Part shown: piece after piece, positions 1 to 64,000 of the stretch | How positions within the stretch are numbered: the first letter of the stretch is position 1 | How the letters are laid out: every line of letters begins with the position of its first letter | NCBI GenBank assembly: GCA_022601195.1 | Contig: JAHZIX010000041.1 | Coordinates: forward strand, 102,668 to 166,667 | Source of the DNA: Deltaproteobacteria bacterium | GTDB taxonomy: Bacteria; Acidobacteriota; Thermoanaerobaculia; Multivoradales; JAHZIX01 | Direction of reading: 5' to 3' | Length of the DNA stretch: 64,000 bases | Made by a program: the position numbers and the translations under genes | Notes under the pieces: model-generated | What the model saw: only the letters and a program-made list of their open reading frames with translations | The model's database searches: none | Told to the model about the DNA's origin: nothing

Positions 1-1
1 C

Positions 2-316
2 TACTTACTCAAGGACGAGCCGGCCTCGCGCATCCTCTCTGCTATCCGCTGCGCCGCTCGAGGGAAGAAGAGACGGCTCAGCCCAGCTGTTCATGAAAAG
101 TTAGAAGAAATCGAGGTAGAACCGCTGACCGCTCGGGAAGGCGAGATCGTCGCTCTCCTCGCCGATGGCCAATCCCTTCACGAGATCGCTTCCCTGCTTC
201 GCATCTCTATTCGGACCGTCCGCAACCACCTCAATAACATTTATAGCAAGCTGGATCTTCACAGCCAGACGGAGCTCGTCGCCTGGGCTTGGCGCACCGG
301 AACTTGTGGCCCCTGA
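2..316 (+). CDS. NarL/FixJ (LuxR-type HTH) response regulator, C-terminal part; 5' end lies outside the window
   Basis: Manual translation of frame 2 (no Met in window, so absent from the ORF track): ...YLLKDEPASRILSAIRCAARGKKRRLSPAVHEKLEEIEVEPLTAREGEIVALLADGQSLHEIASLLRISIRTVRNHLNNIYSKLDLHSQTELVAWAWRTGTCGP*. The GerE/LuxR HTH signature (LTxRExEVL...G.S..EIA..L.IS..TV..H..NI..KL) is preceded by a receiver-domain end (YLLKD). Stop TGA at 314-316. Confidence 0.7.
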   Translation, partial: YLLKDEPASRILSAIRCAARGKKRRLSPAVHEKLEEIEVEPLTAREGEIVALLADGQSLHEIASLLRISIRTVRNHLNNIYSKLDLHSQTELVAWAWRTGTCGP

Positions 317-333
317 GCTGAAGCTCCCAACAC

Positions 334-408
334 TGGCAGAACCGGAACTGGCAGAACCGGAACTGGCAGAACCGGAACTGGCAGAACCGGAACTGGCAGA
401 ACCGGAAT
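334..408. repeat. 15-bp tandem repeat (ctggcagaaccggaa) x5, intergenic
   Basis: Five near-perfect head-to-tail copies visible directly in the sequence, with degenerate copies flanking. Lies between the LuxR-type gene stop (316) and the next start (471). Confidence 0.9.
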
Positions 409-470
409 CGCTCTCCTGTAGACTCGGTGCCGGTCCTGGTTTATCTCGGCCGGTAGCGGATTGAGTACCC

Positions 471-1376
471 ATGAGCGACTATTGGATTATCTTCCTCGAC
501 GGTTATCGGAACTACGCTCACTATCTTTGGGGTGAGCTGACCCAGTTCCGGCTCCACAACTACTTCTTGTGGCTGCTGGGCCTATCGCTTTTCTTTTTCC
601 TGCTGGAAGTCCTGCGGCCTTGGAGACCTGAGCAAGCGAAATTCCGCAAAGATTTTTGGCTCGATGCCTTCTATATGGTCTTCAATTTCTTTCTTTTCTC
701 CCTCGTGATCTACAACGCAGCTTCCGACGTTTTCGTTCAGCTCTTCAAGGATCTGCTGGGGCAAGTAGGTCTTCGCAATTTGGTCGCCATTGAGGTAGGT
801 GGATGGCCCGTTTGGGCACAGCTTCTGACCCTCTTCCTGGTCAGAGATTTCGTGCAATGGAACGTTCACCGCCTACTCCACCGAGTCCCCTTCCTGTGGG
901 AATTTCACAAGGTGCACCACTCCGTGGAGGAGATGGGGTTCGCCGCTCACCTGCGGTACCACTGGATGGAGAACGTGGTCTATCGGTGCCTGGAGTACCT
1001 GCCCTTGGCCATGATCGGCTTTGGTATCGATGATTTCTTTGTGGTCCACATCTTCACTCTCGCCGTGGGCCACTTCAACCACTCCAATCTCAGGATTCCC
1101 CTGGGGCCCTTGCGGTATCTCTTCAACAATCCCCAGATGCACATCTGGCACCACGCCAAACATCTTCCCCAGGAACATCCCCACGGGATGAATTTCGGTC
1201 TGACTCTCAGTATCTGGGACTACCTTTTCGGAACCGCCTCGATCCCCCATGAAGGGAGAGATATCGAGCTGGGCTTTCCTGGGGACGATGGCTTTCCAAA
1301 GGGGTTCCTTGGCCAGAGCCTCCACGGCTTGGGACCTCAAGAGCGTGGGGATCCAGGACATCCCCCCCATCCCTAG
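471..1376 (+). CDS. fatty acid hydroxylase / sterol desaturase-family membrane protein
   Basis: 301 aa, multiple TM segments and three His boxes (HRLLH, HKVHH, HIWHH) typical of the di-iron membrane hydroxylase/desaturase superfamily. Confidence 0.75.
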   Translation: MSDYWIIFLDGYRNYAHYLWGELTQFRLHNYFLWLLGLSLFFFLLEVLRPWRPEQAKFRKDFWLDAFYMVFNFFLFSLVIYNAASDVFVQLFKDLLGQVGLRNLVAIEVGGWPVWAQLLTLFLVRDFVQWNVHRLLHRVPFLWEFHKVHHSVEEMGFAAHLRYHWMENVVYRCLEYLPLAMIGFGIDDFFVVHIFTLAVGHFNHSNLRIPLGPLRYLFNNPQMHIWHHAKHLPQEHPHGMNFGLTLSIWDYLFGTASIPHEGRDIELGFPGDDGFPKGFLGQSLHGLGPQERGDPGHPPHP

Positions 1377-1480
1377 GGGCCCCCTGGGAACGCATGGGGT
1401 CCGCAGGAGGTACAGATGCGCTACAGTCGAGCTTCCACATTGCCGACTGAACAAAGGCGGCGGAGAAAAGGAATGACAAC

Positions 1481-4135
1481 TTGACCGACGCACCAGCCAA
1501 CGTATCCTCCGCCCTACAACCGGGTAGCCACACTGGGCCTACGAACGATGGGCCGACGAGCGACGGGCCACCGAGCGATGGCCCGCCCCGATTGGTCGAC
1601 CGCATCCCGGATGGAGGAACCCGTGACCCAGACCTCATGCTCGACCTATTCTTGGAGTGGGCGGGGGATCTGGGGTTCTCCCTCTACCCCGCCCAGGAGG
1701 AAGCTCTCTTGGAGCTCATGGCTGGCCGCCACGTCATTCTCAATACTCCTACCGGCTCCGGCAAATCTCTGGTAGCAACAGGTTTACATTTCAAGGGGCT
1801 GTGCGAACAGAAACGGTCTTTTTACACCTCCCCCATCAAAGCTCTCGCTAGTGAAAAGTTCTTTGCTCTATGCGACGACTTCGGAGCCGAGAACGTCGGC
1901 ATGTTGACCGGCGATGCCAGCATCAACCCACAGGCCACCATCATCTGCTGCACGGCGGAAGTCCTTTCCAACATGGTGCTGCGCAAGGGTGAAGGTGCGG
2001 ATGCCCCCTATGTGGTGATGGACGAATTTCACTACTATGCGGACCGAGATCGCGGTGCCGCCTGGCAGATCCCCCTCATCACCCTCGAGAGCACGAAGTT
2101 CCTCCTCATGTCGGCAACTTTGGGAAACACGTCGCGCATCGAGCAATACCTCGCGGAACAGACCACCTCCGAAGTCTCCTTGGTGCGGTCCGACGATCGT
2201 CCCGTTCCCCTCGACTTCGAGTACCGCCAGACACCGCTTCACGAGACGGTCCAACGCCTCCTCGACCAGGGCAAGTCCCCCATCTATATCGTCAACTTCA
2301 CCCAGCGGGAATGCGCGGAGCTGGCACAAAGTCTGACCAGCATGCAAATCACCACCAAGGAGGAAAAACGCGCCGTTTTAGACGCCCTCAAGGGGTTCCG
2401 CTTCGACACTAGCTATGGCAAAGAGATGAGGCGCTTCCTCACCTTCGGAATAGCCGTGCACCACGCTGGCCTGTTGCCCAAATACCGGCTCCTGGTGGAA
2501 CAACTCTCCCAACAAAGTTTGCTGAAGGTGATTTGCGGCACGGATACCTTGGGAGTCGGCGTCAATATCCCGATTCGCACGGTCCTGTTCACCAAGCTGT
2601 GTAAATACGATGGTTCCGAGACCAAAATCCTCTCGGTGCGCGACTTCAAACAGATTTCTGGTCGGGCTGGCCGCAAGGGGTTCGACGACCGAGGCAGCGT
2701 GGTGTGCCAGGCACCGGAACATGTCATCGAAAATCTCCGTTTGGTGCAGAAGGCTGCCAAGAGTGGCAAGAAGAAAATCGTCCGCCGCAAACCGCCGCAG
2801 CGAGGTTATGTCCATTGGGACGAACAAACCTTCCAGGGTTTGATCGAGAAACCTCCGGAGACCTTGAAACCTAGCTTCCGCCTCACCCATGGCATGGTCT
2901 TCAACCTGATCCAGCGGGACGCCGATAGCGACGCTTCCAACGACAACTTCACTTCCTTGCGAGAGCTCTTGAAGCGTTGCCACGAAGACGATGCCAGCAA
3001 GAAGCGCCTGTTCTCCGAAGCCGCTGTCCTGGTTCGCTCCCTGTACCGGGCCGATGTCATTCAAACCGCCCGGGACACCCAATCAAACTACCTGTGGGTG
3101 GTGGTCAACGAGGACCTGCAGTGGGATTTCTCTCTCTTTCATACCCTGGCCTTGTTCCTGGTGGAAATCCTCGAAGCCCAGAATCCGGACAAGCCGGACT
3201 ATGCCCTGGACGTGATGAGTCAGGTGGAAGCCATTCTCGAGAACCCTCAGATCATCTTGCGCAAGCAAGCGGATCGTCTCAAGGGTGAGCTGATAGCTCT
3301 GCTCAAGGCCGAAGGAGTGCCCTACGAGGAGAGAATGGAGCGCCTCGAAGAGGTCACTCACCCCAAGCCCAACGCCGATCAGCTCTACGATGCCTTCAAT
3401 TCCTTTCGAGAGCTCCACCCTTGGGTGCGGGGAGAGGCGGTCAAGCCCAAGTCCATCGGCCGGGAGATTTTCGAAAACTACATGAGCTTCGCGGACTTCA
3501 TCCGCCGCTATGGCCTGCAGCGTTCTGAAGGCCTTCTACTGCGATACCTGAGTCAGCTCTACAAAACTCTCGACCAAACGGTGCCGGAGAAGGCCAAAGA
3601 CGAGGCTATCTACGACATTCTGGGGTTTTTCCGAGCCATGTTGGAGCGTATCGACAACAGTCTGATCGAAGAATGGCAGAGCCTGCTCCACCCGGAATTG
3701 CGCCTGGCCTCCCAGGAAGAACGGCAGGAAGCCCAACAGAAAGTAGCTTTCTACGAGCTACTCCACGACTCCAAGGTCTTCGCTGCCCGGGTGCGGGCCG
3801 AGATGCACCAATTGGTGCGCGAGCTGGCGAAGGGCAACTGGGAAGAGGCAGCATTGTGTGTCGTCCAGGAAACCGAAGATCCCTGGCCGGCGGAGCGCTT
3901 CGAAGCCGCCCTCACCCCCTTCTTGGAAGAGTACGACCAGATCGTCTTTACCCCGGATGCCCGCCAAGCTCGCCTCACCACGATCACCCGGACCTCCGAG
4001 CGCGTGTGGAAGGTCGCCCAGGTCCTCCTCGACCCAGAGGAAGACAACCTCTGGTGTATCGAAGCAGAAGTCGACCTCAGCGACCCGGAGCACCTAGAAG
4101 GCCTGCTCCTCCGGCCGCGACGAATCGGGCTGTAG
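1481..4135 (+). CDS. Ski2/Lhr-like DEAD/DEAH-box helicase with long C-terminal domain (DUF3516-like)
   Basis: TTG start. Walker A NTPTGSGKS, DEFH box (VVMDEFHYY), SAT motif (MSATLGN), HHAGLLP motif and GRAGRKG motif VI. The ~400-aa C-terminal extension is of unknown function. The N-terminus carries a GPTND/GPTSD/GPPSD repeat. Confidence 0.85.
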   Translation: MTDAPANVSSALQPGSHTGPTNDGPTSDGPPSDGPPRLVDRIPDGGTRDPDLMLDLFLEWAGDLGFSLYPAQEEALLELMAGRHVILNTPTGSGKSLVATGLHFKGLCEQKRSFYTSPIKALASEKFFALCDDFGAENVGMLTGDASINPQATIICCTAEVLSNMVLRKGEGADAPYVVMDEFHYYADRDRGAAWQIPLITLESTKFLLMSATLGNTSRIEQYLAEQTTSEVSLVRSDDRPVPLDFEYRQTPLHETVQRLLDQGKSPIYIVNFTQRECAELAQSLTSMQITTKEEKRAVLDALKGFRFDTSYGKEMRRFLTFGIAVHHAGLLPKYRLLVEQLSQQSLLKVICGTDTLGVGVNIPIRTVLFTKLCKYDGSETKILSVRDFKQISGRAGRKGFDDRGSVVCQAPEHVIENLRLVQKAAKSGKKKIVRRKPPQRGYVHWDEQTFQGLIEKPPETLKPSFRLTHGMVFNLIQRDADSDASNDNFTSLRELLKRCHEDDASKKRLFSEAAVLVRSLYRADVIQTARDTQSNYLWVVVNEDLQWDFSLFHTLALFLVEILEAQNPDKPDYALDVMSQVEAILENPQIILRKQADRLKGELIALLKAEGVPYEERMERLEEVTHPKPNADQLYDAFNSFRELHPWVRGEAVKPKSIGREIFENYMSFADFIRRYGLQRSEGLLLRYLSQLYKTLDQTVPEKAKDEAIYDILGFFRAMLERIDNSLIEEWQSLLHPELRLASQEERQEAQQKVAFYELLHDSKVFAARVRAEMHQLVRELAKGNWEEAALCVVQETEDPWPAERFEAALTPFLEEYDQIVFTPDARQARLTTITRTSERVWKVAQVLLDPEEDNLWCIEAEVDLSDPEHLEGLLLRPRRIGL
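1535..1579 (+). repeat. 15-bp in-frame tandem repeat x3 inside helicase N-terminus (encodes GPTND-GPTSD-GPPSD)
   Basis: Imperfect copies gggcctacgaacgat / gggccgacgagcgac / gggccaccgagcgat. Confidence 0.8.
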
Positions 4136-4152
4136 GAGCCGATGCTCTTCTG

Positions 4153-7100
4153 TTAGCCACACGGATTGCAATCGTCATCATCATCGTCGTCATCCCCTTC
4201 CTGCACGGGAAACTCAATGACACCCAGATCCGTGGTTCCACCAGCCACCGGGGGCACCGGGATCCCGATAGTGGACGTCACCAAGCCTTCCAGTCGCTGC
4301 GCCTCGGCGGCTCCAAATAGATCGCCATCAAGGGCTGGGAAGCTGCCAACGGAGAAAGCCCCACCGATTCCACTGGTCGTGGCGAATAGGTCGAAGTCGG
4401 AAGACACGCTCACTTCCGCGCCCACAATGGCTTCACCGAAATCGTCCTGAACCAGTCCTGTCACTGAAGTCCCAGGATCACCAGGGGGAGCGGCTGTTAG
4501 AACGAGAGTTCCTGCCGGTGTAGGTCCTCCTAGGATCGGCAAGAGTGGCACTGGGGTCTTGGCCCGGGAAGGAGTCCCATCCACCGTCGCGAAGGCGGCA
4601 ACATATAAGTGCAAGAAGGAGGTGCCGCCGGCAACGGGATCGGTACGCGTCGCGATCCGAGGCAACTGGAAGCTCCCATCGGCTGCTGAGATGGTCTCTT
4701 CCTTCACGAAGCGATTGTGGACACGTACCAAAGCTCCAGCGACCGGATTCCCGAGCTCATCTTCCACAACTCCGGTCACTTCCGTGCCGGGCACAGCGAA
4801 GTCCAGGCCGATGATCCCGATATCCACGATGCCACCCGGGTTCGGGAGTACGAGATCACTCACGGTTCCGGAGAAGGGATCTCCTCCGATCATCGCCGTT
4901 GCTTCCACCAGCAGATCACCCTCGTTGGTGGGAACCCCCGTGACGAGAAAGCTACCTTCGCTTGTTGTCGAGTCGGTACGGATCGTCGGACCCGAAGTGC
5001 CCACCGTTACCAGAGCGCCGATAACCGGTACTCCCACTGGATCGACGACGATCCCGGAAACGCTAGTCAGCGGATCGGCGACCACCGTCACGTCCACTGT
5101 TTCTGAAGCCGTCTCCTGCCCCGCCGTATCCCGAGCCGCCACGTGAATAGTGAACGGGCTACCAACAGCAGGGGCCGTGAAGGGACGCTGCCACGGCGGA
5201 CCTTCATTGGCGATGGCCTCGAAGGACCCATTGACGTAGAACAAGACGGCATCCACGCCGAGGTCGTCCGCTGCTCCAGCCAAAACACGGATCTGAGTTC
5301 CTTCCACCACCTCCGTCCCAGCTGTGGGCTCCAGCACCACCGCTTCCGGGGAAAAATCCTGCAGTACATTGAAGGTAACTGGCTCCGAGACGGTCTGTTG
5401 CCCAACATCATCGAAGGCTACCGCCGTCACCGTACGTTGCGGTAGATCGTCCGGCACGTCGTAGCCCAAGCGATACGGTGCCTCCAGATCGGAACCGACC
5501 AGGACACCATCCACCTGGAATTCCACCCGATCGATGGTGCCATTGTCCGCAGCTTCTGCCACGAGCACGATGAGGGCCAGCTCCGGCACCGTCTGCCCGG
5601 TGTAGGGAGACCGGACCGCTACCGTCGGGAAGTCATCTGGGTCGATGGGGACCACGACCGGCTCCGAAGTGGCAACGTTGCCACCAGCGTCCCGAGCGAT
5701 CGCGTGGAAGATGATATCCGGCTGCCCTACCGGCACGATCGTCTCTGCCTCGAAGGGGGACAGAAAGTCTTCGCCCAGAGACACTCCGTCGGCAAACAAT
5801 TCGACCGAACGAACAAGAATGTCGTCTTCCGCCTCGGCACGAACCCGGATGCGCTCACGCTCCGGTAGCAGCACCGAGTCATCCGGCGCGACAATCGCCA
5901 CCGTAGGCGCGATACCTGCCGTGTCGTTTGGCAAGATGTAACGCCCGATATGGAGACCGCCGTCGCCGTAATACCAATGGCGAGCCAGCAGGTAGACAAG
6001 GCCATCTTCCACCACCACATCCTGTCCGTTGTCGGCCCGAAAGCTTGGTGCTCCCGAGAAATCCAGCACCTCACTGAAAATCGGATCGCCATTGCCCAGT
6101 CGAAAGATCGGCACCGCGTTACGGAAAAGATAGTCCGCTGCCAGAGCCAATCCGTTCTCGTCTACTGTCACCTTGTTGAGCCCAAAGGCATTGCTCGTCG
6201 TTCCGGTAACGACGGGAGTGTTCGGAGTGCTCCAATCCACCACCCGCAACCCGCCCAGGGTTCGAGGTGATCCGCCGTCAGCGACCACTACCTGGTGGTC
6301 CACGAGCGCCAAACCGGATGAGCGTGAACGACCATTGGGACGCAGGTGAGTCTCGCCAACGATCTCCGGACTAGTGGGATCGGAAATATCCACCACTCGC
6401 AATCCACTGGCACCGACCGCCACCAGCACACTATCCCCAGAAATAGCCACATCTTGAACCAACGTTGACAACGAGACCGAGCCTTGCAGCACCGGAGCTA
6501 CTGGATTCGTTACATCGTAGATAGCGAGCGAGTCCACATTACCGAGGACAGCCAGAGCACCTTCCATAGCAACAGACATGGCAAACATCCCCGGTGGGCT
6601 CGAAGCGGACAGCTGAACGAGGCTACTGGGGTTCGAAGCGTCCGCGATCACCAAGCCAGCTTCACCTGCTGCCAGAAAGAGCAGACTATTGGACACCGTG
6701 ACATCCCGCACTGGAGCCGAGCTACTGCTGCCGGCAGCCGTAGGAAAGAAGGTCGAGAGGAGGAACGGTACTTCTGGGTCGGCCACATCCACCGCCTTGA
6801 CACCAGCCAGGTCCATCGCCGCGTAGACGATATTTCCATCGAGAGCGAGGGCCCGTGCACGACCGGAAAGCGGTAGGTAGGAGAGAGCTGTCGGCGAGAA
6901 ACTCACGACTTCTACAGTCGCCTGAGCGGAAAAGCCATTGTTCCCGGCGGTAACCGTTGTCGCCCCGTCCAAACCTGCAAAAACCCTCCCAGGGTCCGCT
7001 CCAAAGTTTGCTACGGTCAAGTCCTCGGAAGAGTACGTCGTGCCATAGGGGCCTGCGGTGATGTCGAGACGCGTGCCATCAATGAGATGGCCGGTCACGA

Positions 7101-8067
7101 CGAGTTGCCGTGAAGCATCCCCGAGAACCGCGTTGAAAAATATCTGGAAGACATCAGGGGCTACAGTGATCGAAGAGAGCGCTGCCGCCAGGTTGAAACT
7201 GGCTCCGTCCAAAGGGTCGCTACCCGTCTGGATCTCTAAACCATCGGAAAGACCATCGCCATCCGTGTCGAAAAGCAGCGGATGAGTTCCATGGATGACC
7301 ACCTCTTCGCCGTCCTTGAGGCCATCACCGTCGGTATCGGCATCGAAAGGGTCGAGACCTCTCTGGAACTCCTCCAGGGTCGAAAGCCCATCGGCATCCG
7401 GATCGAGGAAGGCATCTCCGGGGTCATTGGGGTCGAGCCCGTTTGCCAGTTCGTAGTCATCGGGGAGGCCGTCGCCGTCGGTATCACCGGAGGTCACAAC
7501 GGTCACTTGTAAAAGAGCGAGAGCGCCTTCGTTGGAGGCACTGATGAGACCGATCCCGCTGCTCACCGCTTGTACCAGGCCATCGGCACTCACAGTCACA
7601 ATCGCTGGATTGCTGGTGCGGTACAAGGTACCTGCCGTGGCGGCGGTCAGATCCCGGGTGGAGCTATCGGAATACTCCCCTGAGGTCTGGAGCTGTACCG
7701 TCTCGCCAATTTGCGACAGGGCCGTATTCGGCGCAGTCAGAGTCAATTCTCGAGGGATCGGTTCGGGCGCATCGAAAACGATGTCCGCGACTTGGATCAC
7801 TCCATTTGCCGGCACGTCGACGAAATTTGACTGTCCGGAAGTAACTACACCATCTCGAATGCAAGTCGCTCTCAAGCGTACCCGTCCGGCGCTTGCCGGT
7901 ACGTTGGGAAGCACCCAGGTTCCGTCCGGCTCTACCGGAGCCGTCCGATTGAGCGCACTGACGATGCAGGATTCATCGAGTTGAGCCTGGGCAGAAAAAG
8001 AGGCTACCAGTAGACCCAATCCAACCACCCCTCGAATGAGACGATTCCGAGACTTCTGAGTACTCAT
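4153..8067 (-). CDS. giant secreted multidomain protein (Ig-like, TSP3-like Ca-binding repeats, LVIVD repeats, carboxypeptidase-regulatory-like domains) with poly-Asp C-terminus
   Basis: Start re-set to ATG at 8067: RBS GGGAG lies 7 nt upstream and the encoded signal peptide is MSTQKSRNRLIRGVVGLGLLVASFSAQAQ. LVIVD-type repeats present (LVIADASNPSSL, LAIYDVTNPVAP, LRVVDISDPTSP, LRVVDWSTPNTP). D-x-D-x-DG-x-x-D calcium-type repeats present (DTDGDGLPDDYE, DADTDGDGLKDGEE, DTDGDGLSDGLE). C-terminus reads ...EGDDDDDDDDCNPCG*. Confidence 0.8.
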   Translation of the reverse strand: MSTQKSRNRLIRGVVGLGLLVASFSAQAQLDESCIVSALNRTAPVEPDGTWVLPNVPASAGRVRLRATCIRDGVVTSGQSNFVDVPANGVIQVADIVFDAPEPIPRELTLTAPNTALSQIGETVQLQTSGEYSDSSTRDLTAATAGTLYRTSNPAIVTVSADGLVQAVSSGIGLISASNEGALALLQVTVVTSGDTDGDGLPDDYELANGLDPNDPGDAFLDPDADGLSTLEEFQRGLDPFDADTDGDGLKDGEEVVIHGTHPLLFDTDGDGLSDGLEIQTGSDPLDGASFNLAAALSSITVAPDVFQIFFNAVLGDASRQLVVTGHLIDGTRLDITAGPYGTTYSSEDLTVANFGADPGRVFAGLDGATTVTAGNNGFSAQATVEVVSFSPTALSYLPLSGRARALALDGNIVYAAMDLAGVKAVDVADPEVPFLLSTFFPTAAGSSSSAPVRDVTVSNSLLFLAAGEAGLVIADASNPSSLVQLSASSPPGMFAMSVAMEGALAVLGNVDSLAIYDVTNPVAPVLQGSVSLSTLVQDVAISGDSVLVAVGASGLRVVDISDPTSPEIVGETHLRPNGRSRSSGLALVDHQVVVADGGSPRTLGGLRVVDWSTPNTPVVTGTTSNAFGLNKVTVDENGLALAADYLFRNAVPIFRLGNGDPIFSEVLDFSGAPSFRADNGQDVVVEDGLVYLLARHWYYGDGGLHIGRYILPNDTAGIAPTVAIVAPDDSVLLPERERIRVRAEAEDDILVRSVELFADGVSLGEDFLSPFEAETIVPVGQPDIIFHAIARDAGGNVATSEPVVVPIDPDDFPTVAVRSPYTGQTVPELALIVLVAEAADNGTIDRVEFQVDGVLVGSDLEAPYRLGYDVPDDLPQRTVTAVAFDDVGQQTVSEPVTFNVLQDFSPEAVVLEPTAGTEVVEGTQIRVLAGAADDLGVDAVLFYVNGSFEAIANEGPPWQRPFTAPAVGSPFTIHVAARDTAGQETASETVDVTVVADPLTSVSGIVVDPVGVPVIGALVTVGTSGPTIRTDSTTSEGSFLVTGVPTNEGDLLVEATAMIGGDPFSGTVSDLVLPNPGGIVDIGIIGLDFAVPGTEVTGVVEDELGNPVAGALVRVHNRFVKEETISAADGSFQLPRIATRTDPVAGGTSFLHLYVAAFATVDGTPSRAKTPVPLLPILGGPTPAGTLVLTAAPPGDPGTSVTGLVQDDFGEAIVGAEVSVSSDFDLFATTSGIGGAFSVGSFPALDGDLFGAAEAQRLEGLVTSTIGIPVPPVAGGTTDLGVIEFPVQEGDDDDDDDDCNPCG

Positions 8068-8353
8068 AGGCTCCCTGATCTCCCCGCTGAAACCTTCACG
8101 ACGATTCGCCTCCCCACCGAGAAAGAAGAAGGCGAGGTTGGCAAACGCAAGAGCCGATCCAACTTGATCCATCAACCTGGTTGTACAGTGCATCTACCTC
8201 GAGTGACCTCACGGCTCGATCCATCAAGGTTGCTTGCACAGAAAAAGGTCCTATTGCGACCGTCACGAGGCCCGGTGTCGCTACCATCCCCTGACGTTGG
8301 CACCTCGTCCCTCGAGGCCCCCTTTTCCAAATGTTCACCACCGTACCCACCTT

Positions 8354-9340
8354 TTACCCCGCAGGCCCCTTGCGGGCCTCGCCAACTTTCTCTAACGGTT
8401 CGATGGTAGGCCCGTTCTGGCTATCCTTCGGGGAAGAAGACGAACCCGCACAAGGGTCCTCGGCTGCTTTTCTTGGCTCCGCCCATTCGGGATACAAACC
8501 AGCCTGTAGTGCTGTCTTGGGATCGACTCCCACTGCCATGAGACGACCATAGGTCCAATTTCGTGCTTTCAAGCCCTGGACAGCCACGACTTCCAAAGAA
8601 GGAGTTCCGGGCATAGCGAACTCGCCAGCAGCTATTCTCCGGAGAACATCTTCTGCTTGAGAGCCTTCGATCTCCGAGATCCCTTCCACTGCCCAACGGC
8701 GAACCTGCGCGGAAGCCTCTTCCTCTGCAACTTGGAGGGCAGCCGTAAGGGCATCCAACCGACTCGGATGCTGCTTGAGCAGTCGGACCTTCCAAGTGCA
8801 CACCTTGGCCTGAAGCCCCGCGTCCGACTTGCGATAGTCGAAATAGACTTTCCGGATGAGGGGCAAGGCTTCTTCTACCCCAAGGCTGCAGAGTTCGTCG
8901 GCCGCCCAGCGCCGAGCCCTCTTCGCAGCAAATTCCTCGTAAGAGAAAGTGAGCAGCCGCGTCAGCTCTTCGATCCGTTCCGGCTCACTTTGAAGCTCTT
9001 GCACTCCAACTCTGGCGAACTCTTTTAGAATTGCGCTTCTCAGCAGCCTGATGTCTGGATCCTCGGAAGCTTGGCGAGCTAGACCTAGAAAGTAGGCCCG
9101 CTCGTTGAACTGGTGCTGAGCCCTCAAAAGCTGGCCGAGCTTCTCGACAGCATACTCACGGGCATGAAGCTTCTTCCCGGAGTCCTCGATGAGACCTTGC
9201 AGCTCTTGAATGTTCTGTTGAAGCTTGCCCTCACAGAAGGCACGCTCATACAACACATCTACCTCTTGCTTATGGGGATCAATCAAGCCAGCTCGCCCAT
9301 GGCAGGGCAACCCGCACACCAAGAAGAGCGCCACTGCCAT
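8354..9340 (-). CDS. hypothetical protein (alpha-helical, HEAT-like) encoded between the two giant secreted-protein genes
   Basis: Long ORF. Start placed at the internal ATG at 9340, giving N-terminus MAVALFLVCGLPCHGRAGL. This avoids a 96-nt overlap with the upstream gene, but the start is uncertain. No recognisable catalytic motif. Confidence 0.5.
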   Translation of the reverse strand: MAVALFLVCGLPCHGRAGLIDPHKQEVDVLYERAFCEGKLQQNIQELQGLIEDSGKKLHAREYAVEKLGQLLRAQHQFNERAYFLGLARQASEDPDIRLLRSAILKEFARVGVQELQSEPERIEELTRLLTFSYEEFAAKRARRWAADELCSLGVEEALPLIRKVYFDYRKSDAGLQAKVCTWKVRLLKQHPSRLDALTAALQVAEEEASAQVRRWAVEGISEIEGSQAEDVLRRIAAGEFAMPGTPSLEVVAVQGLKARNWTYGRLMAVGVDPKTALQAGLYPEWAEPRKAAEDPCAGSSSSPKDSQNGPTIEPLEKVGEARKGPAG

Positions 9341-9384
9341 CACTACAATCCATCGAATATTCGTCACCAGTTGATCCCTTTGAC

Positions 9385-12300
9385 TTAAGGCGCCTGTTGC
9401 GTTGCGAATTTGATCGCATCCATCTCGAGAGCCAGAAAATTGAATGTCTCGTCGAAAACAGCATCTCCTTGGTACATCCAATCGATGGTCTCATTCGCGG
9501 CTTGATTGCAGGTTTCTCGAACATCCATCGTGTCCAGAAGTACATCGCAAGGACATACTTCAGCCGGCACTGTATCCACCAACCAATCCTGATCGTCGTC
9601 ATTGTTCGGAGATTCAGGAAGGTCATCCGGAGATTCCAGGTTCAAAATCGACAGGAGATCCTGGTATCCATGGCGAGACTCGTGCAAGACGGTCACGACC
9701 AAGGCCTCGTTCAGACTAGGAGCACAGGCACTCGGCAGCATCTCGCCGGGTACTCGAATGAACACACTATTGAAGAGGTCTATCTGCATCTCCAGCTGGC
9801 CAGAATGATCTGGATCTACCCCGGCGATCGCATTACTTTCCCCTTCGAAGGCTTCTTGACGATAGCCAGTGATGGTAGCGAGCACATCTGAAGTGGGCCT
9901 ACTTTTTCCGTACTCTTCAAAAATATCTAGCATTCTCGCTTCGAACCAATCGGGGAAGGCACCTCGAGACCGCGGATCGACCTGTTCATTGTCTACCCAT
10001 TGCTCAACATAAAGTGGCTCGGCCCGGAACATCTCATAATTCAGCACTACAAAAACGCCTTCCGGAGGCTTTTCACCATCGATGAACTCGATCTGTGACT
10101 TCACCTCAAAGGTTGCTGTCCCTGAAAATGAGATCTCTACCGAAGATGGAAACTCACCGGCATTGCGATGATAAATCCGGTCGTCACTCTGCTCATCGAT
10201 TTCAACAGTTCCTTGGAAGTCGTGAATCGGTGTACCCGTACCCGATCGAACAGCTGTTACTCGAAGCACAGTATCTTCTGTATACAGACCGTCGTCGCTA
10301 ATCTCTGTGGGTGAGTCCTGGGTCAGGCGCATTTGTACCTGATAGACATTCACGATCATCCCTCTGCGAATCTTGACGTCCGAACACTCCAGACATCGAA
10401 GCTCCGCCTCGACCAAGAAATATCCATCGGCAAGATAATCGTGGGAAACGGTTTCACCGATCTCCTCGCCACCATCTCCAAATTTCCAACGCACTTCGAC
10501 GTTTGGGCAGTCATGGTTTGCAGGCAGAATCTCTGTTGAAAAAGAAACTGTGGCCACCCCGGATTCATCTCGCTCGATCTCCAGCATCACGTCTTCACCA
10601 TTGCCCTCAATGCGCAAGTCCGAGATGCCGATGGCTGATCCTTTGCACTCCGGAAAAATCGGGTTGGTGAATCGGCAAATATCCTCCGACGTGCAGGAAT
10701 CATTGTCGTCACAGGGGCAGCTCCCGAGATTCAACCCTTGTCCTTCAAACTCAAAGGGCTCTGTAAGGTCGGTTGGGCACCCTGGAGAGCAGCCAATTCC
10801 GTTACAGATAAAACACGGTTTGCAGTTATGGGGTGTCCCTACTGCCGCTGGATTCCCTCCGCAATGCCAGCCAGCCTTGACAATACCGACTCCAGGGTCG
10901 GACTCGAGGACAGTTCCGTCCACACTGACCGTTCCTGGTCCGATACTCACGAACTGCCCCAGGTCGTGGTCGAAGGAGTACAGCTCTGTGCTCTCGCCGG
11001 GCTGTAGCTCCTCGACATTGGGCAAAGTGAATTTCGCTGGCGGATCGAAGACCGCTCCGGCAGGCTGGATCGTCAAAATGAAGCGGGGCTGTAGTCCGAA
11101 GCTTGGCACCATGGGGACCTTGTCGCCGTGTACCAGCGTCGCCGAGACCACCCCGTTCTGCCCGCCGTCCGGGAAGGTCACACTTCCGGGAGCGACTTCT
11201 AGAGAGAATCCTGGCAGCTCCGGCAAAGTCAGAACACCCCCCACTGAGGCACTCACCGCCAAGCCACGCGCGGTATCCAACGGCAGCAGGTAAATCGGCA
11301 TCCCCAGCGTGTTGTCCTGCCCGGGAACAGTGGTCAGCTCGAATTCCAGATGAGGCCAATCGCCAGGCCGCGAAGCCGTGTTTCCGTCTACTTCTAGGTG
11401 ATAGGTACCAACTGGAACCGGATGGAGCCGGAAGATCCCCTCCGTATCCGTTTGGACGGAGAGTGCGGTACCGGGCAGAGATACGGTGACGCCGGGAACA
11501 GGCTGGTCAGAGTTGTCGACGACCAGGCCACTGATCGAGGTATCGGCAGGATCTCCCGCCGCTTTTCCGGAAGCGACGAAGCCTGCCACCGGGACCTGCG
11601 GAAAATCTGGAAGATCTACCTCGACAAGGTTGTTGGCCACCCCTTCCGCAGGCCCTAGAGTCAGGTTTGCGGCTACGCGACCGTTCGCATCGGTGATACC
11701 TATCAGTTCTGCTTCTCCGCTTCCAAAAGCACCTCCCCCTTGTACGGCTCGGAGACGCACTGATATGCCAGGGAGGCGATTAAACCCACTATCCGTAACC
11801 ACGGCTACGAGGGGCTCCGGAAGTGCCTGATTCACGGCACCCGTTTGTTGGCTTCCGCGATCCATGATGAGGTTCGAAGGAGGCCCGGGGAGCGCTGATG
11901 CCAGAAAGGTCAGGTGCCCCGGAACACCCCTTGCCGAGACCTCGACCCGTTGATTGCCAACGCCGACTCGCGTGCCCAATCGGAAAGTAGTTGCAGCCTG
12001 CCCATCGGGCCCCGTTACGAGCGCTCGTGTGCGCTCACCAGACCCGAGTACTCCATTCGTTCTCACGGCCGAAAACACCACCTGCTCTCCAATCACTGGG
12101 TTGCCATCGGAATCTTCCAGTCTCACAACAAATGGTAAAGCAAGATCCGTTCCGATCTCGGCCTGCTGGAGATCTCCTGAGACTCTTATCAGACGCCTCG
12201 TGGGCTGAGGGAGGCGCTCAACTCCGATCATTGTGCTGGTCTGATTCCCATTGGTGTCCACAGCTTGAACCGTCAACGTGTTGGTTCCGATTGCCAGGGA

Positions 12301-14001
12301 CAGATTCGGCAGCAGAAAGCTACGGTTCACGACCACGGCTTCCTGACCGTTGACCAGGACGGTGACGTCCTCGGCATTCGTCGTACCGGGCCCCACATCA
12401 TTGACCAGGCCGGAAACCGAAATCGTCTCTTCGTAAAGCTCTGCGCCGTTCTGCGGGTAATCGACCCGCACTCGGGGAGAAGTGTCGTCCCGGAACACTC
12501 GTACCGTTGCCACGGCCTGTCCACCGGCCGGGTCGGTGGCTACGGCCGACAGCCTTGTCGCCCCAGGGCCCACCGGTACGTTCGGGGCGGTAAAGGAAGT
12601 TCCCGTGATGGCCGCGACGATTCCGCTGACCGTCACGCTCGCAACTGGATCACTCACCGTCCCCGTGACATCGACGGACGAGACTTGAAGGAGGTCACCT
12701 TCTCGAGGCGTGTCAATCGTCACCGTAGGGGCGTCGACCCGTCGTAGCGGCAAGGCGACCTCGGCCTCATTCCCGGCTCGATCCGAGGCTTGCAAGATCA
12801 CTTCTTGAGGGCCACTTACCAGGTCGACCTGGGTATCGAAGAATCCATCGTTTACCGGCACAGGCACACCCGCCACCTCGAAGCTGGCCAACTCGCGATC
12901 GTCCTCGACGAGACCAACGATTCGAACCGTCGGCGTATTGACGACTTCATCTGCTCTTGGAGCGATAACTTCAATCACGGGAGGTTCGGTATCCAGAATA
13001 CCCACCACCGTGGTGTGTTCCGCCATACCGAGGCGATCCGTGGCGAGAGCCAGAATGAAATTGTCGCCTGGCTCCAGCTCTATCTCTGCTTGGAAAGCAC
13101 TCCCAGACACCACTGCCTCAACACCATTCACTAGGACGGAGGCGACCGCATCTGAATCCGTCACCATCCCCTGCACGAGCATCTGGGAATCACGGGTGAG
13201 GAATCCTGGCGGCGGATCCAGGATAGCCACTGACGGCGGCACCTGGTCGAGAACGAATTCGAATTCCCAACTGCCTTGACCAGCGTTATCACTGTCGTCC
13301 CAGATCAGCGCATGGATCTGATGAAGCCCGAGATCAAGCTCTGATCCGAGCCCGCAGATGGCCTCGACGCTCCCGACCGCGCAACGCACCGAAACATCTT
13401 CTCCATCAAGAAATGCACGAAAGCTCTCCGGTACGATCTTGCCACCAATGTCGGCGTATTCGAAGGTCAATTCTGCCGGCGCATAGTTAAAGACAACCGG
13501 TTCAGGGGCTGTCAACGTTATTACGGGAGGCGTGCTGTCCGGCGTATCCGTGGCCGCTGCTGCCCACCGAAAAAGATCGCCCGACTCGAAGCCATCAGCA
13601 AAGATGAGCTCTCCCGGTGGCGCGGGGGGGCTGATGACGTCAAAGAATCGGATCGCTTCAGCCGTACTGCCATCATCGCTCGAGATGGAGGCTCTGATCT
13701 CATGCTGTCCGTCGGTAAGGCCACTCAAAGCACAGGAGGCGAAAAGTGGAGTGACAGTGCATTGGGTTGTGACCTCGGCTACGTCGACGAAGACCTGGAG
13801 AGTCTCCGTAACGATGGCGGCATCGGGGTCGGAGTAAATTAGAAATAGGCCTGGATTCGGACCGGTCTGCTCACCCTTCGCTGGTTGCCGGATCTCGATG
13901 CTTGGGACGGCCTGAGCCATTTTGGGAAGGAATCCCCATATCCATACGCCCAAGAGCAAGAGAACTCGGCTAGATCTGCGAGCGTTCCAACTAGTGATCA
14001 T
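9385..14001 (-). CDS. giant secreted multidomain protein (Ig-like/Big, carboxypeptidase-regulatory-like, Cys-rich module, PKD domain) with C-terminal HExxH-containing domain
   Basis: 1538 aa with signal peptide MITSWNARRSSRVLLLLGVWIWGFLPKMAQA. A PKD-type motif is present (VRWKFGDGGEEIGETVSHDYLADGYFLVEAEL). A Cys-rich segment (CKPCFICNGIGCSPGCP...CPCDDNDSC) is present. The C-terminal region contains VTVLHESRHGY (HExxH). Confidence 0.8.
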   Translation of the reverse strand: MITSWNARRSSRVLLLLGVWIWGFLPKMAQAVPSIEIRQPAKGEQTGPNPGLFLIYSDPDAAIVTETLQVFVDVAEVTTQCTVTPLFASCALSGLTDGQHEIRASISSDDGSTAEAIRFFDVISPPAPPGELIFADGFESGDLFRWAAAATDTPDSTPPVITLTAPEPVVFNYAPAELTFEYADIGGKIVPESFRAFLDGEDVSVRCAVGSVEAICGLGSELDLGLHQIHALIWDDSDNAGQGSWEFEFVLDQVPPSVAILDPPPGFLTRDSQMLVQGMVTDSDAVASVLVNGVEAVVSGSAFQAEIELEPGDNFILALATDRLGMAEHTTVVGILDTEPPVIEVIAPRADEVVNTPTVRIVGLVEDDRELASFEVAGVPVPVNDGFFDTQVDLVSGPQEVILQASDRAGNEAEVALPLRRVDAPTVTIDTPREGDLLQVSSVDVTGTVSDPVASVTVSGIVAAITGTSFTAPNVPVGPGATRLSAVATDPAGGQAVATVRVFRDDTSPRVRVDYPQNGAELYEETISVSGLVNDVGPGTTNAEDVTVLVNGQEAVVVNRSFLLPNLSLAIGTNTLTVQAVDTNGNQTSTMIGVERLPQPTRRLIRVSGDLQQAEIGTDLALPFVVRLEDSDGNPVIGEQVVFSAVRTNGVLGSGERTRALVTGPDGQAATTFRLGTRVGVGNQRVEVSARGVPGHLTFLASALPGPPSNLIMDRGSQQTGAVNQALPEPLVAVVTDSGFNRLPGISVRLRAVQGGGAFGSGEAELIGITDANGRVAANLTLGPAEGVANNLVEVDLPDFPQVPVAGFVASGKAAGDPADTSISGLVVDNSDQPVPGVTVSLPGTALSVQTDTEGIFRLHPVPVGTYHLEVDGNTASRPGDWPHLEFELTTVPGQDNTLGMPIYLLPLDTARGLAVSASVGGVLTLPELPGFSLEVAPGSVTFPDGGQNGVVSATLVHGDKVPMVPSFGLQPRFILTIQPAGAVFDPPAKFTLPNVEELQPGESTELYSFDHDLGQFVSIGPGTVSVDGTVLESDPGVGIVKAGWHCGGNPAAVGTPHNCKPCFICNGIGCSPGCPTDLTEPFEFEGQGLNLGSCPCDDNDSCTSEDICRFTNPIFPECKGSAIGISDLRIEGNGEDVMLEIERDESGVATVSFSTEILPANHDCPNVEVRWKFGDGGEEIGETVSHDYLADGYFLVEAELRCLECSDVKIRRGMIVNVYQVQMRLTQDSPTEISDDGLYTEDTVLRVTAVRSGTGTPIHDFQGTVEIDEQSDDRIYHRNAGEFPSSVEISFSGTATFEVKSQIEFIDGEKPPEGVFVVLNYEMFRAEPLYVEQWVDNEQVDPRSRGAFPDWFEARMLDIFEEYGKSRPTSDVLATITGYRQEAFEGESNAIAGVDPDHSGQLEMQIDLFNSVFIRVPGEMLPSACAPSLNEALVVTVLHESRHGYQDLLSILNLESPDDLPESPNNDDDQDWLVDTVPAEVCPCDVLLDTMDVRETCNQAANETIDWMYQGDAVFDETFNFLALEMDAIKFATQQAP

Positions 14002-14877
14002 GCCTCTTCTCTTTTCCGTTCACCACATCCCCCAATTACCTTTTTCCACCACTCAAAGCTACGAAACCGACTACGGAACTCCAAGGCCATCGTGTCTCCA
14101 TCGGTAAATAGCGAGGCCACCATAGAATTCCTCTCTGACTGAGCGATCTTTAGCTCCACAGCTAGGCTCCCTCATGGCCTCTACAAAGAAACGCGCTTTT
14201 CTTCTCCTCACTGGAATCATCGGCTGGTACATTCTTCGGATACTGGGTGTCTCCCGTGCACCTCAGAGACACCTATCTGGCAAGCCTGATCTAGAAACTA
14301 CGTGGCAGGTTTATCTTGCAAATGAAGAAGGCCATGCCTACAACTGGCGTAGCTCACGTGCAGCGCCGCCCAGAATGACTCGAAGACGACCGTTGTTCGT
14401 TGGCGCCAATCCCTGTTGCTGTTCCGCAGAATCGAGCACCTGACAGACTGAGCGAAACCTACCCAGAGAGGCATCGCATAGGAAAAACAGCCAACAGCTT
14501 CCACGCAGCTGATGGAAACGGTCTGGGCAGAGGCTCCATCGAGCCAGCTACTTTGTCTCTTCCCACCCGCCCCATCTCGTTCTCTGCACAGCCCGCCAGG
14601 GGCAGCAAAACTCGACGAACAGGCGCTTAGGTTCTTGGCAAAAGGGGCGAAAGAAACCGATACCGACCGACCTCAAAGCGAGAGGCCGGTCCCCAAAGGA
14701 AAAACTTTCTTTCAACTGGGTGGGTCAGGTGTTGCAGTGGGTACCCGCTCAACCCTCCGGGGGAGCAGCTCCTTCCAGCAAATAAATGAAAGGGCAATCA
14801 GGCAATCACCTTGAACCTCTGGCGACTCCGGCTCACTCAAAACCCTCGAGCAACTTCTGCTAAGGTCCGGGGGCTCC

Positions 14878-15489
14878 ATGACTACGGAATCTCACCAGAT
14901 CACCCAGCTCCTCCAGCAGCATCGCGAAGGTGACCCGAAAGCCCTCGAGAGCCTGATCCCGCTGGTCTACCCCCAATTGCAGCGCATGGCGAGGGTGCAA
15001 CTGCGGAAGGGAGGCTCCCTTACCCTTGACACCGTGGGGCTGGTCCACGAGGCGTATTTACGCCTGGTGAAGGATATGGAAGTGCATTGGCAGGATCGCG
15101 AACACTTCTTTGCCGTCCTCACGCGAGCCATGCGATTCATCGTCATCGACCAGCTTCGGGAGCGGCAAGCTCAAAAGCGCGGTGGAGATGTCGAGCGAGT
15201 CACCCTCGACGCCGAGCTCGTAGGCGACCTCTACCCCCTCGACGCCGCTCTCACCGTGAGCCGAGTCGTCGACCAGCTAGCGACTTTCAACGAGAGACTC
15301 GCCAAGGTGGTGGAATGTCGCTTTTTCGTCGGAATGGATGACCGAGAGATCGGCGAAGCTTTGGGACTTTCCGAACGCACGGTGCAGAGGGATTGGCTCA
15401 AGGCTCGGGCCTGGCTGCACCGGGCCTTGGAAGAAACCCGCCGCTCAGGTGGATTGGAAGCCTCCCAGAAGACCCCCGAGAACCGCTGA
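14878..15489 (+). CDS. ECF-type RNA polymerase sigma factor of the Ser/Thr-kinase-associated family (TIGR02999 / PF07638-like)
   Basis: 203 aa. N-terminus ITQLLQQHREGDPKALESLIPLVYPQLQRMARVQL...TLDTVGLVHEAYLRL and C-terminal region-4 HTH (ERTVQRDWLKARAWL) match the Pirellula-type ECF sigma family, which is typically encoded beside Ser/Thr kinases. Confidence 0.8.
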   Translation: MTTESHQITQLLQQHREGDPKALESLIPLVYPQLQRMARVQLRKGGSLTLDTVGLVHEAYLRLVKDMEVHWQDREHFFAVLTRAMRFIVIDQLRERQAQKRGGDVERVTLDAELVGDLYPLDAALTVSRVVDQLATFNERLAKVVECRFFVGMDDREIGEALGLSERTVQRDWLKARAWLHRALEETRRSGGLEASQKTPENR

Positions 15490-15500
15490 CCCAACTGAGA

Positions 15501-15680
15501 GCACCTAGCCCCAACTTCTCACCCGCCTTCTGCTACGGCTCCGTATCGGCCCGAATCTACGTCGCCAGATTTCGCTTCCTCTCCTCGACAGAGTGCAACT
15601 CTCCCTGGGTCACGAAATTCGCCCTCTTCCTCGTATCTCCAAGGCATCTACGGCACCTCGCGACGAAGTCGGTGAGACGT
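15501..15680. repeat. ~180-bp repeat element, copy A (inverted relative to copy B at 18380-18558)
   Basis: Reverse complement of 15501-15680 aligns at ~80% identity with 18380-18558; a shared core is gtagatgccttggagatacgaggaagagg. Each copy carries a terminal inverted repeat ttctcacc...ggtgaga. Confidence 0.8.
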
Positions 15681-15687
15681 TCGGGCT

Positions 15688-18327
15688 CTAGAGGGATGGC
15701 GGCTCGGTCCATGGGAGGTAACGCTGAGTGGCAACCTCGTCACCGCGAGCCTGATGAAATTGCACCAGAGTAGCTGCGGTTTGGCGAAGCGCCAGGCTAG
15801 CGGGAGCCTGCCTTCCATGGAGCTCTTCGAAGGCCGACTCCAGAGCCGTGAGGGCTTCTTCCCTTCGACCCTGGGCCAGGAGCAGCTGCCCCTCCAGGCT
15901 CCGCACCATCGCTTGCACCAAATGCCCCTTGGGGGTGATTTCGGTAACGATCTTCTGAGCCGCCTCGAGGTGCTCTGCTGCCCCCTCGAGGTCTTGCCGT
16001 GACAACGCTATCTGCAACAGAGTGCCATGCATGACCGCCGTTCGGGTGCGGCCCCCGGGGTTACCTCGTGAATATATCTCCAGAGCCTGCCGAGCCAGAG
16101 GCTCTGCCTCCTCCACCGCTCCCCGAGCCACCAATACCTGCGCTAAGTTGTCGATACTGTGAGACCGGTTGGGATGGGAGGGGCCATAGGCGAGCAGACT
16201 GAGCTCCATCGCTTCTCGAGCGGTCACTTCGGCCTCCTCGAGGAGTCCCCTCTGCAACCGTGCCTGAGTGAGATGCCCGAGAACACTCACGATGGCGAGA
16301 CGATCCTCGGTCTCAGCGGCACGATGAATGTCTAAAGAACGGTGAAAGAGGGACTCGGCCTCGGCCGCCTTGCCCCGCCGCACCAGAGCGCCACCGAGAT
16401 AGTTCAAGGAGGTGGCGACAGTAGGATGATGGTCCCCTAGATGCTGGCGGTAGAGATCCAGACTCCTCCTCCGCAAAGCCTCGCAACGAGCATCGTGCCC
16501 GAGAGAGCCCAAGGCGTGGCTCAGAATCGTCTCCCCCCGGGCAATCTCCAGGGGCTCCTCAGGAGCTACGATCTGGAGAGTCTCCACACTTTCCCGAAGC
16601 AATTTCGCGGACCGATCTAACTCACCGAAGGAAGCCAACATCTCTCCTAGGAGGCGTTGGCTCAACGCCACCGATTTGTGCCTTCCCGGATGCAGCCGCT
16701 GCCGCAATACCAGCGCTTCCTCGGCCAGAGGGCGAGCATCCTCGTAACGCCCTAAATTCAAGTAGGCACGTCCCAGCGCATCCATCAAAGCTGCTTGGAC
16801 CTCTGGCGAATCCGCGAGCTCTTCTCCGATACGGGCCGCGGCGGGATCCAAGAGTGTTTCTACGATGGCCTTTTCGCCAACCGGATCGGTCTTTGCCCGC
16901 TCCAACACTTCGACCAACACCTGGCTGATTCGCTGTGCCACCGCGGCTTCCTGCTCCGCAACCCCTCTAGCGCGGGTGGCCTCTCGGGCCTGCCAAAGAG
17001 CAGCGACCAAAGCCAAGGAGACGGCAGCTACCGCCAGAGCCGCCAGAGTCGTCACGACGGCATGGCGCTTCACCCACTTACGCACCAGATAGGTCGGGGT
17101 ACTGCGTCGAGCGGTCACGGGAAGGTCTTCGAGCCAACGCCTCAAGTCCTTCCCCAGCTGCTCCGCCGTTGGGTAGCGAGCTGACGGATCGGCAGCCAGA
17201 GCCTTCGAAACGACTGCGTCGAGATCTCCGGCCACCTGCTTGCGCAACTGCGAGATTCGGGTAGACCGTAGCGCCGCTCGTGAAGATTGGGTCGACGATT
17301 GGCTCCCGTCGGCCTTGGAGAGGCTGTCAGAGGCCAGGGGAGCATTGCCTTTCAAGACCTGAGCGAAGAGAGACTCAGTTCCCGCGGTGGTCTCATAGGG
17401 TAGCCGGCCAGTCACCAATTGGAAGAGGACGACACCCAGAGAGTAGACATCACTACTCGTGGTGACCGGTTGGCCCTCGATCTGCTCCGGACTGGCGTAG
17501 GAAGGGGACAACAACCGCGCCGAAGAAGGGCCCCTGGAATCTATCCCGCTCCTCGGAGCCGACTCCGAGACGCTGGCGATTCCAAAGTCGAGAAGCTTCA
17601 CCACTCCTTCATGGGTGACCAGAATATTCCCTGGCTTGAGGTCTCGGTGGACGATCAAGTTCTGGTGGGCATATTGAACCGCCCGGCAGACCGCTCCAAA
17701 GAGATCCAACCGAGCCCTGATATCGAGGCGTTTCTGATCGCAGTAGCGTTCGATGGGCAATCCATCTACTAACTCCATGGCGAGGAAGGGGCGCCCTAGG
17801 GAATCCACTCCCCCGTCCAGCAACCGGGCGATATTCTCGTGATTCAGGCCGGCGAGAAACTGACGTTCCTGCTCGAAGAGGCGAATTGCTTCCGGGGAAA
17901 GACTTCCTGCCGGAAGGAGCTTGAGAGCGACTTGCTGCTCGAAAGCACCATCCGCTCGATCAGCGCGGTAGACGATCCCCATCCCGCCGCTACCAATCTG
18001 TTCCACCAACCGATAGGCACCCACCCGACGATCGGGAACCGCCTCACCAGACGCCAGGTCTCGTACCCAGGTACCGAGGCGGTTCAGCAATGCATCGCTC
18101 TCTGCGACTGGCCCATCGGCGGCAACTCCGTAGCCTTCCAGGAGGGAAGCGCAAGGACCCGTGAAATGAAGGAGCTCCGCCAACTCATGGCGCAGTTCCT
18201 CATCTCCCACTCGAGACACGAAGAGGCCACGCTCCTCCCTAGGCAGCTCCAACGCTTCCTCCATCAGAGCATCCAACACGGCCATGCGCTCGGAATCCAA
18301 GCTAGCGATCTCCTCCCCCAAATTCAA
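15688..18327 (-). CDS. serine/threonine protein kinase with transmembrane segment and C-terminal TPR repeats
   Basis: TTG start with GGAG RBS. Kinase motifs VHRDLKPGNILV, DFGIA and SPEQ are present. One TM helix (VVTTLAALAVAAVSLALVAALW) is followed by ~450 aa of TPR-like repeats. Confidence 0.9.
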   Translation of the reverse strand: MNLGEEIASLDSERMAVLDALMEEALELPREERGLFVSRVGDEELRHELAELLHFTGPCASLLEGYGVAADGPVAESDALLNRLGTWVRDLASGEAVPDRRVGAYRLVEQIGSGGMGIVYRADRADGAFEQQVALKLLPAGSLSPEAIRLFEQERQFLAGLNHENIARLLDGGVDSLGRPFLAMELVDGLPIERYCDQKRLDIRARLDLFGAVCRAVQYAHQNLIVHRDLKPGNILVTHEGVVKLLDFGIASVSESAPRSGIDSRGPSSARLLSPSYASPEQIEGQPVTTSSDVYSLGVVLFQLVTGRLPYETTAGTESLFAQVLKGNAPLASDSLSKADGSQSSTQSSRAALRSTRISQLRKQVAGDLDAVVSKALAADPSARYPTAEQLGKDLRRWLEDLPVTARRSTPTYLVRKWVKRHAVVTTLAALAVAAVSLALVAALWQAREATRARGVAEQEAAVAQRISQVLVEVLERAKTDPVGEKAIVETLLDPAAARIGEELADSPEVQAALMDALGRAYLNLGRYEDARPLAEEALVLRQRLHPGRHKSVALSQRLLGEMLASFGELDRSAKLLRESVETLQIVAPEEPLEIARGETILSHALGSLGHDARCEALRRRSLDLYRQHLGDHHPTVATSLNYLGGALVRRGKAAEAESLFHRSLDIHRAAETEDRLAIVSVLGHLTQARLQRGLLEEAEVTAREAMELSLLAYGPSHPNRSHSIDNLAQVLVARGAVEEAEPLARQALEIYSRGNPGGRTRTAVMHGTLLQIALSRQDLEGAAEHLEAAQKIVTEITPKGHLVQAMVRSLEGQLLLAQGRREEALTALESAFEELHGRQAPASLALRQTAATLVQFHQARGDEVATQRYLPWTEPPSL

Positions 18328-18379
18328 ACCGGCTCCACCTAGCCTACGGTATGGCCACTTCTGACGGCTAGAGGCCTAA

Positions 18380-18558
18380 ATTCTCACCAACTTCGTCGCG
18401 AAGTACTGTAGATGCCTTGGAGATACGAGGAAGAGGCCGAATCTCGTGCCGCGGGCAGAGTTCCATTCTGTCGAGGACAGGATTCGATGTCCCGACAACG
18501 TAGATCCAGGCAGATAGGGAGCCTTAGAAGAAGGCTGGTGAGAAATTCGGCCTAGGCT
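18380..18558. repeat. ~180-bp repeat element, copy B (inverted partner of 15501-15680)
   Basis: See copy A. Lies in the 5' region of the kinase gene, on the opposite strand. Confidence 0.8.
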
Positions 18559-19027
18559 TGCCAAGCCCCCCGTCGAGACAAAGAAGTCGGTAGCTCGACC
18601 GACCAACCAACCTGTAATGCCTTCGAAACCATCGGATCCGAGATTCTCTCGCTGACCGTAGGGGAATCCCGAATATGCTCGGCGACCAGGCTCGATTCCG
18701 CAGGATCGGTGGCAACAAAGCGGCTCAGGCCCCACAGGGTGACCATGGCCAGTCCAACAGAAACACGTAAGGCTGAATGACTTATGAGAATCGACATGAC
18801 AAGGGTCTCCAAGGCTCTCGCTAAGCAGGTCAAGGTGAATGGGTCGAAGGAATCCGCTGGAATTGCACCCGCTTTCGATTCCTCGCCGAAGACCCCAGCT
18901 CCAGGCAGGGGCCTTCTTCTCATCCTCGGAGAAATTCTCTTTTTAGCGACACCCTCGAGAAATTTTCTCGAATCAGGCTGCTCGAGAAACCGGGAGAGGC
19001 CCACCACGGCGCCGAGAGGCCTTGGGA

Positions 19028-19058
19028 GGCTTGAAAGCTGGGGGGCTTGAAAGCTGGG
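19028..19058. repeat. 15-bp tandem duplication (ggcttgaaagctggg x2)
   Basis: Direct tandem copies separated by 1 nt, just downstream of the anti-sigma gene stop. Confidence 0.7.
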
Positions 19059-19139
19059 AGGCTAGGAAAATCTTCTTCCGTCGGCTCTTAGAGCTTTGAG
19101 GTCAGCATCGAAATCGCAGGACCGGCCCGGAAACATGCC

Positions 19140-20027
19140 TCAGGAGGAATTCCCTCCATTCACCTCGAGGTCATATTCCGCGACCAGGCGCCACTCTTCA
19201 CCGCCCGGCTCTCCTCCCGACTGACCTTCGAGCCTTAACTCGTAGTGACCGGGCGCCAAGAAATCGTCGGGGAGAGCGATAGAGATGCTCCCCAATCGAG
19301 ACTTCTTTAGACCTTCCACAGCCCAAAATTCGGAACCGTCCATCGCCAATACCTTGAGGCGAAACTGAGAGTCCTGCCCCGTATCGAGGAGGTTCAGAGT
19401 TAGCGTGAAGAGGGCTGGCCCATCGGGAACACTGACCTTCGCACTATCCGGGCCACCGCGCACGAAGCCACGGGGAAAGAGGTTGAATTCTTCGACGTTG
19501 AGCCAGGGGGAGCGCATTTTCTCGAGCTCCGCTTCCAAACCAGCGACCTGGCTCTGGACTCCATCTAAAACTCGGTTTCTCTCTTCTAGCTCTTTTCGGG
19601 CTTGGGCCAATTCCGAACTTTCGCCGGAGGTCCCTAGCAGCAGAAAGGCGATGAGACCTCCAAGCATCAGGCTCAACGTCACCATTGCGGCAGCTGCGAA
19701 CCGAGACAAACCGAAGCTTCGACTAGGCGACGGAGCTGGCTTCAACTGGAAAGACATGACCGAAGCGGAGGTTTCCTCCGGTAGCACTGAGGCTCTCAGC
19801 TTTTCCCAGGAAGCGGTCTTTGCAGCATCCCAATGAGCGGGATCCGATGGCGGGTCCGGATTGGCCAGGTCCGCCAGATCCAGCATCGCGTCGCAGCATT
19901 GAGAGCAAGTCACCATGTGATCCTGGATACTCTCTACCTCGGAAGGAGACAAGTCTCCCCGGCGATAGCGGGCGAGGACCTCCAGAGAAGGATGGGGCTG
20001 GGTTGGAGTTGGGGCTGGGTCAGACAT
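19140..20027 (-). CDS. anti-sigma factor (zinc-finger ZAS-type N-terminus, one TM helix, extracytoplasmic C-domain)
   Basis: N-terminal H-x3-C-x2-C motif (IQDHMVTCSQCC) is typical of zinc anti-sigma domains. TM helix AAAMVTLSLMLGGLIAFLLLG. Start lies 24 nt after the ECF sigma gene, indicating an operon. Confidence 0.7.
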   Translation of the reverse strand: MSDPAPTPTQPHPSLEVLARYRRGDLSPSEVESIQDHMVTCSQCCDAMLDLADLANPDPPSDPAHWDAAKTASWEKLRASVLPEETSASVMSFQLKPAPSPSRSFGLSRFAAAAMVTLSLMLGGLIAFLLLGTSGESSELAQARKELEERNRVLDGVQSQVAGLEAELEKMRSPWLNVEEFNLFPRGFVRGGPDSAKVSVPDGPALFTLTLNLLDTGQDSQFRLKVLAMDGSEFWAVEGLKKSRLGSISIALPDDFLAPGHYELRLEGQSGGEPGGEEWRLVAEYDLEVNGGNSS

Positions 20028-20051
20028 TTCGCAGCTGTTTCCGGGGGCGAC

Positions 20052-20846
20052 TCAAGAACTATGTCGAGTCGAGAGTTGAGGCCTTTCGCGGCCTGGTTTG
20101 GTGTCGCTGGCGCCAGTGCTATCAGCGGCAGTGCTATCAGCGGCAGTGCTATCAGCGGCAGTGCTATCAGCGGCTGTTTTGTCAGCGGTAGTGTTTTTGG
20201 CTGTGGTGTTACCGCCCGTCGCGCTCTCAGTCTCCACGGTTTCGGCCGACTCGAAGTAGGTCTTCAACCCTTCCTCCAGTCGCTTTCGGGCCTGGAACAT
20301 ATGGACCTTTACCGTTTGCTCAGAGATTCGCAGAATCTGGCCGATGTCCCGGTAGTCGAGATCCCGTTCCAAGCGAAGCGTCATACAGCGCCGCATTTGG
20401 GCAGGAAGGCCCGCTACCGCTCGGCGGAGCAAATGACGGCGCTCGCCAGCCAGTAGGTCCAGAAGGGGCTGCTCCTGGCCGGTCGATACGGCTTCCCGGG
20501 GAAGGCTCGCTTGCTGCCAGGAGCCCGGCTCATCGTCAAAGAGCTGCACGTCCTCATGCTGGCGTTTCAGTGCCTGCTGGGAACGAAAGTGCTTACGTAG
20601 GTGATTTCTAGCAATTTGCAAAACCCAAGCCTCAAAGGGCGCCTCCCACCGATATTCTCGAATCTCCTGGTAGACCCGAGTCAAAACTTCTTGAATGAAG
20701 TCCTCCCCCATCCCCGCTTCCACTCCCTGGCGCGCGAAAACACGCGAGAGCGGACGGTAGAGATGGTCGAAGAGCCTTCGGAAGTTCTCTTCGACGGCCT
20801 CACCGTTTTGGAGATCTCGAACGACCTGAGCCAGCTGTTGTTCCAT
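20052..20846 (-). CDS. ECF RNA polymerase sigma-70 family factor with low-complexity C-terminal tail
   Basis: Start re-set to ATG at 20846 (MEQQLAQVV...), preceded by RBS GAGGAAGAGG. Sigma-2 region (FEAWVLQIARNHLRKH) and sigma-4 region (DLDYRDIGQILRISEQTVKVHMFQARKRL) present. Tail reads ...TAADSTAADSTAADSTAADSTGASD. Confidence 0.85.
   Translation of the reverse strand: MEQQLAQVVRDLQNGEAVEENFRRLFDHLYRPLSRVFARQGVEAGMGEDFIQEVLTRVYQEIREYRWEAPFEAWVLQIARNHLRKHFRSQQALKRQHEDVQLFDDEPGSWQQASLPREAVSTGQEQPLLDLLAGERRHLLRRAVAGLPAQMRRCMTLRLERDLDYRDIGQILRISEQTVKVHMFQARKRLEEGLKTYFESAETVETESATGGNTTAKNTTADKTAADSTAADSTAADSTAADSTGASDTKPGRERPQLSTRHSS
20114..20203. repeat. 15-bp in-frame tandem repeat (cagtgctatcagcgg) x4 plus 2 degenerate copies within sigma-factor C-terminal tail
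   Basis: Perfect copies visible at 20114-20173. Encodes TAADS pentapeptide repeats on the minus strand. Confidence 0.9.
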
Positions 20847-21163
20847 GCTCAACCTCTTCCTCGGAGGTTGAAGAAAACAAGCTCTGAACGGGCCTGAAAC
20901 CAAGGCACAGTTCTAGGGCGAATATTGGTGCACACCCCGAGAACTATGTCATAACGTCCTTCACCTTGGCCATGGAGAGAACCCTATGGGTCGGTCTCGA
21001 AAACCATCATCCAACCCGGGTAGATTCTCTCCACCTTTTCAGAATCGGGTTCCCTAGACATGCCCAAGTATCATCTCCTAGACAGTCAGATCCCGTTTCG
21101 CTTTCGAAGGTTTATTGATAAAGAGGAAGCCTGAACAGATACCGTTCTGTGGATTCGGAAGGG

Positions 21164-23437
21164 CTAGAGAATCTCGACGGAATCGACGCTCTGATAGCCC
21201 CGAGGAAGTTTCGTTCCCCGCTGGGCACGGGAACCCAGATAAGGTTCGAAATCGGCCCCCTTTAGGGTCACATACCTCTTGCCGGCATGAATTCTCAGTT
21301 GCTGCCCGGCCCCCACGACAGCCGCGGCTACTAAGCTCTCCTTACCGTCTCGTTTGGTGAACGGCATATTGAGAATCTTGACCCCTTTGCCGCGCGCCAT
21401 TCGCGGCAGCTCCTTGATAGGAAACGCCAGCATACGACCTTGATCGGAGATCCCCACGACCAGATCTTCCTCGAAGTTCTGAACCAGGCGGGGCAGGAGG
21501 GGAACGGACTCCTTGGGGAGCGTCAGCACGGCCTTGCCGGCCTTGAGGCGAGTTTGGAGATCTCCCAACCGGGCGACAAAGCCGTATCCGGCATTGGAAG
21601 CCAGCAGGAACAAAACCTCGTCCCCACCGGCGAGAACCGAGAGAAAGCGGGCTCCCGGAGGTGGGCTCACGCTACTGCTGAGAGGCTCTCCCTGGCTTCG
21701 AGCGGAGGGCAGGCTGTGGGCAGCCAAGGAGTAGGTTCTGCCAGCGGAATCCAGGAAGGTCACCCACTCATTGCTGCGCCCCGGAGCACTGTGTTGAAAG
21801 GCATCCCCTGCCTTGTAGCTCAACCCGGACGGATCAAAGTCATGCCCCTTGGCGGCCCGCACCCAACCCCGCTCGGAAAGTAGCACCGTCAAAGGTTCGG
21901 AGGGCATCAGCGCTGACTCATCCAAAGCCTTGGCCGGCGTCCGAGAAACGATCGGGCTTCTGCGGCCGTCATCAAATTCCGCTGCGTCCTCCTCGAGCTC
22001 CTGGCGCACCCTCTTGCGAAGCAACTTGGGCGATCCGAGAATTCTCTCCAGTTGGTCCCGCTCTTTCTCTAGCTCCTCCTGCTCACCCCGGATCTTCATC
22101 TCTTCCAAGCGAGATAGATGCCGCAGCTTTAGCTCCAGAATGGATTCCGCTTGGAGATCCGTCAGACTGAAGCGAGCCATCAGGACCGGCTTGGGTTTTT
22201 CCTCCCGACGGATGATGGCGATCACCTCATCGATATTCAGATGGGCAATCAGGAAACCCGCCAACAGGTGAAGGCGTTGGAGTACCTTGTCGTAGCGAAA
22301 CTTCAGACGTCTGCGAACCGTCTCGGTGCGGAACTCGATCCACTCTTTGAGCAGAGGCTTCAAGGAATACAGCTTCGGCCGACCGTCCAGGCCGATGACA
22401 TTCATGTTCACCCGCACGGATTTCTCCAGATCCGTGGTGGCGAATAGGTGAGCCATGAGGACATCCACGTCCACCCGATTGGAACGGGGACTGATCACCA
22501 GCCGGCAGGCGTTTTCGTGGTCGGACTCATCTCTCAAGTCGTCCACCATGGGCAGTTTCTTGGCCTGCATCTGAGCGGCGATCTGTACCAGGATCTTGCT
22601 GCCGGAGACCTGATACGGAAGAGCCGAGATGATGATGTCCCCGTCTTCCTTCACCCAGCGGGCGCGTAGCCGCACCGACCCGGAGCCGGTCTCATAGAGG
22701 GAAAGGAGCTCTTGGGGAGCGCTGATGATCTCTGCTTCCGTCGGGAAATCCGGGCCGAGAAGATGCTGGCACAGCTCCTCCGTGGTGGCTCGAGGATTCT
22801 CCAGGAGATGAATCAATGCAGCGACCACCTCGCCCACGTTGTGGGGAGGAATGTCCGTGGCCATACCGACGGCAATGCCTGAGCCGCCGTTCAACAATAC
22901 GTTGGGCAGCCGGGCGGGCAGGGTTTTGGGTTCGTTGAGGGTGCCATCGAAATTGGGCCCCCACTCCACCGTCCCCTGGCCTAGCTCCGACAGCAGCGTT
23001 TTGGCATAGGCAGTCAGCTTCGACTCGGTGTACCGCATCGCCGCGAAGCTCTTGGGATCGTCCTGGGTTCCCCAATTCCCTTGGCCGTCGACCAAGGGAT
23101 AACGAAAACTGAAGGCCTGAGCCATCAGGACCATGGCTTCGTAACAGGCCGAATCGCCATGAGGATGAAACTTGCCGATCACATCGCCGACGGTGCGAGC
23201 GGACTTCTTGTATTTCGCCGTCGCCGAAAGCCCTAGCTCGGACATGGCGTAGACAATGCGCCGCTGAACAGGCTTGAGACCATCCCCAAGATGAGGCAAG
23301 GCCCGGTCGAGGATGACGTACATGGAATAATCCAAGTAGGCCTTCTCGGTGAAGTCTGCCATGGGCATGCGCTCGTAGTTCGCTGCCTGCAGAGACATCT
23401 GCAAAGGACCGCCACCGCGCTGATTCTTCTTCGCCAT
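21164..23437 (-). CDS. parC: DNA topoisomerase IV subunit A
   Basis: N-terminus [42 protein letters not shown] is near-identical to the E. coli ParC signature (QRRI rather than GyrA HRRV). 757 aa. Confidence 0.9.
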
Positions 23438-23443
23438 TCGTCC

Positions 23444-25333
23444 CTAGACCTCCGCCAGGTCGCCCTTCGTGGTCAGCCAGACTTTGCGGTCGGCAGCGCG
23501 CTCCTTGGCCAGGAGCATGTCCATGGTGGAGTCGGTACGATCCCCGGAATCGATGCGCAGCTGGACCAGACGCCTGGTCTCCGGTGCCATGGTGGTCTCC
23601 CGCAGCTGGCCGGGATTCATCTCTCCCAAGCCCTTGAAGCGCTGCACGTTCACTTTGCCGCGCATCTTCTTCTCCTCCACCTGGCGGAGCGTCTGGTCTT
23701 TCTCGGCCTCGTCCAGAGCGTAAAAGACCGCCTTGCCGACATCGATACGATAGAGAGGCGGCATCGCGACGAAGACCCGCCCGTCGAGAACCACCGGGCG
23801 AAAGTGTTTGACGAAGAGGGCGCACAATAGGGTCGCGATATGGGCCCCGTCGGAGTCTGCGTCAGCCAGGATGCAGATCTTGCCGTAGCGCAACCCGGCC
23901 AAATCCGTAGACCCCGGATCGACCCCCAGGGCAACAGCGATGTCGTGAACTTCCTGGGAGCGCAATACCTGACCGGAATCTACTTGCCAGGAATTCAGAA
24001 TCTTGCCTCGCAGCGGCATGATGGCCTGGAACTCGCGGCTACGGGCTTGCTTGGCAGAACCACCGGCGGAGTCTCCCTCGACCAGGAAAAGCTCTGTCAG
24101 AGACAAATCCTGGCTCGCACAATCCGCTAGTTTGCCGGGCAGTGCTGGTCCGCCCACGGTCTTCTTGCGTTTGACTTTCTTGCCGGCCCGTTGCCGGGCC
24201 TGGGCGCTGTCGATGGCCATCTGAACGATGCGTTCGGCCTCGCCAGTGTGGTGATTGAGCCATAGACTGAAGGCATCCTTGGCGACCGCAGCAACGAAAC
24301 CCGCCGCCTCTCTGCTGGAAAGGCGTTCCTTGGTTTGACCGGCGAATTGAGGCTCTCGGGTGCGCAGCGAGAGGATGTAGCTACAGCGGCCCCAGACGTC
24401 GTCGGGAGCCAACTTGACCCCTCGTGGCAAAAGATTGCGGAATTCGCAGAATTCTCGAACGGCTTCCGTTAGACCGAGCCGAAAGCCGTTGGCATGGGTG
24501 CCCCCCTGAGGGGTTGGGATGAGGTTGACGTAACTCTCCGTGACCGGTTCTCCCCCCTCCGGCAGCCAGGTCGCAGCCCACTCCACCTCTTGCTCCTCGT
24601 CCTTGTGCTCTCCGGTGAAGGGCTCTTCGGGAACCCGTTCCGCATCCGCCAACTCTTGCAGGAGGTAGTCCGGCAGCCCCGCCTCGTAGAGCCATTCCTC
24701 ATCGTCTTCGGAACGCCCCTCATGGACGAAGCTAATGGCCAGCCCAGGGCAGAGGACACTCTTGGCCCTCAAACCTCGCTTCAGTTTGGGAACGCTGATC
24801 TTGGGTGAGTCGAAGTATTTCGCATCCGGCCAGAATCGAACCCGAGTCCCCGTATTCCGCTGCCCCACGGTACCGATGGGCTTGAGCTCCGATTCTCTTC
24901 GCCCTCCCTCGGCAAAGGCCATGTGATGTTCTTTGCCGTCCCGCCGGACCCAAACCTCGAGACGCTCCGAGAGGGCGTTGACGACCGACACACCCACTCC
25001 ATGGAGGCCACCGGAGAAGCGATAATTCTTCCCCGAGAATTTAGCGCCGGCATGCAAGCGAGTGAAGATCACTTCGACTCCGGAGACCTTTTCTCCCTTG
25101 TGACGGTCCACCGGCATGCCTCGGCCATCGTCGTCCACAGAAAGAGAACCGTCTTCGTGAAGGGTCACGGCGATCTTCTTGCAGTGGCCGGCGATGGCCT
25201 CGTCGACGGAGTTGTCGATCACCTCTTGAGCGAGGTGATTCGGGCGATCCGTCAGGGTGTACATCCCGGGGCGCTTGCGCACCGGCTCCAGGCCCTTGAG
25301 GACTTCGATGTCAGAAGCTGTGTACTTGGTCAT
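23444..25333 (-). CDS. parE: DNA topoisomerase IV subunit B
   Basis: MTKYTASDIEVLKGLEPVRKRPGMYT...RPNHLAQEVIDNSVDEAIAGH matches the ParE N-terminal ATPase domain. 629 aa, 6 nt upstream of parC. Confidence 0.9.
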   Translation of the reverse strand: MTKYTASDIEVLKGLEPVRKRPGMYTLTDRPNHLAQEVIDNSVDEAIAGHCKKIAVTLHEDGSLSVDDDGRGMPVDRHKGEKVSGVEVIFTRLHAGAKFSGKNYRFSGGLHGVGVSVVNALSERLEVWVRRDGKEHHMAFAEGGRRESELKPIGTVGQRNTGTRVRFWPDAKYFDSPKISVPKLKRGLRAKSVLCPGLAISFVHEGRSEDDEEWLYEAGLPDYLLQELADAERVPEEPFTGEHKDEEQEVEWAATWLPEGGEPVTESYVNLIPTPQGGTHANGFRLGLTEAVREFCEFRNLLPRGVKLAPDDVWGRCSYILSLRTREPQFAGQTKERLSSREAAGFVAAVAKDAFSLWLNHHTGEAERIVQMAIDSAQARQRAGKKVKRKKTVGGPALPGKLADCASQDLSLTELFLVEGDSAGGSAKQARSREFQAIMPLRGKILNSWQVDSGQVLRSQEVHDIAVALGVDPGSTDLAGLRYGKICILADADSDGAHIATLLCALFVKHFRPVVLDGRVFVAMPPLYRIDVGKAVFYALDEAEKDQTLRQVEEKKMRGKVNVQRFKGLGEMNPGQLRETTMAPETRRLVQLRIDSGDRTDSTMDMLLAKERAADRKVWLTTKGDLAEV

Positions 25334-25503
25334 GGATGTAGATTTGAGTTGGCGCTTCTCTACGCCTCAATCGGATACATCATATCTGAAGCTCCGCCTA
25401 GCGGCACCCCATTCCCTCACTCGATTCGACTTCTTTCTTGGAGGCTCAAACCACCGTCCCTTCGAAAGGGCCCTCAGCCCCTCTAGAGGTCCTCGAACCG
25501 TAT

Positions 25504-25530
25504 GATCTAGAACCGGGAGATCTAGAACCG
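25504..25530. promoter_or_regulatory. tandem direct repeat gatctagaaccg x2 (each containing palindrome TCTAGA) plus upstream half-copy cctcgaaccg; candidate operator
   Basis: Seen in the divergent region between parE (-) and the small RHH-like gene (+), ~85 bp upstream of the latter start. Confidence 0.4.
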
Positions 25531-25614
25531 AGCATCTCCGTTGGAGTCCAAACTTCTCACCAACTTTGACTCGACTCGCTTTACCTACATTTCGCCAGGC
25601 ACTACCCTGGCATC

Positions 25615-25935
25615 GTGACACCAAAAGGAGACTTCCTCATGGCACCTTCGAACCCGGCCAAACGTCCTTCCGGAAAAAAACCTAGAACCACCGTCCAACG
25701 AGTACAAACCGGCGTCCGGCTGGAGAAACGGCTGCTCAAAGTCCTCAAAGCCCTCGCCGAGTACTTAGATATGTCTCTCGGGGACTTGTTGGAGGGAATG
25801 GTGCTTCATAACTTCGAAGGCAAAGCTCCATTCCAGTCAGAGACCCTCAGCAAGATCGCTGCTCTCAAGGAGGTCTATGGCCTCGATCTAACCGCCTCGG
25901 ATAGCCACCGGCTGCTCGAAATGGATCCAAGCTAG
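25615..25935 (+). CDS. small hypothetical protein, possibly ribbon-helix-helix (CopG/Arc-like) DNA-binding
   Basis: 106 aa, basic N-terminus (KRPSGKKPRTTVQRVQTGVRLEKRLLKVLKALAEYLDMSLGDLLEGMV), consistent with a beta-strand followed by two helices. Weak assignment. Confidence 0.4.
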   Translation: MTPKGDFLMAPSNPAKRPSGKKPRTTVQRVQTGVRLEKRLLKVLKALAEYLDMSLGDLLEGMVLHNFEGKAPFQSETLSKIAALKEVYGLDLTASDSHRLLEMDPS

Positions 25936-26916
25936 TTTCCGGCAGCGTTTCGAAACCGAAGGGGCTGCTCTCTTCGAGCCTAGTTAGAGATTCTTAGAAC
26001 GGCACTACCGAGTCGATATCTTGCCGCTCCGGGGAGACCCGGTAGACCTCTGAGCTACCGAACCTGGAGGATTGAGATGCAAGGCCGTTCCTGGGGCCAA
26101 TCTCTCCCCATATCAGTAGCCGGCAAGGCCTTGAGACCCCGCCGGCTACTCTCTCCCAACCCTCCCGGTGGCAAATAGAACCAAGGCCCCAATGCCACGT
26201 TTCGAGCCAGCATCGAAGATGCCCTAGGGCATCTTCGATGCTGGACGGTCAAGCTCGACGGGTCCACCCATCTCTCCACACCCTCCGCGAGCTTTCCCTC
26301 CCTGCCGTCTTATAAAGCAACTTCCCTGCCAACTCCGAAACGGCTTCGCAAGGCTGAGGATAGAAACTCGTAATTAGCTGAAAATAAATGAGATACGGAA
26401 GATAAGCCGATATCCACCAAGACAAAAGGGAGACCAGGGAATTTCTCCGTGACCTAGGAATTTCTCCGATAGAAGTACGGACTTCCACAGAGATCCCTTT
26501 CCAACCCTTTGGATTAGAGGCTTCAATATCCTGGAACCAAGGACTACCGAATCGGCCCTGGAGAGGCTTACGATCCGCCCCCATTGCCACAAGAGTCAGC
26601 TAAGCTACTGATAAACCAACACTTACCAGCGAACGTCAATTCTTTCCGGAGTCTGGCATCACCTTTGCGCTAGTCATCAGAGTTAGTTCTTTTCACTGCA
26701 TCGGCCCTGGCACAAACGGCTCTCCGCCAAAAATACCGCCGGGTCCACTTACTCGCTCAGCCCTGAGTCCCTCCAGGGCTGAGCACCCTTTTGAGGAGGT
26801 TGAATCGCCAACCCAGCCTTCTCCATCACCTTCTGCTCCGCACCTACCGAAATCTTCTGGCATCTCCAGGGCTTCCCGGTGAGCTCGGTGAGGTGAGCTC
26901 GGTGAAGTGGCTCCGG

Positions 26917-28059
26917 TTAGACGACTCCCTGAACCCGCAGGGTATAGGGACCGACATCCCTGCCGTTGCCATCGTTGGTGAGAATCGAATAGGTGCCGGT
27001 TGCGGGAAGGGTGCAAGTCACCTCGGCAGTTGAGACGGCACTCGCCTCACACAACAAGGTGCCATCGGTACGAAAGACCCTTAGAGCTGGAGTGATGGTC
27101 TCAGAGGAATCGGTCATGCGCACCAAAACCTGGTTGCTGACGACTCCCGAGAAAACGAACGAGTCCACTTCCCCTGGAAGAGCAATGGAAGCGGAGAGGG
27201 TCTCACCGATCTCGATGACCTCCGCTGCCGTGGGATCGTTGGTTCGCTGTATGTAGAGACCATAGGCGCCGGTCTCGCGACCATTGTTGTCGCTGGCAAG
27301 GAGAGTGTGCATTCCTCCCTGATCGACGGTGCAAAGCACGTCGGCAACGGAAGAGTTCTCGTCTTCGCAGAGCAGAGTGCCATTCGGACGAAAGAGACGT
27401 GCCTGAGGAGAGATATCCTCTTCCGTATCGACCATGCGCAGGAGGATTCGATCCCCCGAAGTGGCGGAAAACACAAAGGTGTCAATCTCCCCCAGTTGCG
27501 AGACAGCGGTTTCCTGGGTCACCCCAAAAGGCATTGCCTGGGCGTTACCGGGAGCATTCATACGTTGAACGACGAGGCTGTAGGGCCCCGTATCATTGCT
27601 ACTGCTGTCCTCGGCTAAGACTCGATAGGCACCCGTCAGGTCTAGAGTGCACTGAGCCTCGGCAACGGAAGCGCCGGAATCGCTGCACAGCTCGGTGCCA
27701 TCTGGGCGCAGCAACCGGACCTGAGGAGAAAGGTCTCCCATGGTGTCGACCATGCGAAATAGAATCTCGTCACCGAGATCCCCACAGAAGCCGAAGAAAT
27801 CAACCTCCCCGAGATTTCCTATGGTCTCCTGAACGGTTTCCCCAAAAGCTACTTCCGGAAGCTGTAGACCGACAACCAGAGTCCAACCGCAAGTTCCACC
27901 CGACTCGAAGTCGTTGGCAAAGATGGAACTGCCGGGCCCCAAGGCTTGCCCCCGGGCCGGTAGGCTTGTCACTAGAAGAGCGGTCAGGAAAACACCAATC
28001 CATCGGAAAGTCTCAACCTGAAAAAGTGCAGTCTTGAAGATCTCAGTCTCGTATCTCAC
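26917..28059 (-). CDS. secreted protein with three tandem ~95-aa beta-sandwich (pre-peptidase C-terminal/PPC-like) repeats
   Basis: Hydrophobic N-terminus. Three internal repeats share G(E/EI)DxFxF...GDxILxRMVDTxxDxSPQxRLxRPxGTLLC...SVAxxxCT...TGxYxLxxQR, each with a conserved Cys pair. Confidence 0.6.
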   Translation of the reverse strand: MRYETEIFKTALFQVETFRWIGVFLTALLVTSLPARGQALGPGSSIFANDFESGGTCGWTLVVGLQLPEVAFGETVQETIGNLGEVDFFGFCGDLGDEILFRMVDTMGDLSPQVRLLRPDGTELCSDSGASVAEAQCTLDLTGAYRVLAEDSSSNDTGPYSLVVQRMNAPGNAQAMPFGVTQETAVSQLGEIDTFVFSATSGDRILLRMVDTEEDISPQARLFRPNGTLLCEDENSSVADVLCTVDQGGMHTLLASDNNGRETGAYGLYIQRTNDPTAAEVIEIGETLSASIALPGEVDSFVFSGVVSNQVLVRMTDSSETITPALRVFRTDGTLLCEASAVSTAEVTCTLPATGTYSILTNDGNGRDVGPYTLRVQGVV

Positions 28060-28202
28060 GGGCCATCCTCCCTCCAGGGATCTCGAAAGAGTAGAATCTT
28101 AAAAAATTCTAGATGGCACATATAGCCATGTCAAACTAACTGACCATGAAATCAGGGTACGATCGAAGTATTCTCCTACTCCTACCCCCAGACCGCCTCC
28201 CG

Positions 28203-28245
28203 AAAACTGAAAAAGGCTCGCCCTAGATGGAGTCCGGGCGAGCCT
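28203..28245 (-). terminator. Rho-independent terminator downstream of 28301..28990
   Basis: On the minus strand, a 10-bp perfect stem (aggctcgccc/gggcgagcct, plus-strand 28214-28223/28236-28245) with a 12-nt loop is followed by TTTTCAGTTTTCG. Confidence 0.6.
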
Positions 28246-28300
28246 AAAAAGTACCAAAGCCCAGAAGGGCTGAGGCACGACGATGAGGAAGCTCAAGGCA

Positions 28301-28990
28301 TCATTGCTTGAGGCGGCGCCCCTCGATGGTCTCGACATCGATGGACATACCAGCTCCCCAAATCCCGTTGCCGTTGGAACACATGAAGCTGCCACCGGCA
28401 AGAGGTGGTAACACCCAATCGCTACAGATTTCCGAGGTGTAAACCGAGGTGACATCCAACTCTTTGTCGCTCTGAAGGATCAGAAAGCCAATCATTGGGG
28501 GTGGAGGAGTCGGAGGCACGAAGCCGAGAGCCAACTGATACAGCCGGTTGCAGTTGTCCATGGTAGCGGCGCAGCTGGGAAGTTCGATGAAATCGACCGT
28601 GTCCGCTTTCTGGTACTCCGGCTCTCGTCCCCGGTTGTCGCTTTTGTAGTCCAACACGACAATCTTCTTGCGAATGTTGGCGACATCTCCTTCGATCAAC
28701 CCAGGATTGAAAATGTTGATGTCCGTGGCGTAGTTGCCCAGCTTCAGGGTTGCCTCGCCCTGGTACTGATCACCGTCCGGTGAAAGCTCCCCATTGACGG
28801 GTTGGAAACCACAAACGAATTTCACCGCATAACTGTAGGTGAAACCTTCAGCATCTGCTGGTGCACGAGCGGGGATGGGCTTGTCTTCCGGAGTGGTGAC
28901 CTTTTGGTCAATGACCACGGGTCCGGCTCCCATCAACAGGACCAAGGCGGCTGTAGCAAGAGTGGAGAGAACAACTGTGCGAAACATCAA
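28301..28990 (-). CDS. secreted hypothetical protein
   Basis: 229 aa with signal peptide MMFRTVVLSTLATAALVLLMGAGP, several Cys residues and a PPTPPPP linker. Followed by an intrinsic terminator. Confidence 0.55.
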   Translation of the reverse strand: MMFRTVVLSTLATAALVLLMGAGPVVIDQKVTTPEDKPIPARAPADAEGFTYSYAVKFVCGFQPVNGELSPDGDQYQGEATLKLGNYATDINIFNPGLIEGDVANIRKKIVVLDYKSDNRGREPEYQKADTVDFIELPSCAATMDNCNRLYQLALGFVPPTPPPPMIGFLILQSDKELDVTSVYTSEICSDWVLPPLAGGSFMCSNGNGIWGAGMSIDVETIEGRRLKQ

Positions 28991-29232
28991 TACTCCTCCT
29001 TCCTAAACGGTAAAAGAAGCGCTCCAAGGCGCTACCCATTAAGGAGTAACCATTTGCGCAATTTAACCCCCAAGGAGATTGCCGAGGAGCGATTGCCAAG
29101 AATCGGAAGGGGAACGAGCCGGCAAAACCCATCGGCCGACCCGATGGCAAGCCGCGGGCCAGGAACTCTATCGATGGAGAATTTCACAGAAGGCTAGAGC
29201 AAGAGAGGCCCCACCCACAGGCCGAATAAGTG

Positions 29233-30408
29233 TCACCCCGGCAATGCAGGCAGCTCGAAAGCCAGGGCCAAGGAATCCGCCACGGCGAGCCCAGCCAAAG
29301 TCGGCTTCAAACGGCCCTTGGAGGCCGAGACCAAACCTTCCGCCAAGAGACGCTCGATCACGGCTTCGTTGCCCTCTAAGAGGCTCACTTCGTATTCCTT
29401 CTCCATAGCCGCGAAGTCGATTCCTTCATAGGTACGAAAGCCCAACATGAGAGCTTCCAGCGCTAAATCTCTTGGGCTCAACCCCTCACTGCCTCCCTCC
29501 GGGAGCACCCTTTGGGCCAGTTTTGTCTCGTAGGAGCCCAGCTTGCGCACATTCCAGGAGCGACGTGATGAAACGAAGGAGTGCGCTGAAGGGCCTAAAC
29601 CCAGATAAGGCGTATGGTTCCAGTACTTTCTATTGTGCTTACTCTGATGCGTGGGATCACGCGCAAAGCTCGAAACCTCGTAGCCAGGAAGACCTTTGTC
29701 CCGCAGGAGAGAGTGGGTCAGCCGGAACAAATCGGCTTGCGAATCCTGGTCCATTTCGCGGAGCTGTCCACGAGCAGCCCGGAATCCGAAAGGGGTGCCC
29801 TGATGAATGGTCAACTGGTAACAGGAGAGGTGGTCGACTCCCGTTGCCGCCGCAGTTTCCAGGTCGCGGCGCCAATCTTCCAGAACCTGGCCTGGCCAAC
29901 CATAGATCAGATCCAACGAAACGGTCGAAAAGCCCGTTTGTCGGGCAATTTCAACACTCTTACGGGCCTGGTCCGGGTCGTGGCGGCGACCGAGATATTG
30001 CAGAGCGGTCGAGTTGAAACTCTGAATCCCCAGGCTCAAAGTCTCGACCCCGGCTCGCTTCCAGGCCAGGGCCGAGTCGGCAGTGACATCCTCAGGATTC
30101 GCCTCGAAGAAAAGCCGAGCTCGAGGCTCGATAGTAAAACGTTCCCCGGCAGCGGCCAGGATGCGAACCAAATCTTCTGGCTCCAGCGCCGATGGCGTTC
30201 CCCCACCGAAGTAGACGGTGTCAAAGGACCAGCCATCACTTTCCTGAAGAGCCATTTCCGTCAGGAGCGAGGCAATAAAACTCTGGCGACGCTTGGGGCC
30301 TCCCAGCAGCACAGAAAAATCACAGTAGGGGCAAATGGCCGAGCAGAAAGGAATGTGCAGGTACAACCCAGCCTGCCCTCTACTTCGGCTAGACACAATG
30401 GAAGACAT
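29233..30408 (-). CDS. hemW: radical SAM family haem chaperone HemW (HemN-like, oxygen-independent coproporphyrinogen oxidase family)
   Basis: LYLHIPFCSAICPYCDF radical-SAM CxxxCxxC motif near the N-terminus. 391 aa is typical of HemW. Confidence 0.85.
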   Translation of the reverse strand: MSSIVSSRSRGQAGLYLHIPFCSAICPYCDFSVLLGGPKRRQSFIASLLTEMALQESDGWSFDTVYFGGGTPSALEPEDLVRILAAAGERFTIEPRARLFFEANPEDVTADSALAWKRAGVETLSLGIQSFNSTALQYLGRRHDPDQARKSVEIARQTGFSTVSLDLIYGWPGQVLEDWRRDLETAAATGVDHLSCYQLTIHQGTPFGFRAARGQLREMDQDSQADLFRLTHSLLRDKGLPGYEVSSFARDPTHQSKHNRKYWNHTPYLGLGPSAHSFVSSRRSWNVRKLGSYETKLAQRVLPEGGSEGLSPRDLALEALMLGFRTYEGIDFAAMEKEYEVSLLEGNEAVIERLLAEGLVSASKGRLKPTLAGLAVADSLALAFELPALPG

Positions 30409-30479
30409 CTGCGCTCTTATAGAAGTAAATCAAGGCTGGTGTATCCTCTAAAGCAATCCCACAACTTTTGAGCGGAATT

Positions 30480-31667
30480 ATGGCTTTGTCTCCTAACCTA
30501 CTCACTTGGTCCCTAGGCGTTCAACTCGGCGCCGTGGTCTTGATTGCTCTTTTCTTCGCGATTCTGTCGCGCTCGGTACATCTTAGCGAGGTTCGTTTGT
30601 GGACTCTTGCTTGGTTCTCGGAAGTCATCGCCGTCGGAGCCGGCTTCCTGACCGTCTCCGGCTGGCTTCCTTCAGCAGTCTCGGAAGGTCCAAGGGAAAT
30701 CGTCAGTACTCTCTTTCTGGCGATCTTCATCGGCGGCAAGCTCCTTTTCGCCACTTTCTTCATTGTCGGCACCCGGAGCCATTTTCGCCCAGGCTTCGTT
30801 GGCGGCCTTGGAACCAAAAGCCTCATCGCGGTCTGCCTCTCCGCGGGGCTGCTGTTGGCTTTTCTTGCGCCGACGCCGATCTTCGTACTTCCCATCGTCT
30901 GGTCTTTGGTTGGTCCATTGTTATTTCTAGGCGGCTGGTGGGCTCTCCATGGGATGGAAGGACGAGCCCGCTGGCTCGGCTGGGTACTACTGGGGGAGGG
31001 CATACTGTTTTTCTCCTATGTACCCCAGTTGCTGCCGGTCATTTGGGGAGATCCTCCCCTGACCGCAATCTCCGATTTCTCATCCCTCATCGACGCCGGT
31101 GCGGACGTCCTCCTCGCCTTGGCAACCTTAGTCGCCTTGGAGAGCTCCCGATCCAGTCATCTCCAGCGTCTCAACGATGACCTCTACGCCTCCTACGAAC
31201 GAGTTCGGCAGCTGGTGGACAACGATCCCCTTACCGGTCTCAGGAACCGACGAGCCCTCAGGCAAGTGTTGGATCGAGCTCAACAGACCGGTGGCTCCCT
31301 CATCTTTCTTGACATCGACGGTTTCAAAACCATCAACGATCGCCAAGGCCATGCGGTCGGCGACGCTTGCCTCATTCGACTCGCCGCCGTCTTGGCCGAG
31401 TCGTTCCGGCCGGAAGACAGTCTGGTGCGCTGGGGAGGGGATGAGTTCTTGGTGGTGGCTCAGGGAATGAGCCTGAAAGCCGCTGATGAGAGGATTCGGG
31501 CGGTTCGGGCCGCCCTACGGGAAGTCCTAGAAGGCGTCCCCCCCGTGAGCCTCTCGGTAGGAGCCGCCTTTCTACAGCCCGGAGACGAGCCTTCAGAAGC
31601 GCTCAAGCTTGCCGACCAGAAAATGTACTCCGACAAGAGACGCCTAGCCGCCAGCCTGCGCGTCTGA
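30480..31667 (+). CDS. membrane-anchored diguanylate cyclase (GGDEF domain)
   Basis: N-terminal ~230 aa is polytopic membrane. C-terminal GGDEF domain: LTGLRNRRAL...FLDIDGFKTINDRQGHAVGD...RWGGDEFLV. The ORF track starts at TTG 30468; ATG 30480 preferred. Confidence 0.85.
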   Translation: MALSPNLLTWSLGVQLGAVVLIALFFAILSRSVHLSEVRLWTLAWFSEVIAVGAGFLTVSGWLPSAVSEGPREIVSTLFLAIFIGGKLLFATFFIVGTRSHFRPGFVGGLGTKSLIAVCLSAGLLLAFLAPTPIFVLPIVWSLVGPLLFLGGWWALHGMEGRARWLGWVLLGEGILFFSYVPQLLPVIWGDPPLTAISDFSSLIDAGADVLLALATLVALESSRSSHLQRLNDDLYASYERVRQLVDNDPLTGLRNRRALRQVLDRAQQTGGSLIFLDIDGFKTINDRQGHAVGDACLIRLAAVLAESFRPEDSLVRWGGDEFLVVAQGMSLKAADERIRAVRAALREVLEGVPPVSLSVGAAFLQPGDEPSEALKLADQKMYSDKRRLAASLRV

Positions 31668-31708
31668 TCTACTCGGTTCTTCCAGCGCTCAGCTCCTCAG
31701 ACACTCCG

Positions 31709-31981
31709 TCAGACGATGATCGCCCACCCGAGACTGCAAAGGCCGGCGATGAGTAGAAAAGGCAAAGCGATGGCGAAGACCGTCGCGAGTACCGGCGCTG
31801 CAACCACAGCCAGGACGACCAGGACGGTCACCAGAACGAACTTAAAAAGTCCTGCCACCAGGACTACAGGAACCAAGACGAGCTTGAAGGCCAGCTTGAA
31901 GATGAGAAGCAATACCGCGAAGACGGCGAGGAGCGCGGCTCCCGCGACCAGAATCCCAAAGAGTCCCAACATCTCGACCAT
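31709..31981 (-). CDS. small hydrophobic membrane protein (hypothetical)
   Basis: 90 aa, almost entirely hydrophobic (LVLVPVVLVAGLFKFVLVTVLVVLAVVAAPVLATV). Could be non-coding. Confidence 0.3.
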   Translation of the reverse strand: MVEMLGLFGILVAGAALLAVFAVLLLIFKLAFKLVLVPVVLVAGLFKFVLVTVLVVLAVVAAPVLATVFAIALPFLLIAGLCSLGWAIIV

Positions 31982-32042
31982 GAAAACACCTCCTGCGGCT
32001 CCCTACGGGACCGATCACTGAGAGGTTTCGACAAGATAGGGA

Positions 32043-33842
32043 CTAGGAGGCTTTGTCGGTCTTGAGGACGGCGATAAACGCACTCTGGGGGATTTCGATA
32101 TTTCCCACCATCTTCATGCGCTTCTTGCCTTCCTTCTGCTTTTCCAACAGCTTGCGCTTCCGAGTGATGTCGCCACCGTAGCACTTGGCCGTGACATCTT
32201 TGCGGAAGGCATTGATGGTGGAGCGGGCGATGATATTGCCCCCGATGGCTCCCTGAATAGCAATTCTGTACTGCTGCCGTGGAATGGTATCTGCCAGCCT
32301 CTCGCAGTAGTGCAAACCGCGCTGGCGCGCTTTTTCCCGGTGAACGAGTTGAGCCAGGGCATCCACGGGTTCTCCGTTGACCAGGATGTCCACCTTCACC
32401 AAGTCGGTCAGGCGGTAGTTCAGAACCTCATAGTCGAAGGAACCATAGCCCTGGGTCACGGACTTGAGACGGTCATAGAAGTCAAATAGGACCTCCGCCA
32501 AAGGCAGCTCCGAGGTCAACTCCACCCGCCCCACCGCCAGGTAGGAGAAAGTTGTGTTTTCTCCCCTGCGCTCTCGACACAATTCCATAATGGCGCCCAC
32601 GTAGCGTTCCGGAATCATGACGGACGCCTTGATGTAAGGCTCTTCCGCGGTTTCGATGTTGCCCGGGTCCGGTAGCAAGCTCGGGTTGTCGACGGTCAGG
32701 GCTTCGCCGTTCTTGAGCACCAACTCATAGCGTACGGAAGGCGCCGAAAGCAGCAGCGCGAGGTCGTACTCCCGCTTCAATCTTTCCTGAACGACATCCA
32801 GATGAAGGAGTCCGAGGAAACCACATCGATAGCCAAAACCCAGCGCCGCCGAGGAGTCCTTCTCGAAGGTCAAGGCTGCATCGTTGAGGACCAATTTATC
32901 CAGCGCCTTGCCGAGATCCCCATAGTCCGAAGTGGAGAGGGGGTAGATCGATGCAAAGACCACCGGCTTCGCCTCTTTGTAGCCGGGAAGTGGCTCCGGG
33001 GCCGGCCGATCGACCTCCGTGAGGGTGTCACCAATATTGATCTCCCGCACCGCTTTGATGCCGGCGATGACATAGCCGACATCCCCTGCCCGGAGCTCCT
33101 TCTGCTTCACTCTCTTGAGTTGAAGCAGTCCGACCTCTTCGATGTCGTAATCCTTGGCGGTATGCATGAGCCGCCCCGCCGTTCCCGTGCGAAGGACACC
33201 CTCTTTGATCCTCACCAGGAGGACGACGCCCCGATAAGGATCGTAGTCCGCATCGAAGATCAGAGCTTGCAGAGGAGCTTCCGGGTCTCCTTTGGGAGCG
33301 GGCAGCTTATGGACAATCGCCTCCAGAACATCGTCGATGCCGATGCCCGCCTTCGCCGAGCAGGGAATCGCTTCGAAGGGGTCTAACCCCAGGTCTGCAT
33401 CGATCTCTTCCTGCACCCGCTCCACGTCTGCCGAGGGCAAATCAATCTTGTTGATGACGGGAATGATCTCCAGGTCGTACTCGAGAGCCAGGTAGAGGTT
33501 AGCAACCGTCTGGGCCTCCACTCCTTGGGACGCATCGACGATCAACAGGGCTCCTTCGCAGGACATCAAGGAGCGTCGGACCTCGTGGGAGAAATCTACG
33601 TGACCCGGGGTGTCGATGAGGTTGAGCTTATAGGTCTCGCCATCTTTGGCGGTGTAGGAGAGGCTCACCGTATTGCTCTTGATGGTGATCCCACGCTCTC
33701 GCTCGATATCCATGGAATCGAGGATCTGATCCCGAAACTCCCGATCCTCTACCCCTCCACAACGTTGGATCAGCCGATCTGCCAGGGTGGACTTGCCGTG
33801 ATCGATATGAGCGATGATGCAGAAGTTACGAACATTTTCCAA
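32043..33842 (-). CDS. lepA: translation elongation factor 4
   Basis: NFCIIAHIDHGKSTLADRL G1 motif, DTPGHVDF G3 motif and the LepA C-terminal domain. Start re-set to TTG at 33842 (MENVRNFCIIAHIDHGKST aligns with the E. coli LepA N-terminus; GGAGA upstream). The ORF-track ATG at 33941 would add 33 non-conserved residues. Confidence 0.9.
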   Translation of the reverse strand: MENVRNFCIIAHIDHGKSTLADRLIQRCGGVEDREFRDQILDSMDIERERGITIKSNTVSLSYTAKDGETYKLNLIDTPGHVDFSHEVRRSLMSCEGALLIVDASQGVEAQTVANLYLALEYDLEIIPVINKIDLPSADVERVQEEIDADLGLDPFEAIPCSAKAGIGIDDVLEAIVHKLPAPKGDPEAPLQALIFDADYDPYRGVVLLVRIKEGVLRTGTAGRLMHTAKDYDIEEVGLLQLKRVKQKELRAGDVGYVIAGIKAVREINIGDTLTEVDRPAPEPLPGYKEAKPVVFASIYPLSTSDYGDLGKALDKLVLNDAALTFEKDSSAALGFGYRCGFLGLLHLDVVQERLKREYDLALLLSAPSVRYELVLKNGEALTVDNPSLLPDPGNIETAEEPYIKASVMIPERYVGAIMELCRERRGENTTFSYLAVGRVELTSELPLAEVLFDFYDRLKSVTQGYGSFDYEVLNYRLTDLVKVDILVNGEPVDALAQLVHREKARQRGLHYCERLADTIPRQQYRIAIQGAIGGNIIARSTINAFRKDVTAKCYGGDITRKRKLLEKQKEGKKRMKMVGNIEIPQSAFIAVLKTDKAS

Positions 33843-34048
33843 AACACTAAATCTCCGGGGTGCACCGGCTGAAATAGCCGATAGGAACGGCAATCCTACC
33901 GCTTTCGGGGGTGGGGAATAAAGAGCGGCGGAAAACAGCAACGAGCCCTATTCTGAATCGATGACCGTCGAAGCCACCAGAGCCTTTCAGAATAGGGCTC
34001 TCCCAAAAACACCTGGGAGCCTGCCTTGGGCGCTCCTACCGGACTCCG

Positions 34049-34783
34049 CTACCCGGCTCCACCGTCCGTAAAGACTCGCACCGTTAGGCGTTCCCAGTCT
34101 TCGTCGGAGCCCTCGAAGGCGATGGCCTTGGTAACCCCTTCCAGCTCGAGGGTGGTGATGCGCCCATCCGATGTAAAGCCGCGAGCCTCTTCCTCGAAAC
34201 CTTGTTGAGTCAGCTCACCGCCTTGGCTCATCAGGAAACCGTGCCACACCGTATTGCTTGGCGTTGGTTCGATTTCTTCGTCCGTTGGTTCGGCGCTATC
34301 CAGGTAGAGAAATACATCCAGCCGACTGAAGGAAGAATCCACTGTGGCAGACATATAGACACGATCCAAGTGCACGAGGACCGAGCGGGAAACCTCGTCG
34401 AATTCGACTCGGCTTTCGACCTCATGATCCCCCTTGGAAGCCACGTCCGGCTCTTCGGCCCCTGGCACGGGCTCGCCGTAACGGCCCCAACCGGAACGGT
34501 AGCCTCCGGTTTGGCAACCGGCAGAGCTATTGCGGGCCCAGGCATTCGATTGACCGTGAATACAAGTCTTGGGGCCACAGCTGGTCACCGCAACACCGCA
34601 ACTGGAAGAGCGGCTGGAGCACAGGGTCGACAGGGGCCAGCAACCGGCGCTCGCCTTGGCAACGAACTCCGCCCGCCACCACCGGCAACGGTTACGGGTG
34701 TCACAGGAAGAGTCCGCCGTGGCCTCGAAAGCAGCGACGAAGAAGCAGGCCGCTCCAAGAGCGGCGAGGAAACATCTACGCAT
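34049..34783 (-). CDS. secreted Cys-rich hypothetical protein
   Basis: 244 aa with signal peptide MRRCFLAALGAACFFVAAFEATA, a Cys-rich N-half and an acidic C-half. Confidence 0.5.
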   Translation of the reverse strand: MRRCFLAALGAACFFVAAFEATADSSCDTRNRCRWWRAEFVAKASAGCWPLSTLCSSRSSSCGVAVTSCGPKTCIHGQSNAWARNSSAGCQTGGYRSGWGRYGEPVPGAEEPDVASKGDHEVESRVEFDEVSRSVLVHLDRVYMSATVDSSFSRLDVFLYLDSAEPTDEEIEPTPSNTVWHGFLMSQGGELTQQGFEEEARGFTSDGRITTLELEGVTKAIAFEGSDEDWERLTVRVFTDGGAG

Positions 34784-34900
34784 GATGAAGACTCCTTTCG
34801 CTCCAGATCTAGGAGCGAGCAGTTGGCGTTGACCGATACCTCATGGGTCGGTATTGGTAACGCGCATCCGCGGCTCATCTGGGCTCAGGAATCTACAAAA

Positions 34901-36556
34901 TCACGCCATCCCCACCACTTCCCCATCGACCAAATCCATATGCTCTGCTTGAGGAACCTTGGGTAGGCCGGGCATGCGCATGATGTCGCCGGTCAAGGGA
35001 ACGACGAAACCGGCACCAGCGGAAATCAGTAGGCCCCGCACCGTGGTTTCGAAACCTTCGGGGCGGCCCACGGCTTTGGGGTCGTCGGAGAAGGACATCT
35101 GGGTTTTGGCGACGCACAGAGGCAAGCCCTCGTAGCCCAATCGACGGATCAACTTGAGATCCTTCTCCGCTGCGGAGGTCCAGGCGACACCGGAGGCACC
35201 ATAGATGTTACGAGCTAGCTTCTCCATTTTCGTAGGAATAGGCTCGGACCAATCGTAGACGGGACGGATCGGCGTCGCTTCTGCTTCCGCGTTGGCGACC
35301 ACTTGCTCAGCGAGCTCGGTGGCTCCGTCGCCCCCCCGGGCAAAACCATCGCAGACCGCGAAAGCGAGGCCCATCTCGGCAGCGGCTCGGCGCACGATGT
35401 CAACTTCGTCATCGGGATCGCCGGCAAAACGGTTTAGGGCGATGATGGGCTTCTTGCCAAATTGCTGGATGTTTTCTGCATGCTTGCGAAGGTTGGCCAA
35501 GCCGGCTTCCACCGCAGCGGGATTCGGCTGCGTGTAGCCCTTCTTCCCCACTCCGCCATGGCGTTTGAGGGCGCGAATGGTAGCGACGAGGACCACCGCT
35601 GCTGGGCTCAAACCTGCACCAACGCACTTGATGTCCATGAACTTCTCGCCACCGAGATCGAAGCCAAAGCCGGCTTCCGTGACGGTCCAGTCAGCATGAG
35701 CCATGGCCATCTTGGTGGCGATGACGGAGTTACAGCCGTGGGCGATGTTGCCGAAAGGACCCCCGTGAATGAAAGCCGGCACCCCTTCCAAGGTCTGGAC
35801 AAGATTTGGATTTACGGCGTCCTTGAGAAGCACCATCAGTGATCCTACGACCTTGAGGTCGTCTACCGTCACCGGCTGGCGATCGTGGGTGAGGGCGACG
35901 AGAATACGCCCCAGGCGGCGGCGCAAATCCTCCACATCCTCAGACAGACACAACGCCGCCATGATCTCCGAGGCAGGGGTGATATCGAAACCGGTTTCCC
36001 GGGGCACACCCTGAAGCGGGCCACCGAGACCGATCAGAGTGTTGCGCAGGGCACGGTCGTTGAGATCCACCACTCGTCGCCACAAAATCCTTCTGGGGTC
36101 GATACCCAACTTATTGCCATGCTGAAGGTGGTTGTCCAACATCGCCGCGAGGTGATTGTTGGCCGTTGAAATGGCGTGAAAGTCGCCGGTGAAATGTAGA
36201 TTGATGTCTACCAGCGGCACCACGCTGGCCAAACCTCCTCCGGTCGCTCCGCCTTTCATGCCGAAGGTCGGTCCCAAGGACGGCTCCCGCAGTGCCAAGC
36301 AGACTTGCTGGCCAATCTTTGCCATGCCTTGAGCCAAACCGATGGAGGTGGTGGTCTTGCCCTCCCCTGCAGTCGTGGGAGTGAGGGCCGTCACCAAGAC
36401 CAAACGACCGGGGGCACGGCCGCTATCCCGTGCGTGGCCCCGGGCAGCGAGTCGCACCTTAGCCTTGTCGTCGCCATAGAGCACGAGGTTGGAGCGGGAG
36501 ACCCCGAGAGCAGATGCGACATCGGAGATGGGGGCCAGGGGCCTTGAAGCGGTCAT
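34901..36556 (-). CDS. fhs: formate--tetrahydrofolate ligase
   Basis: PTPAGEGKTTTSIGL-type P-loop (TALTPTTAGEGKTTTSIGLAQG) and overall FTHFS architecture. Start re-set to ATG 36556 (MTASRPLAPISD...), preceded by RBS GGAGGAG. Confidence 0.9.
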   Translation of the reverse strand: MTASRPLAPISDVASALGVSRSNLVLYGDDKAKVRLAARGHARDSGRAPGRLVLVTALTPTTAGEGKTTTSIGLAQGMAKIGQQVCLALREPSLGPTFGMKGGATGGGLASVVPLVDINLHFTGDFHAISTANNHLAAMLDNHLQHGNKLGIDPRRILWRRVVDLNDRALRNTLIGLGGPLQGVPRETGFDITPASEIMAALCLSEDVEDLRRRLGRILVALTHDRQPVTVDDLKVVGSLMVLLKDAVNPNLVQTLEGVPAFIHGGPFGNIAHGCNSVIATKMAMAHADWTVTEAGFGFDLGGEKFMDIKCVGAGLSPAAVVLVATIRALKRHGGVGKKGYTQPNPAAVEAGLANLRKHAENIQQFGKKPIIALNRFAGDPDDEVDIVRRAAAEMGLAFAVCDGFARGGDGATELAEQVVANAEAEATPIRPVYDWSEPIPTKMEKLARNIYGASGVAWTSAAEKDLKLIRRLGYEGLPLCVAKTQMSFSDDPKAVGRPEGFETTVRGLLISAGAGFVVPLTGDIMRMPGLPKVPQAEHMDLVDGEVVGMA

Positions 36557-36749
36557 AAAACACTCCTCCAGAAGATATCGGCCGGATGAAAGGACAACAC
36601 CAAGCGAATCATTGATTCGGGAGATCCTAACGCACTCCATCCTGACCCGCACAGGGGTCCTCGGAAGCCCCCTCCACACCGAACCCCGATGGTAGAATCA
36701 ACTCGCTTGTTTGTCTTTTCATAGGAGCCCCAAAGCCACCGAACCCTTC

Positions 36750-36817
36750 GGACCACTGAGTCTTCTGGACCACTGAGTCTTCTGGACCACTGAGTCTCTC
36801 GGACCACAGTAGCTTTC
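36750..36817. repeat. 17-bp direct repeat (ggaccactgagtcttct) x4, progressively degenerate, in divergent fhs/ZIP promoter region
   Basis: Head-to-tail copies at 36750, 36767, 36784 and 36801. Confidence 0.8.
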
Positions 36818-36850
36818 GGGCCGCAGAAGCCTAGAGGAGGTCTAGCCACC

Positions 36851-37639
36851 TTGTCCTCTACTCCGATTCTCTCCCTTCTGGTCGCCGCCAGCGTCGCAGC
36901 TCTGGCCACCACCTTGGGAACGATCCCCCTCTCTTTCGACTTGAAAGCAAAGAGGAGAGCCCTTTCAGCGGCGTACTCTGTCGCTGCGGGCATCATGATT
37001 GGCGCTGGCTATCTACTCACCCTCGCAGGCCTGGAGAGCCGTCCGTCGGCCTGTATTCTCGGCGCCGTATTGGGGTCCACCTATTCCTTCTGGCTGCGCC
37101 GAGTCACAGGCTCGAAGAAATTCGACGATAACGATTTGGAGTCGATCCCTGTTGAACCGAAGGAGGTCGACCGCTTCCTGCTACAGAGCAGCTTCCACTC
37201 TGCTGCCGAGGGAGCTGCCATTGGAGCGGCGGCGGCGGTGGCTCTCCCCCTTGGCCTGTTCCTGGCAGCTGCCCTGGCGGTGCACAATATCGGTGAAGGC
37301 ATGGTTCTGACCCATCGCCTCTATTCACCGCAAGCCACCAGCTCCCACCCAAATGCCGTTCCTGCACCTCTTCTCTGGCCAACGAGCTTGCCGCCAGCGG
37401 CTTTGGTCGTTGTCACCAAACTGCCTCAGATCGTCCTGGCGATGGGCACCTATTTTCTGATTCAGGTTTGGCCCGAATTCCTTCCTCTCGCCTTGGGTTT
37501 CACCGCTGGGGCCCTGTTTTTCCTAACCCTTACGGATCTGACCCCTTTTGCCTACGGCCAGGGCCGTCGGGAGTGGGTCGCGCTGCTGTGTAGCGCAGCG
37601 GCGGCTCTGGTCGTTCTGGGCCAGAGTTTCTTTCTCTGA
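36851..37639 (+). CDS. ZIP family metal (zinc/iron) transporter
   Basis: TTG start with GAGGAGG RBS. 8 TM segments and the ZIP signature AVHNIGEGMVL. Confidence 0.8.
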   Translation: MSSTPILSLLVAASVAALATTLGTIPLSFDLKAKRRALSAAYSVAAGIMIGAGYLLTLAGLESRPSACILGAVLGSTYSFWLRRVTGSKKFDDNDLESIPVEPKEVDRFLLQSSFHSAAEGAAIGAAAAVALPLGLFLAAALAVHNIGEGMVLTHRLYSPQATSSHPNAVPAPLLWPTSLPPAALVVVTKLPQIVLAMGTYFLIQVWPEFLPLALGFTAGALFFLTLTDLTPFAYGQGRREWVALLCSAAAALVVLGQSFFL

Positions 37640-37735
37640 GAGACCGATGGTTGACCTCTCGATAACCTGGAAATACCAGAAACTCTCGAAGGGTCATCGG
37701 GAAATCCTGTTTCCGGCGCACCCCGGCAGGCCGCT

Positions 37736-38467
37736 ATGACGGCCGAGATCAAATGGGTATTCCTTTACAGCCTGCTGACGGCTCTCGCCACAGGCCTGGG
37801 AGCCCTTCCCTTCGCCTTCCTGCGCCAGGTATCAACGCGGGGTCTGGCTCTTGCAGAGTCCCTTGCAGCAGGCCTGATGCTCGGCGCCTCATTCAGCCTG
37901 ATCGCCGAAGGCTCCCACTATGGGCTCACCCAAACTCTGACCGGCGGGGCCTTCGGTGGACTCCTGCTACTCGCAGGAAAAAGGCTGCTGGATGGACACG
38001 ACATTCAATTCGGCGAGATCCGAGGAGCCGGCGCCCGACGAATCTTACTCATCCTCGCCATCATGACTCTGCACTCTTTTTCCGAAGGGATCGCCGTTGG
38101 CGTCTCCTTCGGAGGTGGACAGAAATTGGCAACTCTGATCACTCTTGCCATCGCTGTCCACAACATACCGGAAGGCCTGGCGATCAGCGCAGTGCTGCGG
38201 CCCCAGGGAGCGAGCCTCCTGGCTTGCGCCGGCTGGAGCATCTTCTCGTCGCTGCCTCAACCTCTGATGGCAGTTCCAGCATTTCTCTTCGTCGAGACCT
38301 TCCAACCCGTATTGCCCTATGGACTGGGGTTCGCTGCCGGAGCCATGGTCCTCATGGTCTTCTTAGAGCTTCTACCAGAGGCCTATGAGAAGGCAGATTC
38401 TGAAAACGTAGCGCTCTGGACCACCCTTGCCCTGGTCGCTATGGTTCTTTTTCAAACCTACCTTTGA
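37736..38467 (+). CDS. ZIP family metal transporter (second, tandem paralogue)
   Basis: ZIP signature AVHNIPEGLAISAVL and a His-containing loop. 243 aa. Confidence 0.8.
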   Translation: MTAEIKWVFLYSLLTALATGLGALPFAFLRQVSTRGLALAESLAAGLMLGASFSLIAEGSHYGLTQTLTGGAFGGLLLLAGKRLLDGHDIQFGEIRGAGARRILLILAIMTLHSFSEGIAVGVSFGGGQKLATLITLAIAVHNIPEGLAISAVLRPQGASLLACAGWSIFSSLPQPLMAVPAFLFVETFQPVLPYGLGFAAGAMVLMVFLELLPEAYEKADSENVALWTTLALVAMVLFQTYL

Positions 38468-38581
38468 AGGCTCTTGAACCGGCAGGATGGATTGGACCTC
38501 CGGGGGAGACATAGGGTAGTGTCTACGGGCCTATTTTTCTCAGCCTCTAGTCAAATTCTCTCCTCGATTGGGAGGTCCGCT

Positions 38582-39076
38582 ATGCATCAGCAACAGCCGT
38601 TGGGGAATATCGCCCTGGCGCAACAGGGCGTCGAACTCTGCCGCCGAGAGAAATGGGAGCGGGGCATGGGAGCCCTGATGACGGTCGCCGACCGCAAGCA
38701 AGACCACGACATTCTCCCGGGTCTGTATTACTCCTACCTCGGCTATTGCCTGGCTCGTTTCGAGAAGCGCTTGGACGAGGGTCTGGAACTCTGCCGCCAC
38801 GGGGTAAAGATTCAGCTCCACGAGGTGGAAAACCTCTACAACTTGGCGCGCACCTGCATGCTCGCCGGGGACCGACAAGGGGCCGTCAAAGCCCTCGAGG
38901 AAGGGTTGTTTCTCAACCCGGACTTCGGCCCGCTGATTCACCTCAGGAAAGAGATGGGCTTGCGCCGGGACCCGGTCCTTCGGATATTGTCTCGCTCCAA
39001 CCCCCTCAACCAAATCTTGGGCCGCATACGGAGCAGTTGGGCCAAGCAGCGCCTATCCCGCGAGATCAAAAAATGA
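38582..39076 (+). CDS. TPR-like hypothetical protein
   Basis: Start placed at ATG 38582 with GGAGG 8 nt upstream; the ORF-track TTG at 38474 is less likely. Helical repeat protein (YYSYLGYCLARFEKRLDEGLELCRHGVKIQL...NLARTCMLAGDRQGAVKALEEGL). Stop overlaps the next start (ATGA). Confidence 0.5.
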   Translation: MHQQQPLGNIALAQQGVELCRREKWERGMGALMTVADRKQDHDILPGLYYSYLGYCLARFEKRLDEGLELCRHGVKIQLHEVENLYNLARTCMLAGDRQGAVKALEEGLFLNPDFGPLIHLRKEMGLRRDPVLRILSRSNPLNQILGRIRSSWAKQRLSREIKK

Positions 39077-41271
39077 CCATCAAAGTTTCTTCCGATTCAC
39101 CTGGAACCCGGACGACCCGCTCATCTCTCCGCTCATTCCTCAGCGTCGGAACGACCTGGGGCCAAGGACTCCTGCTGATCCTCTTAGGGGGACTCGCCAT
39201 GCCAACTCTCGTTGCTACCGCCGACCCGAAAGATCCAGCTAGCGAGCCGGCCATAGAAGCAGCCCGCACAGCCCTGCTGGGTAAATTCGGAGACTCGGAG
39301 ACCGACCGCATCGACCGAGGTATCTCCCAGGTCACGAGCTATTGGCGCTCCGAGGATGGCTCCGCCGAAGCTCTCTCCCAATTTCTCCAAGAAGAATTCC
39401 TGCCGCGAGGCGAAGAGCTCGACCAAACCTTCGACCGCCTCGAGTTCATGTGGGAGCGAGCCGGTGGATACTTCACATCCCTCAACCGAGACTTGCGACG
39501 CGGCGCGGATCTGGAAATCGGACCGTTCCTGGCCATCGATCGACGGCTAGCGGGCTACGACCCAAGCGCTCACCTCAAAGCGGATCTTTTCGCCAACAAG
39601 ACCGCTTTCGTAGCTCTTCTCAACTTCCCCGCCACTCGACTTGAAGATCGGCTGCAGGGTGGTACCCAGTGGTCTCGGCGCCAATGGGCCGAAGCTCGCC
39701 TGACGGATCGATTCCTGCCTCGCGTGCCCGCTGAGGTCGAGCAAGAGGTGGCCCTGGCCTCGGCCACCGCAGACTCCTACATCAATGCCTACAACATCTA
39801 CATGCACCATCTCTTGACGGAAGATGGCCGTCGCCCGTTTCCCAAAGGCCTGAGGCTGATCAGTCATTGGGGACTGAGAGACGAGCTCAAAGCCCATTAT
39901 GCTGGCACCGACAGGGACACCGGACTAGAAAAGCAGCAAATGATCCAGAAGGTCATGGACCACATCGTCCGCCAGGAAATTCCCGCGGCGGTGGTCAACA
40001 ATCCCCTCCTCGACTGGAGCCCGACCAGCAATCGGGTCGAGGTCTCCACCGTCAAAGATGCTGAAGCCCCAGCAGGTTCCTCGGCCACACCATCCGCAGC
40101 GAGAGAAGACGATGAGCGCTATCGGCAGTGGCTGGAGGTCTTTCGTGCCCAGAGAAAAGCCGACCCCCACCATCCCCTCAACCCCTCTCACATCGAACGG
40201 CGCTTCAATGTCGACCGGGAGATTCCCGAGGACCGGGTTCGGGGCCTCTTCGAGGCGCTACTGACGTCGCCCCTCGCCGAGCCCGTCGGCCAACTCGTCT
40301 CCCAGCGCCTGGGCCGACCGCTGGAGCCCTTCGACATTTGGTACGTCGGCTTCAAACCGAGAGGTCAGCACGACGAATCATCCCTCGATGCCCTGACCCA
40401 AGACCGCTACCCCAAGGTCGAAGCCTTCTCAGCGGATCTTCCCCGAATATTGACCGACTTGGGTTTCTCGGTGGAGCGCGCCCAATTCCTCACCCGCCAC
40501 ATCGAAGTGGAACCGTCCCGGGGAGCTGGACATGCCTTTGGCGCCAGTCGGCGTGATGACAAAGCCCATTTGCGCACCCGCATCGGTGAAAACGGCATGG
40601 ACTACAAGGGCTACAACATCGCCGTTCATGAGCTGGGCCACAACGTCGAGCAGGTTTTCTCGGTCACCACCATCGACCACACCCTCTTGCAGGGAGTCCC
40701 CAACACAGCCTTCACCGAGGCCCTGGCCTTCGTCTTCCAGAACCGGGACCTCGAGCTCCTCGGCCTCCATAGCGCCGGCCCGGAAGCGGCTCACTTAAAA
40801 GCCCTCAACGACTTCTGGGCAACCCGGGAGATCGCCGGGGTGGGCCTGGTCGACATGAATGTCTGGAGCTGGCTCTACCAACACCCGGAGGCTTCCCCGG
40901 CACAGCTACGAGCCGCCGTGGTGACCATTGCCCAGGATGTTTGGAATCGCTACTTCGCCAAAACCTTCGGCAAGCGTGACCAAACTCTGTTGGCCATCTA
41001 CTCCCATATGATCGATGGCGCCATGTACACCCCGGACTATCCTTTGGGGCACCTCATCGCCTTTCAGATCGAAAGATACTTCGAGAACCCCCAGGTGGAT
41101 TTCGGCAAAGAATTCGAGCGCATTTGCCAGCTGGGGCAGCTGACTCCCGAAGCCTGGATGCGCCAAGCCGTAGGGGCCCCCCTCTCAGCCGAGCCACTAC
41201 TCGAGGCAGCAGCAGAAGCCTTGGAGGCCTTGGGGGAAGCAGACGAGTCTCCCAACCGGGATATCAGGTAG
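39073..41271 (+). CDS. secreted HExxH (gluzincin-like) putative metallopeptidase, family unassigned
   Basis: Start at ATG 39073 (MTIKVSS...; signal peptide LLLILLGGLAMPTLVATA). The ORF-track start at 38653 adds a low-complexity extension in a region used by the previous gene. Contains NIAVHELGHNVEQ with a downstream Glu (TEALAFVF). ~732 aa. Confidence 0.7.
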   Translation: MTIKVSSDSPGTRTTRSSLRSFLSVGTTWGQGLLLILLGGLAMPTLVATADPKDPASEPAIEAARTALLGKFGDSETDRIDRGISQVTSYWRSEDGSAEALSQFLQEEFLPRGEELDQTFDRLEFMWERAGGYFTSLNRDLRRGADLEIGPFLAIDRRLAGYDPSAHLKADLFANKTAFVALLNFPATRLEDRLQGGTQWSRRQWAEARLTDRFLPRVPAEVEQEVALASATADSYINAYNIYMHHLLTEDGRRPFPKGLRLISHWGLRDELKAHYAGTDRDTGLEKQQMIQKVMDHIVRQEIPAAVVNNPLLDWSPTSNRVEVSTVKDAEAPAGSSATPSAAREDDERYRQWLEVFRAQRKADPHHPLNPSHIERRFNVDREIPEDRVRGLFEALLTSPLAEPVGQLVSQRLGRPLEPFDIWYVGFKPRGQHDESSLDALTQDRYPKVEAFSADLPRILTDLGFSVERAQFLTRHIEVEPSRGAGHAFGASRRDDKAHLRTRIGENGMDYKGYNIAVHELGHNVEQVFSVTTIDHTLLQGVPNTAFTEALAFVFQNRDLELLGLHSAGPEAAHLKALNDFWATREIAGVGLVDMNVWSWLYQHPEASPAQLRAAVVTIAQDVWNRYFAKTFGKRDQTLLAIYSHMIDGAMYTPDYPLGHLIAFQIERYFENPQVDFGKEFERICQLGQLTPEAWMRQAVGAPLSAEPLLEAAAEALEALGEADESPNRDIR

Positions 41272-41674
41272 CCCCCGCCCCCACAGCAGCTATGCCAAAT
41301 AGCTCCCGCACGGATCCCTGCATCAATACGATGATGGTGATGACGCCGAGGATCGTCCCAAAGGGCATCAGGATGCAGGAGACACCCGCTATCACCAGAC
41401 AGAAGGTGTAGCTCTCCTGTCGCGCCAACTTCTTCCCTGCCACGGCCAGACAAGAGGCCAAGGCCAGGCCAACGGCGATGAAGAGGGCGGCAAATGTCAC
41501 GATGAACCAACCGAACAGCCGCGAACCCTCGTCCGCGCCATCCAGGTGCCCCGTAGCCATGGCGAGCCCAAACGTCAGGTAAAACAGGGGAAGAAGCGAG
41601 CCCACGGCGGTGAAGGCCGCCAGCACATAGTAGAAAATTGACAGCAAACGCAGATGCTCGAGATCTTGGTTCAT
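41264..41674 (-). CDS. small integral membrane protein (4 TM), hypothetical
   Basis: Start taken at MNQDLEHLRLLSIFYYVLAAF. Four hydrophobic helices. Convergent with, and overlapping the 3' end of, the HExxH protein gene by 8 nt. Confidence 0.5.
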   Translation of the reverse strand: MNQDLEHLRLLSIFYYVLAAFTAVGSLLPLFYLTFGLAMATGHLDGADEGSRLFGWFIVTFAALFIAVGLALASCLAVAGKKLARQESYTFCLVIAGVSCILMPFGTILGVITIIVLMQGSVRELFGIAAVGAGAT

Positions 41675-42207
41675 GAGTCCACTCCTCTCAGATCGAACAG
41701 AACCTCCTGTCCACAACTACCCGAGGTAGGACCTCCAGGTTTCAAGTGGCCTCCGAGTACCCGTGGTCCCCTCCTGCCGGTCTGCTGCTCCTTCCTGGCT
41801 GCCACCGCTCTCCGGCGACCTCTTAGGCGGTTCCCGTGATCTTCAGCTCCCGGTTCCGCTGCTGGAACCCGCCCTGGCTCCCAGCAACGACGTAGGCTAC
41901 GGCCCACAGAAGAGTGCCGAACACCAGGTAGAAGAGCGTGTCCTTGGCCCGCGAGAGAGCCACCGGGGGAAAGAGCATCGCCAGGAAGGGCCCGGCGAGC
42001 CTTACGGGAAAGAGAAAGCTTACCTCTGTGAGGCCTAGCTACTCTCCTCGAAGAAATTTAGTTTCCACGGCCAGCCAGGCTCAGGCTCCAGGAGAAGAGA
42101 AACGCCAGGCCGAAGTAGCCGCCAGGGGTGGCGTCCAAGAAACGCTCTGGCCTTCAAGACCGTCCTTCCTCTTGGAGCCTAAGTGTCCATCAAATGACCT
42201 ACGCCGC

Positions 42208-42414
42208 CTATCTGTCACCACCCCCGAACCACCCGAAGGCGAGACTGCTAAGGTAGAGCAGAACCCCAGCTCCGATCAACACTCCTCCACCGAGAATAAA
42301 GGCAACAAAAGCCAGGGGATGGTTCCCGAAGAGAGTCAGGGCCTCCACCAATAGGCCGGCGACAATGCAGACGGCAGCGGCGAGTAGAGGCTTGTGGGGA
42401 TGGGGCAACTTCAT
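42208..42414 (-). CDS. small 2-TM membrane protein, translationally coupled to the cymA-like gene
   Basis: Start ATG at 42414 overlaps the cymA-like stop (ATGA). Encodes MKLPHPHKPLLAAAVCIVAGLLVEALTLFGNHPLAFVAFILGGGVLIGAGVLLYLSSLAFGWFGGGDR. Confidence 0.45.
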   Translation of the reverse strand: MKLPHPHKPLLAAAVCIVAGLLVEALTLFGNHPLAFVAFILGGGVLIGAGVLLYLSSLAFGWFGGGDR

Positions 42415-43019
42415 GACGACCCTTCCAGAGACCACTTCTCGAGGCCGTCCAGCTCCTCTACCGCGTGCACGAACTCGTGACATTCCAGGCAGGAGGTCTC
42501 GTCGGTGGTGAGCTCCGCCCTAATGTCGGCATGGAACTCCGCTTCCTCGAAGGACCTGGCGCCGCCGTGGCAATGCAGGCACTCGCGGTTGCGATACGGC
42601 TCATAGAGCTCGATGGGCTCCCCTGGGGTACCGAAGTAGTTGACCCATAGGTGCTTGACTCCCGCCACCTTGGCCTGCAGGTCACCATACATGGTGTAGT
42701 GGGTATGACAGGTGAAACAGGCGTGTTCCCGCGACACCAGGCTGTTCTGAAAGTGCACCGCCGGCAGATACTCCCGTTCTTCCAGCTGGAGACTTTCCCC
42801 ATAGGGTTCCATGACATGGCAGGAAAGGCAGAACTCCGTGGTCTTGGATTTCTCCAGGTGGAGGTTGGCTCCGAAGGCCAGTGCCAACACCGGCAGCAAA
42901 AAGAGGGCCAAGAAGGTCAGGATCCGACCGCGAGTTCCTGCCACCAGGGAGGGACGCCAGACCAGCGCGGCCGCTAGCACAACCGAAAGGGTGATGAGGG
43001 ATAGCAGGACCGGTGTCAT
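42411..43019 (-). CDS. NapC/NirT (CymA-like) membrane-anchored tetrahaem cytochrome c quinol dehydrogenase
   Basis: N-terminal TM helix, then four CxxCH motifs (CLSCH, CFTCH, CLHCH, CLECH) with NapC/NirT-like spacing. 202 aa. Start overlaps the upstream cytochrome stop (ATGA). Confidence 0.85.
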   Translation of the reverse strand: MTPVLLSLITLSVVLAAALVWRPSLVAGTRGRILTFLALFLLPVLALAFGANLHLEKSKTTEFCLSCHVMEPYGESLQLEEREYLPAVHFQNSLVSREHACFTCHTHYTMYGDLQAKVAGVKHLWVNYFGTPGEPIELYEPYRNRECLHCHGGARSFEEAEFHADIRAELTTDETSCLECHEFVHAVEELDGLEKWSLEGSS

Positions 43020-43426
43020 GGCTCCGGCACCAGACCGACAAGCCAGTCTACGATTGCCTGGAGCTCTTCATCAGTGCCCTTGAACTCCTTCTTGTGCTCT
43101 TTGTCTTCTAGGGTCTCCTCTCGCCTCAGAAAGGCTGCCAACCAATTCCCTCCTCGCTCTGCTCCAACGGTGCTGAGATCGGGGCCTCGCAACTTCGCAG
43201 ACTTTGCCTTGGCCTCCACCTCCGCCACATCCACCGAGTGGCAGAGTTGGCACTTCAATGCCAGAAAAACCTCTTTGCCATCGCCAGTAGGATCCTCGAC
43301 TCCTTCGTCAACCACAACAGCGAGTACTTTGCTCGCACCGAGGTTCAGAAAAAGCGAGAAACAAAGGAATGCCGTGACAGCGAACCCTTTTGAGGATGCA
43401 GCAAAAAGTCTCTCGACCGCTCTCAT
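43016..43426 (-). CDS. monohaem class-I c-type cytochrome (MtoD-like), periplasmic
   Basis: Start ATG 43426 preceded by GGAGAAGGAGG. Signal peptide MRAVERLFAASSKGFAVTAFLCFSLFLNLGASKVLA. Single CQLCH haem motif. Confidence 0.75.
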   Translation of the reverse strand: MRAVERLFAASSKGFAVTAFLCFSLFLNLGASKVLAVVVDEGVEDPTGDGKEVFLALKCQLCHSVDVAEVEAKAKSAKLRGPDLSTVGAERGGNWLAAFLRREETLEDKEHKKEFKGTDEELQAIVDWLVGLVPEP

Positions 43427-43730
43427 CGCGAGCCTCCTTCTCCAGCTGATCGTAGACACCAATCTGTATTGCTGACAGTAGCCGCCGACTTCCATCTCAA
43501 CCACACCCCAGGGACTAGGCGATCCCCCTACTTATGGGTAGGCATGAGCCTGCCCCAGGAAAACCTCGGGCCACCCCAGGGACTGTTCTCTCCACGGCCA
43601 AGGAGCGATAGAAATGGGCCAAGACATCAGAAACCTCCGTTTCCGCATCAACGAATGCTGGACCGCTTCCCCGGGTACCCGAGGTTTGGCCCGCCAAGCC
43701 GAGCAAGCGATAGAGAGCAAGAGGTGACAC

Positions 43731-44696
43731 ATGGGATGGAATCTACGTCGATCTTTGGCCGCCTTGGGCATGAGTGTCCTCGTCGTGGCAGGACTGCCAT
43801 GGCTCGGCCCGGGTAGTCCTAGCTGGGCAGATGAGAAGCCGCAAGAGGTAATTCCGGGAGAGGAAGCTACCGCTGAGGCCGCTGGCTACGTGGGCTCAGA
43901 TTTCTGCGCCAGCTGTCATGAGGGCTACGAAGAAAAGCTTGCTGAGACTCCCCACGGAAGGTCCGGATTCGGCGCCCTTTCCAGCCGCGGCTGCGAAAGC
44001 TGCCACGGTCCCGGCAGCCTGCATGTCGAAGATCCGGAAATCGTCACCAACCAGCCTCGCCTCTACGCTCTCCCAGCGAAAGAACAGAACGCGGTTTGCC
44101 AAACCTGCCACGAGGGCTCCAATCGATTCTTCTGGCAAGGAGGGCGTCACGAAACTCGCGGCCTGTCCTGCCTCAGCTGCCACAGCGTTCACTCCTACGA
44201 GGTAGAGAAGGGGCAGCTCAACGCCGTGAATGAAACGGAACAATGCTTCACCTGTCACCAGGATGTTCGGGCAGAAACCTGGAAGACTTCCCACCACCCC
44301 ATCCGCGAGGGAAAGATGTCGTGCAGTGACTGCCACAACCCCCACGGCAGTCAATCGGACAAGATGATCACCGCCGCTTCCGTGAACGAACAATGCTATA
44401 GCTGTCATGCAGAGAAACGAGGGCCCTTCCTTTGGGACCATCCACCGGTCCGCGAGAACTGCGCCAGTTGTCACACTCCTCACGGCTCGAACCATCTCAA
44501 GCTGCAGAAAACCTCGGTGCCCTATCTATGTCAACAATGCCATTCCAACACCCGGCACCCGGGGACGCTCTATGACCGCTCAACCCTGGCGGACGGCACT
44601 CGACCGAGCAACCGTGACTTCAGCCGCGCCTGCCTAAACTGCCACGGAGCGATTCATGGCAGCAACCATCCCTCCAGCCCCTACTTGGCTCATTAG
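43731..44696 (+). CDS. periplasmic decahaem c-type cytochrome, MtrA/MtoA/PioA (DmsE) family
   Basis: 321 aa with signal peptide. Ten CxxCH motifs (CASCH, CESCH, CQTCH, CLSCH, CFTCH, CSDCH, CYSCH, CASCH, CQQCH, CLNCH). Size and haem count match MtrA/MtoA. Confidence 0.9.
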   Translation: MGWNLRRSLAALGMSVLVVAGLPWLGPGSPSWADEKPQEVIPGEEATAEAAGYVGSDFCASCHEGYEEKLAETPHGRSGFGALSSRGCESCHGPGSLHVEDPEIVTNQPRLYALPAKEQNAVCQTCHEGSNRFFWQGGRHETRGLSCLSCHSVHSYEVEKGQLNAVNETEQCFTCHQDVRAETWKTSHHPIREGKMSCSDCHNPHGSQSDKMITAASVNEQCYSCHAEKRGPFLWDHPPVRENCASCHTPHGSNHLKLQKTSVPYLCQQCHSNTRHPGTLYDRSTLADGTRPSNRDFSRACLNCHGAIHGSNHPSSPYLAH

Positions 44697-44708
44697 GAGG
44701 ACCAGACC

Positions 44709-46982
44709 ATGAAGAAATACAGGTTTTCGACGCTGCGAGCCCTGCCGGCAGCCCTGATTTTGCTAAGCCTGCCCTCCGGAGCGCCTTGGCTGGCCGAAGA
44801 AGAGACTTTCCGGCTGAGCCTGGACTCCATCTCTTTCGGATTCTTGGAGACCGATGTAACGACAGACTCGGCAAAGTTCCAGGAGTACCGAGATATAGGA
44901 AGCGGTTTTCAGCTGACCGACCTACGCCTGCGGGGGATCGGCGCCAACGGCGACCGAGTTCTGACCCTGACCGCCGACAACGTGGGCCGGGACGATGCTC
45001 GCTATGGTTTCTCCTATGGGATGTCCGGAAAGTACTCTCTGGAAATCGACTACAACAAGATCCCGCACCGCTTCGGCAATAATGCGACCCTGCTTTGGAA
45101 TCGCACGGGTCCTGGAACCTGGGCCATCTCAGACGCGGTTCAAAGCCAAATTCAGGGCGCCTTGGAGGATCGATTCGCCCTCGACCGAAGTGGTGTCAAC
45201 TTCCCTTTCCTCAGCGCTGTGCTGGCCCCCCATCTGAGCGCCGCCAACAAGAGCGACCTCGGACTCCAGCGGGACCGAACCCGCGTTACCCTCGAGCTGG
45301 GTAAGCTGGGGCACCTCGCTTGGACCGCCGAGGTGCGCCACGAGAACCGGGATGGACTGCGGCCATTCGGCGGCGACTTTGGTTTCAACAACGCTCAGGA
45401 GATCCCAGAGCCCATCGACTACGACACCACCGATGCGGAGGTCCGCGGCGAGTGGAACGGGGCGAAGGGAGGGGTGAACTTCGGCTACCGTTACTCCACC
45501 TTCGAGAACGACATCAGTACGCTGGTCTGGGACAATCCGTTTCGCGGCTCCGACTCCACGGATCCGAGGGCCTACTTGGGTCCCGGCTTCCTCTCCATCA
45601 ACGGCCCCACCCAGGGTCTCGTCGACCTGGCGCCGGACAACGAGGCCAACCTCGCCTTCGTCTCGGGCCGCACCAAACTGGGCGCTGGCTGGTGGCTCAA
45701 CGGCACCCTCAACTACAACGTCATGACCCAGAACGATCCCCTGCTGCCCTACACCCTGAACTCAGCCATCCAGGGCATCGACCACGAGACCGGCACCACC
45801 TTTGACGCCGCGGACCCCAACAACCTACCGGTGCGTAACGCCGACAACGAGGTTGAGGTCCTGAGCCTCGCCGGCAATGCCGGCACCCGTTTCGGTGACG
45901 ATTGGAAGCTCACTTTCCGCTACCGTTACTACGACTACGACAACACCTCGCCCCGCATCGAGTTCCCGGGCTACGTACGCATGCATTCAACCTGGCAAGA
46001 GGTCCCCCGCATCACGGTGCCCTATAGCTATACGAGGGACGACCTCGGCGCCGAGGTCGCCTGGGAGGCTACTTCCAAGACCACCCTGGCCCTGAGCTAC
46101 CGCCTATTGAGCTGGGATCGCGAGTTCCGGGAGACGGAGAGTACCGACGAGGACATCCTCGAGCTGACCCTCGACCAGCGCCTCAGCTCCAAGGCGACAT
46201 TGCGGGCCGGTTGGGAAACGGGAACCCGCTCCAACGATGGCTACGAGGTCGAGGCACAGGAGCTCACCTTCCTGGAGCCGGAAGGCATCAACAACCAGCC
46301 GGGGCTGCGAAAGTTCACCCAGGCCGCCCGCGACTTCGATGACTACGACCTTTCCCTGAATCTCTTCCCGACCCCCGAATGGAACGTCATCTTCGGGTAC
46401 TCCGGCCGGAACGAGGACTACCCGGACAGCCAATTCGGGCTGATCGCCGACGACATCCAGCAGCTTAACTTCGAGATCGGCTACACCCCTGGGGCCGGAT
46501 TCGGCTGCTACCTCTTTGGCCACCGGGCCGACCGCGACGTCCTGCAACGCGCCCGCCAGTCTGGAGGCACCCTCTCCACAGACCCGCGCAACGACTGGCA
46601 AGCGGACCTAGAAGAGACCATCGACACCTGGGGCTTTGGCATCAACGGCGAAAGGGATCATTGGTTTTGGGATGCCTCTGCCCGTTGGTCCAACTCCGAC
46701 GGCGAAGCGGATTTCTTCACACCGGCTGGGGGTAGCCCTTCGTCGGCGGTGGACTTCGACAACTATGAAGACATCGAGCTGCTCGCCTTTCACCTGAAGG
46801 TGCGCTACGACATCCGTGATGGCGCCTCCGTGGGCCTCTCCTACCTCTTCGAGGACTACACCATCGACTCCTTCATCCTTCAGGGCCTCCAACCCTACCT
46901 GCCCTCGGCTCTCCAGCTAGCAGCCAGCAACGGCAGCTACGAGGGCAACGTCATCGGACTCCATCTGAAATTCGCTTTCTGA
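44709..46982 (+). CDS. MtrB/PioB-family decahaem-associated outer-membrane beta-barrel protein
   Basis: Starts 12 nt after the decahaem gene. 757 aa with signal peptide MKKYRFSTLRALPAALILLSLPSGAPWLA. Abundant alternating aromatic/hydrophobic-polar strands (YSLEIDYNKIPHRFGN, TLALSYRLLSWDREF, GLSYLFEDYTID). C-terminal ...GLHLKFAF ending in Phe is the usual OMP barrel signature. No haem motifs. Confidence 0.75.
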   Translation: MKKYRFSTLRALPAALILLSLPSGAPWLAEEETFRLSLDSISFGFLETDVTTDSAKFQEYRDIGSGFQLTDLRLRGIGANGDRVLTLTADNVGRDDARYGFSYGMSGKYSLEIDYNKIPHRFGNNATLLWNRTGPGTWAISDAVQSQIQGALEDRFALDRSGVNFPFLSAVLAPHLSAANKSDLGLQRDRTRVTLELGKLGHLAWTAEVRHENRDGLRPFGGDFGFNNAQEIPEPIDYDTTDAEVRGEWNGAKGGVNFGYRYSTFENDISTLVWDNPFRGSDSTDPRAYLGPGFLSINGPTQGLVDLAPDNEANLAFVSGRTKLGAGWWLNGTLNYNVMTQNDPLLPYTLNSAIQGIDHETGTTFDAADPNNLPVRNADNEVEVLSLAGNAGTRFGDDWKLTFRYRYYDYDNTSPRIEFPGYVRMHSTWQEVPRITVPYSYTRDDLGAEVAWEATSKTTLALSYRLLSWDREFRETESTDEDILELTLDQRLSSKATLRAGWETGTRSNDGYEVEAQELTFLEPEGINNQPGLRKFTQAARDFDDYDLSLNLFPTPEWNVIFGYSGRNEDYPDSQFGLIADDIQQLNFEIGYTPGAGFGCYLFGHRADRDVLQRARQSGGTLSTDPRNDWQADLEETIDTWGFGINGERDHWFWDASARWSNSDGEADFFTPAGGSPSSAVDFDNYEDIELLAFHLKVRYDIRDGASVGLSYLFEDYTIDSFILQGLQPYLPSALQLAASNGSYEGNVIGLHLKFAF

Positions 46983-47044
46983 CTGTCTTTTACCAGCCTC
47001 TGCCTACCGTCAGCAAAGCGAGGGGGCAGCGAACAAACGATTCA

Positions 47045-47082
47045 CCGGTAGAGCTACTCCCTCGGTTCTACCGGGCTTTTTC
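47045..47082 (+). terminator. Rho-independent terminator after the mtrB-like gene
   Basis: Stem ccggtaga/tctaccgg (8 bp) with a 14-nt loop, followed by GCTTTTT. Lies between convergent genes. Confidence 0.6.
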
Positions 47083-48286
47083 AATCATCCCGGGCATAGA
47101 GCAGGAGGTTCGCTGAGTCCGTCCCTGCACGACCAACTTTGCCGGGAGTCGCGTTGTCGACAACACACTGCCGGACCTCCTCCGGCGTGGCGTCGGGGCT
47201 CCGCTGCAAACAGAGAGCTGCAACGCCGGCCACGTGGGGAGAGGACATGCTGGTGCCGCTGAAGGTGACGGCTCCGCCGCCCCGCTTGGCGGATTTGACA
47301 TCTTGCCCCGGAGCGAACAGATCCACACAAGGTCCTGTATTGCTGAACACCGCCCGTTCATCGCCGCGCGTCGTCGCTCCAGCCCCTAGAGCTTGCTGCA
47401 CCCGAGCCGGCGAGAACCCACAAGCTTCCCGTCGATCGTTGCCCGCGGCAACGGCATGAGCCACCCCAGCTGCCAGGGAGTTGCACAGGGCCATATCGAT
47501 GGCTGGACTGGGGGCTCCCCCGAGGCTCATATTGGCCACCGCCGGCCAACCGTTCACGACCGCATGGCCGGTCACCCAATCGATACCCCGGACGACGTCC
47601 GAGTCCGAGCCCTGGCCGTCCCGTAGAACCCGTACCGCATGCAGGGTCGCCTCCTTGGCCACTCCAAACTCAGTGCCGGCGGCAGTACCCGCTACATGAG
47701 TGCCGTGATCGTTGTCGTCCCGACACCCACCGGCACTATGTACGCTGAAGCACTCCCCCAAGCGGCCCTGGAATTCCACATGGCGATCATCGATGCCCGT
47801 ATCGATCACATAGAGATGAACGCCCGCACCGGTTTCTGCCCCTGGGTCGTAAACACCATCCAAGGGAAGATCTCTCTGATCGACTCGATCCAGGCCCCAG
47901 GTCGCATCGGCTTGTGCTGCGGGGAGAGGATTGACTCGTTTCTGCCCGTCTTGTTGGACGAAGGCAACGCGGGGGTCCACTAAAACCGACTCGAGGAGTT
48001 GATCATCGAGAGCCGCGGAAAATCCCTGGATGGAGGAGAAAAAAAGCTGTACGTCGGAAGCTCCGGCTGACGAGGCCAAGGAATTCAAATCCGCCGCCGC
48101 GGCGGTCGTGTCAGAGGGGAGAGCACCTGGTTTCATGACCACGATGTAGCGGCCAGGCAAGGCGTCTTCGACCACGACCAGGCCTGAGAGGTTAGCGGCG
48201 CTGGAGGCGCAGTCAAAGGGCCTGAGCCGGGATGAGCCACAACCCACCGAAGCTAGGACGAGCAGGGCGACAATCATTCTCTTCAC
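47081..48286 (-). CDS. secreted subtilisin-like serine peptidase (S8 family, proteinase K-like) with N-terminal propeptide
   Basis: Catalytic triad motifs DTGID (Asp), HGTHVAGTAAG (His) and GTSMSSPHVAGVAAL (Ser). Signal peptide MKRMIVALLVLASVGCG. Confidence 0.9.
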   Translation of the reverse strand: MKRMIVALLVLASVGCGSSRLRPFDCASSAANLSGLVVVEDALPGRYIVVMKPGALPSDTTAAAADLNSLASSAGASDVQLFFSSIQGFSAALDDQLLESVLVDPRVAFVQQDGQKRVNPLPAAQADATWGLDRVDQRDLPLDGVYDPGAETGAGVHLYVIDTGIDDRHVEFQGRLGECFSVHSAGGCRDDNDHGTHVAGTAAGTEFGVAKEATLHAVRVLRDGQGSDSDVVRGIDWVTGHAVVNGWPAVANMSLGGAPSPAIDMALCNSLAAGVAHAVAAGNDRREACGFSPARVQQALGAGATTRGDERAVFSNTGPCVDLFAPGQDVKSAKRGGGAVTFSGTSMSSPHVAGVAALCLQRSPDATPEEVRQCVVDNATPGKVGRAGTDSANLLLYARDD

Positions 48287-48337
48287 GGGATACCTCCCCC
48301 CAAATCAAGAAAATTTCTAAATCTCCATACTCATATA

Positions 48338-49357
48338 TCATGCCAAGGCTCGGAAGACAGGCTTCGACTCGACGACTTCTACGGGGACTCTCGCCAGGGC
48401 AGCCTCGACCACCTCCGGCCCTGCACCGGGTAGGTGGACGTTCTCGCTCAGGTGCCGCTTCCAAGCCCGGGCCCCCGGCTGCTTGGCAAAAAGGCCCAAT
48501 AAGTGCCTGGCCATTCGCCCGAGAGGTATACCCCGTGAACAGCCCTCCTCGATATAGGGCAACATCGCCACGACCACTTCACCTCTTGAAGACGGAAGCC
48601 TTGGTTCCGAGAAAATCGCCCGATCCGAGTCGGCCCAGGCGTAGGGGTCCTCATAGGAAGCTCGCCCAATCATGACCGCATCGACCTTCTTCAGATGCCC
48701 CAGGGCTTGATCCAGGTCTCGAATTCCACCATTGATCTCGATATCGAGGTGGGGAAATTCAACTTTCAATCGATAGACGTCTTCGTAGCGCAGCGGCGGA
48801 ATGGTCCGGTTCTCCTTCGGGCTGACCCCATGGAGCCATGCTTTGCGAGCGTGTACGGAAAATCTCTGGCAGCCAGCCGCCGCCACCGTTTCGACAAAGC
48901 GGGCCATGTCCTCATAGCGATCCAAATCATCGATTCCAATGCGATGCTTGACGGTTACCGGCAGGCTCACCGCAGCCTTCATGGCTTCCACCGCTTCTCT
49001 CACCCGCTGCGGCTCCGCCATCAGGCAGGCACCAAAACGGCCCTTTTGCACTCGATTGCTGGGGCAGCCGACATTGAGATTGATCTCGTCGTATCCCCAG
49101 TCCCGTGCAACTCGAGCACAGGTCGCGAGCTCCTTCGGGTCATCGCCACCAAGCTGGAGAGCGAGGGGCTTTTCCTCTGGGCTAAAACCCAAGTGCGACT
49201 CCCGGTCTCCATGGAGCAGGGCACCGGTGGTGATCATCTCCGTATAGAGCAGGGCCCGCTTGGAGAGCTGGCGAAAGAAGTACCGAAAATGACGGTCCGT
49301 TCGGTCCATCATCGGCGCGATGCTCAAGGGGGGAGTCGTGGGTTGGAGCTGGGACAT
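48338..49357 (-). CDS. dusA: tRNA-dihydrouridine synthase (DusA-like)
   Basis: Start re-set to ATG 49357 (MSQLQPTTPPLSIAPMMDRTDRHFRYF...). The DusA motif EINLNVGCPSNRVQKGRFGACLM contains the catalytic Cys. TIM-barrel flavoenzyme pattern. Confidence 0.85.
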   Translation of the reverse strand: MSQLQPTTPPLSIAPMMDRTDRHFRYFFRQLSKRALLYTEMITTGALLHGDRESHLGFSPEEKPLALQLGGDDPKELATCARVARDWGYDEINLNVGCPSNRVQKGRFGACLMAEPQRVREAVEAMKAAVSLPVTVKHRIGIDDLDRYEDMARFVETVAAAGCQRFSVHARKAWLHGVSPKENRTIPPLRYEDVYRLKVEFPHLDIEINGGIRDLDQALGHLKKVDAVMIGRASYEDPYAWADSDRAIFSEPRLPSSRGEVVVAMLPYIEEGCSRGIPLGRMARHLLGLFAKQPGARAWKRHLSENVHLPGAGPEVVEAALARVPVEVVESKPVFRALA

Positions 49358-49509
49358 TGCTAGAGCTTTCCTATACCTGGTGACTGGCCCGATCCAGCCA
49401 GAAATACGGCCGAGCCGAGTCGCTCTGATTCTACCCTTTCGTGGGCTGCCTTCAGGAGACGCGATACCATCGCTACCTGCCGACCCGTAGAGTCTAAGGA
49501 AGGGAGACC

Positions 49510-49854
49510 ATGGCAAGAATCCACTACGGAGGAAAGACGTTTCGCTCCGCTAGCAACAGTACTTCCGGTGAAGTCAGCGGCGAGACGCTGTTTCACTACC
49601 ACCAGGAGGACGATCTGGTGTGGGCAACCTACAGCGGTGGAGCCATCCGGTTTGGCAACCTGGTCGCGAAAGTACTCGAAGGCGATGTCCTCGATATGCG
49701 CTACCAACACCTGAATCGCCAAGGCGAGCTCAAGACGGGCATCTGCCGCTCGACTCCCCAGCTGCTTGCTGACGGCCGAATTCGACTCCATGAGGAGTGG
49801 CGCTGGACAAGTGGGGACCAGTCCACTGGCGAGTCGACCCTCGAAGAGGTGTGA
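49510..49854 (+). CDS. small conserved hypothetical protein
   Basis: 114 aa ORF with plausible codon usage; no recognisable motif. Confidence 0.45.
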   Translation: MARIHYGGKTFRSASNSTSGEVSGETLFHYHQEDDLVWATYSGGAIRFGNLVAKVLEGDVLDMRYQHLNRQGELKTGICRSTPQLLADGRIRLHEEWRWTSGDQSTGESTLEEV

Positions 49855-50191
49855 TCTAGCCCGATTCAGGTAGAATGAAGGTTTTGGCTACGGGGCCGGC
49901 CGGGACAGGCCCCGCAAGAACGAGCCTTCAGACTCAAGACCATCGGGCAAAGGTAGTCCGGGAGAGCTGACACACGGTGGAAAAAAACCTGATCGGTTTG
50001 CGATACAACGATCTTGCCCCCTGGGGTTGGTGGTTCGCTCTGCGGGGCGTTTCCGATCTTCTGGATCTGCGGGCTCGGTCGGCGACTTCCCCTGGCGAAA
50101 AGCACTGGCTCCACCGACCCCCTGAAGACGGCAGGGGAGCTAGCTACGAGATGAGATTCCTACTCCCCTCAGATTCCCGGAGATCCCGAAT

Positions 50192-51532
50192 ATGAAAGTC
50201 CGTATCGAAGACTGGAACGGCGATGGTCGCGGCAGGGGAACCCTCGGGTCCAAGACCGTTTTGGTATCTCAAGCTCACCCGGGAGAAGAAGTTTCTGTTC
50301 GCTTGGACCGCAAAACCCGCGGCACCCTCCAGGGTCGAGTGTTGAGGCTCATCGCCGCCGACCCAACCCGCATCCCCCACAGCTGCCGTCACGAATTCCG
50401 TTGCACGGGCTGCCCGTTCCTGGCTGCCGACGACCACGACGAAGCAGACTTCAAGGTGGCCAAGGTGACCCACGCCCTGAGGCAAGCCGGCGCGCCCGAG
50501 GAGGCTCTCCAGCCTCTCCAGGTACCCGCCGGGCCTTTCGGTTACCGACATCTCGCCAAGCAGGCGACCGGGCTTTTCCGCGGCAAGGTCATGTTGGGCT
50601 CTTACGTGGCCGGCACCCATGAGGTCGCCAACAATGCCGGCTGTCCCGTCTTGGTACCAGAACTGGCCACTGTGCTCGAACAGGTCCGGCAGTTGTTGAT
50701 CGAATCGAAGGTGCGCATCTGGCGCCCCGCCGGTGCCAGCGGCGAAGGAGGTAGTGATGGCCTACGCCACGTCGTCGCCCGCCAGTCTCGAGCCACCGGA
50801 GAGCAACTCCTGGTGCTCGTCACCTCTACCAAAGAGGGAGCGGTCCAGCGGAAGCTATGCGACGTCTTGGTCCAAGATCTCCCTACGGTGGCCGGGGCAC
50901 ATCTCCTCTTGAACGAGGATCCCGGAAACACCCTTCGCTTGGGAGAGAGTCTCCATGTCAGTGGTTTGGTTTCCATCGAAGAGAACCTGGGGGGCTTTCG
51001 TCACCTCCTCGGCCCCCGCTCCACTTTCCGCATCAACCCCCTCGCTGCCGAAGTCTTGGTTCAAGAGATTCTCGAGGCTGCCGGGGAAGGAAAGGTCTGC
51101 CTGGAACCCTTTTCTGGAGAAGGGGCCCTGACCCTGCCCTTGACTCGGGGCTTCGAACGAGTTCTTGCCGCGGAAAAGTCTCCCGATGCCGTCGACAGGC
51201 TGCGCAAGAGCGCCCAAGGGGCCGATCTTCTAGACCGTATCCCCTGCTATGTTGGCCGCGCTGAAGCCCTACTACCGACCTGGTTGGAAGAAGAGAATCC
51301 GGATTGTGCCGTCCTCGCCCCACCGAAAAAAGGCCTTGGCCCAGTTCTCCTGGGGGCCCTCGGCACATCTCGCCTGAGCCGCATCGTGTTGCTCTCCAGC
51401 GACCCCCTCGCCCTGGCCCACGACCTCCCTCCTCTTCTCGCCAGTGGCTTCCAACTTTCTCGGGTCACTCCCATCGACTCTCTCCCCCGAACAGCCCACG
51501 TCGATACGGTGAGCTTGCTGACCCGAGAGTAG
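50192..51532 (+). CDS. class I SAM-dependent RNA (uracil-5-)methyltransferase, RlmD/RumA/TrmA family
   Basis: N-terminal TRAM-like segment and Cys cluster (CRHEFRCTGCP), then a Rossmann methyltransferase fold with a conserved Cys near the C-terminus. 446 aa. Confidence 0.65.
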   Translation: MKVRIEDWNGDGRGRGTLGSKTVLVSQAHPGEEVSVRLDRKTRGTLQGRVLRLIAADPTRIPHSCRHEFRCTGCPFLAADDHDEADFKVAKVTHALRQAGAPEEALQPLQVPAGPFGYRHLAKQATGLFRGKVMLGSYVAGTHEVANNAGCPVLVPELATVLEQVRQLLIESKVRIWRPAGASGEGGSDGLRHVVARQSRATGEQLLVLVTSTKEGAVQRKLCDVLVQDLPTVAGAHLLLNEDPGNTLRLGESLHVSGLVSIEENLGGFRHLLGPRSTFRINPLAAEVLVQEILEAAGEGKVCLEPFSGEGALTLPLTRGFERVLAAEKSPDAVDRLRKSAQGADLLDRIPCYVGRAEALLPTWLEEENPDCAVLAPPKKGLGPVLLGALGTSRLSRIVLLSSDPLALAHDLPPLLASGFQLSRVTPIDSLPRTAHVDTVSLLTRE

Positions 51533-51544
51533 GCTTCGTCCTCC

Positions 51545-52177
51545 ATGCATCCACCGGAAGCGGCTCGAAGGCGCCCTGTTTGGGAAGCACTCTCCGATCT
51601 CTTTCTGGATACGGAAACCCGTTGGTACCTCCCCAGAATCGCCTGGGTTCTGGTCCAGTCCGAGTATTCCAAAGAAGAGCTCGAACAAATCTGGCGTTTT
51701 GAGGTGGTTCCCTCCTACTGGTGGAATCTCTTCGATATAGCCGGGGAATGGGGGGGCTTTCCCATGGACGAGAAATCCCTTCTCAAGCGAGCCCGCAGGC
51801 GACCCGGTTGGCTGCGAAAACTCATCTTCCCGCGACTGAGCCCCCTCGCAGACCCCTTGTGGCAAGGGGTACTCCAGCTTCGCGAGATTCTTCTCACCCT
51901 CCAGGAGCCCAACCAAAGGCCAGCAGCCGACGCATGGACGGCCTTCGCCGCTGCCTACCTCGAAGAAAACCTGCAAAGGCTCTTTCATCTAGAGGACAAA
52001 TTGGAGCTACTGCGAAGCACTCAGTTGCCCAGGCAAGCCTGTTTCGAGACCTTTCGTACTGACTTTCGGCCAATCTATTCCGAACAGCTGATCGGCAAGG
52101 AAAAGGCGCAGGAGGAGTCTCGAGCTGAAAACGTTCTCGAGCTCATCCAGCTCGCCTTCCGCAACCCAGATTCTTAG
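51545..52177 (+). CDS. hypothetical protein
   Basis: 210 aa ORF 12 nt downstream of the methyltransferase gene. Helical, Trp-rich (WRFEVVPSYWWNLFDIAGEWGGFP); no known motif recognised. Confidence 0.5.
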   Translation: MHPPEAARRRPVWEALSDLFLDTETRWYLPRIAWVLVQSEYSKEELEQIWRFEVVPSYWWNLFDIAGEWGGFPMDEKSLLKRARRRPGWLRKLIFPRLSPLADPLWQGVLQLREILLTLQEPNQRPAADAWTAFAAAYLEENLQRLFHLEDKLELLRSTQLPRQACFETFRTDFRPIYSEQLIGKEKAQEESRAENVLELIQLAFRNPDS

Positions 52178-52237
52178 CCCGAACTTCGCAACGAATTCGG
52201 TACGAAGCTCGGGATAGCTGATCTGCGCCTGCTTCTC

Positions 52238-53794
52238 TTAGCCTGCCGGGTAGCTATAGGAAGCACCAAGACCCAGCGGAATTCCCAGCGTCCAGTAGAG
52301 AATCAGGAAAAGGGTCCAACACACCAAGAAGGTGATGCAATAGGGCAACATGATCGATGTCAATGTGCCGATTCCCGTCTTCTTCACATAGCGTTGGCAG
52401 TACACCACCACCAAGGGGAAGTAGGGCATGAGCGGGGTGACGATATTGGACGAAGAGTCGCCGACCCGATAGGCGGCCTGGGTGAGCTCCGGGGAGATGC
52501 CCACCTGCATCAACATCGGAACAAAAATAGGCGCTAGCAGAGCCCACTTAGCGGAAGCGGAACCCACGAAAAGGTTGACGAAGGCGGTGAGAAAAATAAT
52601 CCCGAACATCGTTACCGGCCCAGGCAATGCCAGGGCCTTGAGCACGGTTGCCCCTTTGAGGGCCAACAGCGCACCAATATTTGACTGATTAAAAGCATCG
52701 ACAAAAAGGGCACAGAAAAAAGCCATCACGATGTAGTAGGACATACCGTTCATGGACTGGGTCATGGCGTCGACCATGTCTTTCGATTTCTTGAATACCC
52801 CAGCTACATAGCCATAGGTCACGCCGGGAAGAAGAAAGAGTAGGAAGATCAACGGCACGATGGACTGCATGATCGGTGCGCGGAACGAATTCAGGGAACC
52901 TTCAGCGTCACGAAAGGGAGAGTCCGCGGGCATCAGTACCAGCACCAGTACCGCAAATCCGATGGCCATGACGATCATCGCCGCAAAGAACGCTTTTCGC
53001 TCTCTCGGCTCAGTGGTACTCATCTCTGGTGCCTTTTCCGCGTCGCCATCCACCGGAGCAATGCGGTGAAGCCTCGGCTCCACCAGACGATCCGTCAGCA
53101 ACCAACCCAAAGAGATGATGAGCACACTGGACACGGCAGTGAAAAAATAGTTTCCCAATGGGTTGACTAGAACCGCCGGGTCGATGATCTGCGCAGCCGG
53201 CTGCGTGAAACCCTGTAGCAAAGGGTCGAGGGCCGACGGCAAGGGGTTGGCACTGAACCCACCAGACACCCCCGCAAAGGCCGCAGCGATGCCCGCCACC
53301 GGGTGGCGGCCAGCCGCATAGAAAATGATGCCTCCTAAGGGAATCACCAATACGTAGCCAGCATCGATGGCACTGTGGCTGAGCAGCCCCACCAGGACCA
53401 CCATGGGAGTGAGAAAAACCTTCGGAGTGACATTCAACATCAACTTGATGGCCGTGTTGAAAAAACCAGCCTGGTCTGCCACGCCGACTCCAAGCATGGC
53501 TACCAGAACCACACCCAGAGGAGCGAAACCAGTAAAGGTCCCCACCATCTTGGATAGAAAGCTGGCCAAAGCCGCTCCGCTCAGGAGATTGTTGATTTGA
53601 ATAGCTTCTCCGCTGCGAGGATCGATTTCCGTAAAGGAAACCGGTGCGAACAAGGCCGACAAAATCCACACCGCAAACAGCGAAATCAAGAAGAGCATCG
53701 CCGGGTCGGGCAGTTTGTTGCCGACGGTCTCGATACCGGCGAGAGCCCGGTTGATGAAACCGGATTTTGAGGAAGATTCAGCCGAGCTACTCAT
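52238..53794 (-). CDS. AbgT-family transporter (p-aminobenzoyl-glutamate/antimetabolite efflux family)
   Basis: Start re-set to ATG 53794 (MSSSAESSSKSGFINRALAGIETVGNKLPDP...), preceded by GGAGGTG. Polytopic membrane protein matching AbgT/MtrF N-terminal conservation. ~518 aa. Confidence 0.8.
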   Translation of the reverse strand: MSSSAESSSKSGFINRALAGIETVGNKLPDPAMLFLISLFAVWILSALFAPVSFTEIDPRSGEAIQINNLLSGAALASFLSKMVGTFTGFAPLGVVLVAMLGVGVADQAGFFNTAIKLMLNVTPKVFLTPMVVLVGLLSHSAIDAGYVLVIPLGGIIFYAAGRHPVAGIAAAFAGVSGGFSANPLPSALDPLLQGFTQPAAQIIDPAVLVNPLGNYFFTAVSSVLIISLGWLLTDRLVEPRLHRIAPVDGDAEKAPEMSTTEPRERKAFFAAMIVMAIGFAVLVLVLMPADSPFRDAEGSLNSFRAPIMQSIVPLIFLLFLLPGVTYGYVAGVFKKSKDMVDAMTQSMNGMSYYIVMAFFCALFVDAFNQSNIGALLALKGATVLKALALPGPVTMFGIIFLTAFVNLFVGSASAKWALLAPIFVPMLMQVGISPELTQAAYRVGDSSSNIVTPLMPYFPLVVVYCQRYVKKTGIGTLTSIMLPYCITFLVCWTLFLILYWTLGIPLGLGASYSYPAG

Positions 53795-54118
53795 ACCAAC
53801 ACCTCCGCTTGCCATTGGGCCGCGATCGGAAAAACATTCAGGGTGAAGTCCCAAGGGGATTAACGCTCCCACCGCGGCGTTCCATTCCCGCCACTGTGAA
53901 GCTGTTGCCGAAAAATCGGCAACCTCCACCTAACCTCATTTAATTCAACGCTTTACAAAGTCTAGCATCGCTCTGAGGATAGCGTCAACAGCACGGCTCA
54001 CCGTGCCGATCGCGCCAGGGGAAAGACTCTCCGCGCAGGTCTAAGGCACCTGGCAAGGTCTTGTTCGTAGGACTCGTCGGGAAGCCGGCCAGCGGTGAAC
54101 GACTTCTGGAAACGCGGG

Positions 54119-56296
54119 CTATTCCGAGAGGTTCCAATCCTCGAGAGCTTCCGTCCAGTCGTTTTCCCAGGGCAGATCTTTCTCCCTTCTGCCCGAATCG
54201 ACACGGCAGTTGGGGCTCGAGTTCTTGGGGAAAGACCTGAGAGCACTCATCAACAGTCGCATGCGTAGGCCACCGTTGATCAGCCCAGCGGCGACGAAGT
54301 CATCCAAGGCCTGAACGACGCAGGCGAGATAGGGGCGAAAGGCCAGGTCTCCCTCGAAACTACAGGGAATCTCGGGGAAGACCACCGCCTCGCCGGCTCG
54401 AACATTGAACAGGCGATTGCGCACCCCGCCCGGCCATAGGACCTCAATGTGGCCCCCCTCCTGGGTCCCGGCACCGAAGTGAGCTTCGAGGGAATCTTGG
54501 GAAGCGTAGCTTGCTCCGCCCACGACCGGTCGCAGCACTTGCTTGCCGGTAGGCCGCGGTAGAAACTTGACGACTGCCCCGATGCCATCGCGATTGACCC
54601 GGCCTCGGCGAGTCAACCCTTTGGCTCCTACCAGGCGAACGCTCACCGAGCCGTTGCCATTGCCTCCCCCATTGAGCTCTACCGAGAGGGTGCCGTTGGG
54701 ATAGACGTTGCCATTCCAGACCGGTTGGCCCGAGTCGTCAGGCTCGAAGGTAGAAATGAAGGCAGCGGAACTATCGAAGGGAGAACCCAGGGGACGATGG
54801 GAGGTCAGCTGAAGCTCCGGCTGGATATCCAAATTCGACACCGTGACGATATCTACGAAGCCATTGCGATCCAGATCCCCCACAGCCACACCGTGGACCA
54901 CCCGGCGCTGATGATCCGTAGAGCCGGCCAAGGCGGCTTCATCCCAAATGAAGCTGCCCGAGCAAGCTTGGTTCTGTAGCAGAGCCCCAGCATTGGATAG
55001 CTCGATCCCCGGACCAACGTCATGGCCACCGTGGTAAATGATGTCGATATCGCCGTCGTTGTCGTAATCGAGAGTCGACGCACCCCAACCAAAGGGAGTG
55101 GTCACCAGGTCGCCAGCTCCCGAGTCCAGAAAGCTACCCCTCGTTCGCTGGAGAAACCAACGAGAAGGCTCGCGACCGGGTTGGGGAAGCCCTACGGGCA
55201 TGTAGTCGCCAAAATTGGAGGCAAAGAAATCCATTTGGCGGTCGCAGTCGAAATCGCCAAAGGCCAATCCCATCCAAGCTCCGGCTACAGCGGTACCCGC
55301 CTCGACGCTGATGTCCGTAAAGTGACCACTACCGTCGTTCTCGAACAGATGAAGCAGGCCTCGATCCACGCCCCCTTCGGCGGTTCGGGGCACTCCCCCT
55401 TGGTCGTCGGCGGTGAGGAGATCCAGGTCACCATCGAGATCGTAGTCCACCAGAGCCAACGCCCAAGTGATACCCGCAGAACCGGCCTGTTCCGGGGGGA
55501 ATCCAGCCAGGTTCTGAATCCCCGAATCGAAACTCAAATCAGCAAAGGTTCTGCCACCTTGATTGAGAAAAAGTTGGTTGTGTTGGTTGAGAGCGAAAGC
55601 CTCGAAGATGCCTCGGAAATGGGTCCAGTCGGTGAAGGTGTTGCCGACGACGATATCCAACAAGCCATCGTTGTTGACGTCCCCCATGGAACACCCCGAA
55701 GGATTGAGGGCACCGCCGCCCGTGGAGCTAGGAATCGTGATGTCCCGAAATCGGCCATCGCCTCGATTCTCGAACAGACGGTTGGGAGCGCCGTTGGTGA
55801 GCACGTAGAGATCGTGGTCCCCATCGTTGTCCAGATCACCAAAACAGACTCCCGTGGAGTCATCCTCCTCAGCCCCAACCCCCGCCAGGACGGCGACTTC
55901 GACGAAGGAAACAGCGCCGGTCTCGGCAAATTGGTTGGAGTAGAGGGAGTTCGGTTCCCCAGGCCCGTTGGTCACGTAGATATCGAGGTCGCTATCCCCA
56001 TCGAAATCCAGCAGGGCTACCCCGGGCGCACCCCGAGCCTTCATGGGCGTTGCCAAACGCGCCTCCTGGTCGTAGGGGGCACCGCTCTGTTTCAAGGCGT
56101 CGAAGGCGGCGTTGCTAGCGGAGGGAACCCGGCGATAGGTGATTCCTGCGCCATCATCGGCAGCTACGTCCAGGAACTGGACCCCACCGTCGGCCATGGC
56201 TACCAGCGGGATGCAGGCCCACACGGCTGCTGCTAGTCCGAGTCGGTTTTTCTTCGCAAAGGGAAATCGGGGCAAGGGAATTCTGTCCAACATCAT
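54119..56296 (-). CDS. CRTAC1-family protein (FG-GAP/VCBS repeats plus ASPIC/UnbV C-terminal domain), secreted
   Basis: Start taken at ATG 56296 (MMLDRIPLPRF...LGLAAAVWACIPLVAMA signal). Repeated FG-GAP-like Ca-binding motifs (LDFDGDSDLDIYV, FGDLDNDGDHDLYV, MGDVNNDGLLDIVV, VDYDLDGDLDLL, LDYDNDGDIDII). Confidence 0.75.
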   Translation of the reverse strand: MMLDRIPLPRFPFAKKNRLGLAAAVWACIPLVAMADGGVQFLDVAADDGAGITYRRVPSASNAAFDALKQSGAPYDQEARLATPMKARGAPGVALLDFDGDSDLDIYVTNGPGEPNSLYSNQFAETGAVSFVEVAVLAGVGAEEDDSTGVCFGDLDNDGDHDLYVLTNGAPNRLFENRGDGRFRDITIPSSTGGGALNPSGCSMGDVNNDGLLDIVVGNTFTDWTHFRGIFEAFALNQHNQLFLNQGGRTFADLSFDSGIQNLAGFPPEQAGSAGITWALALVDYDLDGDLDLLTADDQGGVPRTAEGGVDRGLLHLFENDGSGHFTDISVEAGTAVAGAWMGLAFGDFDCDRQMDFFASNFGDYMPVGLPQPGREPSRWFLQRTRGSFLDSGAGDLVTTPFGWGASTLDYDNDGDIDIIYHGGHDVGPGIELSNAGALLQNQACSGSFIWDEAALAGSTDHQRRVVHGVAVGDLDRNGFVDIVTVSNLDIQPELQLTSHRPLGSPFDSSAAFISTFEPDDSGQPVWNGNVYPNGTLSVELNGGGNGNGSVSVRLVGAKGLTRRGRVNRDGIGAVVKFLPRPTGKQVLRPVVGGASYASQDSLEAHFGAGTQEGGHIEVLWPGGVRNRLFNVRAGEAVVFPEIPCSFEGDLAFRPYLACVVQALDDFVAAGLINGGLRMRLLMSALRSFPKNSSPNCRVDSGRREKDLPWENDWTEALEDWNLSE

Positions 56297-56737
56297 CCAT
56301 ACCTCATCGAGAGCCAAATGCTCGAAGGAAAGATCCCTCGAGCTCCTCCAGCAAAACAACACATCTCCGGTAGTGGTGGACCTACAAAAGCTATTCAAAT
56401 CATAGCAGGAGAGACATTCCCCCCATTGCGCACTCCACCGAATCAAGTCACACGGAAGCAGCCCACCAGGGATGGATCCGCCCGGAGACCGGGCCCACGC
56501 TCCAAGTCTCTCCGGTGGAGCGGCTCTCTTTTCCAGGTAAGAGCTAGGTCTTTCAGATGAGAGCCGGATCTTCTAGCTAAAAGCCGGGCCTTCCAATTGG
56601 CCACCCAGCTTCCCGGTGATAGCCCCCCACTTAGAAGCGTCTCGGCCTTCGACGGATCGGAGCTACCGAGAAACAACACAGCCCGCCGTATCCCTAGCCG
56701 GGAACGGCGGGCCGAAAGGACTCAGACCGGGCTCATA

Positions 56738-58579
56738 TTAGAGACCGGGCTGGGCACACAGGGTGTAGGAGACGTTCGTCCCACTGAAGCCGACGATACG
56801 CCACCGGTAGTTGCCGGAGGCACCGCTGTAGCTGATCGCCTCAGTGGAAGAAGCGCTGGTGCTACTGGCCACAGCAGCCCAACTACAGCTCCACCAGCTG
56901 CAGCTCTCCAGGTCCAAATACAGATCGACGTCCGGACCGGAGCCAGTCATGGTTGCGGTGAAGGAACCACTGGCCGAGGCGCCAGCACTCACCTGGGTCG
57001 CGCCGGCGCTGATCGTGCCAGCGTAGACGGTGGATCCCGGTGCACAGCCGGTTGGAGGCGGCGGGCCACCACCGGGAACGCCGACTGCGTCCCAGGCTGC
57101 TTGAACAGCGTTGACTTCCGTGGTGCCGTAAAGGTCACTAGCAGCCGAAGCCGTCGCGTTGCGCGCCGCCTGGAAGTTGGAGCTGGCGGTCAAGTAGGTG
57201 GTCTGGGCCCGGTAGAAGATCTGCTCCGCCTTGGCGATACCAATGGCCGGCACGCTGACGGTGGTCTTGCCACGGGGGTGAGTGCCACCCTGGCTTAGCA
57301 GGTAGAAGGCCAAGTTTGCGATGCCGGAGTTCCAGTGCACACCACCGTTGTCAGCGGAGCCCGTGTAGCGTTCCGGGTAGTAGTCCCGGGAGCTTCCATC
57401 TTGGGTTGGGTTGTTCATATACCGCAGGGCATCACCGGCGGTGCCAGGAGTCCAGGTCGACTCGCCGAGCTTCCAGGTATTCGAGTTGACACCGCCATCT
57501 CGCCAGGCTTCGGCGCCGGCGGCGAAAATGTCCGACCAACCCTCGTTGAGCGCTCCCGATTCATTCTGATAAATCAGGTTGGACTCGTTGGTGGTGACCG
57601 CGTGAGTGAATTCGTGGACCACGATGTCGAAGGCATTGCCCAAAGGTCCGGAGTTGACTCCATCACCGTCGCCGTAGACGAGCTGAGAGCCATTCCAGAA
57701 GGCGTTCACATAGTTGTTGAGGTGATGGGCGGTGGAGCGAATGGTCGATCCGCCGCCGGTGTAGGAATCGCGGCCGAAGCGGGCATTGTAGTAGTCCCAA
57801 GTCAAACCGGCGTTGTCATGAATGGCCTGCTCGATGGCATCGCTACAGGTTCCACCGTTGGTGCAACGCAGGGTGCCCGGCAATGCCGAACCGTTGTTGC
57901 CGTCGTAGGTCTGCCAGCTCTTGGCAGGATGAATGGTGGGGTGCCGGGCTACGATGGCCCCGGTCTTGGCACTGGAGAAGATCCAGTCCACGGCGTAACC
58001 GTCTGCACTGTTGTATTCCACCAAGGTCCGCCAGGCCAGATGCGGCTGGTCGTCGCTTCCCAGGACGTACACCAGATCGGTTTCGCTGAGCACGGAACCG
58101 ACCTCGAAATCACCCTGGGCGAGGGACGTGCTGAGGGCGTCCGCTGCAGGCACATTCGCCTCTCGAGGGAGGCCCTTGTCCGCCATAAAGCGGCCGTTGA
58201 CCGCGTAAACCTGACCGCTACCTTGACGAGCGTGGACGATGAGCTCCGCTCCAACCACCGGCAAGCCGGCGATCTTCTGGCTCACGCGCACATGGAAAGT
58301 TCCCAGGCGGTCGCGGCGAATGCCCGTGGCGATGAGCTCCTCGGTACCCGCAGCGCCAAAGCTATCAACGACCATGCCCTGGAGAAAATCTACCGCGGCA
58401 AGGCGACGGTTACGCTCTACCAGCACTCCCAGATTTCCTTTGATGAAGGTGGGGTTGCCTTGTAAGTCCGTCGCCAGCACCTCGGTGTCCAGTGGTGCTC
58501 CCCCGGCCGCCTGAGCGACTGGAGCAGCGAAGATCAGCACGAGGGCCGCCAACGCGATTCCTGTGATGGTGAGTTTCAT
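56738..58579 (-). CDS. secreted M4 (thermolysin-like) zinc metallopeptidase with C-terminal PPC-like domain
   Basis: Start ATG 58579 with GGAGGA RBS; signal peptide MKLTITGIALAALVLIFAAPVAQA. Zinc site VVHEFTHAV and third ligand motif GALNEGWSDIF. FTLN-propeptide-like N-region. Confidence 0.85.
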   Translation of the reverse strand: MKLTITGIALAALVLIFAAPVAQAAGGAPLDTEVLATDLQGNPTFIKGNLGVLVERNRRLAAVDFLQGMVVDSFGAAGTEELIATGIRRDRLGTFHVRVSQKIAGLPVVGAELIVHARQGSGQVYAVNGRFMADKGLPREANVPAADALSTSLAQGDFEVGSVLSETDLVYVLGSDDQPHLAWRTLVEYNSADGYAVDWIFSSAKTGAIVARHPTIHPAKSWQTYDGNNGSALPGTLRCTNGGTCSDAIEQAIHDNAGLTWDYYNARFGRDSYTGGGSTIRSTAHHLNNYVNAFWNGSQLVYGDGDGVNSGPLGNAFDIVVHEFTHAVTTNESNLIYQNESGALNEGWSDIFAAGAEAWRDGGVNSNTWKLGESTWTPGTAGDALRYMNNPTQDGSSRDYYPERYTGSADNGGVHWNSGIANLAFYLLSQGGTHPRGKTTVSVPAIGIAKAEQIFYRAQTTYLTASSNFQAARNATASAASDLYGTTEVNAVQAAWDAVGVPGGGPPPPTGCAPGSTVYAGTISAGATQVSAGASASGSFTATMTGSGPDVDLYLDLESCSWWSCSWAAVASSTSASSTEAISYSGASGNYRWRIVGFSGTNVSYTLCAQPGL

Positions 58580-59118
58580 CCTTCCTCCTCTATCGAGGCC
58601 GGTCGAGCCGAATAGCTCTTCCGGCATTCATGGGAAGTGGCCACCGACAGTCGGGGCCACCAAGAACTCCTCGCGGACAGACCCCCTAACGGGCCTGGTC
58701 AACGAAGGGAGATTAGGTTGCGAAAAGAGACCAAAGGCCGTGGATGGTGCTGGTCTCCAAAATCGACCCACGGCGCAAACGGCCTGGATTGGGTCGAAGT
58801 ACAGCCCCTCTATGCGCAAGGAAGCGCTAGGGGGCCGAGAGCTTGGGCGCCTGGAACTACACATAAAAAAAGTAGTAGCGAACAAAAACAACAATATTTC
58901 AAATCATCGTAAGATGCCAATAAGTACCCGAATTATAGCCCCACCGATAGAAATTGCAACATTAAACATCTTCTTTTTAGGAAACCGGAGACTCTAGGGA
59001 ACTTTCAGGAGCAGCGAGAGGCAGCCAGGATTCTGTGATTCCAAGGTCAAGTAGTCATCGAGGCACCGACGACGGACGATTCCCCTATCGGCGGGACTCA
59101 CTCATCACGGGGCTTCAC

Positions 59119-60018
59119 TTAGTCGTCGTCCTCATCGTCATCATCGTCATCGCTGTCGTCGTCATCGGGTGAGGGTTCGGTACGATTCAAGTACCCAACA
59201 TCGATCCAGTTTGGGATTCCCGGCGCTGCAAAGCTATCTAGCTCGTTGAGAATGCCATCGCCATCTGTGTCAGCATCGGCCAGGTTGGAGAGGCCATCGC
59301 CATCGATGTCTTCGTCATCTGGGTTGATAACCCCGTCACCATCCACATCGTCATCGAAGATATTGTCGAAACCATCGCCATCGACGTCGTCGTCCACAGC
59401 ATTCTCCTGGCCATCCCCATCCACATCGTCATCCAAACCATTGTCCAAACCATCGTTGTCCGCATCCGGATCCATCAGATTCGGCATTCCATCCTGGTCG
59501 GTATCCGGCGCTCCCTTGAGCACCCTGTAGAAATATTGGTTGATGGCCGCGTTTAAGTAGTTGATGCGAAATAGAGCAGTCTGCGGGTCGACCTCGGCCG
59601 AAAGGATCATCTGTTCGACGGTCTCTCCCGCGTCAACCCGCAACTGAATTTCGCTAAGCGGCAAACCAAGTAACCGAGAGGCCATGGCTTCAGCGGCCAA
59701 ATCCTGAATGGGGTGCCTTGCGGAGTCCAACTGCTCCCGAGTCGCGCCCGTATGAGACGAGATCAAATAGTAGATCGGCGCGAGGCTGACCTCTTGGTGC
59801 ATATTGCGGGTCGCTCGGGTGACGCGCAGCCGTAAGTCTCTCAGCACTGCATCGACTTGGGGGAGACAAGCCGTAACGGTGGGTGTTTCCTGGGCTCCCG
59901 CACCGGGGGCGACAGCGAAAGGAATCAATCCAAGGGCAAGCCAGCTCAGCGAGGCTGCCCATGCCAAAGGAACCATTCGGCGATGGAAGAACTGAGTGTC
60001 ACCATGCTCTCTGGTCAT
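59119..60018 (-). CDS. secreted protein with TSP3-like calcium-binding Asp-rich repeats and poly-acidic C-terminal tail
   Basis: ATG 60018 preceded by GGGAGGA. Hydrophobic signal region LAWAASLSWLALGLIPFAVAPGAGAQE. Seven or more DxDxDGxxD repeats (DTDQDGMPN, DADNDGLDN, DVDGDGQEN, DVDGDGFDN, DVDGDGVIN, DIDGDGLSN, DTDGDGILN). Ends ...PDDDDSDDDDDDEDDD*. Confidence 0.7.
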   Translation of the reverse strand: MTREHGDTQFFHRRMVPLAWAASLSWLALGLIPFAVAPGAGAQETPTVTACLPQVDAVLRDLRLRVTRATRNMHQEVSLAPIYYLISSHTGATREQLDSARHPIQDLAAEAMASRLLGLPLSEIQLRVDAGETVEQMILSAEVDPQTALFRINYLNAAINQYFYRVLKGAPDTDQDGMPNLMDPDADNDGLDNGLDDDVDGDGQENAVDDDVDGDGFDNIFDDDVDGDGVINPDDEDIDGDGLSNLADADTDGDGILNELDSFAAPGIPNWIDVGYLNRTEPSPDDDDSDDDDDDEDDD

Positions 60019-60288
60019 GCCAATTTCCTCCCTCGATCGTCACCCTCAAGACGCAGTGCCCGTCGAGAAGTCGTGCCGATCCAAAACAGTCTCTAGAACG
60101 CTCCATGATTTCCCTGGCAACCTTCCTAGGGCTACCAGGGTAGCCCCCACAGATGAACCCAAAATGAATGACTCCGGAAAAGCAGCTGAGCATCTCTGCA
60201 CCGAGCGTCGGAGTCGTCCTCACCCGATCTCTGAACCCATAGCGAGCGAAGGGCGAATCGGAATCAGAAAGAGCTTCCCCAAAAACTC

Positions 60289-60966
60289 CTACCCCGGATT
60301 CACAGCCAAGCGGTAGCCCACCCCTTTGACGGTTTGGATCAACTTCTGATCCGTGAGCTTTCCAACCTTGCTCCGCAGACGATGAATGAAGACTTCCACA
60401 ACGTTGGTCATAGGGTCGAAGTTGACCTCCCACACTTTCTCCAGCAGTCGCGCCCGCGGTACGACGGCACCTTGATGACGCAACAAATACTCCAATACGT
60501 CAAACTCCCTAGCCGACAGACGCAAGGGGAAGTCAGCAACCTGGACTCTGCGCTTATCCGGGTTCATGGCCAAATCACCAGCCCGCAGCCAAGCGGTGGC
60601 TGGACGAGCGCTCCGGCGAACCAAACTTCTCACCCGTGCTTTGAGCTCCGTAAACTCGAAGGGCTTGGCAAGATAGTCATCTGCCCCAGCATCGAGCCCC
60701 CCTACCCGATCTTCCATAGACGACCGAGCTGTCAGCACGAGCACCGGTGTTAGGCTCCCTTCCTGACGCCAGCGCCTGAGTAATTCCAGTCCCGTGGGCG
60801 GTGGAATATTGCGATCCAGGATCACCCCGTCATACTCATTGACGATCATCAGCTCGGCGGCGGTGTCGCCATCCCGTGCCAGGTCGACCGCATAGAGTTC
60901 CTCGCGTAGCTCCTCAGCCACGGCATCTCCAAGGTTTCGATCGTCTTCTACGAGGAGAATTCTCAC
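60289..60966 (-). CDS. OmpR-family two-component response regulator (receiver + winged-helix)
   Basis: MRILLVEDDRNLGDAVAEEL...D...LDRNIPPPTGLELLRRWRQEG...PVLVLTAR receiver domain; C-terminal trans_reg_C (LTAREFDVLEYLLRHQGAVVPRARLLEKVW...YRL). Confidence 0.9.
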   Translation of the reverse strand: MRILLVEDDRNLGDAVAEELREELYAVDLARDGDTAAELMIVNEYDGVILDRNIPPPTGLELLRRWRQEGSLTPVLVLTARSSMEDRVGGLDAGADDYLAKPFEFTELKARVRSLVRRSARPATAWLRAGDLAMNPDKRRVQVADFPLRLSAREFDVLEYLLRHQGAVVPRARLLEKVWEVNFDPMTNVVEVFIHRLRSKVGKLTDQKLIQTVKGVGYRLAVNPG

Positions 60967-61051
60967 TGTCTGGGGCCTTTCTCTAGCGAGTTACCTAGCT
61001 GAGTTCTTTCAGTTCCAAAAAACAACATCAAAGGTAAAGTCAGAAGTCGAC

Positions 61052-61729
61052 CTATGGCTCTTCACTGACCAAGCGGTACCCCACTCCCTTGACCGTCTCG
61101 ATCAACTTGTGGTCGGAATATCGCTGGATCTTCTGCCGCAACCGATGTATCAATACATCGACCACATTGGTAAGTGAGTCGAAAGTGGAATCCCAGGCAT
61201 GCTCGATCAACTCACCCCGAGAGATCACCTCCCCGCGGCGAGCCAACAGATACTCCAGCAGAGCGAATTCTTTCCCCGAAAGCTGAATGAGCTCACCGGA
61301 CACGCGTACCTCTCGCAGGGGTCGGTTCATCGACAGGACACCGGACCGGAGGGGAGAGTACATCGGTCTTTCCCCTCGTCGCAGTAGGCTACGGACTCGA
61401 GCCATCAGCTCAGAGAATTTGAATGGTTTTGCCAGATAGTCGTCGGCCCCCGCGTCCAAGCCGACAACACGCTCTTCCAAAGATCCTCGTGCAGTCACCA
61501 TGAGAACCGGCGTTTCTCGACCTTCGGCTCTCCAGGAGCGCAACAGCTCCAACCCGGTAGGGGAGGGAATCTGATCATCCAAGACAACGCCATCGTATTG
61601 GGTACACGACATCATCTTGGCAGCACTACTGCCGTCGACTACCAGATCCACCGTATAGCTCGTCTCTCTGAGCTCTTCTGCGATGGCGACCCCTAGAGTC
61701 CGATCGTCTTCGACTAGAAGAATTCTCAT
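61052..61729 (-). CDS. OmpR-family two-component response regulator (tandem paralogue)
   Basis: Same architecture and length (225 aa) as the gene at 60289..60966; roughly 60% identical by eye (MRILLVEDDRTLGVAIAEELRETSYTVDLVVDG...). Confidence 0.9.
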   Translation of the reverse strand: MRILLVEDDRTLGVAIAEELRETSYTVDLVVDGSSAAKMMSCTQYDGVVLDDQIPSPTGLELLRSWRAEGRETPVLMVTARGSLEERVVGLDAGADDYLAKPFKFSELMARVRSLLRRGERPMYSPLRSGVLSMNRPLREVRVSGELIQLSGKEFALLEYLLARRGEVISRGELIEHAWDSTFDSLTNVVDVLIHRLRQKIQRYSDHKLIETVKGVGYRLVSEEP

Positions 61730-62134
61730 ACCCCGTCCTCCTCTACCTTTCCCGTGACCTGCGAGCCCCTCCCAGTCGCCCCGAAACAGATACCCACCTT
61801 GCTTAGCTACTCGAGGCGACCGAATCCTTCGCCTCGAGCAGAATTACCTGAATCCGACCCCCACCTCGACCTCGACTCGACCTAGAACGTCCCCGGGTAA
61901 CAACACGAATCACACTGGGAAACCTGGAACTACCAGAGGTCTAGCACCTATTCCTGAAAGCAAATTTTTCTTAAATAGAACACCCTAGCGACGCTCCGAA
62001 TTCTGCTTCACGGCTGTAGATCTCCTCGCCAGGAAACCATCTCCGATTGGATTGCCGGTCCCCACCCCAAAAGTGAGCCGTTAATGCTCTGTTCATCTGC
62101 TCTTCGCTATGTTGCACCTGGATTTGGAGATCCT

Positions 62135-63607
62135 ATGAAGAGCACTTTGAACAGACCTATCACCACACTCAGCCTGCTCGTGAGCGCCTGTCTTTTCTCG
62201 ACGGCTGTTATCTCTGAAGAGACCAACAAAAACCCCCATGGGAACCTCCGTTCGGAATGCAGTGACTGCCATAGCACTTCCGGGTGGTCTCCATTGATAG
62301 AGCCTCTCCTCTTTCAGCACTCCTCGACGAATTTCCCTCTCTATGGCGCCCATGCGACGACTGGATGTAACGAGTGCCACGGAGACCTTGACTTCTCAAA
62401 GACCGATTCCAATTGCTTTAGTTGCCATGAAGCCGAGTTCCAAAACGCCACCGACCCAGACCACAGCGACTTCCAAGGCATCTCCATCACCTGCGAAGAC
62501 TGTCATTCCGAAATCGCTTGGGAACCGGCAAACTTCGATCACGATTCCACGAGCTTCCAATTACGAGGATCCCACCGAACTACGACCTGCGCCGCCTGTC
62601 ACGAGGATGGCTACGTTGGAACACCCTCCGATTGTTTCTCTTGTCACCTAGCAGACTTTGACGGAGCCACCGATCCGGACCACCAAGCATTTCCCATCAC
62701 CTGTGAAGACTGCCATGCTGAAAACACTTGGAATTCTGCAGTTTTCGATCACAACGCCACCGCCTTTCCCCTGCGGGGTGCTCACCAAGCCGCTGACTGT
62801 GCTTCTTGTCACCGCGACGGGTTCGCAGGCACTCCCACTGATTGTTTTTCCTGCCACCAGGCGGACTTCGACGGAGCCACCGATCCGGACCACCTGGGCT
62901 TCCCCACTACCTGCGAAGATTGTCATTCCGAAAGTGCCTGGGAGCCCGCCAACTTCGATCACAACCTGACAGCGTTTCCTTTGAATGGAGCCCATCGCAG
63001 TCTCGACTGCCTGGCCTGCCACGGAGATGGCTACCAGGGAACTCCCACCAACTGTTTCTCCTGTCACCAGGCGGACTACGAGGGAGCCACCGATCCGGAT
63101 CACCGAGGCTTCCCCACTACCTGCGAAGACTGTCATTCCGAAAGTGCCTGGGAACCCGCTAGCTTCGATCACAACCTGACGGCGTTTCCTTTGGATGGTG
63201 CCCACCGCAGCCTCGATTGCCTGGCTTGCCACGAAGATGGCTACCAAGGCACCCCCACTGACTGCTTCTCTTGTCACCAGAACGATTACCAGCGAACCGA
63301 CGATCCTGATCACATCGCCGCCGGATTCCCCACCACCTGTGAGGACTGCCATAACACCAGCGATTGGGACGACACCGACTGGGATCACGACGACTTCTTC
63401 CCCATCTATTCGGGGAATCACCGTCGAGGCAGAGCCTGGACAACCTGTGAACAATGCCACGTCAGCCCAGGAAACTATCGTCATTTCGAGTGCATCGAAT
63501 GTCATGAGCACAACCGTTCCCGCATGGACAATGAACATCGCGGCATCGGTGGCTACCGATATGAAAGCCAGGCTTGCTTCAGCTGTCACCCAGATGGGGA
63601 TGACTAG
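62135..63607 (+). CDS. multihaem c-type cytochrome (about 19 CxxCH) built of repeated trihaem modules
   Basis: Start ATG 62135 with GGAG RBS; signal peptide MKSTLNRPITTLSLLVSACLFSTAVISEE. 19 CxxCH motifs. A module (FDHNxTAFPLxGAHxxxDCxxCHxDGYxGTPTxCFSCHQADFxGATDPDHxxFPTTCEDCHSExAWEPA) recurs about 5 times, with near-identical nucleotide copies at 62900-62950 and 63110-63160. Confidence 0.9.
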   Translation: MKSTLNRPITTLSLLVSACLFSTAVISEETNKNPHGNLRSECSDCHSTSGWSPLIEPLLFQHSSTNFPLYGAHATTGCNECHGDLDFSKTDSNCFSCHEAEFQNATDPDHSDFQGISITCEDCHSEIAWEPANFDHDSTSFQLRGSHRTTTCAACHEDGYVGTPSDCFSCHLADFDGATDPDHQAFPITCEDCHAENTWNSAVFDHNATAFPLRGAHQAADCASCHRDGFAGTPTDCFSCHQADFDGATDPDHLGFPTTCEDCHSESAWEPANFDHNLTAFPLNGAHRSLDCLACHGDGYQGTPTNCFSCHQADYEGATDPDHRGFPTTCEDCHSESAWEPASFDHNLTAFPLDGAHRSLDCLACHEDGYQGTPTDCFSCHQNDYQRTDDPDHIAAGFPTTCEDCHNTSDWDDTDWDHDDFFPIYSGNHRRGRAWTTCEQCHVSPGNYRHFECIECHEHNRSRMDNEHRGIGGYRYESQACFSCHPDGDD

Positions 63608-63633
63608 CCCTTGCCTAGATGGGAGACAAGATC

Positions 63634-64000
63634 GTGAACGGACAATCTCTAACTCAGCTCGCACCTGCCGCACTGGTCTTTCTCGCCTTCAGCTCGAGCA
63701 TCCCCTCCTCAGCCTTGGCTCAGAGCGCTCAGCAAAAGGAGCTTCAGCCCGCCCCTCTGGAAGTTCAACAGATTGCCGCCGACCTGATTTACCTCAACGG
63801 AGGCCGTTCCCATGGATTGCAGGTCGGCAGTCGTCTCGAAGTGTTGCGTGGCCAGGAGAAGATTGGCGAAGTGGAGGTCGCATTCGTGACCGATCGTTCT
63901 GCCTCTTGCAGGATCATCGAAAGCTCTACCGCCTTCGAAGTAGGAAACAGGCTTCACTTAATCCAAACTTCCCAGAATTCTAACCAGGAGCCAACTGCTC
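63634..64000 (+). CDS. secreted hypothetical protein, N-terminal part (continues beyond window)
   Basis: GTG at 63634 preceded by GGGAGA (an in-frame ATG at 63619 is also possible). Signal-peptide-like LAPAALVFLAFSSSIPSSALAQS. Open to the window end. Confidence 0.45.
   Translation, partial: MNGQSLTQLAPAALVFLAFSSSIPSSALAQSAQQKELQPAPLEVQQIAADLIYLNGGRSHGLQVGSRLEVLRGQEKIGEVEVAFVTDRSASCRIIESSTAFEVGNRLHLIQTSQNSNQEPTA

Follow-up and report, generated by a model that had tools for sequence, protein, structure and literature searches.

A predicted zincin-like domain of an unclassified family at the C-terminus of an exported Ig-like scaffold protein, encoded next to an exported HEAT-like protein in a Thermoanaerobaculia bacterium

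The 64,000-nucleotide stretch of contig JAHZIX010000041.1 analysed here (the window) contains three co-oriented genes on its minus strand, designated G1, G2, and G3 in their 5' to 3' order. The three genes are borne out as ORFs, together with the domains, the HExxH motif, and the C-terminal tail that a preliminary description of this DNA had assigned to them:

9385-14001, minus strand: G1, Sec-exported multidomain protein of 1538 aa (NCBI MCH9650155.1, 'carboxypeptidase regulatory-like domain-containing protein')
13909-14001, minus strand: predicted signal peptide of G1, aa 1-31, ending in KMAQA before a valine, read from the sequence
10393-13908, minus strand: scaffold, or stalk, of G1, aa 32-1203, delimited by Pfam and by alignment with relatives
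10612-10884, minus strand: Cys-rich module within the scaffold, aa ~1040-1130
10405-10551, minus strand: PKD domain of G1, aa 1151-1199 (Pfam)
10042-10344, minus strand: Ig-like beta-sandwich, aa ~1220-1320, first half of the conserved C-terminal unit (AF2 strands, pLDDT >90)
9388-10014, minus strand: zincin-like alpha/beta domain of an unclassified family, aa ~1330-1538 (family profile and AF2)
9670-9684, minus strand: HESRH, aa 1440-1444, with H1440, E1441, R1443, and H1444, followed by Y1446 and Q1447 (HExRHxYQ)
9580-9603, minus strand: NDDDQDWL, conserved acidic loop with N1467, D1468, D1470, D1472, and L1474
9415-9426, minus strand: EMDA on the C-terminal helix, with E1526 (87% conserved), D1528 (100%), and A1529
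8354-9340 (9367 with the longer start), minus strand: G2, exported HEAT-like protein of 328 aa (337 aa in the NCBI call)
4153-8067, minus strand: G3, Sec-exported protein of 1304 aa (NCBI MCH9650153.1), the start of which is backed by the NCBI call and by orthologue alignment
7078-7353, minus strand: TSP3_bac repeats of G3, aa ~239-330
6187-6555, minus strand: LVIVD propeller of G3, aa ~505-627
4153-4194, minus strand: D8-CNPCG tail of G3, EGDDDDDDDDCNPCG, and stop codon

The stop of G1 is separated from the start of G2 by about 17–45 nt, and the gap between G2 and G3 is about 290 nt. It is plausible that the genes form one operon. Their linkage is supported by four other loci (L005, L006/L007, L011, and L012), in which G1-like, G2-like, and G3-like genes are adjacent. 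A scan for promoters and terminators gave nothing informative, and a 53-aa ORF that overlaps the start of G1 (13998-14159) looks spurious. Ordinary chromosomal genes flank the locus in the window, and mobile-element genes are not among them. A tblastn search of the PLSDB plasmids gave no match.

The N-terminus of G1 is signal-peptide-like (MITSWNARRSSRVLLLLGVWIWGFLPKMAQA followed by V). The scaffold contains four Glucodextran_B domains (E 2e-35), a Big_1 domain, and a CarboxypepD_reg domain (7e-11), as well as the PKD domain, which was detected by Pfam at an E-value of 2.6e-5, above the cut-off. It also includes a beta region that has no family assignment. Up to aa ~1203, the scaffold is 45–48% identical to those of the related loci L011 and L012, and it shares 56% identity with that of L016 over aa 787–1055 (269 aa).

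G3 has a signal-peptide-like N-terminus as well (...LLVASFSAQA followed by Q). Pfam identified Big_2, TSP3_bac (3.5e-16), LVIVD (3.4e-18), three Big_7 (3.6e-27), and two to three CarboxypepD_reg (6e-14) domains in it, and the domain calls of the preliminary description were correct for both giant proteins. G3 is a full-length member of the LVIVD-TSP3-Big_7 proteins annotated as 'Ig-like domain-containing' in Acidobacteriota/Thermoanaerobaculia. At E ≤ 1e-10, its homologues number more than 2,655, and many of these are 40–59% identical to it over 95–99% of the length of G3.

The poly-Asp-CNPCG end of G3 had been singled out as unlike any established sorting signal. LPXTG, PEP-CTERM, GlyGly-CTERM, MYXO-CTERM, and the T9SS CTD combine a motif with a hydrophobic helix and a basic end, or form a folded CTD, whereas the tail of G3 contains no hydrophobic or basic segment, and no sorting domain was found in G3 by NCBIfam. 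It is very improbable that the tail serves as a new C-terminal signal for sorting or for processing by a dedicated enzyme, as the preliminary description implied. A C-x-P-C-G or C-G-x-x-G-C-G motif after an acidic or Gly linker does recur in the three closest orthologues, which end in ...DDGGGCGDGGCG (P0153), ...DEGGPCDPCG plus 20 aa (P0154), and ...EDGGEPCDPCGLEGS (P0155). However, the distance of the motif from the C-terminus varies (P0154 and P0155), and C-x-P-C-G-like sequences are limited to three to four close orthologues, in which they are not always terminal. They are absent from orthologues at ≤51% identity and from ~115 other listed homologues, and no other ORF in the 64-kb window has a tail of this type. 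Pattern scans at the DNA level, which covered 185,579 genomes and 241 million metagenome records, revealed no other acidic run with CxxCG before a stop and no other CxPCG before a stop; three matches to the pattern end in TGG (Trp), lack the stop, and are unrelated. The C-termini of the G3 family are highly variable and include Gly/acidic tails, a Cys-rich module that ends in ...CDFFCGS at the stop, and others, and the D8 run occurs in G3 only, which is the outcome that the preliminary description had named as speaking against its view. The end of G3 would be a lineage-specific low-complexity tail without wider significance.

The last ~320 aa of G1, which comprise the Ig-like sandwich and the alpha/beta domain, serve to define a family, which forms ~250 clusters at 50% identity. 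A word-indexed protein search with the G1 C-terminus found only two relatives, and its repetition with a profile 25; the family became visible in an exhaustive profile search of 1.84e9 representatives (250 proteins, 105 at E<1e-30). The members come nearly all from metagenomes. In 80 of the 86 full-length cases, at most five residues separate the end of the module from the C-terminus, and the regions that precede the module span 0 to ~2500 aa. The H, E, R, and H of the HExRH motif are invariant in all 86 full-length domains, which shows that the HExxH of G1 is not a chance motif. Invariant or nearly so are H1440, E1441, R1443, H1444, D1470, D1472, D1490, D1517, and D1528, and, across the family, the motifs HExRHxYQ and NDxDxDxL. 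Cys1426 and Cys1498 form a conserved pair, and E1242, E1270, and S1302 are conserved in the Ig-like half.

The assignment of the HExxH region to no known family has stood: it is a conserved domain without a match in Pfam at threshold, NCBIfam, or the PDB. Even at E ≤ 10, no member matches Tox-MPTase, DUF4157 (which we take to be the same as the PVC-metallopeptidase), or other peptidase models of Pfam. DUF6782, a putative metallopeptidase family, matches six of 26 members weakly (E 0.03). Sequence and profile searches of the PDB gave nothing relevant, the chance matches to flavivirus E proteins being to the Ig-like part only, and a literature search for 'HEARH' found nothing relevant.

The structure of the whole unit was predicted by AF2 with a pLDDT of 92.7 and a pTM of 0.89, and that of the catalytic part alone with values of 85.7 and 0.86. 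The PDB fold matches of the first half are Ig-like domains. In the second half, the HExxH motif is located on an 18-residue helix (aa 1433–1450, pLDDT ~93) and not in a loop, the outcome that would have spoken against a zincin fold. The model contains a sheet, a backing helix, the HExxH helix, and a C-terminal helix (aa 1521–1536) with an invariant Asp/Glu, a topology that appears zincin-like. The best Foldseek matches of the catalytic part in the PDB are the anthrax lethal factor LF (TMq 0.38), EcxA, M32, M3, GtgA, and thermolysin; the whole unit matched AsaP1 (E 5e-3), and matches in BFVD include SprT-like proteins (prob 0.94 and 0.87), M34, and IrrE. The best fold matches are zincins, none of them significant in sequence or structure (best E 0.26 in the PDB and 0.025 in BFVD). 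The proposed catalytic site would consist of H1440, E1441, and H1444 on one helix, with D1528 or E1526, both in the C-terminal helix of the model, as the probable third metal ligand. The NDDDQDWL loop may be a Ca2+ site or provide a metal ligand. Alignment by hhalign of the family profile with the M4 protease encoded in the window placed HExxH on HExxH with a probability below 1%, which is no evidence of relationship. Membership of the aspzincins (M35), considered because of AsaP1, was rejected: aspzincins carry an Asp ~9 residues beyond the second His, the family has no conserved Asp at this spacing, and the TM-score of the AsaP1 match is only 0.20.

The domain might alternatively be another metalloenzyme, such as a hydroxylase of the HExxH type, or an adhesion module that binds a metal or Ca without being catalytic; we consider this quite improbable. 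The absence of a significant match to any peptidase family would agree with such a function, as would weak matches to the ChlB HExxH oxygenase (8s5f, E 0.67) and, in one of 26 members, to the NCBIfam aKG-HExxH hydroxylase (E 0.082). The NDxDxD loop resembles Ca-binding motifs, and the invariant Arg inside HExRH is of a kind unusual for zincins. However, the catalytic Glu of HExxH is invariant throughout the full-length domains, and most of the weak fold matches are to peptidases of several zincin families. Known aKG-HExxH hydroxylases are cytoplasmic RiPP-tailoring enzymes, whereas the HExRH domain is exported by the Sec route and contains a conserved pair of Cys residues.

The closest known domains are the zincin-like toxin tips described by Zhang et al. 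2012 (PMC3482391), namely Tox-MPTase1-5, HopH1-like, ALF-MPTase, and PVC-metallopeptidase. Like the HExRH module, these are small alpha+beta HExxH domains at the extreme C-terminus of large variable exported proteins, and the signal-peptide-like N-termini of the HExRH family correspond to the 'T2SS' class of that study. The signature of the PVC-metallopeptidase, HExxHxxQ...E (PMC3482391), has a counterpart in the HExxHxxQ...E/D pattern of the module (HESRHGYQ...EMD), and the Wss1-like relationship of the Tox-MPTases is paralleled by the SprT-like fold matches. The module differs from the Tox-MPTase tips in the invariant Arg of its HExRH motif, in a long insert, which contains the NDxDxD loop and a beta-hairpin and separates the two metal-binding helices, and in the obligatory Ig-like domain before the catalytic domain. 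As in the polymorphic toxins of PMC3482391, a conserved small gene lies directly downstream of G1, and the tip is exchanged on a kept scaffold. In contrast to those systems, the scaffolds are Ig-like stalks instead of RHS, PAAR, or LXG proteins, and the gene downstream encodes an exported HEAT-like partner; Imm-HEAT is listed in PMC3482391 with other toxins (Ntox34 and Tox-REase-7). According to Pfam, the domains of 30 full-length family members are limited to Ig-like, PKD, CarboxypepD_reg, Glucodextran_B, and similar ones, and RHS, PAAR, LXG/WXG, TPS/FHA, and MuF domains are absent from all 30, which argues against a toxin.

G2 has a hydrophobic N-terminus and weak matches to HEAT repeats: HEAT_PBS at 21.7 bits (cut-off 20.9) and HEAT_2 at 25.9 bits (E 1.3e-5, cut-off 27.7). 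Its orthologues in L011 and L012 match HEAT_2 with E-values of 7e-5 and 1e-3. An exported G2-like gene (E 1e-25 to 4e-4) is located directly downstream of the module in all nine cases for which the sequence is available (the window, L003, L005, L006, L008, two cases in L009, L010, and L011). From this gene order, the protein previously listed as a HEAT-like hypothetical appears to be an obligate partner of the HExxH module. The window and L011 are 45% identical in G1, 27% in G2, and 49% in G3, and the corresponding values between L011 and L012 are 76%, 51%, and 79%, which indicates that G2 evolves faster than its neighbours.

The strict adjacency of an exported G2-like protein to the module would also be expected if G1 were an ordinary extracellular or surface metalloprotease, used in nutrition or matrix remodelling, and G2 its dedicated periplasmic inhibitor or steric chaperone; G3 could then be a co-secreted adhesin or a processed substrate. 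Such arrangements exist for the serralysin AprA, which has the periplasmic inhibitor AprI/Inh, and for the lipase LipA, which has the foldase Lif. There too, an exported enzyme is followed by a co-oriented, exported or anchored, all-alpha specific partner of ~300 aa, without sequence relationship to G1 and G2. At their N-termini, the family members have Ig-like stalks of the kind usual in extracellular enzymes and adhesins, with no toxin-delivery domains, and the context of the window is chromosomal. Furthermore, the gene that comes next repeatedly encodes a large, secreted, beta-rich protein: this is G3-like in five loci and PMP-like in the two cassettes of L008, and in L009 it is a 908-aa CarboxypepD_reg protein. 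We nevertheless regard a protease of this kind as somewhat unlikely, since the patterns found in the related loci are not expected of the foldase or inhibitor of a housekeeping enzyme.

Over ~1090 aa, the scaffolds of L011 and L012 share 76% identity; they then continue into the HExRH module in L011 and into DUF6973 in L012 (E 1e-8, with a weak Wnt match of 0.0055). The DUF6973 tip is followed by a new gene for a 177-aa lipoprotein. A G2-like gene is retained in L012 despite the replacement of the HExRH module, and the gap at 8093–8895 of this locus holds no remnant of the module. L016 combines the related scaffold with an unrelated end of ~520 aa and two unrelated downstream genes; it has no G2-like gene, whereas G3 is kept. 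A TGase- or papain-like identity of this end, guessed from the sequence, had no support in Pfam. L005 encodes three G2-like paralogues, two of them extra, and still holds 60 aa of the module as a remnant (E 2e-5). Orphan partner genes and remnants such as those in L005 and L012 are also found in polymorphic toxin loci. A partner that persists, multiplies, and diverges in this way, faster than the neighbouring genes, differs from the inhibitor of AprA and the foldase of LipA. G3 is constant across the loci of the window, L011, L012, and L016. The two tip replacements, the only ones seen, are from MAG or metagenome contigs, and the position and co-variation of the genes suggest that the downstream gene changes with the tip. 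The clusters of L011 and L012 adjoin genes for a relaxase, a T4 coupling protein, RadC, and PIN. In L008, four-gene cassettes (TPR, HExxH, HEAT, and PMP-like) have been duplicated as wholes, which suggests a functional unit larger than a toxin–immunity pair.

The exchange in L012 resembles the Min-Wnt/Lipocone systems (Burroughs et al. 2025, PMC12419801), in which the tips are accompanied by lipoprotein or transmembrane immunity proteins: the DUF6973 tip and the lipoprotein gene take the place of the HExRH module and G2. One weak Pfam match to Wnt suggests that DUF6973 may belong to Min-Wnt; DUF6973 is not mentioned in PMC12419801, and a literature search for it found nothing relevant. In both cases, the exported partner would imply action outside the cytoplasm, whereas the tip in the window is zincin-like and not a Lipocone.

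We propose that scaffold, tip, and partner together work in the manner of a polymorphic toxin system, a reading for and against which we see the case as evenly balanced. In this scheme, which includes the view of G1 at the same level of confidence, G1 would be a Sec-exported long stalk of Ig-like domains that presents an exchangeable C-terminal tip. The tip would be the ~320-aa unit, in which an Ig-like sandwich precedes a small zincin-like metalloenzyme domain that would bind a metal and cleave proteins. G2, an exported HEAT-like solenoid, would bind and neutralise the tip outside the cytoplasm as its immunity or inhibitor protein. If G2 acts there, the target of the tip should be extracytoplasmic, in the cell envelope or among surface proteins. 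The binding of G2 to the tip, the antagonistic use, and the nature of the target are inferences, as are metal binding and proteolysis. G3 would be a constant, co-inherited secreted partner, perhaps with a role in adhesion or delivery. The preliminary description had called G1 a candidate novel surface protease. Its conserved and unassigned HExxH domain agrees with this, but because the tip is exchangeable on the same scaffold, the evidence favours a module of the effector/immunity type over a plain surface protease.

A broader proposal, which we think unlikely and offer as speculation, is that the G1 scaffold and G3 constitute an unrecognised Sec-dependent delivery platform of Acidobacteriota-like bacteria, with interchangeable envelope-targeting tips that are each paired with an exported immunity protein. 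The tips so far would be the new HExRH zincin, the Min-Wnt/Lipocone-like domain, and at least one more. If true, interbacterial antagonism would have a new mode that does without the known T5, T6, T7, or RHS machinery.

The analysis defines an uncatalogued family of zincin-like domains with an obligatory exported HEAT-like partner. It also shows that exchangeable effector domains can form the C-terminus of the large proteins annotated as 'Ig-like domain-containing', which are frequent in Acidobacteriota-type MAGs. If the tip and G2 are a toxin and its immunity protein, the logic of polymorphic toxins would reach an uncultured group that has been little studied, and a scaffold without a known delivery domain. 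It would also provide a new protease–inhibitor pair to characterise, and a functional handle for thousands of annotations that are now uninformative.

The three genes of the locus lie on the minus strand at exactly the positions assigned to them in the preliminary description. Directly upstream is a gene for a sigma factor of the ECF type and, past it, one for a Ser/Thr kinase, an arrangement repeated on Logan contig L004; the two products might be regulators of the G1-G2-G3 cluster.

4153-8067, minus: G3, 1304 aa, with a signal peptide and the C-terminal end EGDDDDDDDDCNPCG
8354-9340, minus: G2, 328 aa, hydrophobic at the N-terminus, with weak matches to HEAT models
9385-14001, minus: G1, 1538 aa, with a signal peptide of typical kind at its start
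14878-15489, plus: PF07638-type ECF sigma factor, divergent from G1
15688-18327, minus: Ser/Thr kinase with TPR repeats, 879 aa, past the sigma factor gene and on the strand of G1
44709-46982, plus: MtrB/PioB-type outer-membrane porin
56738-58627, minus: M4 thermolysin-like protease
59119-60018, minus: MCH9650190.1, hypothetical protein, 299 aa
62084-63607, plus: multihaem cytochrome (c7/c3-like)

The products of G1-G3 are deposited at NCBI as MCH9650153-55, with generic annotations, from a 173,677-bp contig of the MAG 'Deltaproteobacteria bacterium'. G1 contains four Glucodextran_B domains, Big_1, CarboxypepD_reg, a Cys-rich stretch, and PKD, and G3 carries Big_2, TSP3 repeats, an LVIVD propeller, three Big_7 domains, and CarboxypepD_reg domains. 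The sequences and Pfam matches bear out what had been observed in the two giant proteins, including their signal peptides and Ig-like/CarboxypepD_reg stacks, the HExxH motif of G1, and the poly-Asp-CNPCG end of G3. The remainder of the window is ordinary chromosome, encoding topoisomerase IV, LepA, FTHFS, the porin, multihaem cytochromes, and the M4 protease; the porin and the multihaem cytochrome point to an organism capable of extracellular electron transfer. A region of about 160 residues in G1 (aa ~880-1040, window 10885-11360, LPELPGFSLEVAPGSVTFPDG...GVGIVKAGWHCGG), located between CarboxypepD_reg and the Cys-rich module, has no Pfam family and is seen again at the N-termini of P0006 and P0094, fragmentary members of the HExRH-module family. 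The similarity of the scaffold from the related locus L016 to G1 stops just past this region.

G1 residues ~1210-1538, which include HESRH (1440-1444), are not covered by any Pfam or NCBIfam family. A word-indexed protein search identified only two relatives of the HExxH region, and searching 1.84 billion representative proteins exhaustively with a profile identified 250 proteins with the module, 105 of them at E<1e-30. The module ends at most five residues from the C-terminus in 80 of 86 full-length cases, and is preceded by anything from no sequence to about 2,500 residues. His1440, Glu1441, Arg1443, and His1444 are invariant, and Tyr1446 and Gln1447 are more than 90% conserved. Additional conserved residues are Asn1467, Asp1468, Asp1470, Asp1472, and Leu1474 of the NDxDxDxL loop, Asp1490, Arg1495, Gly1512, Asp1517, Glu1526, and Asp1528, and the cysteine pair Cys1426 and Cys1498. 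None of 26 diverse members matches a Pfam model at threshold, six of them match DUF6782 ('putative metallopeptidase family') weakly (best E 0.03), and searches of NCBIfam and of PDB by sequence and profile returned nothing. The HExxH region is a real, uncatalogued domain family. Its HExxHxxQ...E/D pattern agrees with the PVC-metallopeptidase signature HExxHxxQ...E (PMC3482391).

The structure of the module was predicted with confidence by AlphaFold2 from a 26-sequence alignment: the whole unit has a pLDDT of 92.7 and a pTM of 0.89, and the catalytic part modelled by itself has values of 85.7 and 0.86. It can be divided into an Ig-like sandwich and an alpha/beta domain, the predicted layout of which is that of a minimal zincin:

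G1 aa ~1220-1320: Ig-like sandwich
G1 aa 1351-1364: backing helix of the alpha/beta domain, followed by a small sheet
G1 aa 1433-1450: HExxH helix, 18 residues
Between the HExxH and C-terminal helices: long loop with NDxDxD, then a beta-hairpin
G1 aa 1521-1536: C-terminal helix with Glu1526 and Asp1528

Foldseek searches of PDB and BFVD with the model returned no significant matches; zincins predominate among the best-ranked, non-significant matches in every list. These are anthrax lethal factor (TMq 0.38), EcxA, M32, M3, GtgA, and thermolysin for the catalytic part in PDB, AsaP1 (E 5e-3) for the whole unit in PDB, and SprT-like proteins (prob 0.94, 0.87), M34, and IrrE in BFVD. Since the HExxH motif is placed on a helix rather than in a loop and the predicted layout is zincin-like, the proposal of a novel surface protease stands as a candidate, although no known peptidase family was matched.

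Wherever downstream sequence was available, the gene 3' of the module gene encodes a G2 homologue of ~290-330 residues, as in the window, L003, L005, L006, L008, L009 (twice), L010, and L011 (E 4e-4 for L003, 1e-22 for L008, 4e-20 for L010, 3e-25 for L011). Nearly all of these homologues have an N-terminal signal sequence. In gene order, G2 is the obligate partner of the module. Of the three genes in the cluster, G2 is also evolving most rapidly: identities for G1, G2, and G3 are 45, 27, and 49% between the window and L011, and 76, 51, and 79% between L011 and L012, both of which are from Acidobacteriota MAGs.

The C-terminal tip of G1-like proteins is exchangeable among related loci.

L012, 3254-8092: G1-like scaffold with DUF6973 end
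L016, 1-4380: G1-like gene
L008, 1-16983: two tandem cassettes of four genes each
L011, 14010-21344: mobile-type flanking genes
L012, 1-1814 and 13774-17047: mobile-type flanking genes

The L011 and L012 proteins share ~1,090 residues at 76% identity, through the end of the PKD domain, after which L011 continues into the HExRH module and L012 into DUF6973 (E 1e-8, weak Wnt match). The DUF6973 end is followed by a new gene for a 177-aa lipoprotein, and the G2-like gene is still kept. Min-Wnt/Lipocone domains have been described as toxin tips with lipoprotein or transmembrane immunity proteins (PMC12419801); we infer the tie of DUF6973 to them ourselves, and the L012 pair could be such a tip and its immunity protein. 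In L016, a scaffold 56% identical to G1 residues 787-1055 leads into an unrelated end of ~520 residues without a Pfam match, followed by two unrelated genes (265 and 357 aa) and no G2-like gene, while the G3 orthologue is retained. By eye, the L016 end has a G.C..W...H...D pattern and might be papain- or transglutaminase-like; the 265- and 357-aa products have a Cys-rich C-terminus of ~90 residues in common. L005 carries three G2-like paralogues and a 60-aa module remnant. In each L008 cassette, the four genes code for a TPR protein, a protein ending in HExxH, a HEAT-like protein, and a PMP/disaggregatase-like protein of ~615 residues that has a dockerin-like end; a gene for a 1189-aa secretin follows the two cassettes. 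One cassette combines the shared N-terminus with a divergent HELKH-type end and its own divergent HEAT-like gene; the HExxH domain of the first cassette (HELKHRELYQ) has diverged beyond the reach of the family profile. Relaxase, coupling-protein (T4), RadC, PIN/UPF0175, and methylase genes flank the L011 and L012 clusters, which suggests that these are carried on an integrative mobile element.

G3 remains constant while the tip of G1 changes; its linkage is therefore to the scaffold and not to the tip. The family of G3 is very large, with over 2,655 homologues scoring E<=1e-10, most of them from Acidobacteriota/Thermoanaerobaculia MAGs.

C-termini of G3 and its homologues
G3 (window): EGD8CNPCG
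P0153, 59% identity: DDGGGCGDGGCG
P0154, 59% identity: DEGGPCDPCG, then 20 more residues
P0155, 56% identity: EDGGEPCDPCGLEGS
Orthologues at 51% identity or less: Gly/acidic tails without Cys

No other ORF of the 64-kb window has a CNPCG end of the G3 type, and scanning 185,579 genomes and 241 million metagenome records for the pattern gave only three unrelated matches, with Trp codons at the end. Because none of these scans gave a second example, the poly-Asp run is unique to G3. The CxPCG element is clade-restricted and variable in position, and the tail is without a hydrophobic or basic segment. The interpretation first given to the locus is partly supported: it is supported for the HExxH region, as a conserved zincin-like module, but not for the tail as a new sorting signal. 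The variability of C-termini in the G3 family is striking: longer relatives (~1540-1770 aa) have a conserved Cys-rich end of ~45 residues (...C.DLG.....CDFFCGS), and a second subfamily ends in ...A.EI..CR..L..AA..QG..C.P. The homologues concerned are P0162, P0163, P0171, P0177, P0195, P0224, P0232, P0233, P0247, P0257, and P0258. The second poly-acidic end of the window, PDDDDSDDDDDDEDDD, belongs to MCH9650190.1, which has no Pfam match and is encoded just upstream of the M4 protease gene.

With its scaffold conserved, its tips swapped, its downstream genes co-varying, and orphan copies present, the G1 system shows the features that mark polymorphic toxin systems. The lack of known delivery domains among 30 full-length module-family members and the duplication of the four-gene L008 cassettes as whole units speak against a toxin. 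A serious rival is that G1 is a housekeeping protease and G2 its dedicated inhibitor or foldase. We rate the tip as a putative metallopeptidase-type polymorphic effector and G2 as its immunity-like partner. What is of interest in the locus is not the tail of G3 but the HExRH zincin-like module, which is new and exchangeable, together with the HEAT-like exported protein that partners it.

Follow-up and report, generated by a model that had tools for sequence, protein, structure and literature searches.

The Ser/Thr kinase gene with TPR repeats in this contig is flanked by two copies of an imperfectly palindromic repeat, A (15505–15691, plus strand) and B (18368–18555, minus strand), which are probably two diverged members of one small, non-coding family of MITE-kind elements. 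The best reading is of a new MITE-like family of IS630 type (TA within CTAG) or IS5 type (YTAR) in an uncultured Thermoanaerobaculia-like bacterium, the repeat itself being most likely two decayed mobile-element copies beside stop codons that flank an ordinary kinase gene. Two MITE-like copies around a kinase belong to a kind of feature that is common among bacterial genomes and do not amount to a new system, and this reading opens no new biological question. If confirmed, it would nevertheless add an undescribed MITE-like family in a lineage of the Acidobacteriota where such elements are little catalogued, and an example of TA/CTAG-targeting elements that hit stop codons in GC-rich genomes and separate tightly packed convergent genes. 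For annotation, it accounts for an odd 198-bp spacer and for spurious small ORF calls, such as a 42-aa ORF inside copy A, and it cautions against taking the inverted repeat around the kinase as evidence of a switch.

Anatomy of the repeat pair

Gapped local alignment and blastn match copy A with the reverse complement of copy B along 189 bp, at 81.5% identity and interrupted by a single 1-nt indel, and the match has an E value of 9e-48 when searched against the window, that is, the whole 64-kb stretch of DNA analysed. The earlier note had described an inverted repeat pair of ~80% identity around the kinase, with a shared core and with ends reading ttctcacc ... ggtgaga in each copy, and all of this is borne out. 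Its limits (15501–15680 and 18380–18558) required correction, as the homology breaks off sharply at CTAG at all four ends, beyond which the flanking sequences are unrelated; the 7–8 nt termini described there were likewise too short, the terminal inverted repeats (TIRs) being 19–21 nt long. A repeat finder recovers arms of 120 nt (15572–15691 and 18368–18487) that are 84% complementary. The tetranucleotide CTAG is rarer in the window than expected (118 occurrences observed versus 235 expected).

The two copies measure 187 bp (A) and 188 bp (B), with a GC content of about 57–59%, and each is an imperfect palindrome over its entire length; scores of self against reverse complement are 52 for A and 74 for B, compared to a shuffle maximum of 26, and B is the better-preserved palindrome. 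The TIRs have the form CTAG(AG)SCCNAAYNTCTCACC and are complementary in both copies; the element termini have also been written as ...CCSNAAYNTCTCACC. On the plus strand, copy A runs from CTAG plus CCCCAACTTCTCACC (15505–15523) to GGTGAGACGTTCGGGCT plus CTAG (15671–15691), the latter enclosing the kinase stop codon TAG (15690–15688, minus strand). Copy B, again read on the plus strand, has CTAG plus AGGCCTAAATTCTCACC at the terminus proximal to the kinase (18368–18388) and GGTGAGAAATTCGGC plus CTAG at the distal one (18537–18555), where the CTAG holds the stop codon of an ORF at 18552–19007 (minus strand). The element is about 183 bp bounded by TA within CTAG. The CTAG or TA at its edges may represent a target duplication; CTAG is itself palindromic, and could instead form the outer end of the TIR. 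Copy A also contains an internal 10-bp direct repeat, CTACGGCTCC at 15533–15542 and its partner CTACGGCACC at 15648–15657 (both plus strand).

Within the alignment, a 29-nt stretch is identical between the copies (CCTCTTCCTCGTATCTCCAAGGCATCTAC at 15623–15651 in A and GTAGATGCCTTGGAGATACGAGGAAGAGG at 18408–18436 in B, both on the plus strand). Given 35 differences in 187 positions, a perfect run of this length is only marginally unusual (P about 0.05), and a functional site at this core was rejected as not significant. A coding remnant was also ruled out: mismatches are distributed over the three codon phases as 16/12/11, without codon periodicity, and reading frames are not kept across the 1-nt indel. 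No Pfam match was obtained for the element, and ORFs read through it give no protein family or homologue. Diversity-generating retroelements (DGRs) are marked by adenine-specific differences between repeats, a variable repeat in a coding region and a reverse transcriptase nearby. The substitutions between A and B are of all kinds, the repeats lie between genes and in inverted orientation, and the neighbourhood contains no reverse transcriptase, which excludes a DGR template/variable repeat pair; retrons and invertons were ruled out on the same substitution pattern and on the lack of a reverse transcriptase or recombinase nearby.

As placed by the earlier note, copy A fills the spacer between the kinase gene (15688–18300, minus strand; 870 aa in the NCBI annotation, with the ORF open to 18327) and a convergent gene for an ECF sigma factor (PF07638/TIGR02999; 14878–15489, plus strand), which is a neighbour of the element and not part of it, and copy B lies in the kinase 5′ region, ending 67 nt upstream of the start codon. 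The copies are 2.7 kb apart with the kinase as the single gene in between and, because they are in opposite orientation, they form an inverted repeat on either side of it. Both occupy the edge of an intergenic region, at a CTAG overlapping a stop codon, and the kinase C-terminus is of normal length compared to its orthologues. Genes within about 10 kb encode surface proteins, a HEAT-repeat protein, two sigma factors, an anti-sigma factor, the kinase, gyrA and gyrB, with no site-specific recombinase or invertase among them. Nine ORFs in the window that are large enough for a transposase, together with a 507-aa cytochrome ORF, all encode other proteins, and no transposase with matching ends was identified.

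Filled and empty sites in related loci

Copy A is missing from the orthologous loci, in which the sigma/kinase pair is convergent and element-free in eight cases (L004, L005/L006, L007, L008 and L088–L090), with the two genes overlapping or 14–32 bp apart. If A is deleted together with one TA, the spacer that remains is 19 bp long and the kinase stop codon is retained; this spacer resembles those of the orthologues, and A is therefore an insertion. The convergent gene order is the same with and without the element, which indicates that the kinase/sigma pair holds its ancestral place and orientation. An inversion restoring a co-oriented sigma–kinase operon was ruled out, the convergent order being ancestral in the eight orthologous loci. 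On the other side of the kinase, the upstream sigma70/anti-sigma/kinase synteny is likewise the same in relatives without elements. Site A is empty in L004–L008 and L088–L090. The empty counterpart of site B comes from L003, the closest relative (kinase 84% identical), where a 240-bp spacer upstream of the kinase lacks copy B. Among the sigma matches, none is the orthologue from the L003 organism; the closest three fetched (P0123, P0124 and P0126) belong to other organisms and lie in compact, element-free loci.

Derivatives of the element are present in L003 itself. Directly after the kinase stop lies a TA-flanked 68-bp element, opposite to A in its orientation relative to the kinase, which combines the left ~38 nt and the right ~40 nt of A (both alignments beat 2000/2000 shuffles), and its junction coincides with the 10-bp direct repeat present in A. 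Beyond it, up to the end of the contig, are CTAG and the initial 23 nt of an additional copy. The short copy lies between TTAA and CTAG, such that the complete ends of A, B and this copy are TA-flanked in six of six cases and CTAG-flanked in five of six. The L003 copies show a dynamic family.

Full copies within the window are limited to A and B (blastn, nhmmer and a TIR-pair scan); a possible solo terminus, CCAAACTTCTCACCAACTT at 25548–25566 (plus strand), is intergenic and upstream of gyrB, and is uncertain (nhmmer E 0.12). Searches of wider scope gave no additional copy in about 90 fetched loci (blastn, nhmmer) or in plasmids (blastn). A 22-mer core had no match in GTDB species genomes and a 20-mer core none in JGI metagenome contigs, where the element read as a pseudo-protein also went unmatched, and three patterns returned just four chance matches of 19–25 nt from IMG/VR. 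At the protein level, the 42-aa ORF called by Logan inside copy A matched only itself among 5.8 billion predicted proteins, and a 67-aa read-through frame gave two low-identity, multi-stretch matches among 1.8 billion representatives, which we took as noise. The tally is therefore two full copies in the window, and one short derivative and one partial copy in L003.

The elements are under about 300 bp in size, non-coding and bounded by TIRs, with filled versus empty sites between relatives. Dispersed multi-copy occurrence is a defining property of MITEs; here both full copies flank one gene and the L003 copies lie at the stop of that same gene, which could alternatively reflect a locus-specific role or a local duplication. 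Under the MITE-like reading, two separate insertions would have produced the inverted-repeat arrangement as a by-product, with mobilisation presumably supplied in trans by a DDE transposase whose gene lies at another locus. Candidate enzymes would be IS630/Tc1-mariner-like (TA duplication, CTAG preference) or IS5-like (4-bp YTAR duplication), and internal deletion between the 10-bp direct repeats would yield short derivatives such as that in L003. If transcribed, each copy may form a long hairpin in a 3′ or 5′ untranslated region, and by analogy with ERIC and Correia elements such hairpins could change termination or mRNA stability.

RNA structure and rival explanations

The CTAG-bounded ends, the TIRs, the lack of coding signal, the empty sites in eight orthologous loci and the L003 derivative with its further copy support the MITE-like reading given in the earlier note, which had also offered a closed RNA stem or known RNA family. 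The latter finds no backing, as Rfam yields no match and the fold of A is largely lost. Specifically, Rfam 15 gave no match at gathering scores across the whole window, and with E allowed up to 10 copy A still had no match and B matched no more than noise (IhtA at 16.9 bits, compared to a gathering score of 76), so that a known RNA family was ruled out. On either strand, the folding of copy B far exceeds that of shuffled sequences (z −3.9 and −4.6), whereas A folds no better than they do (z +0.4 and −1.4); a fold lost in A and kept in B is expected of neutral decay, not of a conserved RNA. The A(−)/B(+) strand gives the better consensus fold (−52.9 versus −32.1 kcal/mol), with G–U pairs and, in the terminal stem, one or more compensatory changes (C–G to G–C) between the two sequences compared, changes that would agree with selection on structure. 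A structured element with a function, perhaps an exapted MITE acting as a bidirectional terminator or insulator, in mRNA stability or as a small RNA, its link to the ECF sigma/kinase pair having been selected, would draw on these features, on the occurrence of elements at the kinase stop in two organisms, and on the known influence of ERIC and Correia elements on flanking mRNAs (PMC2229807). We consider it improbable nonetheless, given the fold of A, the absence of an Rfam match and the eight orthologous loci that do without any such element. In addition, neither a U-tract terminator nor a sigma-70-type promoter is predicted within A or B, two sequences are too few for covariation, and a palindrome folds on both strands whatever its function. 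It is also unlikely that a hairpin segment was simply copied once across the kinase as a local, non-mobile inverted duplication, for example by template switching at a palindrome, with no transposase and no family involved. The finding of just two full copies around one gene would suit such an event, as would the absence of copies from the public collections searched, but A and B end precisely at CTAG with unrelated flanks, their 18.5% divergence is large for a recent local event in a region where the flanking genes are still syntenic, and a different organism carries a short copy, rearranged and in the other orientation, with a second copy adjacent to it.

The inverted arrangement had suggested to the earlier note that the 3.05-kb segment 15505–18555 might be an invertible or transposable cassette, and that the two repeats might pair in the kinase mRNA. 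An active cassette, whether a two-MITE composite transposon or a kinase-orientation switch, would be in keeping with inverted 187-bp repeats around a single gene, and IS630 is known to carry composite transposons into CTAG, according to a reference cited in PMC2170065. As a past event, however, it is unsupported and very unlikely: kinase orientation and both neighbours are unchanged in repeat-free relatives, and hence there was no inversion or cassette insertion here. The ENA scaffold and the Logan contig also agree in orientation, no recombinase or invertase lies in the neighbourhood, and the uninterrupted identity available for homologous recombination is just 29 nt. Future inversion or mobilisation of the segment is a formal possibility. 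A kinase mRNA that includes B in the 5′ UTR and A in the 3′ UTR could in principle close into a 187-bp panhandle controlling translation or decay, and the modelled pairing is strongly favourable (−291 kcal/mol for the cofold of A and B versus −70 and −77 when each copy forms its own hairpin). Such a panhandle is thermodynamically possible and would require transcription to begin upstream of B and to continue through A, but no promoter is known upstream of B, each copy can fold on itself during transcription, 2.6 kb before its partner exists, and orthologues lack both copies, which together leave control of this kind very improbable. A related and highly doubtful proposal, again derived from modelled pairing, is that A and B were recruited as a two-part RNA device serving the ECF-sigma-linked kinase, in which 187-nt pairing would lead to cleavage by a double-strand-specific RNase. 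The pairing partners might be B and A at the 5′ and 3′ ends of the kinase mRNA, or convergent sigma and kinase transcripts that both cross A. If true, kinase expression would be tied to read-through from neighbouring genes, and a regulatory circuit would have arisen from two MITE insertions.

Comparison with known elements

Bacterial MITEs are described as shorter than 200 bp, with TIRs, TA at the termini and transcripts that form long stem-loops (PMC2229807). Among the elements closest in kind to the MITE-like copies described here are the Correia/NEMIS elements of Neisseria, which are likewise non-coding and intergenic near genes, with TIRs, TA termini and long-hairpin transcripts, at about 100–160 bp (PMC2229807). 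Their long and short forms (155 and 107 bp for Correia) differ by an internal segment of 50 bp (PMC2229807), a relationship resembling that between the 187-bp copies and the 68-bp L003 element. However, there is no sequence similarity between them; A and B are GC-rich with CTAG flanks, Neisseria carries hundreds of copies, and neither an IHF site nor a promoter function is known for A and B. The ERIC/YPAL elements of enterobacteria are also imperfect palindromes, of 127–170 bp and self-complementary throughout, which are transcribed from intergenic sites in either orientation, vary in size by internal insertion or deletion, and can alter the stability of flanking mRNA (PMC2229807). They differ in sequence and phylum, and ERIC TIRs are 7 bp compared to about 20 nt in A and B.

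With respect to target choice, RUP of Streptococcus pneumoniae and other IS630-mobilised MITEs share TA at both ends (PMC2229807). The IS630 family duplicates TA (PMC2170065, PMC2229807), and IS630 itself is reported to prefer TA within CTAG (PMC2170065; Tenzen & Ohtsubo 1991). As no IS630-type transposase with matching TIRs was identified, a possible assignment of A and B to IS630 follows solely from the motif at the target. MITEPsy1 of Pseudomonas syringae, which is related to IS5, is 100 nt long with 18-nt TIRs, and inserts at CTAG or YTAA with a 4-bp duplication (PMC3189936). It shows no sequence similarity to A and B, although the CTAG on both sides of each copy is similar. The sides of the L003 short copy, TTAA and CTAG, agree more readily with duplication of the 2-bp TA than with an identical duplication of 4 bp.

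Extent and make-up of the inverted repeat

The inverted repeat that the earlier note described around a gene for a Ser/Thr kinase with TPR repeats (15688-18300, minus strand) is real: gapped alignment and blastn within the window match its two copies, A and B, over 189 bp (81.5% identity, one 1-nt indel, E 9e-48), and a repeat-finder returned 120-nt arms at 15572-15691 and 18368-18487 that are 84% complementary. In end-to-end alignment the similarity starts and stops at CTAG in both copies and the flanks are unrelated, which sets the limits of A at 15505-15691 and of B, inverted relative to A, at 18368-18555. The claimed 29-nt identical core was correct (A, 15623-15651; B, 18408-18436), as were the ttctcacc and ggtgaga ends, although the terminal inverted repeats (TIRs), CTAG(AG)SCCNAAYNTCTCACC, are longer than noted, at 19-21 nt. 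Neither blastn, nor an nhmmer profile built from A and B, nor a scan for paired termini found a further full copy in the 64-kb window.

Copy A fills the spacer between the kinase and a convergent ECF sigma factor gene (PF07638, TIGR02999; 14878-15489, plus strand), and its right CTAG contains the kinase stop codon (TAG). Copy B lies upstream of the kinase, its near end 67 nt from the start codon; its distal CTAG contains the stop codon of an unannotatable minus-strand ORF (18552-19007; 151 aa, no Pfam or NCBIfam match). Beyond it, also on the minus strand, lie a weak anti-sigma-like gene (19140-20027), a second ECF-type sigma factor gene (20052-20903) and, further on, gyrA and gyrB. The source of the window is a metagenome scaffold (ENA ERZ23491219, DHAR22-1 scaffold_28, 172.9 kb), and a Logan contig from SRR15145666 has the identical arrangement. 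The MAG is labelled 'Deltaproteobacteria bacterium' at NCBI (MCH9650192/3); because Thermoanaerobaculia/Acidobacteriota MAGs supply all of the nearest sigma and kinase relatives, this deposited taxonomy looks outdated or wrong.

Each copy is an imperfect palindrome along its entire length, with self-versus-reverse-complement global alignment scores of 52 (A) and 74 (B), where shuffled sequences averaged -28 and -15 and reached at most 26. On both strands B folds far better than shuffled sequence (-75.4 and -85.4 kcal/mol; z -3.9 and -4.6), and A no better (z +0.4 and -1.4). The copies differ by 35 substitutions; since mismatches show no codon-phase bias (16/12/11) and the indel disrupts every reading frame, the unit is non-coding. 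A 42-aa ORF (MPWRYEEE...; 15519-15647, minus strand) called wholly within A by the Logan gene caller has no homologue among 5.8 billion proteins, and is therefore a spurious call due to the repeat. Outside the core, divergence is even (about 20-23%), and a 29-nt perfect run has P about 0.05 under uniform substitution, so the core is poor evidence for a functional site. Rfam gave no match at gathering scores across the window, and relaxing the cut-off to E 10 around A and B added nothing but noise; simple scans of A and B found no sigma-70-type promoter or U-tract terminator.

Orthologous loci and other copies

Orthologous sigma/kinase pairs were gathered via kinase homologues, sigma homologues and a scan of GTDB genomes. 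As in the window, the genes converge in L004, L005/L006, L007, L008, L088, L089 and L090, where they overlap or lie 14-32 bp apart and show no trace of the element; the convergent orientation is therefore ancestral, and the window's 198-bp spacer derived. Removal of A with one TA leaves CCCAACTGAGAGCAC and CTAG, a 19-bp spacer that resembles the orthologous ones and keeps the kinase stop codon, and the kinase C-terminus (…PWTEPPSL, then stop) ends at the same point as in orthologues. Across these loci (L004-L008, L088-L090), the 3' ends of the convergent PF07638/TIGR02999 ECF sigma and TPR kinase genes often overlap by about 30-60 bp, a layout that would imply transcriptional collision or antisense overlap between sigma factor and presumed regulator.

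The closest relative, contig L003 (Logan SRR15711138; kinase 84% identical), shares the upstream synteny (sigma70, 292-aa protein, kinase), and copy B is absent from its 240-bp spacer upstream of the kinase. Directly after its kinase stop (TAA) stands a TA-flanked 68-bp hairpin made of the left ~38 nt (30/37 identical) and right ~40 nt (32/40 identical) of A, both half-alignments exceeding 2000/2000 shuffles. As its junction coincides with a 10-bp direct repeat, CTACGGC(T/A)CC, found twice in A (15533-15542 and 15648-15657), this short form is best read as an internal-deletion derivative. Relative to the kinase it is oriented opposite to A, and its two flanks are TTAA and CTAG; beyond the CTAG, CCGTTCCTTCTCACCAACTTTCTG opens a further copy, cut short by the contig end. 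With A and B, the element thus has at least four members in two organisms, at TA/CTAG sites and in differing arrangements.

The stretch of about 584 bp that separates B from the anti-sigma-like gene (18556-19139) includes the unannotatable ORF and three tandem 16-bp units TGGGAGGCTTGAAAGC at 19023-19068. It lacks a counterpart in L003, where the entire spacer measures 240 bp, and could represent either one more insertion or a small gene specific to the lineage. Upstream of gyrB, an unusually long tract of about 1.6 kb (25334-26916) without an ORF of at least 120 aa contains a small ORF that begins at 25640, as well as gatctagaacc motifs repeated near 25505-25530. Intergenic CCAAACTTCTCACCAACTT, also upstream of gyrB (25548-25566), corresponds to the terminus of the element and to the beginning of the second L003 copy; the remainder is missing (nhmmer E 0.12), and it could be a solo end left by a decayed copy or match by chance. 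Between convergent genes, a TA-flanked 38-bp hairpin (52178-52215; CCCGAACTTCG...CGAAGCTCGGG) begins right after the stop codon TAG of a plus-strand gene (51545-52177). Its first 7-10 nt are the same as in the element termini, and it could represent either a minimal relative of the family or a terminator hairpin of the usual kind.

Competing explanations

The earlier note proposed that the segment bounded by A and B could be mobilised or inverted, a possibility of low prior probability. The geometry permits it, but synteny shows that the kinase has neither moved nor flipped, the ENA scaffold and Logan contig agree in orientation, no recombinase lies nearby and just 29 nt of perfect identity are available for homologous recombination. 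A past flip of the kinase by the inverted repeat, reversal of which would yield a co-oriented operon, was rejected given the ancestral convergent order. Its other proposal, a panhandle between B in the 5' UTR and A in the 3' UTR of the kinase mRNA, likewise has a low prior: computed B(-)/A(-) pairing reaches -291 kcal/mol, compared with -70 and -77 for the self-folded copies, yet the model needs one transcript across both, each copy could self-fold once transcribed, and orthologues manage without either.

The L003 copies and the sharp CTAG ends make a single local inverted duplication less likely. Three observations are compatible with a structured RNA under selection, or with an exapted MITE (a small non-autonomous DNA-transposon derivative) serving, where convergent transcripts collide, as an insulator or a stability element between them: B folds strongly, A(-)/B(+) is the strand with the better consensus fold, and the terminal stem shows a compensatory C-G to G-C change. 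The decay of A and the element-free orthologous loci weaken this reading.

A probable MITE-like element and its known counterparts

On balance, we favour reading A and B as a MITE-like palindromic repeat, a new member of a well-known kind and one of two options raised in the earlier note. This reading draws on the small size, TIRs, palindromic body, non-coding character and TA/CTAG flanks, on filled versus empty orthologous sites, on the long and short variants seen with L003, and on the decay of one copy. Two separate insertions would then have created the inverted-repeat 'cassette' around the kinase incidentally. Stop codons are a main source of TA(G/A) in a GC-rich genome, which plausibly explains why copies abut them. 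Our confidence stays moderate because no dispersed copies were found, none of nine transposase-sized ORFs in the window, nor its 507-aa cytochrome ORF, is a transposase, and CTAG may belong to the TIR instead of being a target duplication. Specifically, the core 22-mer or 20-mer had no match in GTDB genomes or JGI metagenomes, nor did the element as pseudo-protein in JGI contigs; its 67-aa read-through frame against 1.8 billion representatives and a plasmid search were negative, and IMG/VR gave chance matches only.

The CTAG flanks point to one of two candidate transposase types. IS630-family elements duplicate TA (PMC2170065), and IS630 itself favours TA within 5'-CTAG-3' (Tenzen & Ohtsubo 1991, cited there). 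Elements related to IS5, MITEPsy1 among them, target CTAG or YTAA and duplicate 4 bp (PMC3189936); the TTAA/CTAG flanks of the L003 short copy fit the TA (IS630-type) model slightly better. Taken together, the features listed above match the reviewed description of bacterial MITEs: these are under 200 bp, with TIRs, terminal TA, target duplications and long stem-loop transcripts, and among them Correia elements measure 155 and 107 bp, differing by an internal 50 bp (PMC2229807). The element described here likewise comes in two lengths set by an internal segment, the full form of A and B and the 68-bp form of L003.

Follow-up and report, generated by a model that had tools for sequence, protein, structure and literature searches.

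The five genes at positions 42208–46982 of the 64,000-nt stretch of DNA analysed here (the window) almost certainly encode an electron conduit of the Mtr/Mto type. This assignment rests on a decahaem cytochrome homologous to MtrA, a barrel matching MtrB, and the pairing of the two genes in 58 of 58 related loci. The cluster is a genuine case of an already known type that is common in its lineage, and four of its five genes already carry family names in GenBank. The host is an uncultured acidobacterium of the class Thermoanaerobaculia (GenBank label, Deltaproteobacteria). A complete conduit run outward, toward reduction of extracellular acceptors, is the preferred reading of its function and is given somewhat better than an even chance of being correct.

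Organisation of the gene cluster

The cluster is arranged as two divergent operons. On the plus strand, the gene for a 321-aa periplasmic decahaem c-type cytochrome (MtrA/MtoA/PioA/DmsE family; 43731..44696; MCH9650180.1) is followed by that for a 757-aa MtrB/PioB-family outer-membrane barrel (44709..46982; MCH9650181.1), which starts 12 nt past the decahaem gene, behind a GGAGGA Shine-Dalgarno sequence. On the minus strand, the genes for a 136-aa class-I mono-haem cytochrome c with a signal peptide (43016..43426; MCH9650179.1), a 202-aa NapC/NirT-family tetrahaem protein (42411..43019; MCH9650178.1) and a 68-aa two-helix membrane protein without a family match (42208..42414; MCH9650177.1, 'hypothetical protein' in GenBank) are read in that order, with an ATGA stop/start overlap at each of the two junctions. 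None of the five frames is interrupted; Shine-Dalgarno sites are in place, and stops are coupled to starts. The initial annotation, made from the sequence alone, had described a ten-CxxCH protein and a haem-free protein ending in ...KFAF across a 12-nt gap, together with a divergent mono-haem (CQLCH), a NapC/NirT tetrahaem and a two-TM peptide with ATGA overlaps, and each of these was found where it had been placed.

The mono-haem gene was started at the ATG at 43426, 7 nt after GAAGGAGG, and a GTG at 43504 was rejected in its favour. The 304-bp divergent intergenic (promoter) region between the mono-haem and decahaem genes (43427..43730) contains a 13-nt direct repeat with two identical copies of CACCCCAGGGACT (43504–43516 and 43572–43584), for which a regulatory role may be proposed; no match to the sigma-70 consensus was found in this region. 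A terminator-like hairpin (47045..47074, plus strand; 11-bp stem, then a T run) lies 63 nt past the barrel stop codon, and a weaker match with an 8-bp stem (41978..41998, minus strand) lies downstream of the minus-strand operon. GC content was 0.584 across the window and 0.602 within the module (range 0.545–0.624), and an earlier description of 'very high GC' was dropped. The TPR Ser/Thr kinase and TSP3-repeat proteins mentioned in that description are real and are encoded elsewhere in the window.

Decahaem cytochrome and outer-membrane barrel

The decahaem cytochrome (43731–44696) carries exactly ten CxxCH motifs (residues 59, 88, 123, 147, 172, 198, 222, 244, 267 and 301) behind an N-terminal hydrophobic (signal) segment at residues 8–27. 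It scored 259.5 bits against TIGR03508 (DmsE family; cut-off 192.2) over model positions 1–258 of 258. Residues 53–319 were aligned with solved MtrA (6R2Q_A) at E 7.7e-67 by phmmer, with the ten haem sites co-linear and 42% identity to MtrA of 6R2Q. Sixteen His residues were at least 95% conserved among 53 decahaem homologues. By these sequence comparisons, the product is assigned to the DmsE/MtrA family. A GSU2203-type decahaem was rejected, the NF041028 score being 251.2 bits and the cut-off 325. A nitrite-reductase-type multihaem, which the initial annotation had named as the outcome that would overturn its proposal, was likewise rejected: those families scored far under their cut-offs, and no CxxCK motif occurs in the 321-aa protein.

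The barrel protein (44709–46982) has no haem motif, one Cys and a C-terminus of ...LHLKFAF. Against PF11854 (MtrB_PioB) it scored 328.5 bits (E 1.2e-97; gathering score 23), with residues 52–757 covering model positions 4–635 of 635. Against TIGR03509 it scored 237.0 bits, 3 bits under the cut-off of 240.05, which would explain the more generic name given to the barrel by NCBI; of the two profile searches suggested beforehand, that for the DmsE/MtrA decahaem family exceeded its cut-off and that with TIGR03509 fell just short. A clade profile of the barrel matched 6R2Q_B (MtrB) at E 9.7e-35. The AlphaFold2 model (pLDDT 90.3) has 26 long strands, and in a Foldseek search its top match was 6R2Q_B (E 3.4e-39; TM 0.78/0.90; 18% identity in the structural alignment), with the next matches at TM ≤0.44. 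As modelled, the product is an MtrB/PioB-family 26-strand outer-membrane barrel with MtrB as its sole close solved match, and the possibility of a non-barrel fold or of no family match, also raised beforehand, was set aside. An N-terminal CXXC has been reported as a signature of MtrB from metal-reducing Gammaproteobacteria; no CXXC occurs anywhere in this protein, which has a single Cys.

Periplasmic and inner-membrane partners

The mono-haem cytochrome (43016–43426) scored 31.9 bits against PF00034. It has two His residues in all, H63 (within CQLCH) and H111; Met is absent from the mature protein. H111 was invariant among 106 mono-haem homologues. A profile of the family matched MtoD (4XXL) over the whole length at a marginal E of 0.0055 and placed H111 on the distal ligand His95, with a proximal-to-distal spacing of 48 residues in both proteins. 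The haem is probably bis-His ligated, as in MtoD, because the invariant second His aligns with the MtoD distal ligand. The fold is class I, and MtoD is no better a match to it than other class-I cytochromes are.

The tetrahaem protein (42411–43019) has four CxxCH motifs and hydrophobic N-terminal segments at residues 1–27 and 29–56. It scored 46 bits against PF03264 (cut-off 24.1), fell far under every cut-off of the NrfH, TorC and NapC equivalog models, and matched NrfH (2J7A_C) at E 8e-5. It was 49–62% identical to orthologues in 11 related loci and about 23% identical to alphaproteobacterial NapC-type neighbours of MtrAB-like pairs. The protein is predicted to be a NapC/NirT-family quinol/quinone oxidoreductase of the inner membrane. 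Its earlier label, 'CymA-like', is justified only as far as NapC/NirT family membership goes. In a 2018 survey, CymA homologues were not found outside Proteobacteria (PMC6295460).

The 68-aa protein (42208–42414) had no Pfam or NCBIfam match. Three overlapping hydrophobic windows across residues 7–64 fit two helices, and the motif EALTLFW.HP is conserved in its family. With a clade HMM, its gene was found directly downstream of napC in 11 of 11 napC-bearing related loci and nowhere else. To our knowledge, no two-helix partner of this kind has been described for Mto.

Related loci and genomic neighbourhood

In each of the 58 related loci the decahaem gene is the immediate neighbour of the barrel gene, upstream of it in every case but one (L022, downstream). 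Twenty related loci, from 19 genome records, carry this module with its layout kept at 47–81% identity, and the lineage, once described as unusual for such genes, is one in which they recur. The mono-haem gene was found in 16 of the 18 related loci having the upstream flank, whichever inner-membrane module was present, and is the most constant partner of the decahaem–barrel pair.

Four sister loci have genes for ImcH-like and CbcL-like proteins in place of the NapC-type gene and the small gene. The ImcH-like proteins share a signature of three membrane segments followed by a CX3CH and five CX2CH motifs, and the CbcL-like protein is a fusion of an 11-haem c-type part with a cytochrome b561. Both are absent from the 64-kb window. 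These swaps indicate that different inner-membrane modules can be fitted to a core, MtrAB and the mono-haem cytochrome, that stays constant. In sister locus L007, an 11-haem protein with an MtrC/MtrF-domain match is encoded downstream of the barrel.

The cluster is bordered by a convergent S8 protease gene downstream of the barrel, a gene for a Dus enzyme, and genes for a protein and a small membrane protein without a Pfam match. The neighbours tested were not conserved beside the module, with the exception of a ZIP-type gene in 3 of 58 related loci. The sole other multi-haem frame in the window, 15 kb away, encodes a 19-haem protein with c7-type repeats; it gave no OmcA/MtrC family match, and no MtrC-type gene lies beside the module.

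Proposed function and direction of electron flow

Taken together, the five gene products would form a complete electron conduit across the cell envelope. The NapC/NirT tetrahaem, anchored in the inner membrane and probably acting with the 68-aa protein, would trade electrons with the quinol/quinone pool. The small soluble mono-haem, probably bis-His, would act as the periplasmic shuttle, and the MtrA-type decahaem, threaded through the 26-strand MtrB-type barrel, would carry electrons across the outer membrane, with its last haem exposed at the cell surface. Because no MtrC-type gene is adjacent, either the decahaem itself or a partner with its gene elsewhere would have to make contact at the surface.

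A conduit of this type is intrinsically reversible. The initial annotation held that direction cannot be read from the sequence, which agrees with published phylogenies, where MtoA/PioA fail to come out as a function-specific clade (PMC8805035); phylogenetic and contextual arguments on direction are weak for that reason. CbcL/MtoC-type and NapC-type modules are present in oxidisers and reducers alike (PMC6295460). Our best guess is outward flow, in which the cell would dispose of respiratory electrons through the cluster, passing them to Fe(III)/Mn(IV) (extracellular, soluble or chelated), to humic substances or to other cells. Thermoanaerobaculum aquaticum, the sole cultured relative of the host, is an Fe/Mn reducer, and all cultured iron-cycling acidobacteria tabulated in PMC12911419 are reducers; both count weakly for this direction. 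Equally weak evidence comes from the metal-reducing role proposed for cytochrome–barrel clusters of Thermoanaerobaculia (bioRxiv 10.1101/2020.10.01.322446), from the ImcH-like proteins of the sister loci, a family so far implicated only in quinol oxidation (PMC6295460), and from the 11-haem MtrC/MtrF-domain protein of L007; the sister loci bear only indirectly on the present organism. Against it may be set the gene set, which without MtrC resembles that of the Fe(II) oxidiser Sideroxydans, and the barrel without an N-terminal CXXC.

Electron uptake is the leading alternative and is regarded as possible, at clearly less than even probability. The cluster would then serve Fe(II) oxidation, as Mto does in Sideroxydans/Gallionella and Pio in Rhodopseudomonas: the surface decahaem would oxidise soluble or mineral Fe(II), the mono-haem would pass electrons inward, and the NapC/NirT protein would reduce quinone; a terminal oxidase or reductase might also receive electrons from the mono-haem. 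The gene content, as proposed from the outset, agrees with mtoA, mtoB, mtoD and cymA, and modules of MtrA and MtrB only, lacking an MtrC-type gene as this one does, are typical of known oxidisers (PMC8805035). MtoD is also the best full-length solved relative of the mono-haem family, with the distal His aligned and the 48-residue spacing shared; however, the similarity in sequence is marginal (E 0.0055), and in fold the protein is not specially near MtoD. Uptake is further opposed by the compendium PMC12911419, in which no acidobacterium is an Fe(II) oxidiser, and by the sister loci, which join the same core to ImcH-like proteins, whose family is known from reducers alone (PMC6295460). Genes for an oxidase, bc1 or carbon fixation are absent from the 64-kb window, which is weak negative evidence.

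A further alternative, considered improbable, is a DmsE/DmsF-type conduit that would feed a dedicated extracellular terminal reductase for a soluble substrate, for example DMSO or iodate, and not metals. The best NCBIfam family of the decahaem carries the DmsE name, and the decahaem–barrel core is common to dmsEFAB (PMC8805035), but no gene for a molybdoenzyme or other reductase is found beside the pair, and the neighbours tested are not kept beside the module in related loci, bar the ZIP-type gene (3/58). A silent or decaying remnant merely resembling an electron-transfer module is very improbable and is effectively refuted by conservation, given five intact frames that have Shine-Dalgarno sites and stops coupled to starts, the conserved ten haem motifs and 16 His, a barrel model of pLDDT 90, and a layout kept at 47–81% identity across 20 related loci.

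Comparison with known systems

The cluster was compared with characterised conduits. MtoA-MtoB-MtoD-CymA(ImoA) of the Fe(II) oxidiser Sideroxydans lithotrophicus ES-1 is made up of the four kinds of protein seen here: a decahaem of the DmsE family, a barrel of the MtrB/PioB family, a class-I mono-haem with a second His where Met would otherwise stand, and a NapC/NirT tetrahaem. Both systems are without MtrC. The present host, in contrast, belongs to another phylum (Acidobacteriota, class Thermoanaerobaculia), the genes lie in two divergent operons, and the NapC-type protein begins with two hydrophobic segments and is accompanied by a conserved 68-aa partner; the mono-haem resembles MtoD marginally in sequence (E 0.0055) and generically in fold.

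Shewanella MtrAB (6R2Q) is similar in the decahaem (42% identity, ten haem sites) and in the barrel (TM 0.90, 26 strands in both). In contrast to Shewanella MtrCAB, the cluster described here has no adjacent MtrC/OmcA-type surface decahaem and its barrel has no N-terminal CXXC, and the inner-membrane and periplasmic partners adjoin the pair, whereas those of Shewanella are encoded elsewhere in the genome. PioAB(C) of Rhodopseudomonas palustris TIE-1 shares the decahaem, the MtrB/PioB-family barrel and the lack of MtrC. The 321-aa decahaem is without the long N-terminal extension of PioA, and the genes called at 41.7–47.1 kb include no HiPIP (PioC) product, a mono-haem and a NapC-type protein being encoded instead. 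Identity to alphaproteobacterial homologues was 40–43% for the decahaem and 21–24% for the barrel. DmsEFAB differs in its DmsAB-type molybdoenzyme genes, which do not adjoin the present cluster. The Geobacter inner-membrane quinol oxidases ImcH and CbcL (MtoC/MtrH family) have counterparts in the four sister loci and not in the window.

Clusters of this general kind have been reported in Acidobacteria before. Clusters of multi-haem cytochrome and beta-barrel genes were described in marine Thermoanaerobaculia and in Thermoanaerobaculum aquaticum and were proposed for metal reduction (bioRxiv 10.1101/2020.10.01.322446), and an MtrB-type porin-cytochrome complex was reported in Holophaga (PMC7399161). 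These published clusters come from the same class or phylum as the one described here, and the likeness lies in the general design, with a multi-haem cytochrome in the periplasm and a barrel in the outer membrane as its partner.

Organization and boundaries of the module

Five genes were resolved in two divergent operons. On the forward strand, a 321-aa decahaem cytochrome (43731-44696; exactly ten CxxCH motifs, no CxxCK, 24 His, N-terminal hydrophobic signal segment) was followed by a 757-aa barrel protein (44709-46982; one Cys, zero haem motifs, C-terminal ...KFAF), and the 12-nt gap between them contained a GGAGGA ribosome-binding site for the barrel gene. On the reverse strand, a 136-aa mono-haem cytochrome (CQLCH; ATG at 43426, 7 nt after GAAGGAGG), a NapC-type tetrahaem protein (42411-43019; four CxxCH, N-terminal hydrophobic segments) and a small two-helix protein (42208-42414; 68 aa) were joined by ATGA overlaps. 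NCBI pipeline calls comprised exactly these five products (MCH9650177-181). The initial annotation had placed an Mtr/Mto porin-cytochrome module here; its reading frames were borne out by frame and motif inspection and most of its gene boundaries were retained, the start of the mono-haem gene and the limits of the small gene being revised to those used here. Its description of the DNA as very high in GC was wrong, since GC was 0.584 across the window and 0.602 within the module.

Terminator-like hairpins flanked both operons, which were separated by a divergent intergenic region of 304 bp. An exact 13-nt direct repeat (CACCCCAGGGACT) was present in this promoter region at 43504-43516 and 43572-43584, 68 nt apart; a rough estimate puts its chance occurrence at less than one per 1000 regions of 300 bp, and it may be a regulator-binding site or operator. 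Searches for a sigma-70 consensus promoter in the module region and for tRNA or Rfam features in the 64-kb window were negative.

Decahaem cytochrome and barrel protein

The decahaem protein scored 259.5 bits on TIGR03508 (DmsE family; cut-off 192.2), and its scores on NrfB, NrfH and NapC models were far under their cut-offs. It was aligned through all ten haem sites to chain A (MtrA) of the Shewanella baltica Mtr complex (6R2Q; E 7.7e-67). Identity was 42% to this MtrA, 38-44% to homologues from other phyla and 58-75% within its own clade, and 16 His were conserved at ≥95% in an alignment of 53 sequences.

PF11854 (MtrB_PioB) covered the whole barrel protein (E 1.2e-97); on TIGR03509 the protein fell 3 bits under the cut-off. 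As a single-sequence query against solved structures the barrel protein found nothing, and a match was reached only with a profile of 118 clade barrels, which was aligned over nearly its full length to MtrB (6R2Q_B; E 9.7e-35). An AlphaFold2 model built on the clade alignment (mean pLDDT 90.3, pTM 0.84) contained 26 long strands by our own count of secondary-structure elements. With this model as Foldseek query, 6R2Q_B ranked top (E 3.4e-39, TM 0.78/0.90), and the runners-up were TonB-dependent transporters (TM ≤0.44). Two findings that would have spoken against the proposed module, namely a lack of MtrB/PioB matches together with a non-barrel fold, or a nitrite-reductase-type decahaem with CxxCK, were looked for and neither was obtained. 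A PF11854 barrel with the MtrB fold and a DmsE/MtrA-family decahaem without CxxCK thus support the original interpretation. A second 757-aa frame in the window (21164-23437) was considered as another barrel and rejected, as it encodes a topoisomerase IV/gyrase A-type subunit.

Mono-haem cytochrome

Met is absent from the mature mono-haem protein, whose only His residues are H63 of the CQLCH motif and H111, the latter invariant across 106 homologues. More distant relatives beside MtrAB-like pairs in other phyla carry the usual Met-Pro at the H111 position. A single-sequence search of solved structures returned chance-level matches only; the sole full-length solved match of the family profile was MtoD of Sideroxydans (4XXL; E 0.0055). 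H111 was aligned on MtoD His95, the crystallographic distal ligand (PMC4412085), with a proximal-to-distal spacing of 48 residues in both proteins. In fold comparisons MtoD ranked only 9th and 12th, so the protein is described here as MtoD-like and probably bis-His, short of a proven orthologue. Of the 18 related loci whose upstream flank is long enough, 16 carry it, two of them (sister loci L007 and L016) as a tandem duplicate.

NapC-type tetrahaem and 68-aa protein

The tetrahaem protein matched the NapC/NirT family (PF03264; 46 bits, cut-off 24.1), with no more than a distant relationship to NrfH, TorC and NapC. A single anchor is usual in this family; the clade proteins (42411-43019 and its orthologues, 11 loci) carry two N-terminal hydrophobic segments with an Arg-rich loop between them. 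The 68-aa protein had no family hit. With a clade HMM it was detected directly after napC in 11/11 related napC loci and nowhere else, with a conserved EALTLFW.HP motif. It belongs to the system, where it most plausibly pairs with the NapC-type protein in the membrane.

Host and distribution

GenBank lists the 173,677-bp contig under 'Deltaproteobacteria bacterium', a label that protein affinities suggest is wrong or out of date. All of the closest named matches to LepA (80-85% identity) came from Thermoanaerobaculia or Acidobacteriota, as did those to the barrel (best, Candidatus Multivoradales, 64%), and the module therefore resides in its native lineage. An origin as a foreign island was rejected on these affinities and on a GC content matching the surroundings.

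Species-representative genomes were scanned, and 58 loci were found. The decahaem gene directly adjoined the barrel gene in 58/58 and lay upstream of it in all except a Vicinamibacterales locus (L022). The closest 20 loci (19 genome records, one with two copies) were all from Thermoanaerobaculia or unclassified Acidobacteriota and shared the divergent layout; the NapC-type and small proteins were present in 11 of them. Two full module copies (L003 and L004) lie ~4 Mb apart on a closed acidobacterial chromosome (OY969474.1), and two decahaem-barrel pairs occur within 18 kb in each of L022 and an Elusimicrobia locus (L035). From the record names of related genomes, Thermoanaerobaculia would seem to be frequent in metagenomes of soil and sediment.

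Exchangeable inner-membrane module in sister loci

In four Thermoanaerobaculia sister loci, the NapC-type and small genes beside the MtrAB-type pair were replaced by genes for two other proteins (L005, 2996-6426; L007, 2233-5631; L011, 1640-3160; L016, 2393-5810; all reverse strand). The first is an 11-haem c-cytochrome b561 fusion with the CbcL/MtoC/MtrH architecture. The second (475-506 aa) has three membrane segments, CX3CH right after the third, and five CX2CH, the pattern described as the ImcH signature (PMC6295460). No imcH adjacent to mtrAB or mtoAB was recorded in that 2018 survey (PMC6295460). The mono-haem gene accompanied the decahaem-barrel pair under either arrangement; the three thus form a constant core with an exchangeable inner-membrane module. 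The gene directly downstream of the L007 barrel (10597-13725, forward strand) encodes 1042 aa with 11 haem motifs; its product scored 32.1 bits on Pfam MtrC/MtrF domains II/IV, just over the threshold (30). This candidate surface cytochrome partner had no equivalent in the window.

Neighboring genes

A 507-aa frame with 19 CxxCH motifs (62084-63607, forward strand) matched Pfam Cytochrome_C7 (82 bits). It contains five 70-residue units of three haems each (motif spacing 32/15/23) and, after an internal start codon, a lipobox-like VSAC that marks it as a lipoprotein candidate. Just upstream are paralogous 225-aa genes (60289-60966 and 61052-61729, both reverse strand) whose products look from their sequences like response regulators; a secreted protein starts after the 19-haem frame and runs off the window end. 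The 19-haem protein might work with the conduit in the periplasm or at the surface; no close homologue was found beside the Mtr-type modules of relatives. Upstream of the module, a long frame (38653-41271, forward strand) encodes a protein with an HELGH motif and a segment likely to serve as signal or anchor. HExxH is typical of zinc proteases, and the product, which had no Pfam hit and is not kept beside the module in relatives, may be an undescribed secreted metalloprotease. PioA is processed by proteolysis; a neighboring S8 protease was considered as a decahaem processor and rejected because its gene lies beside the module in no relative.

Proposed path and direction of electron flow

Family membership, fold, linkage and conservation of the module components were established by the searches. 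The cluster anatomy points to a complete path between quinone pool and cell surface. The NapC-type protein and its two-helix partner would exchange electrons with quinones, the soluble mono-haem protein would shuttle them across the periplasm, and the decahaem inside the 26-strand barrel would carry them to the surface. That the decahaem sits within the barrel, and that the partners act in this order, is proposed from comparison with the solved Mtr complex and with the pathway suggested for Mto.

The initial annotation held that the direction of flow cannot be read from sequence, in agreement with a report that MtoA and PioA form no function-specific clade, from which its authors concluded that direction cannot be inferred (PMC8805035). 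Outward flow (reduction) is mildly favored here over uptake. The cultured iron-cycling Acidobacteriota tabulated in PMC12911419 are all reducers, and metal reduction has been proposed for Thermoanaerobaculia cytochrome-barrel clusters (bioRxiv 10.1101/2020.10.01.322446). Sister loci couple the same core to an ImcH-like protein, and L007 carries the MtrC/MtrF-domain protein after its barrel. To our knowledge, the class has a single cultured member, an Fe/Mn reducer, which also argues for reduction. The ImcH family has so far been implicated only in quinol oxidation (PMC6295460), and the ImcH-like partner keeps some weight; the CbcL-like swap was dropped as evidence because the CbcL/MtoC/MtrH family is present in oxidizers and reducers alike (PMC6295460).

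Electron uptake through the conduit is rather unlikely in our estimate. It draws on a gene set equal to that of Mto, on a barrel without an N-terminal CXXC, and on a window with no MtrC-type gene, in which the only other multi-haem frame is the 19-haem c7-repeat candidate 15 kb off. Its specific form, in which uncultured Thermoanaerobaculia would oxidize Fe(II) or draw electrons from minerals by a full Mto-type pathway (decahaem, barrel, a bis-His shuttle resembling MtoD, and a quinone reductase of NapC type whose 68-aa membrane subunit is previously undescribed), is more doubtful still. If true, it would make these Thermoanaerobaculia the first Fe(II)-oxidizing Acidobacteriota, and the MtoD-type shuttle would no longer be confined to Betaproteobacteria.

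Comparison with known systems

MtrB-type porin-cytochrome complexes were reported in Acidobacteria in 2020 (PMC7399161), MtrCAB is present in Acidobacteriia (PMC8805035), and PioA/MtoA homologues have been described as widespread in Acidobacteria (PMC10654088). Homologues of mtoD and mtoC beside mtrCAB were almost exclusively betaproteobacterial (PMC8805035), and the 2018 survey recorded no CymA homologues outside Proteobacteria (PMC6295460). Our literature search found no paper linking Thermoanaerobaculia with MtrB, PioB or MtoA in the conduit sense. Four of the five module genes were already family-named by NCBI. Given these names and the prior acidobacterial reports, the clade details (the occurrence of an MtoD-like shuttle within Acidobacteriota, the two-helix partner of the NapC-type protein, and the ImcH-like swap) are modest extensions and do not define a new kind of system. 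Overall, the observation behind the initial annotation was confirmed and its interpretation supported. The module leaves the current picture of extracellular electron transfer unchanged, and supplies candidates for expression studies and for reading iron cycling in Acidobacteriota. It would add a well-resolved, complete conduit from quinone pool to surface to the non-proteobacterial Mtr/Mto-type systems; its gene set matches that of Sideroxydans Mto, and its mono-haem protein has a second His at the position of the MtoD distal ligand.

Follow-up and report, generated by a model that had tools for sequence, protein, structure and literature searches.

What does a cytochrome with 19 haems do when it is encoded some 15 kb from an MtrAB-like module, and to which electron-transfer system does it belong? 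The initial annotation of this DNA placed the two in one longer periplasmic or extracellular chain. We examined the cytochrome gene and its surroundings in the window (the whole stretch of DNA that was analysed, 64,000 nucleotides long), together with related loci in other genomes. Our main conclusion is that the cytochrome and the predicted outer-membrane barrel encoded immediately downstream of it probably belong to the widespread PCC3-type porin-cytochrome family, to which we liken them by its published description, and that they probably act together as an electron conduit; we assign a probability of about 0.6 to this explanation as a whole. The features on which the argument draws are the following, in order along the DNA.

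61730..62134, no strand: intergenic region, presumed promoter region, between a divergent response-regulator gene and the cytochrome operon
62135..63607, forward strand: gene for the 19-haem c-type cytochrome, from the open reading frame and motif count; 490 aa, six trihaem units plus one haem
62135..62212, forward strand: predicted Sec signal peptide, spanning approximately aa 1-26; MKSTLNR precedes a hydrophobic stretch, with a conserved PHG shortly after
62213..62464, forward strand: diverged N-terminal trihaem unit, haems at aa 42, 78 and 94 (spacing of 36 and 16 residues); conserved across the family
62465..63304, forward strand: four tandem 210-nt (70-aa) c7-like trihaem modules, aa 111-390, from Tandem Repeats Finder, repeat search and pairwise identity
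62465-62674, 62675-62884, 62885-63094 and 63095-63304, forward strand: bounds of the four modules, 210 nt each
63305..63607, forward strand: family-defining C-terminal cap with four haems (aa 402, 438, 453 and 481) and an FPIYSG.H motif, then the stop codon
63634..64000, forward strand: 5' part (122 codons) of the barrel gene, with a GTG start, cut by the window end; full product P0145, NCBI K0U98_18295, 591 aa

The translated frame 62135-63604 is 490 aa long and contains exactly 19 CxxCH motifs, the number first reported, along with 39 Cys, 40 His and 2 Met; a scan of this translation for the variant haem motifs CxxxCH, CxxxxCH and CxxCK found none. By our estimate, a shuffle of the same Cys/His-rich composition would hold about 0.25 CxxCH. 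The density is one haem per 25.8 aa. ATG 62135 is the plausible start on sequence grounds, with GGAG lying 8-11 nt upstream and a signal-peptide-like N-terminus following it, and the homologues likewise have SPase-I-type signal peptides that end a few residues ahead of PHG. Starting at ATG 62084 instead would lengthen the protein by 17 residues. The NCBI annotation of the protein (P0011, 437 aa) uses an internal TTG, by which the first haem is lost, and the deposited start codon is probably wrong. An AlphaFold2 (AF2) model of the cytochrome has a mean pLDDT of 80, with values below 50 for residues 1-33. A search of the intergenic region 61730..62134 for a sigma-70 consensus found none.

The protein consists of a signal peptide, the N-terminal trihaem unit, four modules and the four-haem cap, that is, 6x3+1 = 19 haems. 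A self-repeat check of 62135-63607, as had been suggested, found a 210-nt period by two routes: Tandem Repeats Finder reported 3.8 copies with 75% matches at 62489-63280, and a separate repeat search recovered in-register copies spaced 210 nt apart. Each 70-aa period contains three CxxCH. The earlier description of a three-haem module of about 65-70 aa recurring about five times was thus a fair one, there being four clean 70-aa modules, a degenerate N-terminal unit and a C-terminal unit. The consensus of the N-terminal unit, PHG..C..CH..W.P..F.H, is conserved in a 96-sequence alignment. The cap is made up of a trihaem unit (402, 438, 453) and one extra haem (481), and its alignment (A3) contains 30 invariant columns.

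How recently these modules multiplied is a separate matter. Between the last two, DNA identity is 85%; 17 of their codon differences are synonymous and 10 non-synonymous, and the longest stretch without a difference is 23 nt, while the other pairs are 65-70% identical. The near identity first claimed for them therefore extends only over a 40-nt patch: the 40-mer that was quoted is exact at 63120, has two mismatches at 62910 and four at 62490. Between modules 3 and 4 the identity is 88%, and no module of any other protein exceeds 78% with either; by sequence comparison, they were therefore duplicated within the gene after it had diverged from every homologue sampled. In this relative sense the duplication is recent, as proposed; in absolute terms it is not, as copies that are 85% identical show, and for the same reason the gene is not especially prone to recombination. 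Among close relatives, the central modules are near-identical, and module expansion is lineage-specific.

A repeat array in a short-read metagenome-assembled genome raises the concern that the haem count is a product of tandem-repeat collapse or expansion during assembly, which is conceivable in those close relatives with near-identical central modules. Here the modules share 65-85% of their DNA, and the longest shared run of 23 nt is well under usual assembly k-mers, which makes an artefact unlikely; the reading frame runs unbroken into the conserved cap at its end, 19 fits the 3n+1 series described below, and other related loci also encode 19 haems. We rejected this explanation as highly improbable.

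Pfam Cytochrome_C7 (PF14522) matches five stretches of the cytochrome with 82.5 bits against a cut-off of 24.8 (E = 1.9e-23), followed by Cytochrom_CIII (47.2, cut-off 22.9) and Cytochrom_c3_2 (45, cut-off 25). The resemblance to c7-type domains that the initial annotation had noted is borne out by these scores; its other candidate, the doubled-CXXCH model (Paired_CXXCH_1, PF09699), is not among the matches at E<=1. That model does match the MtrA-like protein of the window, at 3e-34. Across 47 modules, six His are invariant in each, three proximal and three distal, and the two Met of the protein are the initiator and one internal residue outside the repeated modules. The numbers of His and Met imply that each of the 19 haems is bis-His ligated, and with enough His for this no open coordination site is implied. 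These data bear on whether the protein is a catalytic multihaem enzyme of the HAO, octahaem or NrfA-like kind, a reading that its high haem count might bring to mind and nothing further recommends. Only c7/c3 models score above their cut-offs, the HAO, octahaem and NrfA catalytic families give no Pfam or NCBIfam match, and CxxCK is absent. We rejected it as scarcely credible, in agreement with the electron-wire type originally favoured. A Foldseek search of the cytochrome model against the PDB yielded no structural match, as expected for a haem-packed fold poor in secondary structure. A sequence search returned 6159 homologues.

Twenty-six nucleotides separate the cytochrome stop from the barrel GTG at 63634 on the same strand, and no terminator-like site was seen when this gap was searched. 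The window translation from 63634 is the N-terminus of P0145, whose AF2 model (pLDDT 82) has 22 strands over residues 190-591. From this model the protein is confidently predicted to be an outer-membrane 22-strand beta-barrel, laid out as a signal peptide, a small N-terminal beta domain, a disordered linker of about 70 aa and the barrel itself. Foldseek retrieved outer-membrane barrels in a generic manner (TM 0.3-0.45), with usher translocation pores on top. Against Pfam, MtrB_PioB included, there was no match even at E<=10. The 122-aa fragment as a query found no homologues, and the full-length homologue from a related locus, L001, was needed as query. The barrel family comprises 2859 representatives at E<=1e-3 and has no Pfam or NCBIfam match; a metagenome scan with the barrel yielded distant relatives only. 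Both genes are currently annotated as 'hypothetical protein' or 'cytochrome c3 family protein'.

To survey related loci, a species-representative genome collection was scanned with a pattern derived from cap alignment A3, chosen because the full-length alignment A2 was too variable. At least 542 stretches were confirmed, in about ten phyla. Among the matches listed, the best related genomes belong to Acidobacteriota, Calditrichota, Ignavibacteria, Bacteroidota and others, and the family is not typical of Deltaproteobacteria. Of 81 related loci, drawn from many phyla, 73 have a homologous barrel on the cytochrome's strand, as detected with a barrel HMM; in most of them the barrel starts at the cytochrome 3' end, and in L001 it overlaps the cytochrome stop. 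The barrel-adjacent cytochromes carry the cap at their C-terminus and have 10 to 85 haems in steps of three. A 3n+1 count holds for 86 of 120 homologues, and for 43 of the 49 complete cytochromes next to a barrel. The predicted expansion and contraction of the repeats, with variation in haem number, is thus visible in the family, though not as a particular tendency of the present gene. A second cytochrome with 20 or 23 haems occurs in 41 related loci. The signature of the PCC3-type inner-membrane protein is carried by 48 related loci; in each of the 48 ORFs an SGxxG is flanked by two WX3HX13H motifs at a distance of 163-180 aa from each other, and in some loci this protein (about 300 aa) lies downstream of the barrel. 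L001 has neither this protein nor the second cytochrome. A plasmid of Emticicia oligotrophica DSM 17448, pEMTOL02, has the whole cluster, next to ccsA. Longest-ORF maps of high-GC acidobacterial loci were judged unreliable and left out.

With this survey, the proposed link to the MtrAB-like module can be weighed. That module is real: 42411-46982 encodes a genuine MtrA/PioA-like decahaem cytochrome, an MtrB/PioB porin, a NapC/NirT-type tetrahaem and a monohaem cytochrome. Neither the second multihaem cytochrome (MHC) of a PCC3 cluster, which has about 21-27 haems, nor a PCC3-type inner-membrane protein was found in the 62 kb upstream. As the window has no such inner-membrane protein, the two systems could conceivably share a quinol dehydrogenase; speculatively, the electron donor might be the NapC/NirT-type tetrahaem at 42411-43019. 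The 19-haem cytochrome would then extend the electron path of the module. However, the intervening 15 kb or so contains genes on both strands for unrelated functions (a subtilase, Dus, a methyltransferase, an AbgT transporter, an FG-GAP protein and an M4 peptidase), no MtrB match and a single marginal MtrA match occur in the 81 related loci, and the cytochrome comes with a dedicated barrel, unrelated to the MtrB of the window (hhalign probability 0.7%). Membership of one MtrAB chain is therefore quite unlikely, and we rejected it. Since it is paired with a barrel of its own, we regard the cytochrome as a probable PCC3-type family member rather than an addition to MtrAB.

By analogy with MtrAB, cytochrome and barrel would form an outer-membrane electron conduit. 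The barrel may hold, or be threaded by, one end of the cytochrome that is conserved, probably its cap at the C-terminus, a topology that is a guess, and the c7 modules, in their variable number, would make an unbroken wire of haems that reaches from the membrane outwards, into the periplasm or both. GSU1996 and MtrA span about 1 nm per haem, and on this scale the 19 haems would give a wire of about 15-19 nm. Its reach would be set by the number of modules, which could shift by unequal recombination in the 210-nt array.

The same architecture may be read differently, as a periplasmic electron store or wire, a capacitor or relay of the GSU1996 kind, with another role for the barrel: it might, for instance, serve only to bring part of the protein to the surface, like a translocon or usher, or be a porin that has nothing to do with the cytochrome. 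The c7-polymer plan is common to GSU1996-type periplasmic cytochromes, the N-terminal domain and linker of the barrel protein look periplasmic, and the usher pores that lead its structural matches may mean a pure export role; moreover, capacitor roles have been proposed for such cytochromes (PMC7399161, PMC9900912). Set against this are the tight synteny of cytochrome and barrel across phyla, with frames often overlapping or near-abutting, and the members with 58-85 haems, whose inferred length far exceeds the width of the periplasm. We consider this periplasmic reading unlikely, and prefer the conduit.

A bolder version of the conduit can be put forward tentatively, with more doubt than conviction. 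The pair could be a self-sufficient two-protein conduit, a c7-module nanowire through a 22-strand barrel that is both translocon and anchor, with a length tunable in three-haem quanta (3n+1, 10-85) by unequal recombination. Were it true, many phyla that are not associated with extracellular electron transfer would have, in a single covalent chain, an alternative to polymerised filaments such as those of the cytochrome OmcS. If the function we infer is right, the organism would have two unrelated outer-membrane electron conduits, one of the Mtr/Pio type and one of the PCC3 type, and the gene would join one of the most widespread porin-cytochrome families still without an experimental function. 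The 3n+1 series, the conserved cap and the strictly linked barrel are handles by which the family can be recognized and tested, and Emticicia oligotrophica DSM 17448 is a cultured host in which to test the cluster.

Several known systems share parts of this organization. The dodecahaem GSU1996 of Geobacter (PDB 3ov0) is likewise built of tandem c7-type trihaem domains of about 70-80 aa (PF14522) with a linear haem chain, and GSU0592 and GSU2210 are further c7-type polymer cytochromes of Geobacter. A PDB search with the single cytochrome sequence did not match GSU1996 and gave only a spurious cyanovirin match; the module profile aligns with it over the full length, weakly (E = 0.0019), and more weakly than with HmcA (1z1n) and the nine-haem cytochrome. 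One haem in each domain of GSU1996 is His-Met ligated, whereas the modules described here have six invariant His and the protein a single internal Met. The 19-haem cytochrome also differs from the Geobacter polymers in its C-terminal cap with an extra haem, and in having a dedicated outer-membrane barrel, a partner not known for those cytochromes.

MtrAB, PioAB and MtoAB resemble the pair in that a multihaem cytochrome gene is followed by one for a large outer-membrane barrel, in their similar haem density and in the proposed barrel-insulated haem chain. The proteins are not homologous: the MtrA/DmsE model TIGR03508 gives the 19-haem cytochrome 33.8 bits against a cut-off of 192.2. The haem number of MtrAB is fixed at ten, in contrast to the 10-85 of the present family, and MtrB has 26 strands in its solved structure against the 22 predicted for P0145. 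The Geobacter OmbB-OmaB-OmcB (Pcc) system (Shi et al. 2014, PMC4245776) also clusters a porin, of 18-22 predicted strands, with multihaem cytochromes; the haem number of its periplasmic cytochromes is 5-14, and these, unlike ours, are not built as polymers of c7 modules. Arbour et al. 2020 (PMC7399161) used the name 'OmbB-like' for large-MHC clusters similar to those considered here, in which a porin comes after MHCs of 24 and 49 haems. Two further candidates, the peat 'EET1-4' clusters (bioRxiv 10.64898/2026.05.27.727921) and the porin-MHC clusters of Verrucomicrobia (PMC5615132), were set aside as different systems with 8-13-haem cytochromes.

PCC3 was defined bioinformatically (He et al. 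2017, Front Microbiol 8:1584, PMC5566968). In Sideroxydans lithotrophicus ES-1, Slit_1446-1449 encode, in order, the inner-membrane protein, a 24-haem cytochrome, a 28-haem cytochrome and the porin (PMC5566968, PMC8788666, PMC11429942), and both PCC3 clusters of this strain are down-regulated on Fe(II) (PMC8788666). PCC3 has been described from Alpha-, Beta- and Gammaproteobacteria, while the relatives found here are mostly from the phyla named above; and the window, which ends inside the barrel gene, shows two of the four components, cytochrome and barrel. The barrel gene comes, as in PCC3, directly after a haem-dense, repeat-built cytochrome, with 26 to 30 aa per haem in two tabulated PCC3 examples against 25.8 here, and the PCC3 porin of L. 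cholodnii has 22 predicted strands, as does P0145. In ES-1 the number of haems in the porin-adjacent cytochrome is 28, and in other PCC3 clusters it reaches 85, in keeping with both the 3n+1 series and the maximum of the present family. Finally, the remaining PCC3 components also have counterparts in the related loci, where the inner-membrane protein (two WX3HX13H and SGXXG) and another MHC, with about 20-24 haems, follow the PCC3 order.

The structural description of the 19-haem cytochrome, and its pairing with a barrel gene that follows it directly, are in our estimate close to secure (probability about 0.9). The features concerned are:

62084-63607, + strand: listed ORF of the 19-haem cytochrome, with a second ATG inside at 62135
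aa 42, 78 and 94: haems of a diverged trihaem unit, N-terminal to the module array
aa 111-390: four clean 70-aa modules, three CxxCH each
aa 402, 438 and 453: haems of a C-terminal trihaem unit after the array, with an extra haem at 481
63634 (GTG) to past the window end, + strand: partner ORF, 26 nt after the cytochrome stop; 63634-64000 corresponds to residues 1-122 of P0145, the full partner protein

The ATG at 62135 has GGAG upstream and a signal-peptide-like N-terminus after it. Translation from there gives 490 aa with exactly 19 CxxCH, as the initial annotation had counted, together with 39 Cys, 40 His and 2 Met; no variant haem motifs were found in these 490 aa. The NCBI version of the same cytochrome (P0011, K0U98_18290, 'MAG: Deltaproteobacteria bacterium') is 437 aa long and starts at an internal TTG (~62294), losing the signal peptide and the first CxxCH; the ATG with its GGAG seems the more likely start. 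Tandem Repeats Finder reports 3.8 copies of a 210-nt unit at 62489-63280, and a repeat search of the gene places copies in register at 210-nt intervals. The recurring trihaem module described earlier is thereby borne out, as four clean modules and two further trihaem units, and the haem total is 6x3+1 = 19. The last copies had also been called nearly identical, which applies to a short 40-nt patch (exact at 63120, 2 mismatches at 62910, 4 at 62490) but not to whole modules: the last two share 85% DNA identity (17 codons differ synonymously and 10 non-synonymously, and no identical stretch exceeds 23 nt), and the remaining pairs share 65-70%. Because the copies are so diverged, their number is unlikely to be a product of assembly collapse or expansion.

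A search of 5.8 billion proteins returned 6159 homologues of the cytochrome. The best 120 all have the N-terminal unit and a conserved four-haem C-terminal end, or cap (consensus FPIYSG.H...C..CH...C..CH.H...C..CHP.G), and vary in the number of 70-aa modules between the two; in 86 of these 120, the haem count falls in the series 19, 22, 25, 28, 31, 34. Central modules within one protein are often 96-100% identical, and at most 78% identical to any other protein's module, while the cytochrome of the closest homologue locus (L001) carries 8.7 copies of the same 210-nt unit, a pattern that is the signature of lineage-specific tandem expansion. Window modules 3 and 4 are mutual nearest neighbours (88% versus at most 78%), so their duplication postdates the separation from every relative sampled. 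The recent in-gene duplication proposed earlier holds in that sense, but the event is old enough for many synonymous changes to have collected.

The likeness to c7-type or doubled-CXXCH domains, also proposed earlier, stands for the former only: the protein matches Pfam Cytochrome_C7 in five stretches (E=1.9e-23) and, less strongly, class III/c3 models, and the doubled-CXXCH model gave no match in that search. In NCBIfam, the resemblances to DmsE/MtrA, HmcA and TmcA are all sub-threshold. Six His positions per module are invariant in a profile built from 47 modules, three of them in CxxCH and three elsewhere. In the PDB, this profile weakly matches HmcA (1e-5), a nine-haem cytochrome (6e-5) and, over the full length of a domain, GSU1996, a Geobacter c7-polymer (3ov0, E=0.0019); the single sequence has no genuine match there. 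The AlphaFold2 model (mean pLDDT 80, pTM 0.44) is as expected for a chain that is well defined locally but elongated, and Foldseek found no solved relative of it. Because of these Pfam, NCBIfam, profile and model results, the 'polymerised c7-type wire' reading is supported at superfamily level. An octahaem/HAO-like enzyme is excluded, the Pfam matches being c7/c3-type only and no catalytic family matching in NCBIfam; the electron-wire type was thus rightly preferred.

The main departure from the initial annotation is the partner gene. No terminator-like site was found between it and the cytochrome gene. Of the homologues whose contigs could be retrieved, the two closest (L001 and L002) have a 556-590-aa gene directly 3' of the cytochrome, overlapping its stop codon in L001; the proteins have no Pfam domain and match the window's partial ORF at 63634. 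The L001 protein, used as query, led to P0145 (591 aa, NCBI locus K0U98_18295), which adjoins the cytochrome gene and has an N-terminus identical to the window translation from 63634. Its AlphaFold2 model (53-sequence alignment, mean pLDDT 82) predicts a signal peptide, a small beta domain (43-109), a disordered linker (113-184) and 22 beta-strands from 190 to the C-terminus, and its Foldseek matches are outer-membrane barrels only (PapC/FimD usher pores, OprD/Occ channels, AlgE; TM 0.3-0.45). The barrel has no match in Pfam or NCBIfam even at E<=10, and is unrelated to the MtrB of the window by hhalign (probability 0.7%); a barrel profile found 2859 relatives among 1.84 billion representative proteins, 843 of them below 1e-30. 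A lone Cys (C92) in the small beta domain belongs to a nearly invariant SASC motif, and the linker, of roughly 70 aa, is Pro/Glu/Ser-rich.

The pairing recurs widely. Scanning one genome per species with a pattern from the cap alignment yielded at least 542 stretches confirmed by tblastn. The best 80 of these are all from MAGs, of Acidobacteriota (Thermoanaerobaculia, Terriglobia, Bryobacterales), Calditrichota, Ignavibacteria, Zixibacteria, Gemmatimonadota, Bacteroidota, Planctomycetota, Verrucomicrobiota and Krumholzibacteria. Among the 81 loci compared, a barrel HMM matches in 73, always on the cytochrome's strand and mostly at its 3' end, and 43 of the 49 complete capped cytochromes adjacent to a barrel have 3n+1 haems (range 10 to 85). 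Single ORFs followed by a barrel include, from Bacteroidetes, Saprospiraceae and Ignavibacteria MAGs respectively:

L080, 1872-8306: 85 CxxCH
L053, 3666-8309: 61 CxxCH
L062, 3870-8297: 58 CxxCH

In 41 loci a further cytochrome is present, usually one of 20 or 23 haems, and 48 ORFs of about 300 aa in related loci have a pair of WX3HX13H motifs spaced 163-180 residues apart, in every case with SGxxG between. Six loci, mostly of Calditrichota MAGs (L006, L015, L025, L028, L033, L041), have an extra 10-haem capped cytochrome of 262-310 aa between a 22-/25-haem cytochrome and the barrel, which points to a cluster variant with three cytochromes.

By analogy with MtrAB, and in line with the proposal for PCC3 porin-cytochrome clusters, cytochrome and barrel would form an outer-membrane conduit, the barrel holding a conserved part of the cytochrome and the variable array of modules acting as the wire. 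GSU1996 and MtrA span ~1 nm per haem; at roughly that spacing, 19 haems would make a wire of about 15-19 nm. The 58-85-haem relatives would be far longer than the periplasm allows, and so would have to project outside. We hold this conduit function to be somewhat better than an even bet, clearly behind the pairing itself. The barrel's usher-like structural matches, and its N-terminal domain with linker, would also fit a role in exporting the cytochrome, either in addition to the conduit function or instead of it.

A longer periplasmic or extracellular electron-transfer chain had previously been suggested, joining the cytochrome to an MtrAB-like module ~15 kb upstream:

42411-43019, strand opposite to the MtrAB-like genes: NapC/NirT-type tetrahaem
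43016-43504, strand opposite to the MtrAB-like genes: monohaem cytochrome c
43731-44696, + strand: MtrA/PioA-like 10-haem protein
44709-46982, + strand: MtrB_PioB porin (E=1e-97)

This is a genuine Mtr/Pio-type module. The chain is not supported: the ~15 kb between contain genes for a subtilase, Dus, a methyltransferase, an AbgT transporter, an FG-GAP protein, an M4 peptidase, an Asp-rich protein and two response regulators, and an MtrB homologue occurs in 0 of the 81 related loci. The two systems look independent; that they share an inner-membrane quinol dehydrogenase is, at most, speculation. The initial annotation described the protein well and was wrong on genomic context, the actual one, a dedicated barrel of a PCC3-type system, being more informative; the organism would have two unrelated porin-cytochrome gene sets. 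Within the interval, the Asp-rich protein (59119-60018, - strand, 299 aa) looks secreted, has no Pfam match, and combines a poly-Asp tail with numerous repeats of the DxDxDG type that resemble calcium-binding ones. The regulators are tandem, OmpR-type and 62% identical (60289-60966 and 61052-61729, both - strand), divergent from the cytochrome operon, and no histidine kinase gene adjoins either; L002, L006 and L063 also have related regulators close to their homologous clusters.

A cultured Bacteroidota isolate, Emticicia oligotrophica DSM 17448, has the full gene set on its 100-kb plasmid pEMTOL02 (NC_018749.1 78197-90781; L082), in the order ccsA, the signature membrane protein (281 aa, both motifs present), an NAD(P)-binding protein, a 23-haem cytochrome, a capped cytochrome with 40 haems that shares 43% identity with the window protein, a protein of 538 aa annotated as hypothetical, at the place taken by the barrel elsewhere, and a GW-domain protein. 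The plasmid location suggests horizontal mobility, and the strain is a possible experimental host for this cluster.

He et al. (2017) defined PCC3 in Proteobacteria as a hypothetical complex of a membrane-protein signature, a porin and two very haem-dense, repeat-built cytochromes (median 34 and 21 haems, maximum 85), with a 22-strand porin in L. cholodnii and repeats of about 66 aa in the smaller cytochrome (PMC5566968). These are also the components of our related loci. The Sideroxydans ES-1 genes run from the inner-membrane protein (Slit_1446) through a 24-haem and then a 28-haem cytochrome to the porin (PMC8788666, PMC11429942), as in Emticicia and related loci, and 28 is a 3n+1 number. 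Both PCC3 clusters of ES-1 are down-regulated on Fe(II) (PMC8788666). Arbour et al. (2020) described clusters in which a porin follows 24- and 49-haem cytochromes, with CxxCH domains inserted or deleted between near-identical strains (PMC7399161), and in the models of Hoover et al. (2023) PCC3 cytochromes are long, linear molecules (PMC9900912). A Fer4/Pyr_redox_2 or NAD(P)-binding oxidoreductase gene (L002 11607-12983; L082 4164-5486) recurs within our clusters, and a TPR or GW-domain protein gene after the barrel; they may be further conserved components, absent from the PCC3 definition quoted here. The window, which ends inside the barrel gene, shows only cytochrome and barrel, with neither a second large cytochrome nor the signature membrane protein in the 62 kb upstream; L001 likewise shows cytochrome, barrel and TPR protein only, and a reduced form is possible. 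In a family known bioinformatically and experimentally blank, we regard the window pair, with these caveats, as a new PCC3-type member, likened to the prototypes by description rather than alignment, because the components and gene order of its related loci match those described for PCC3.
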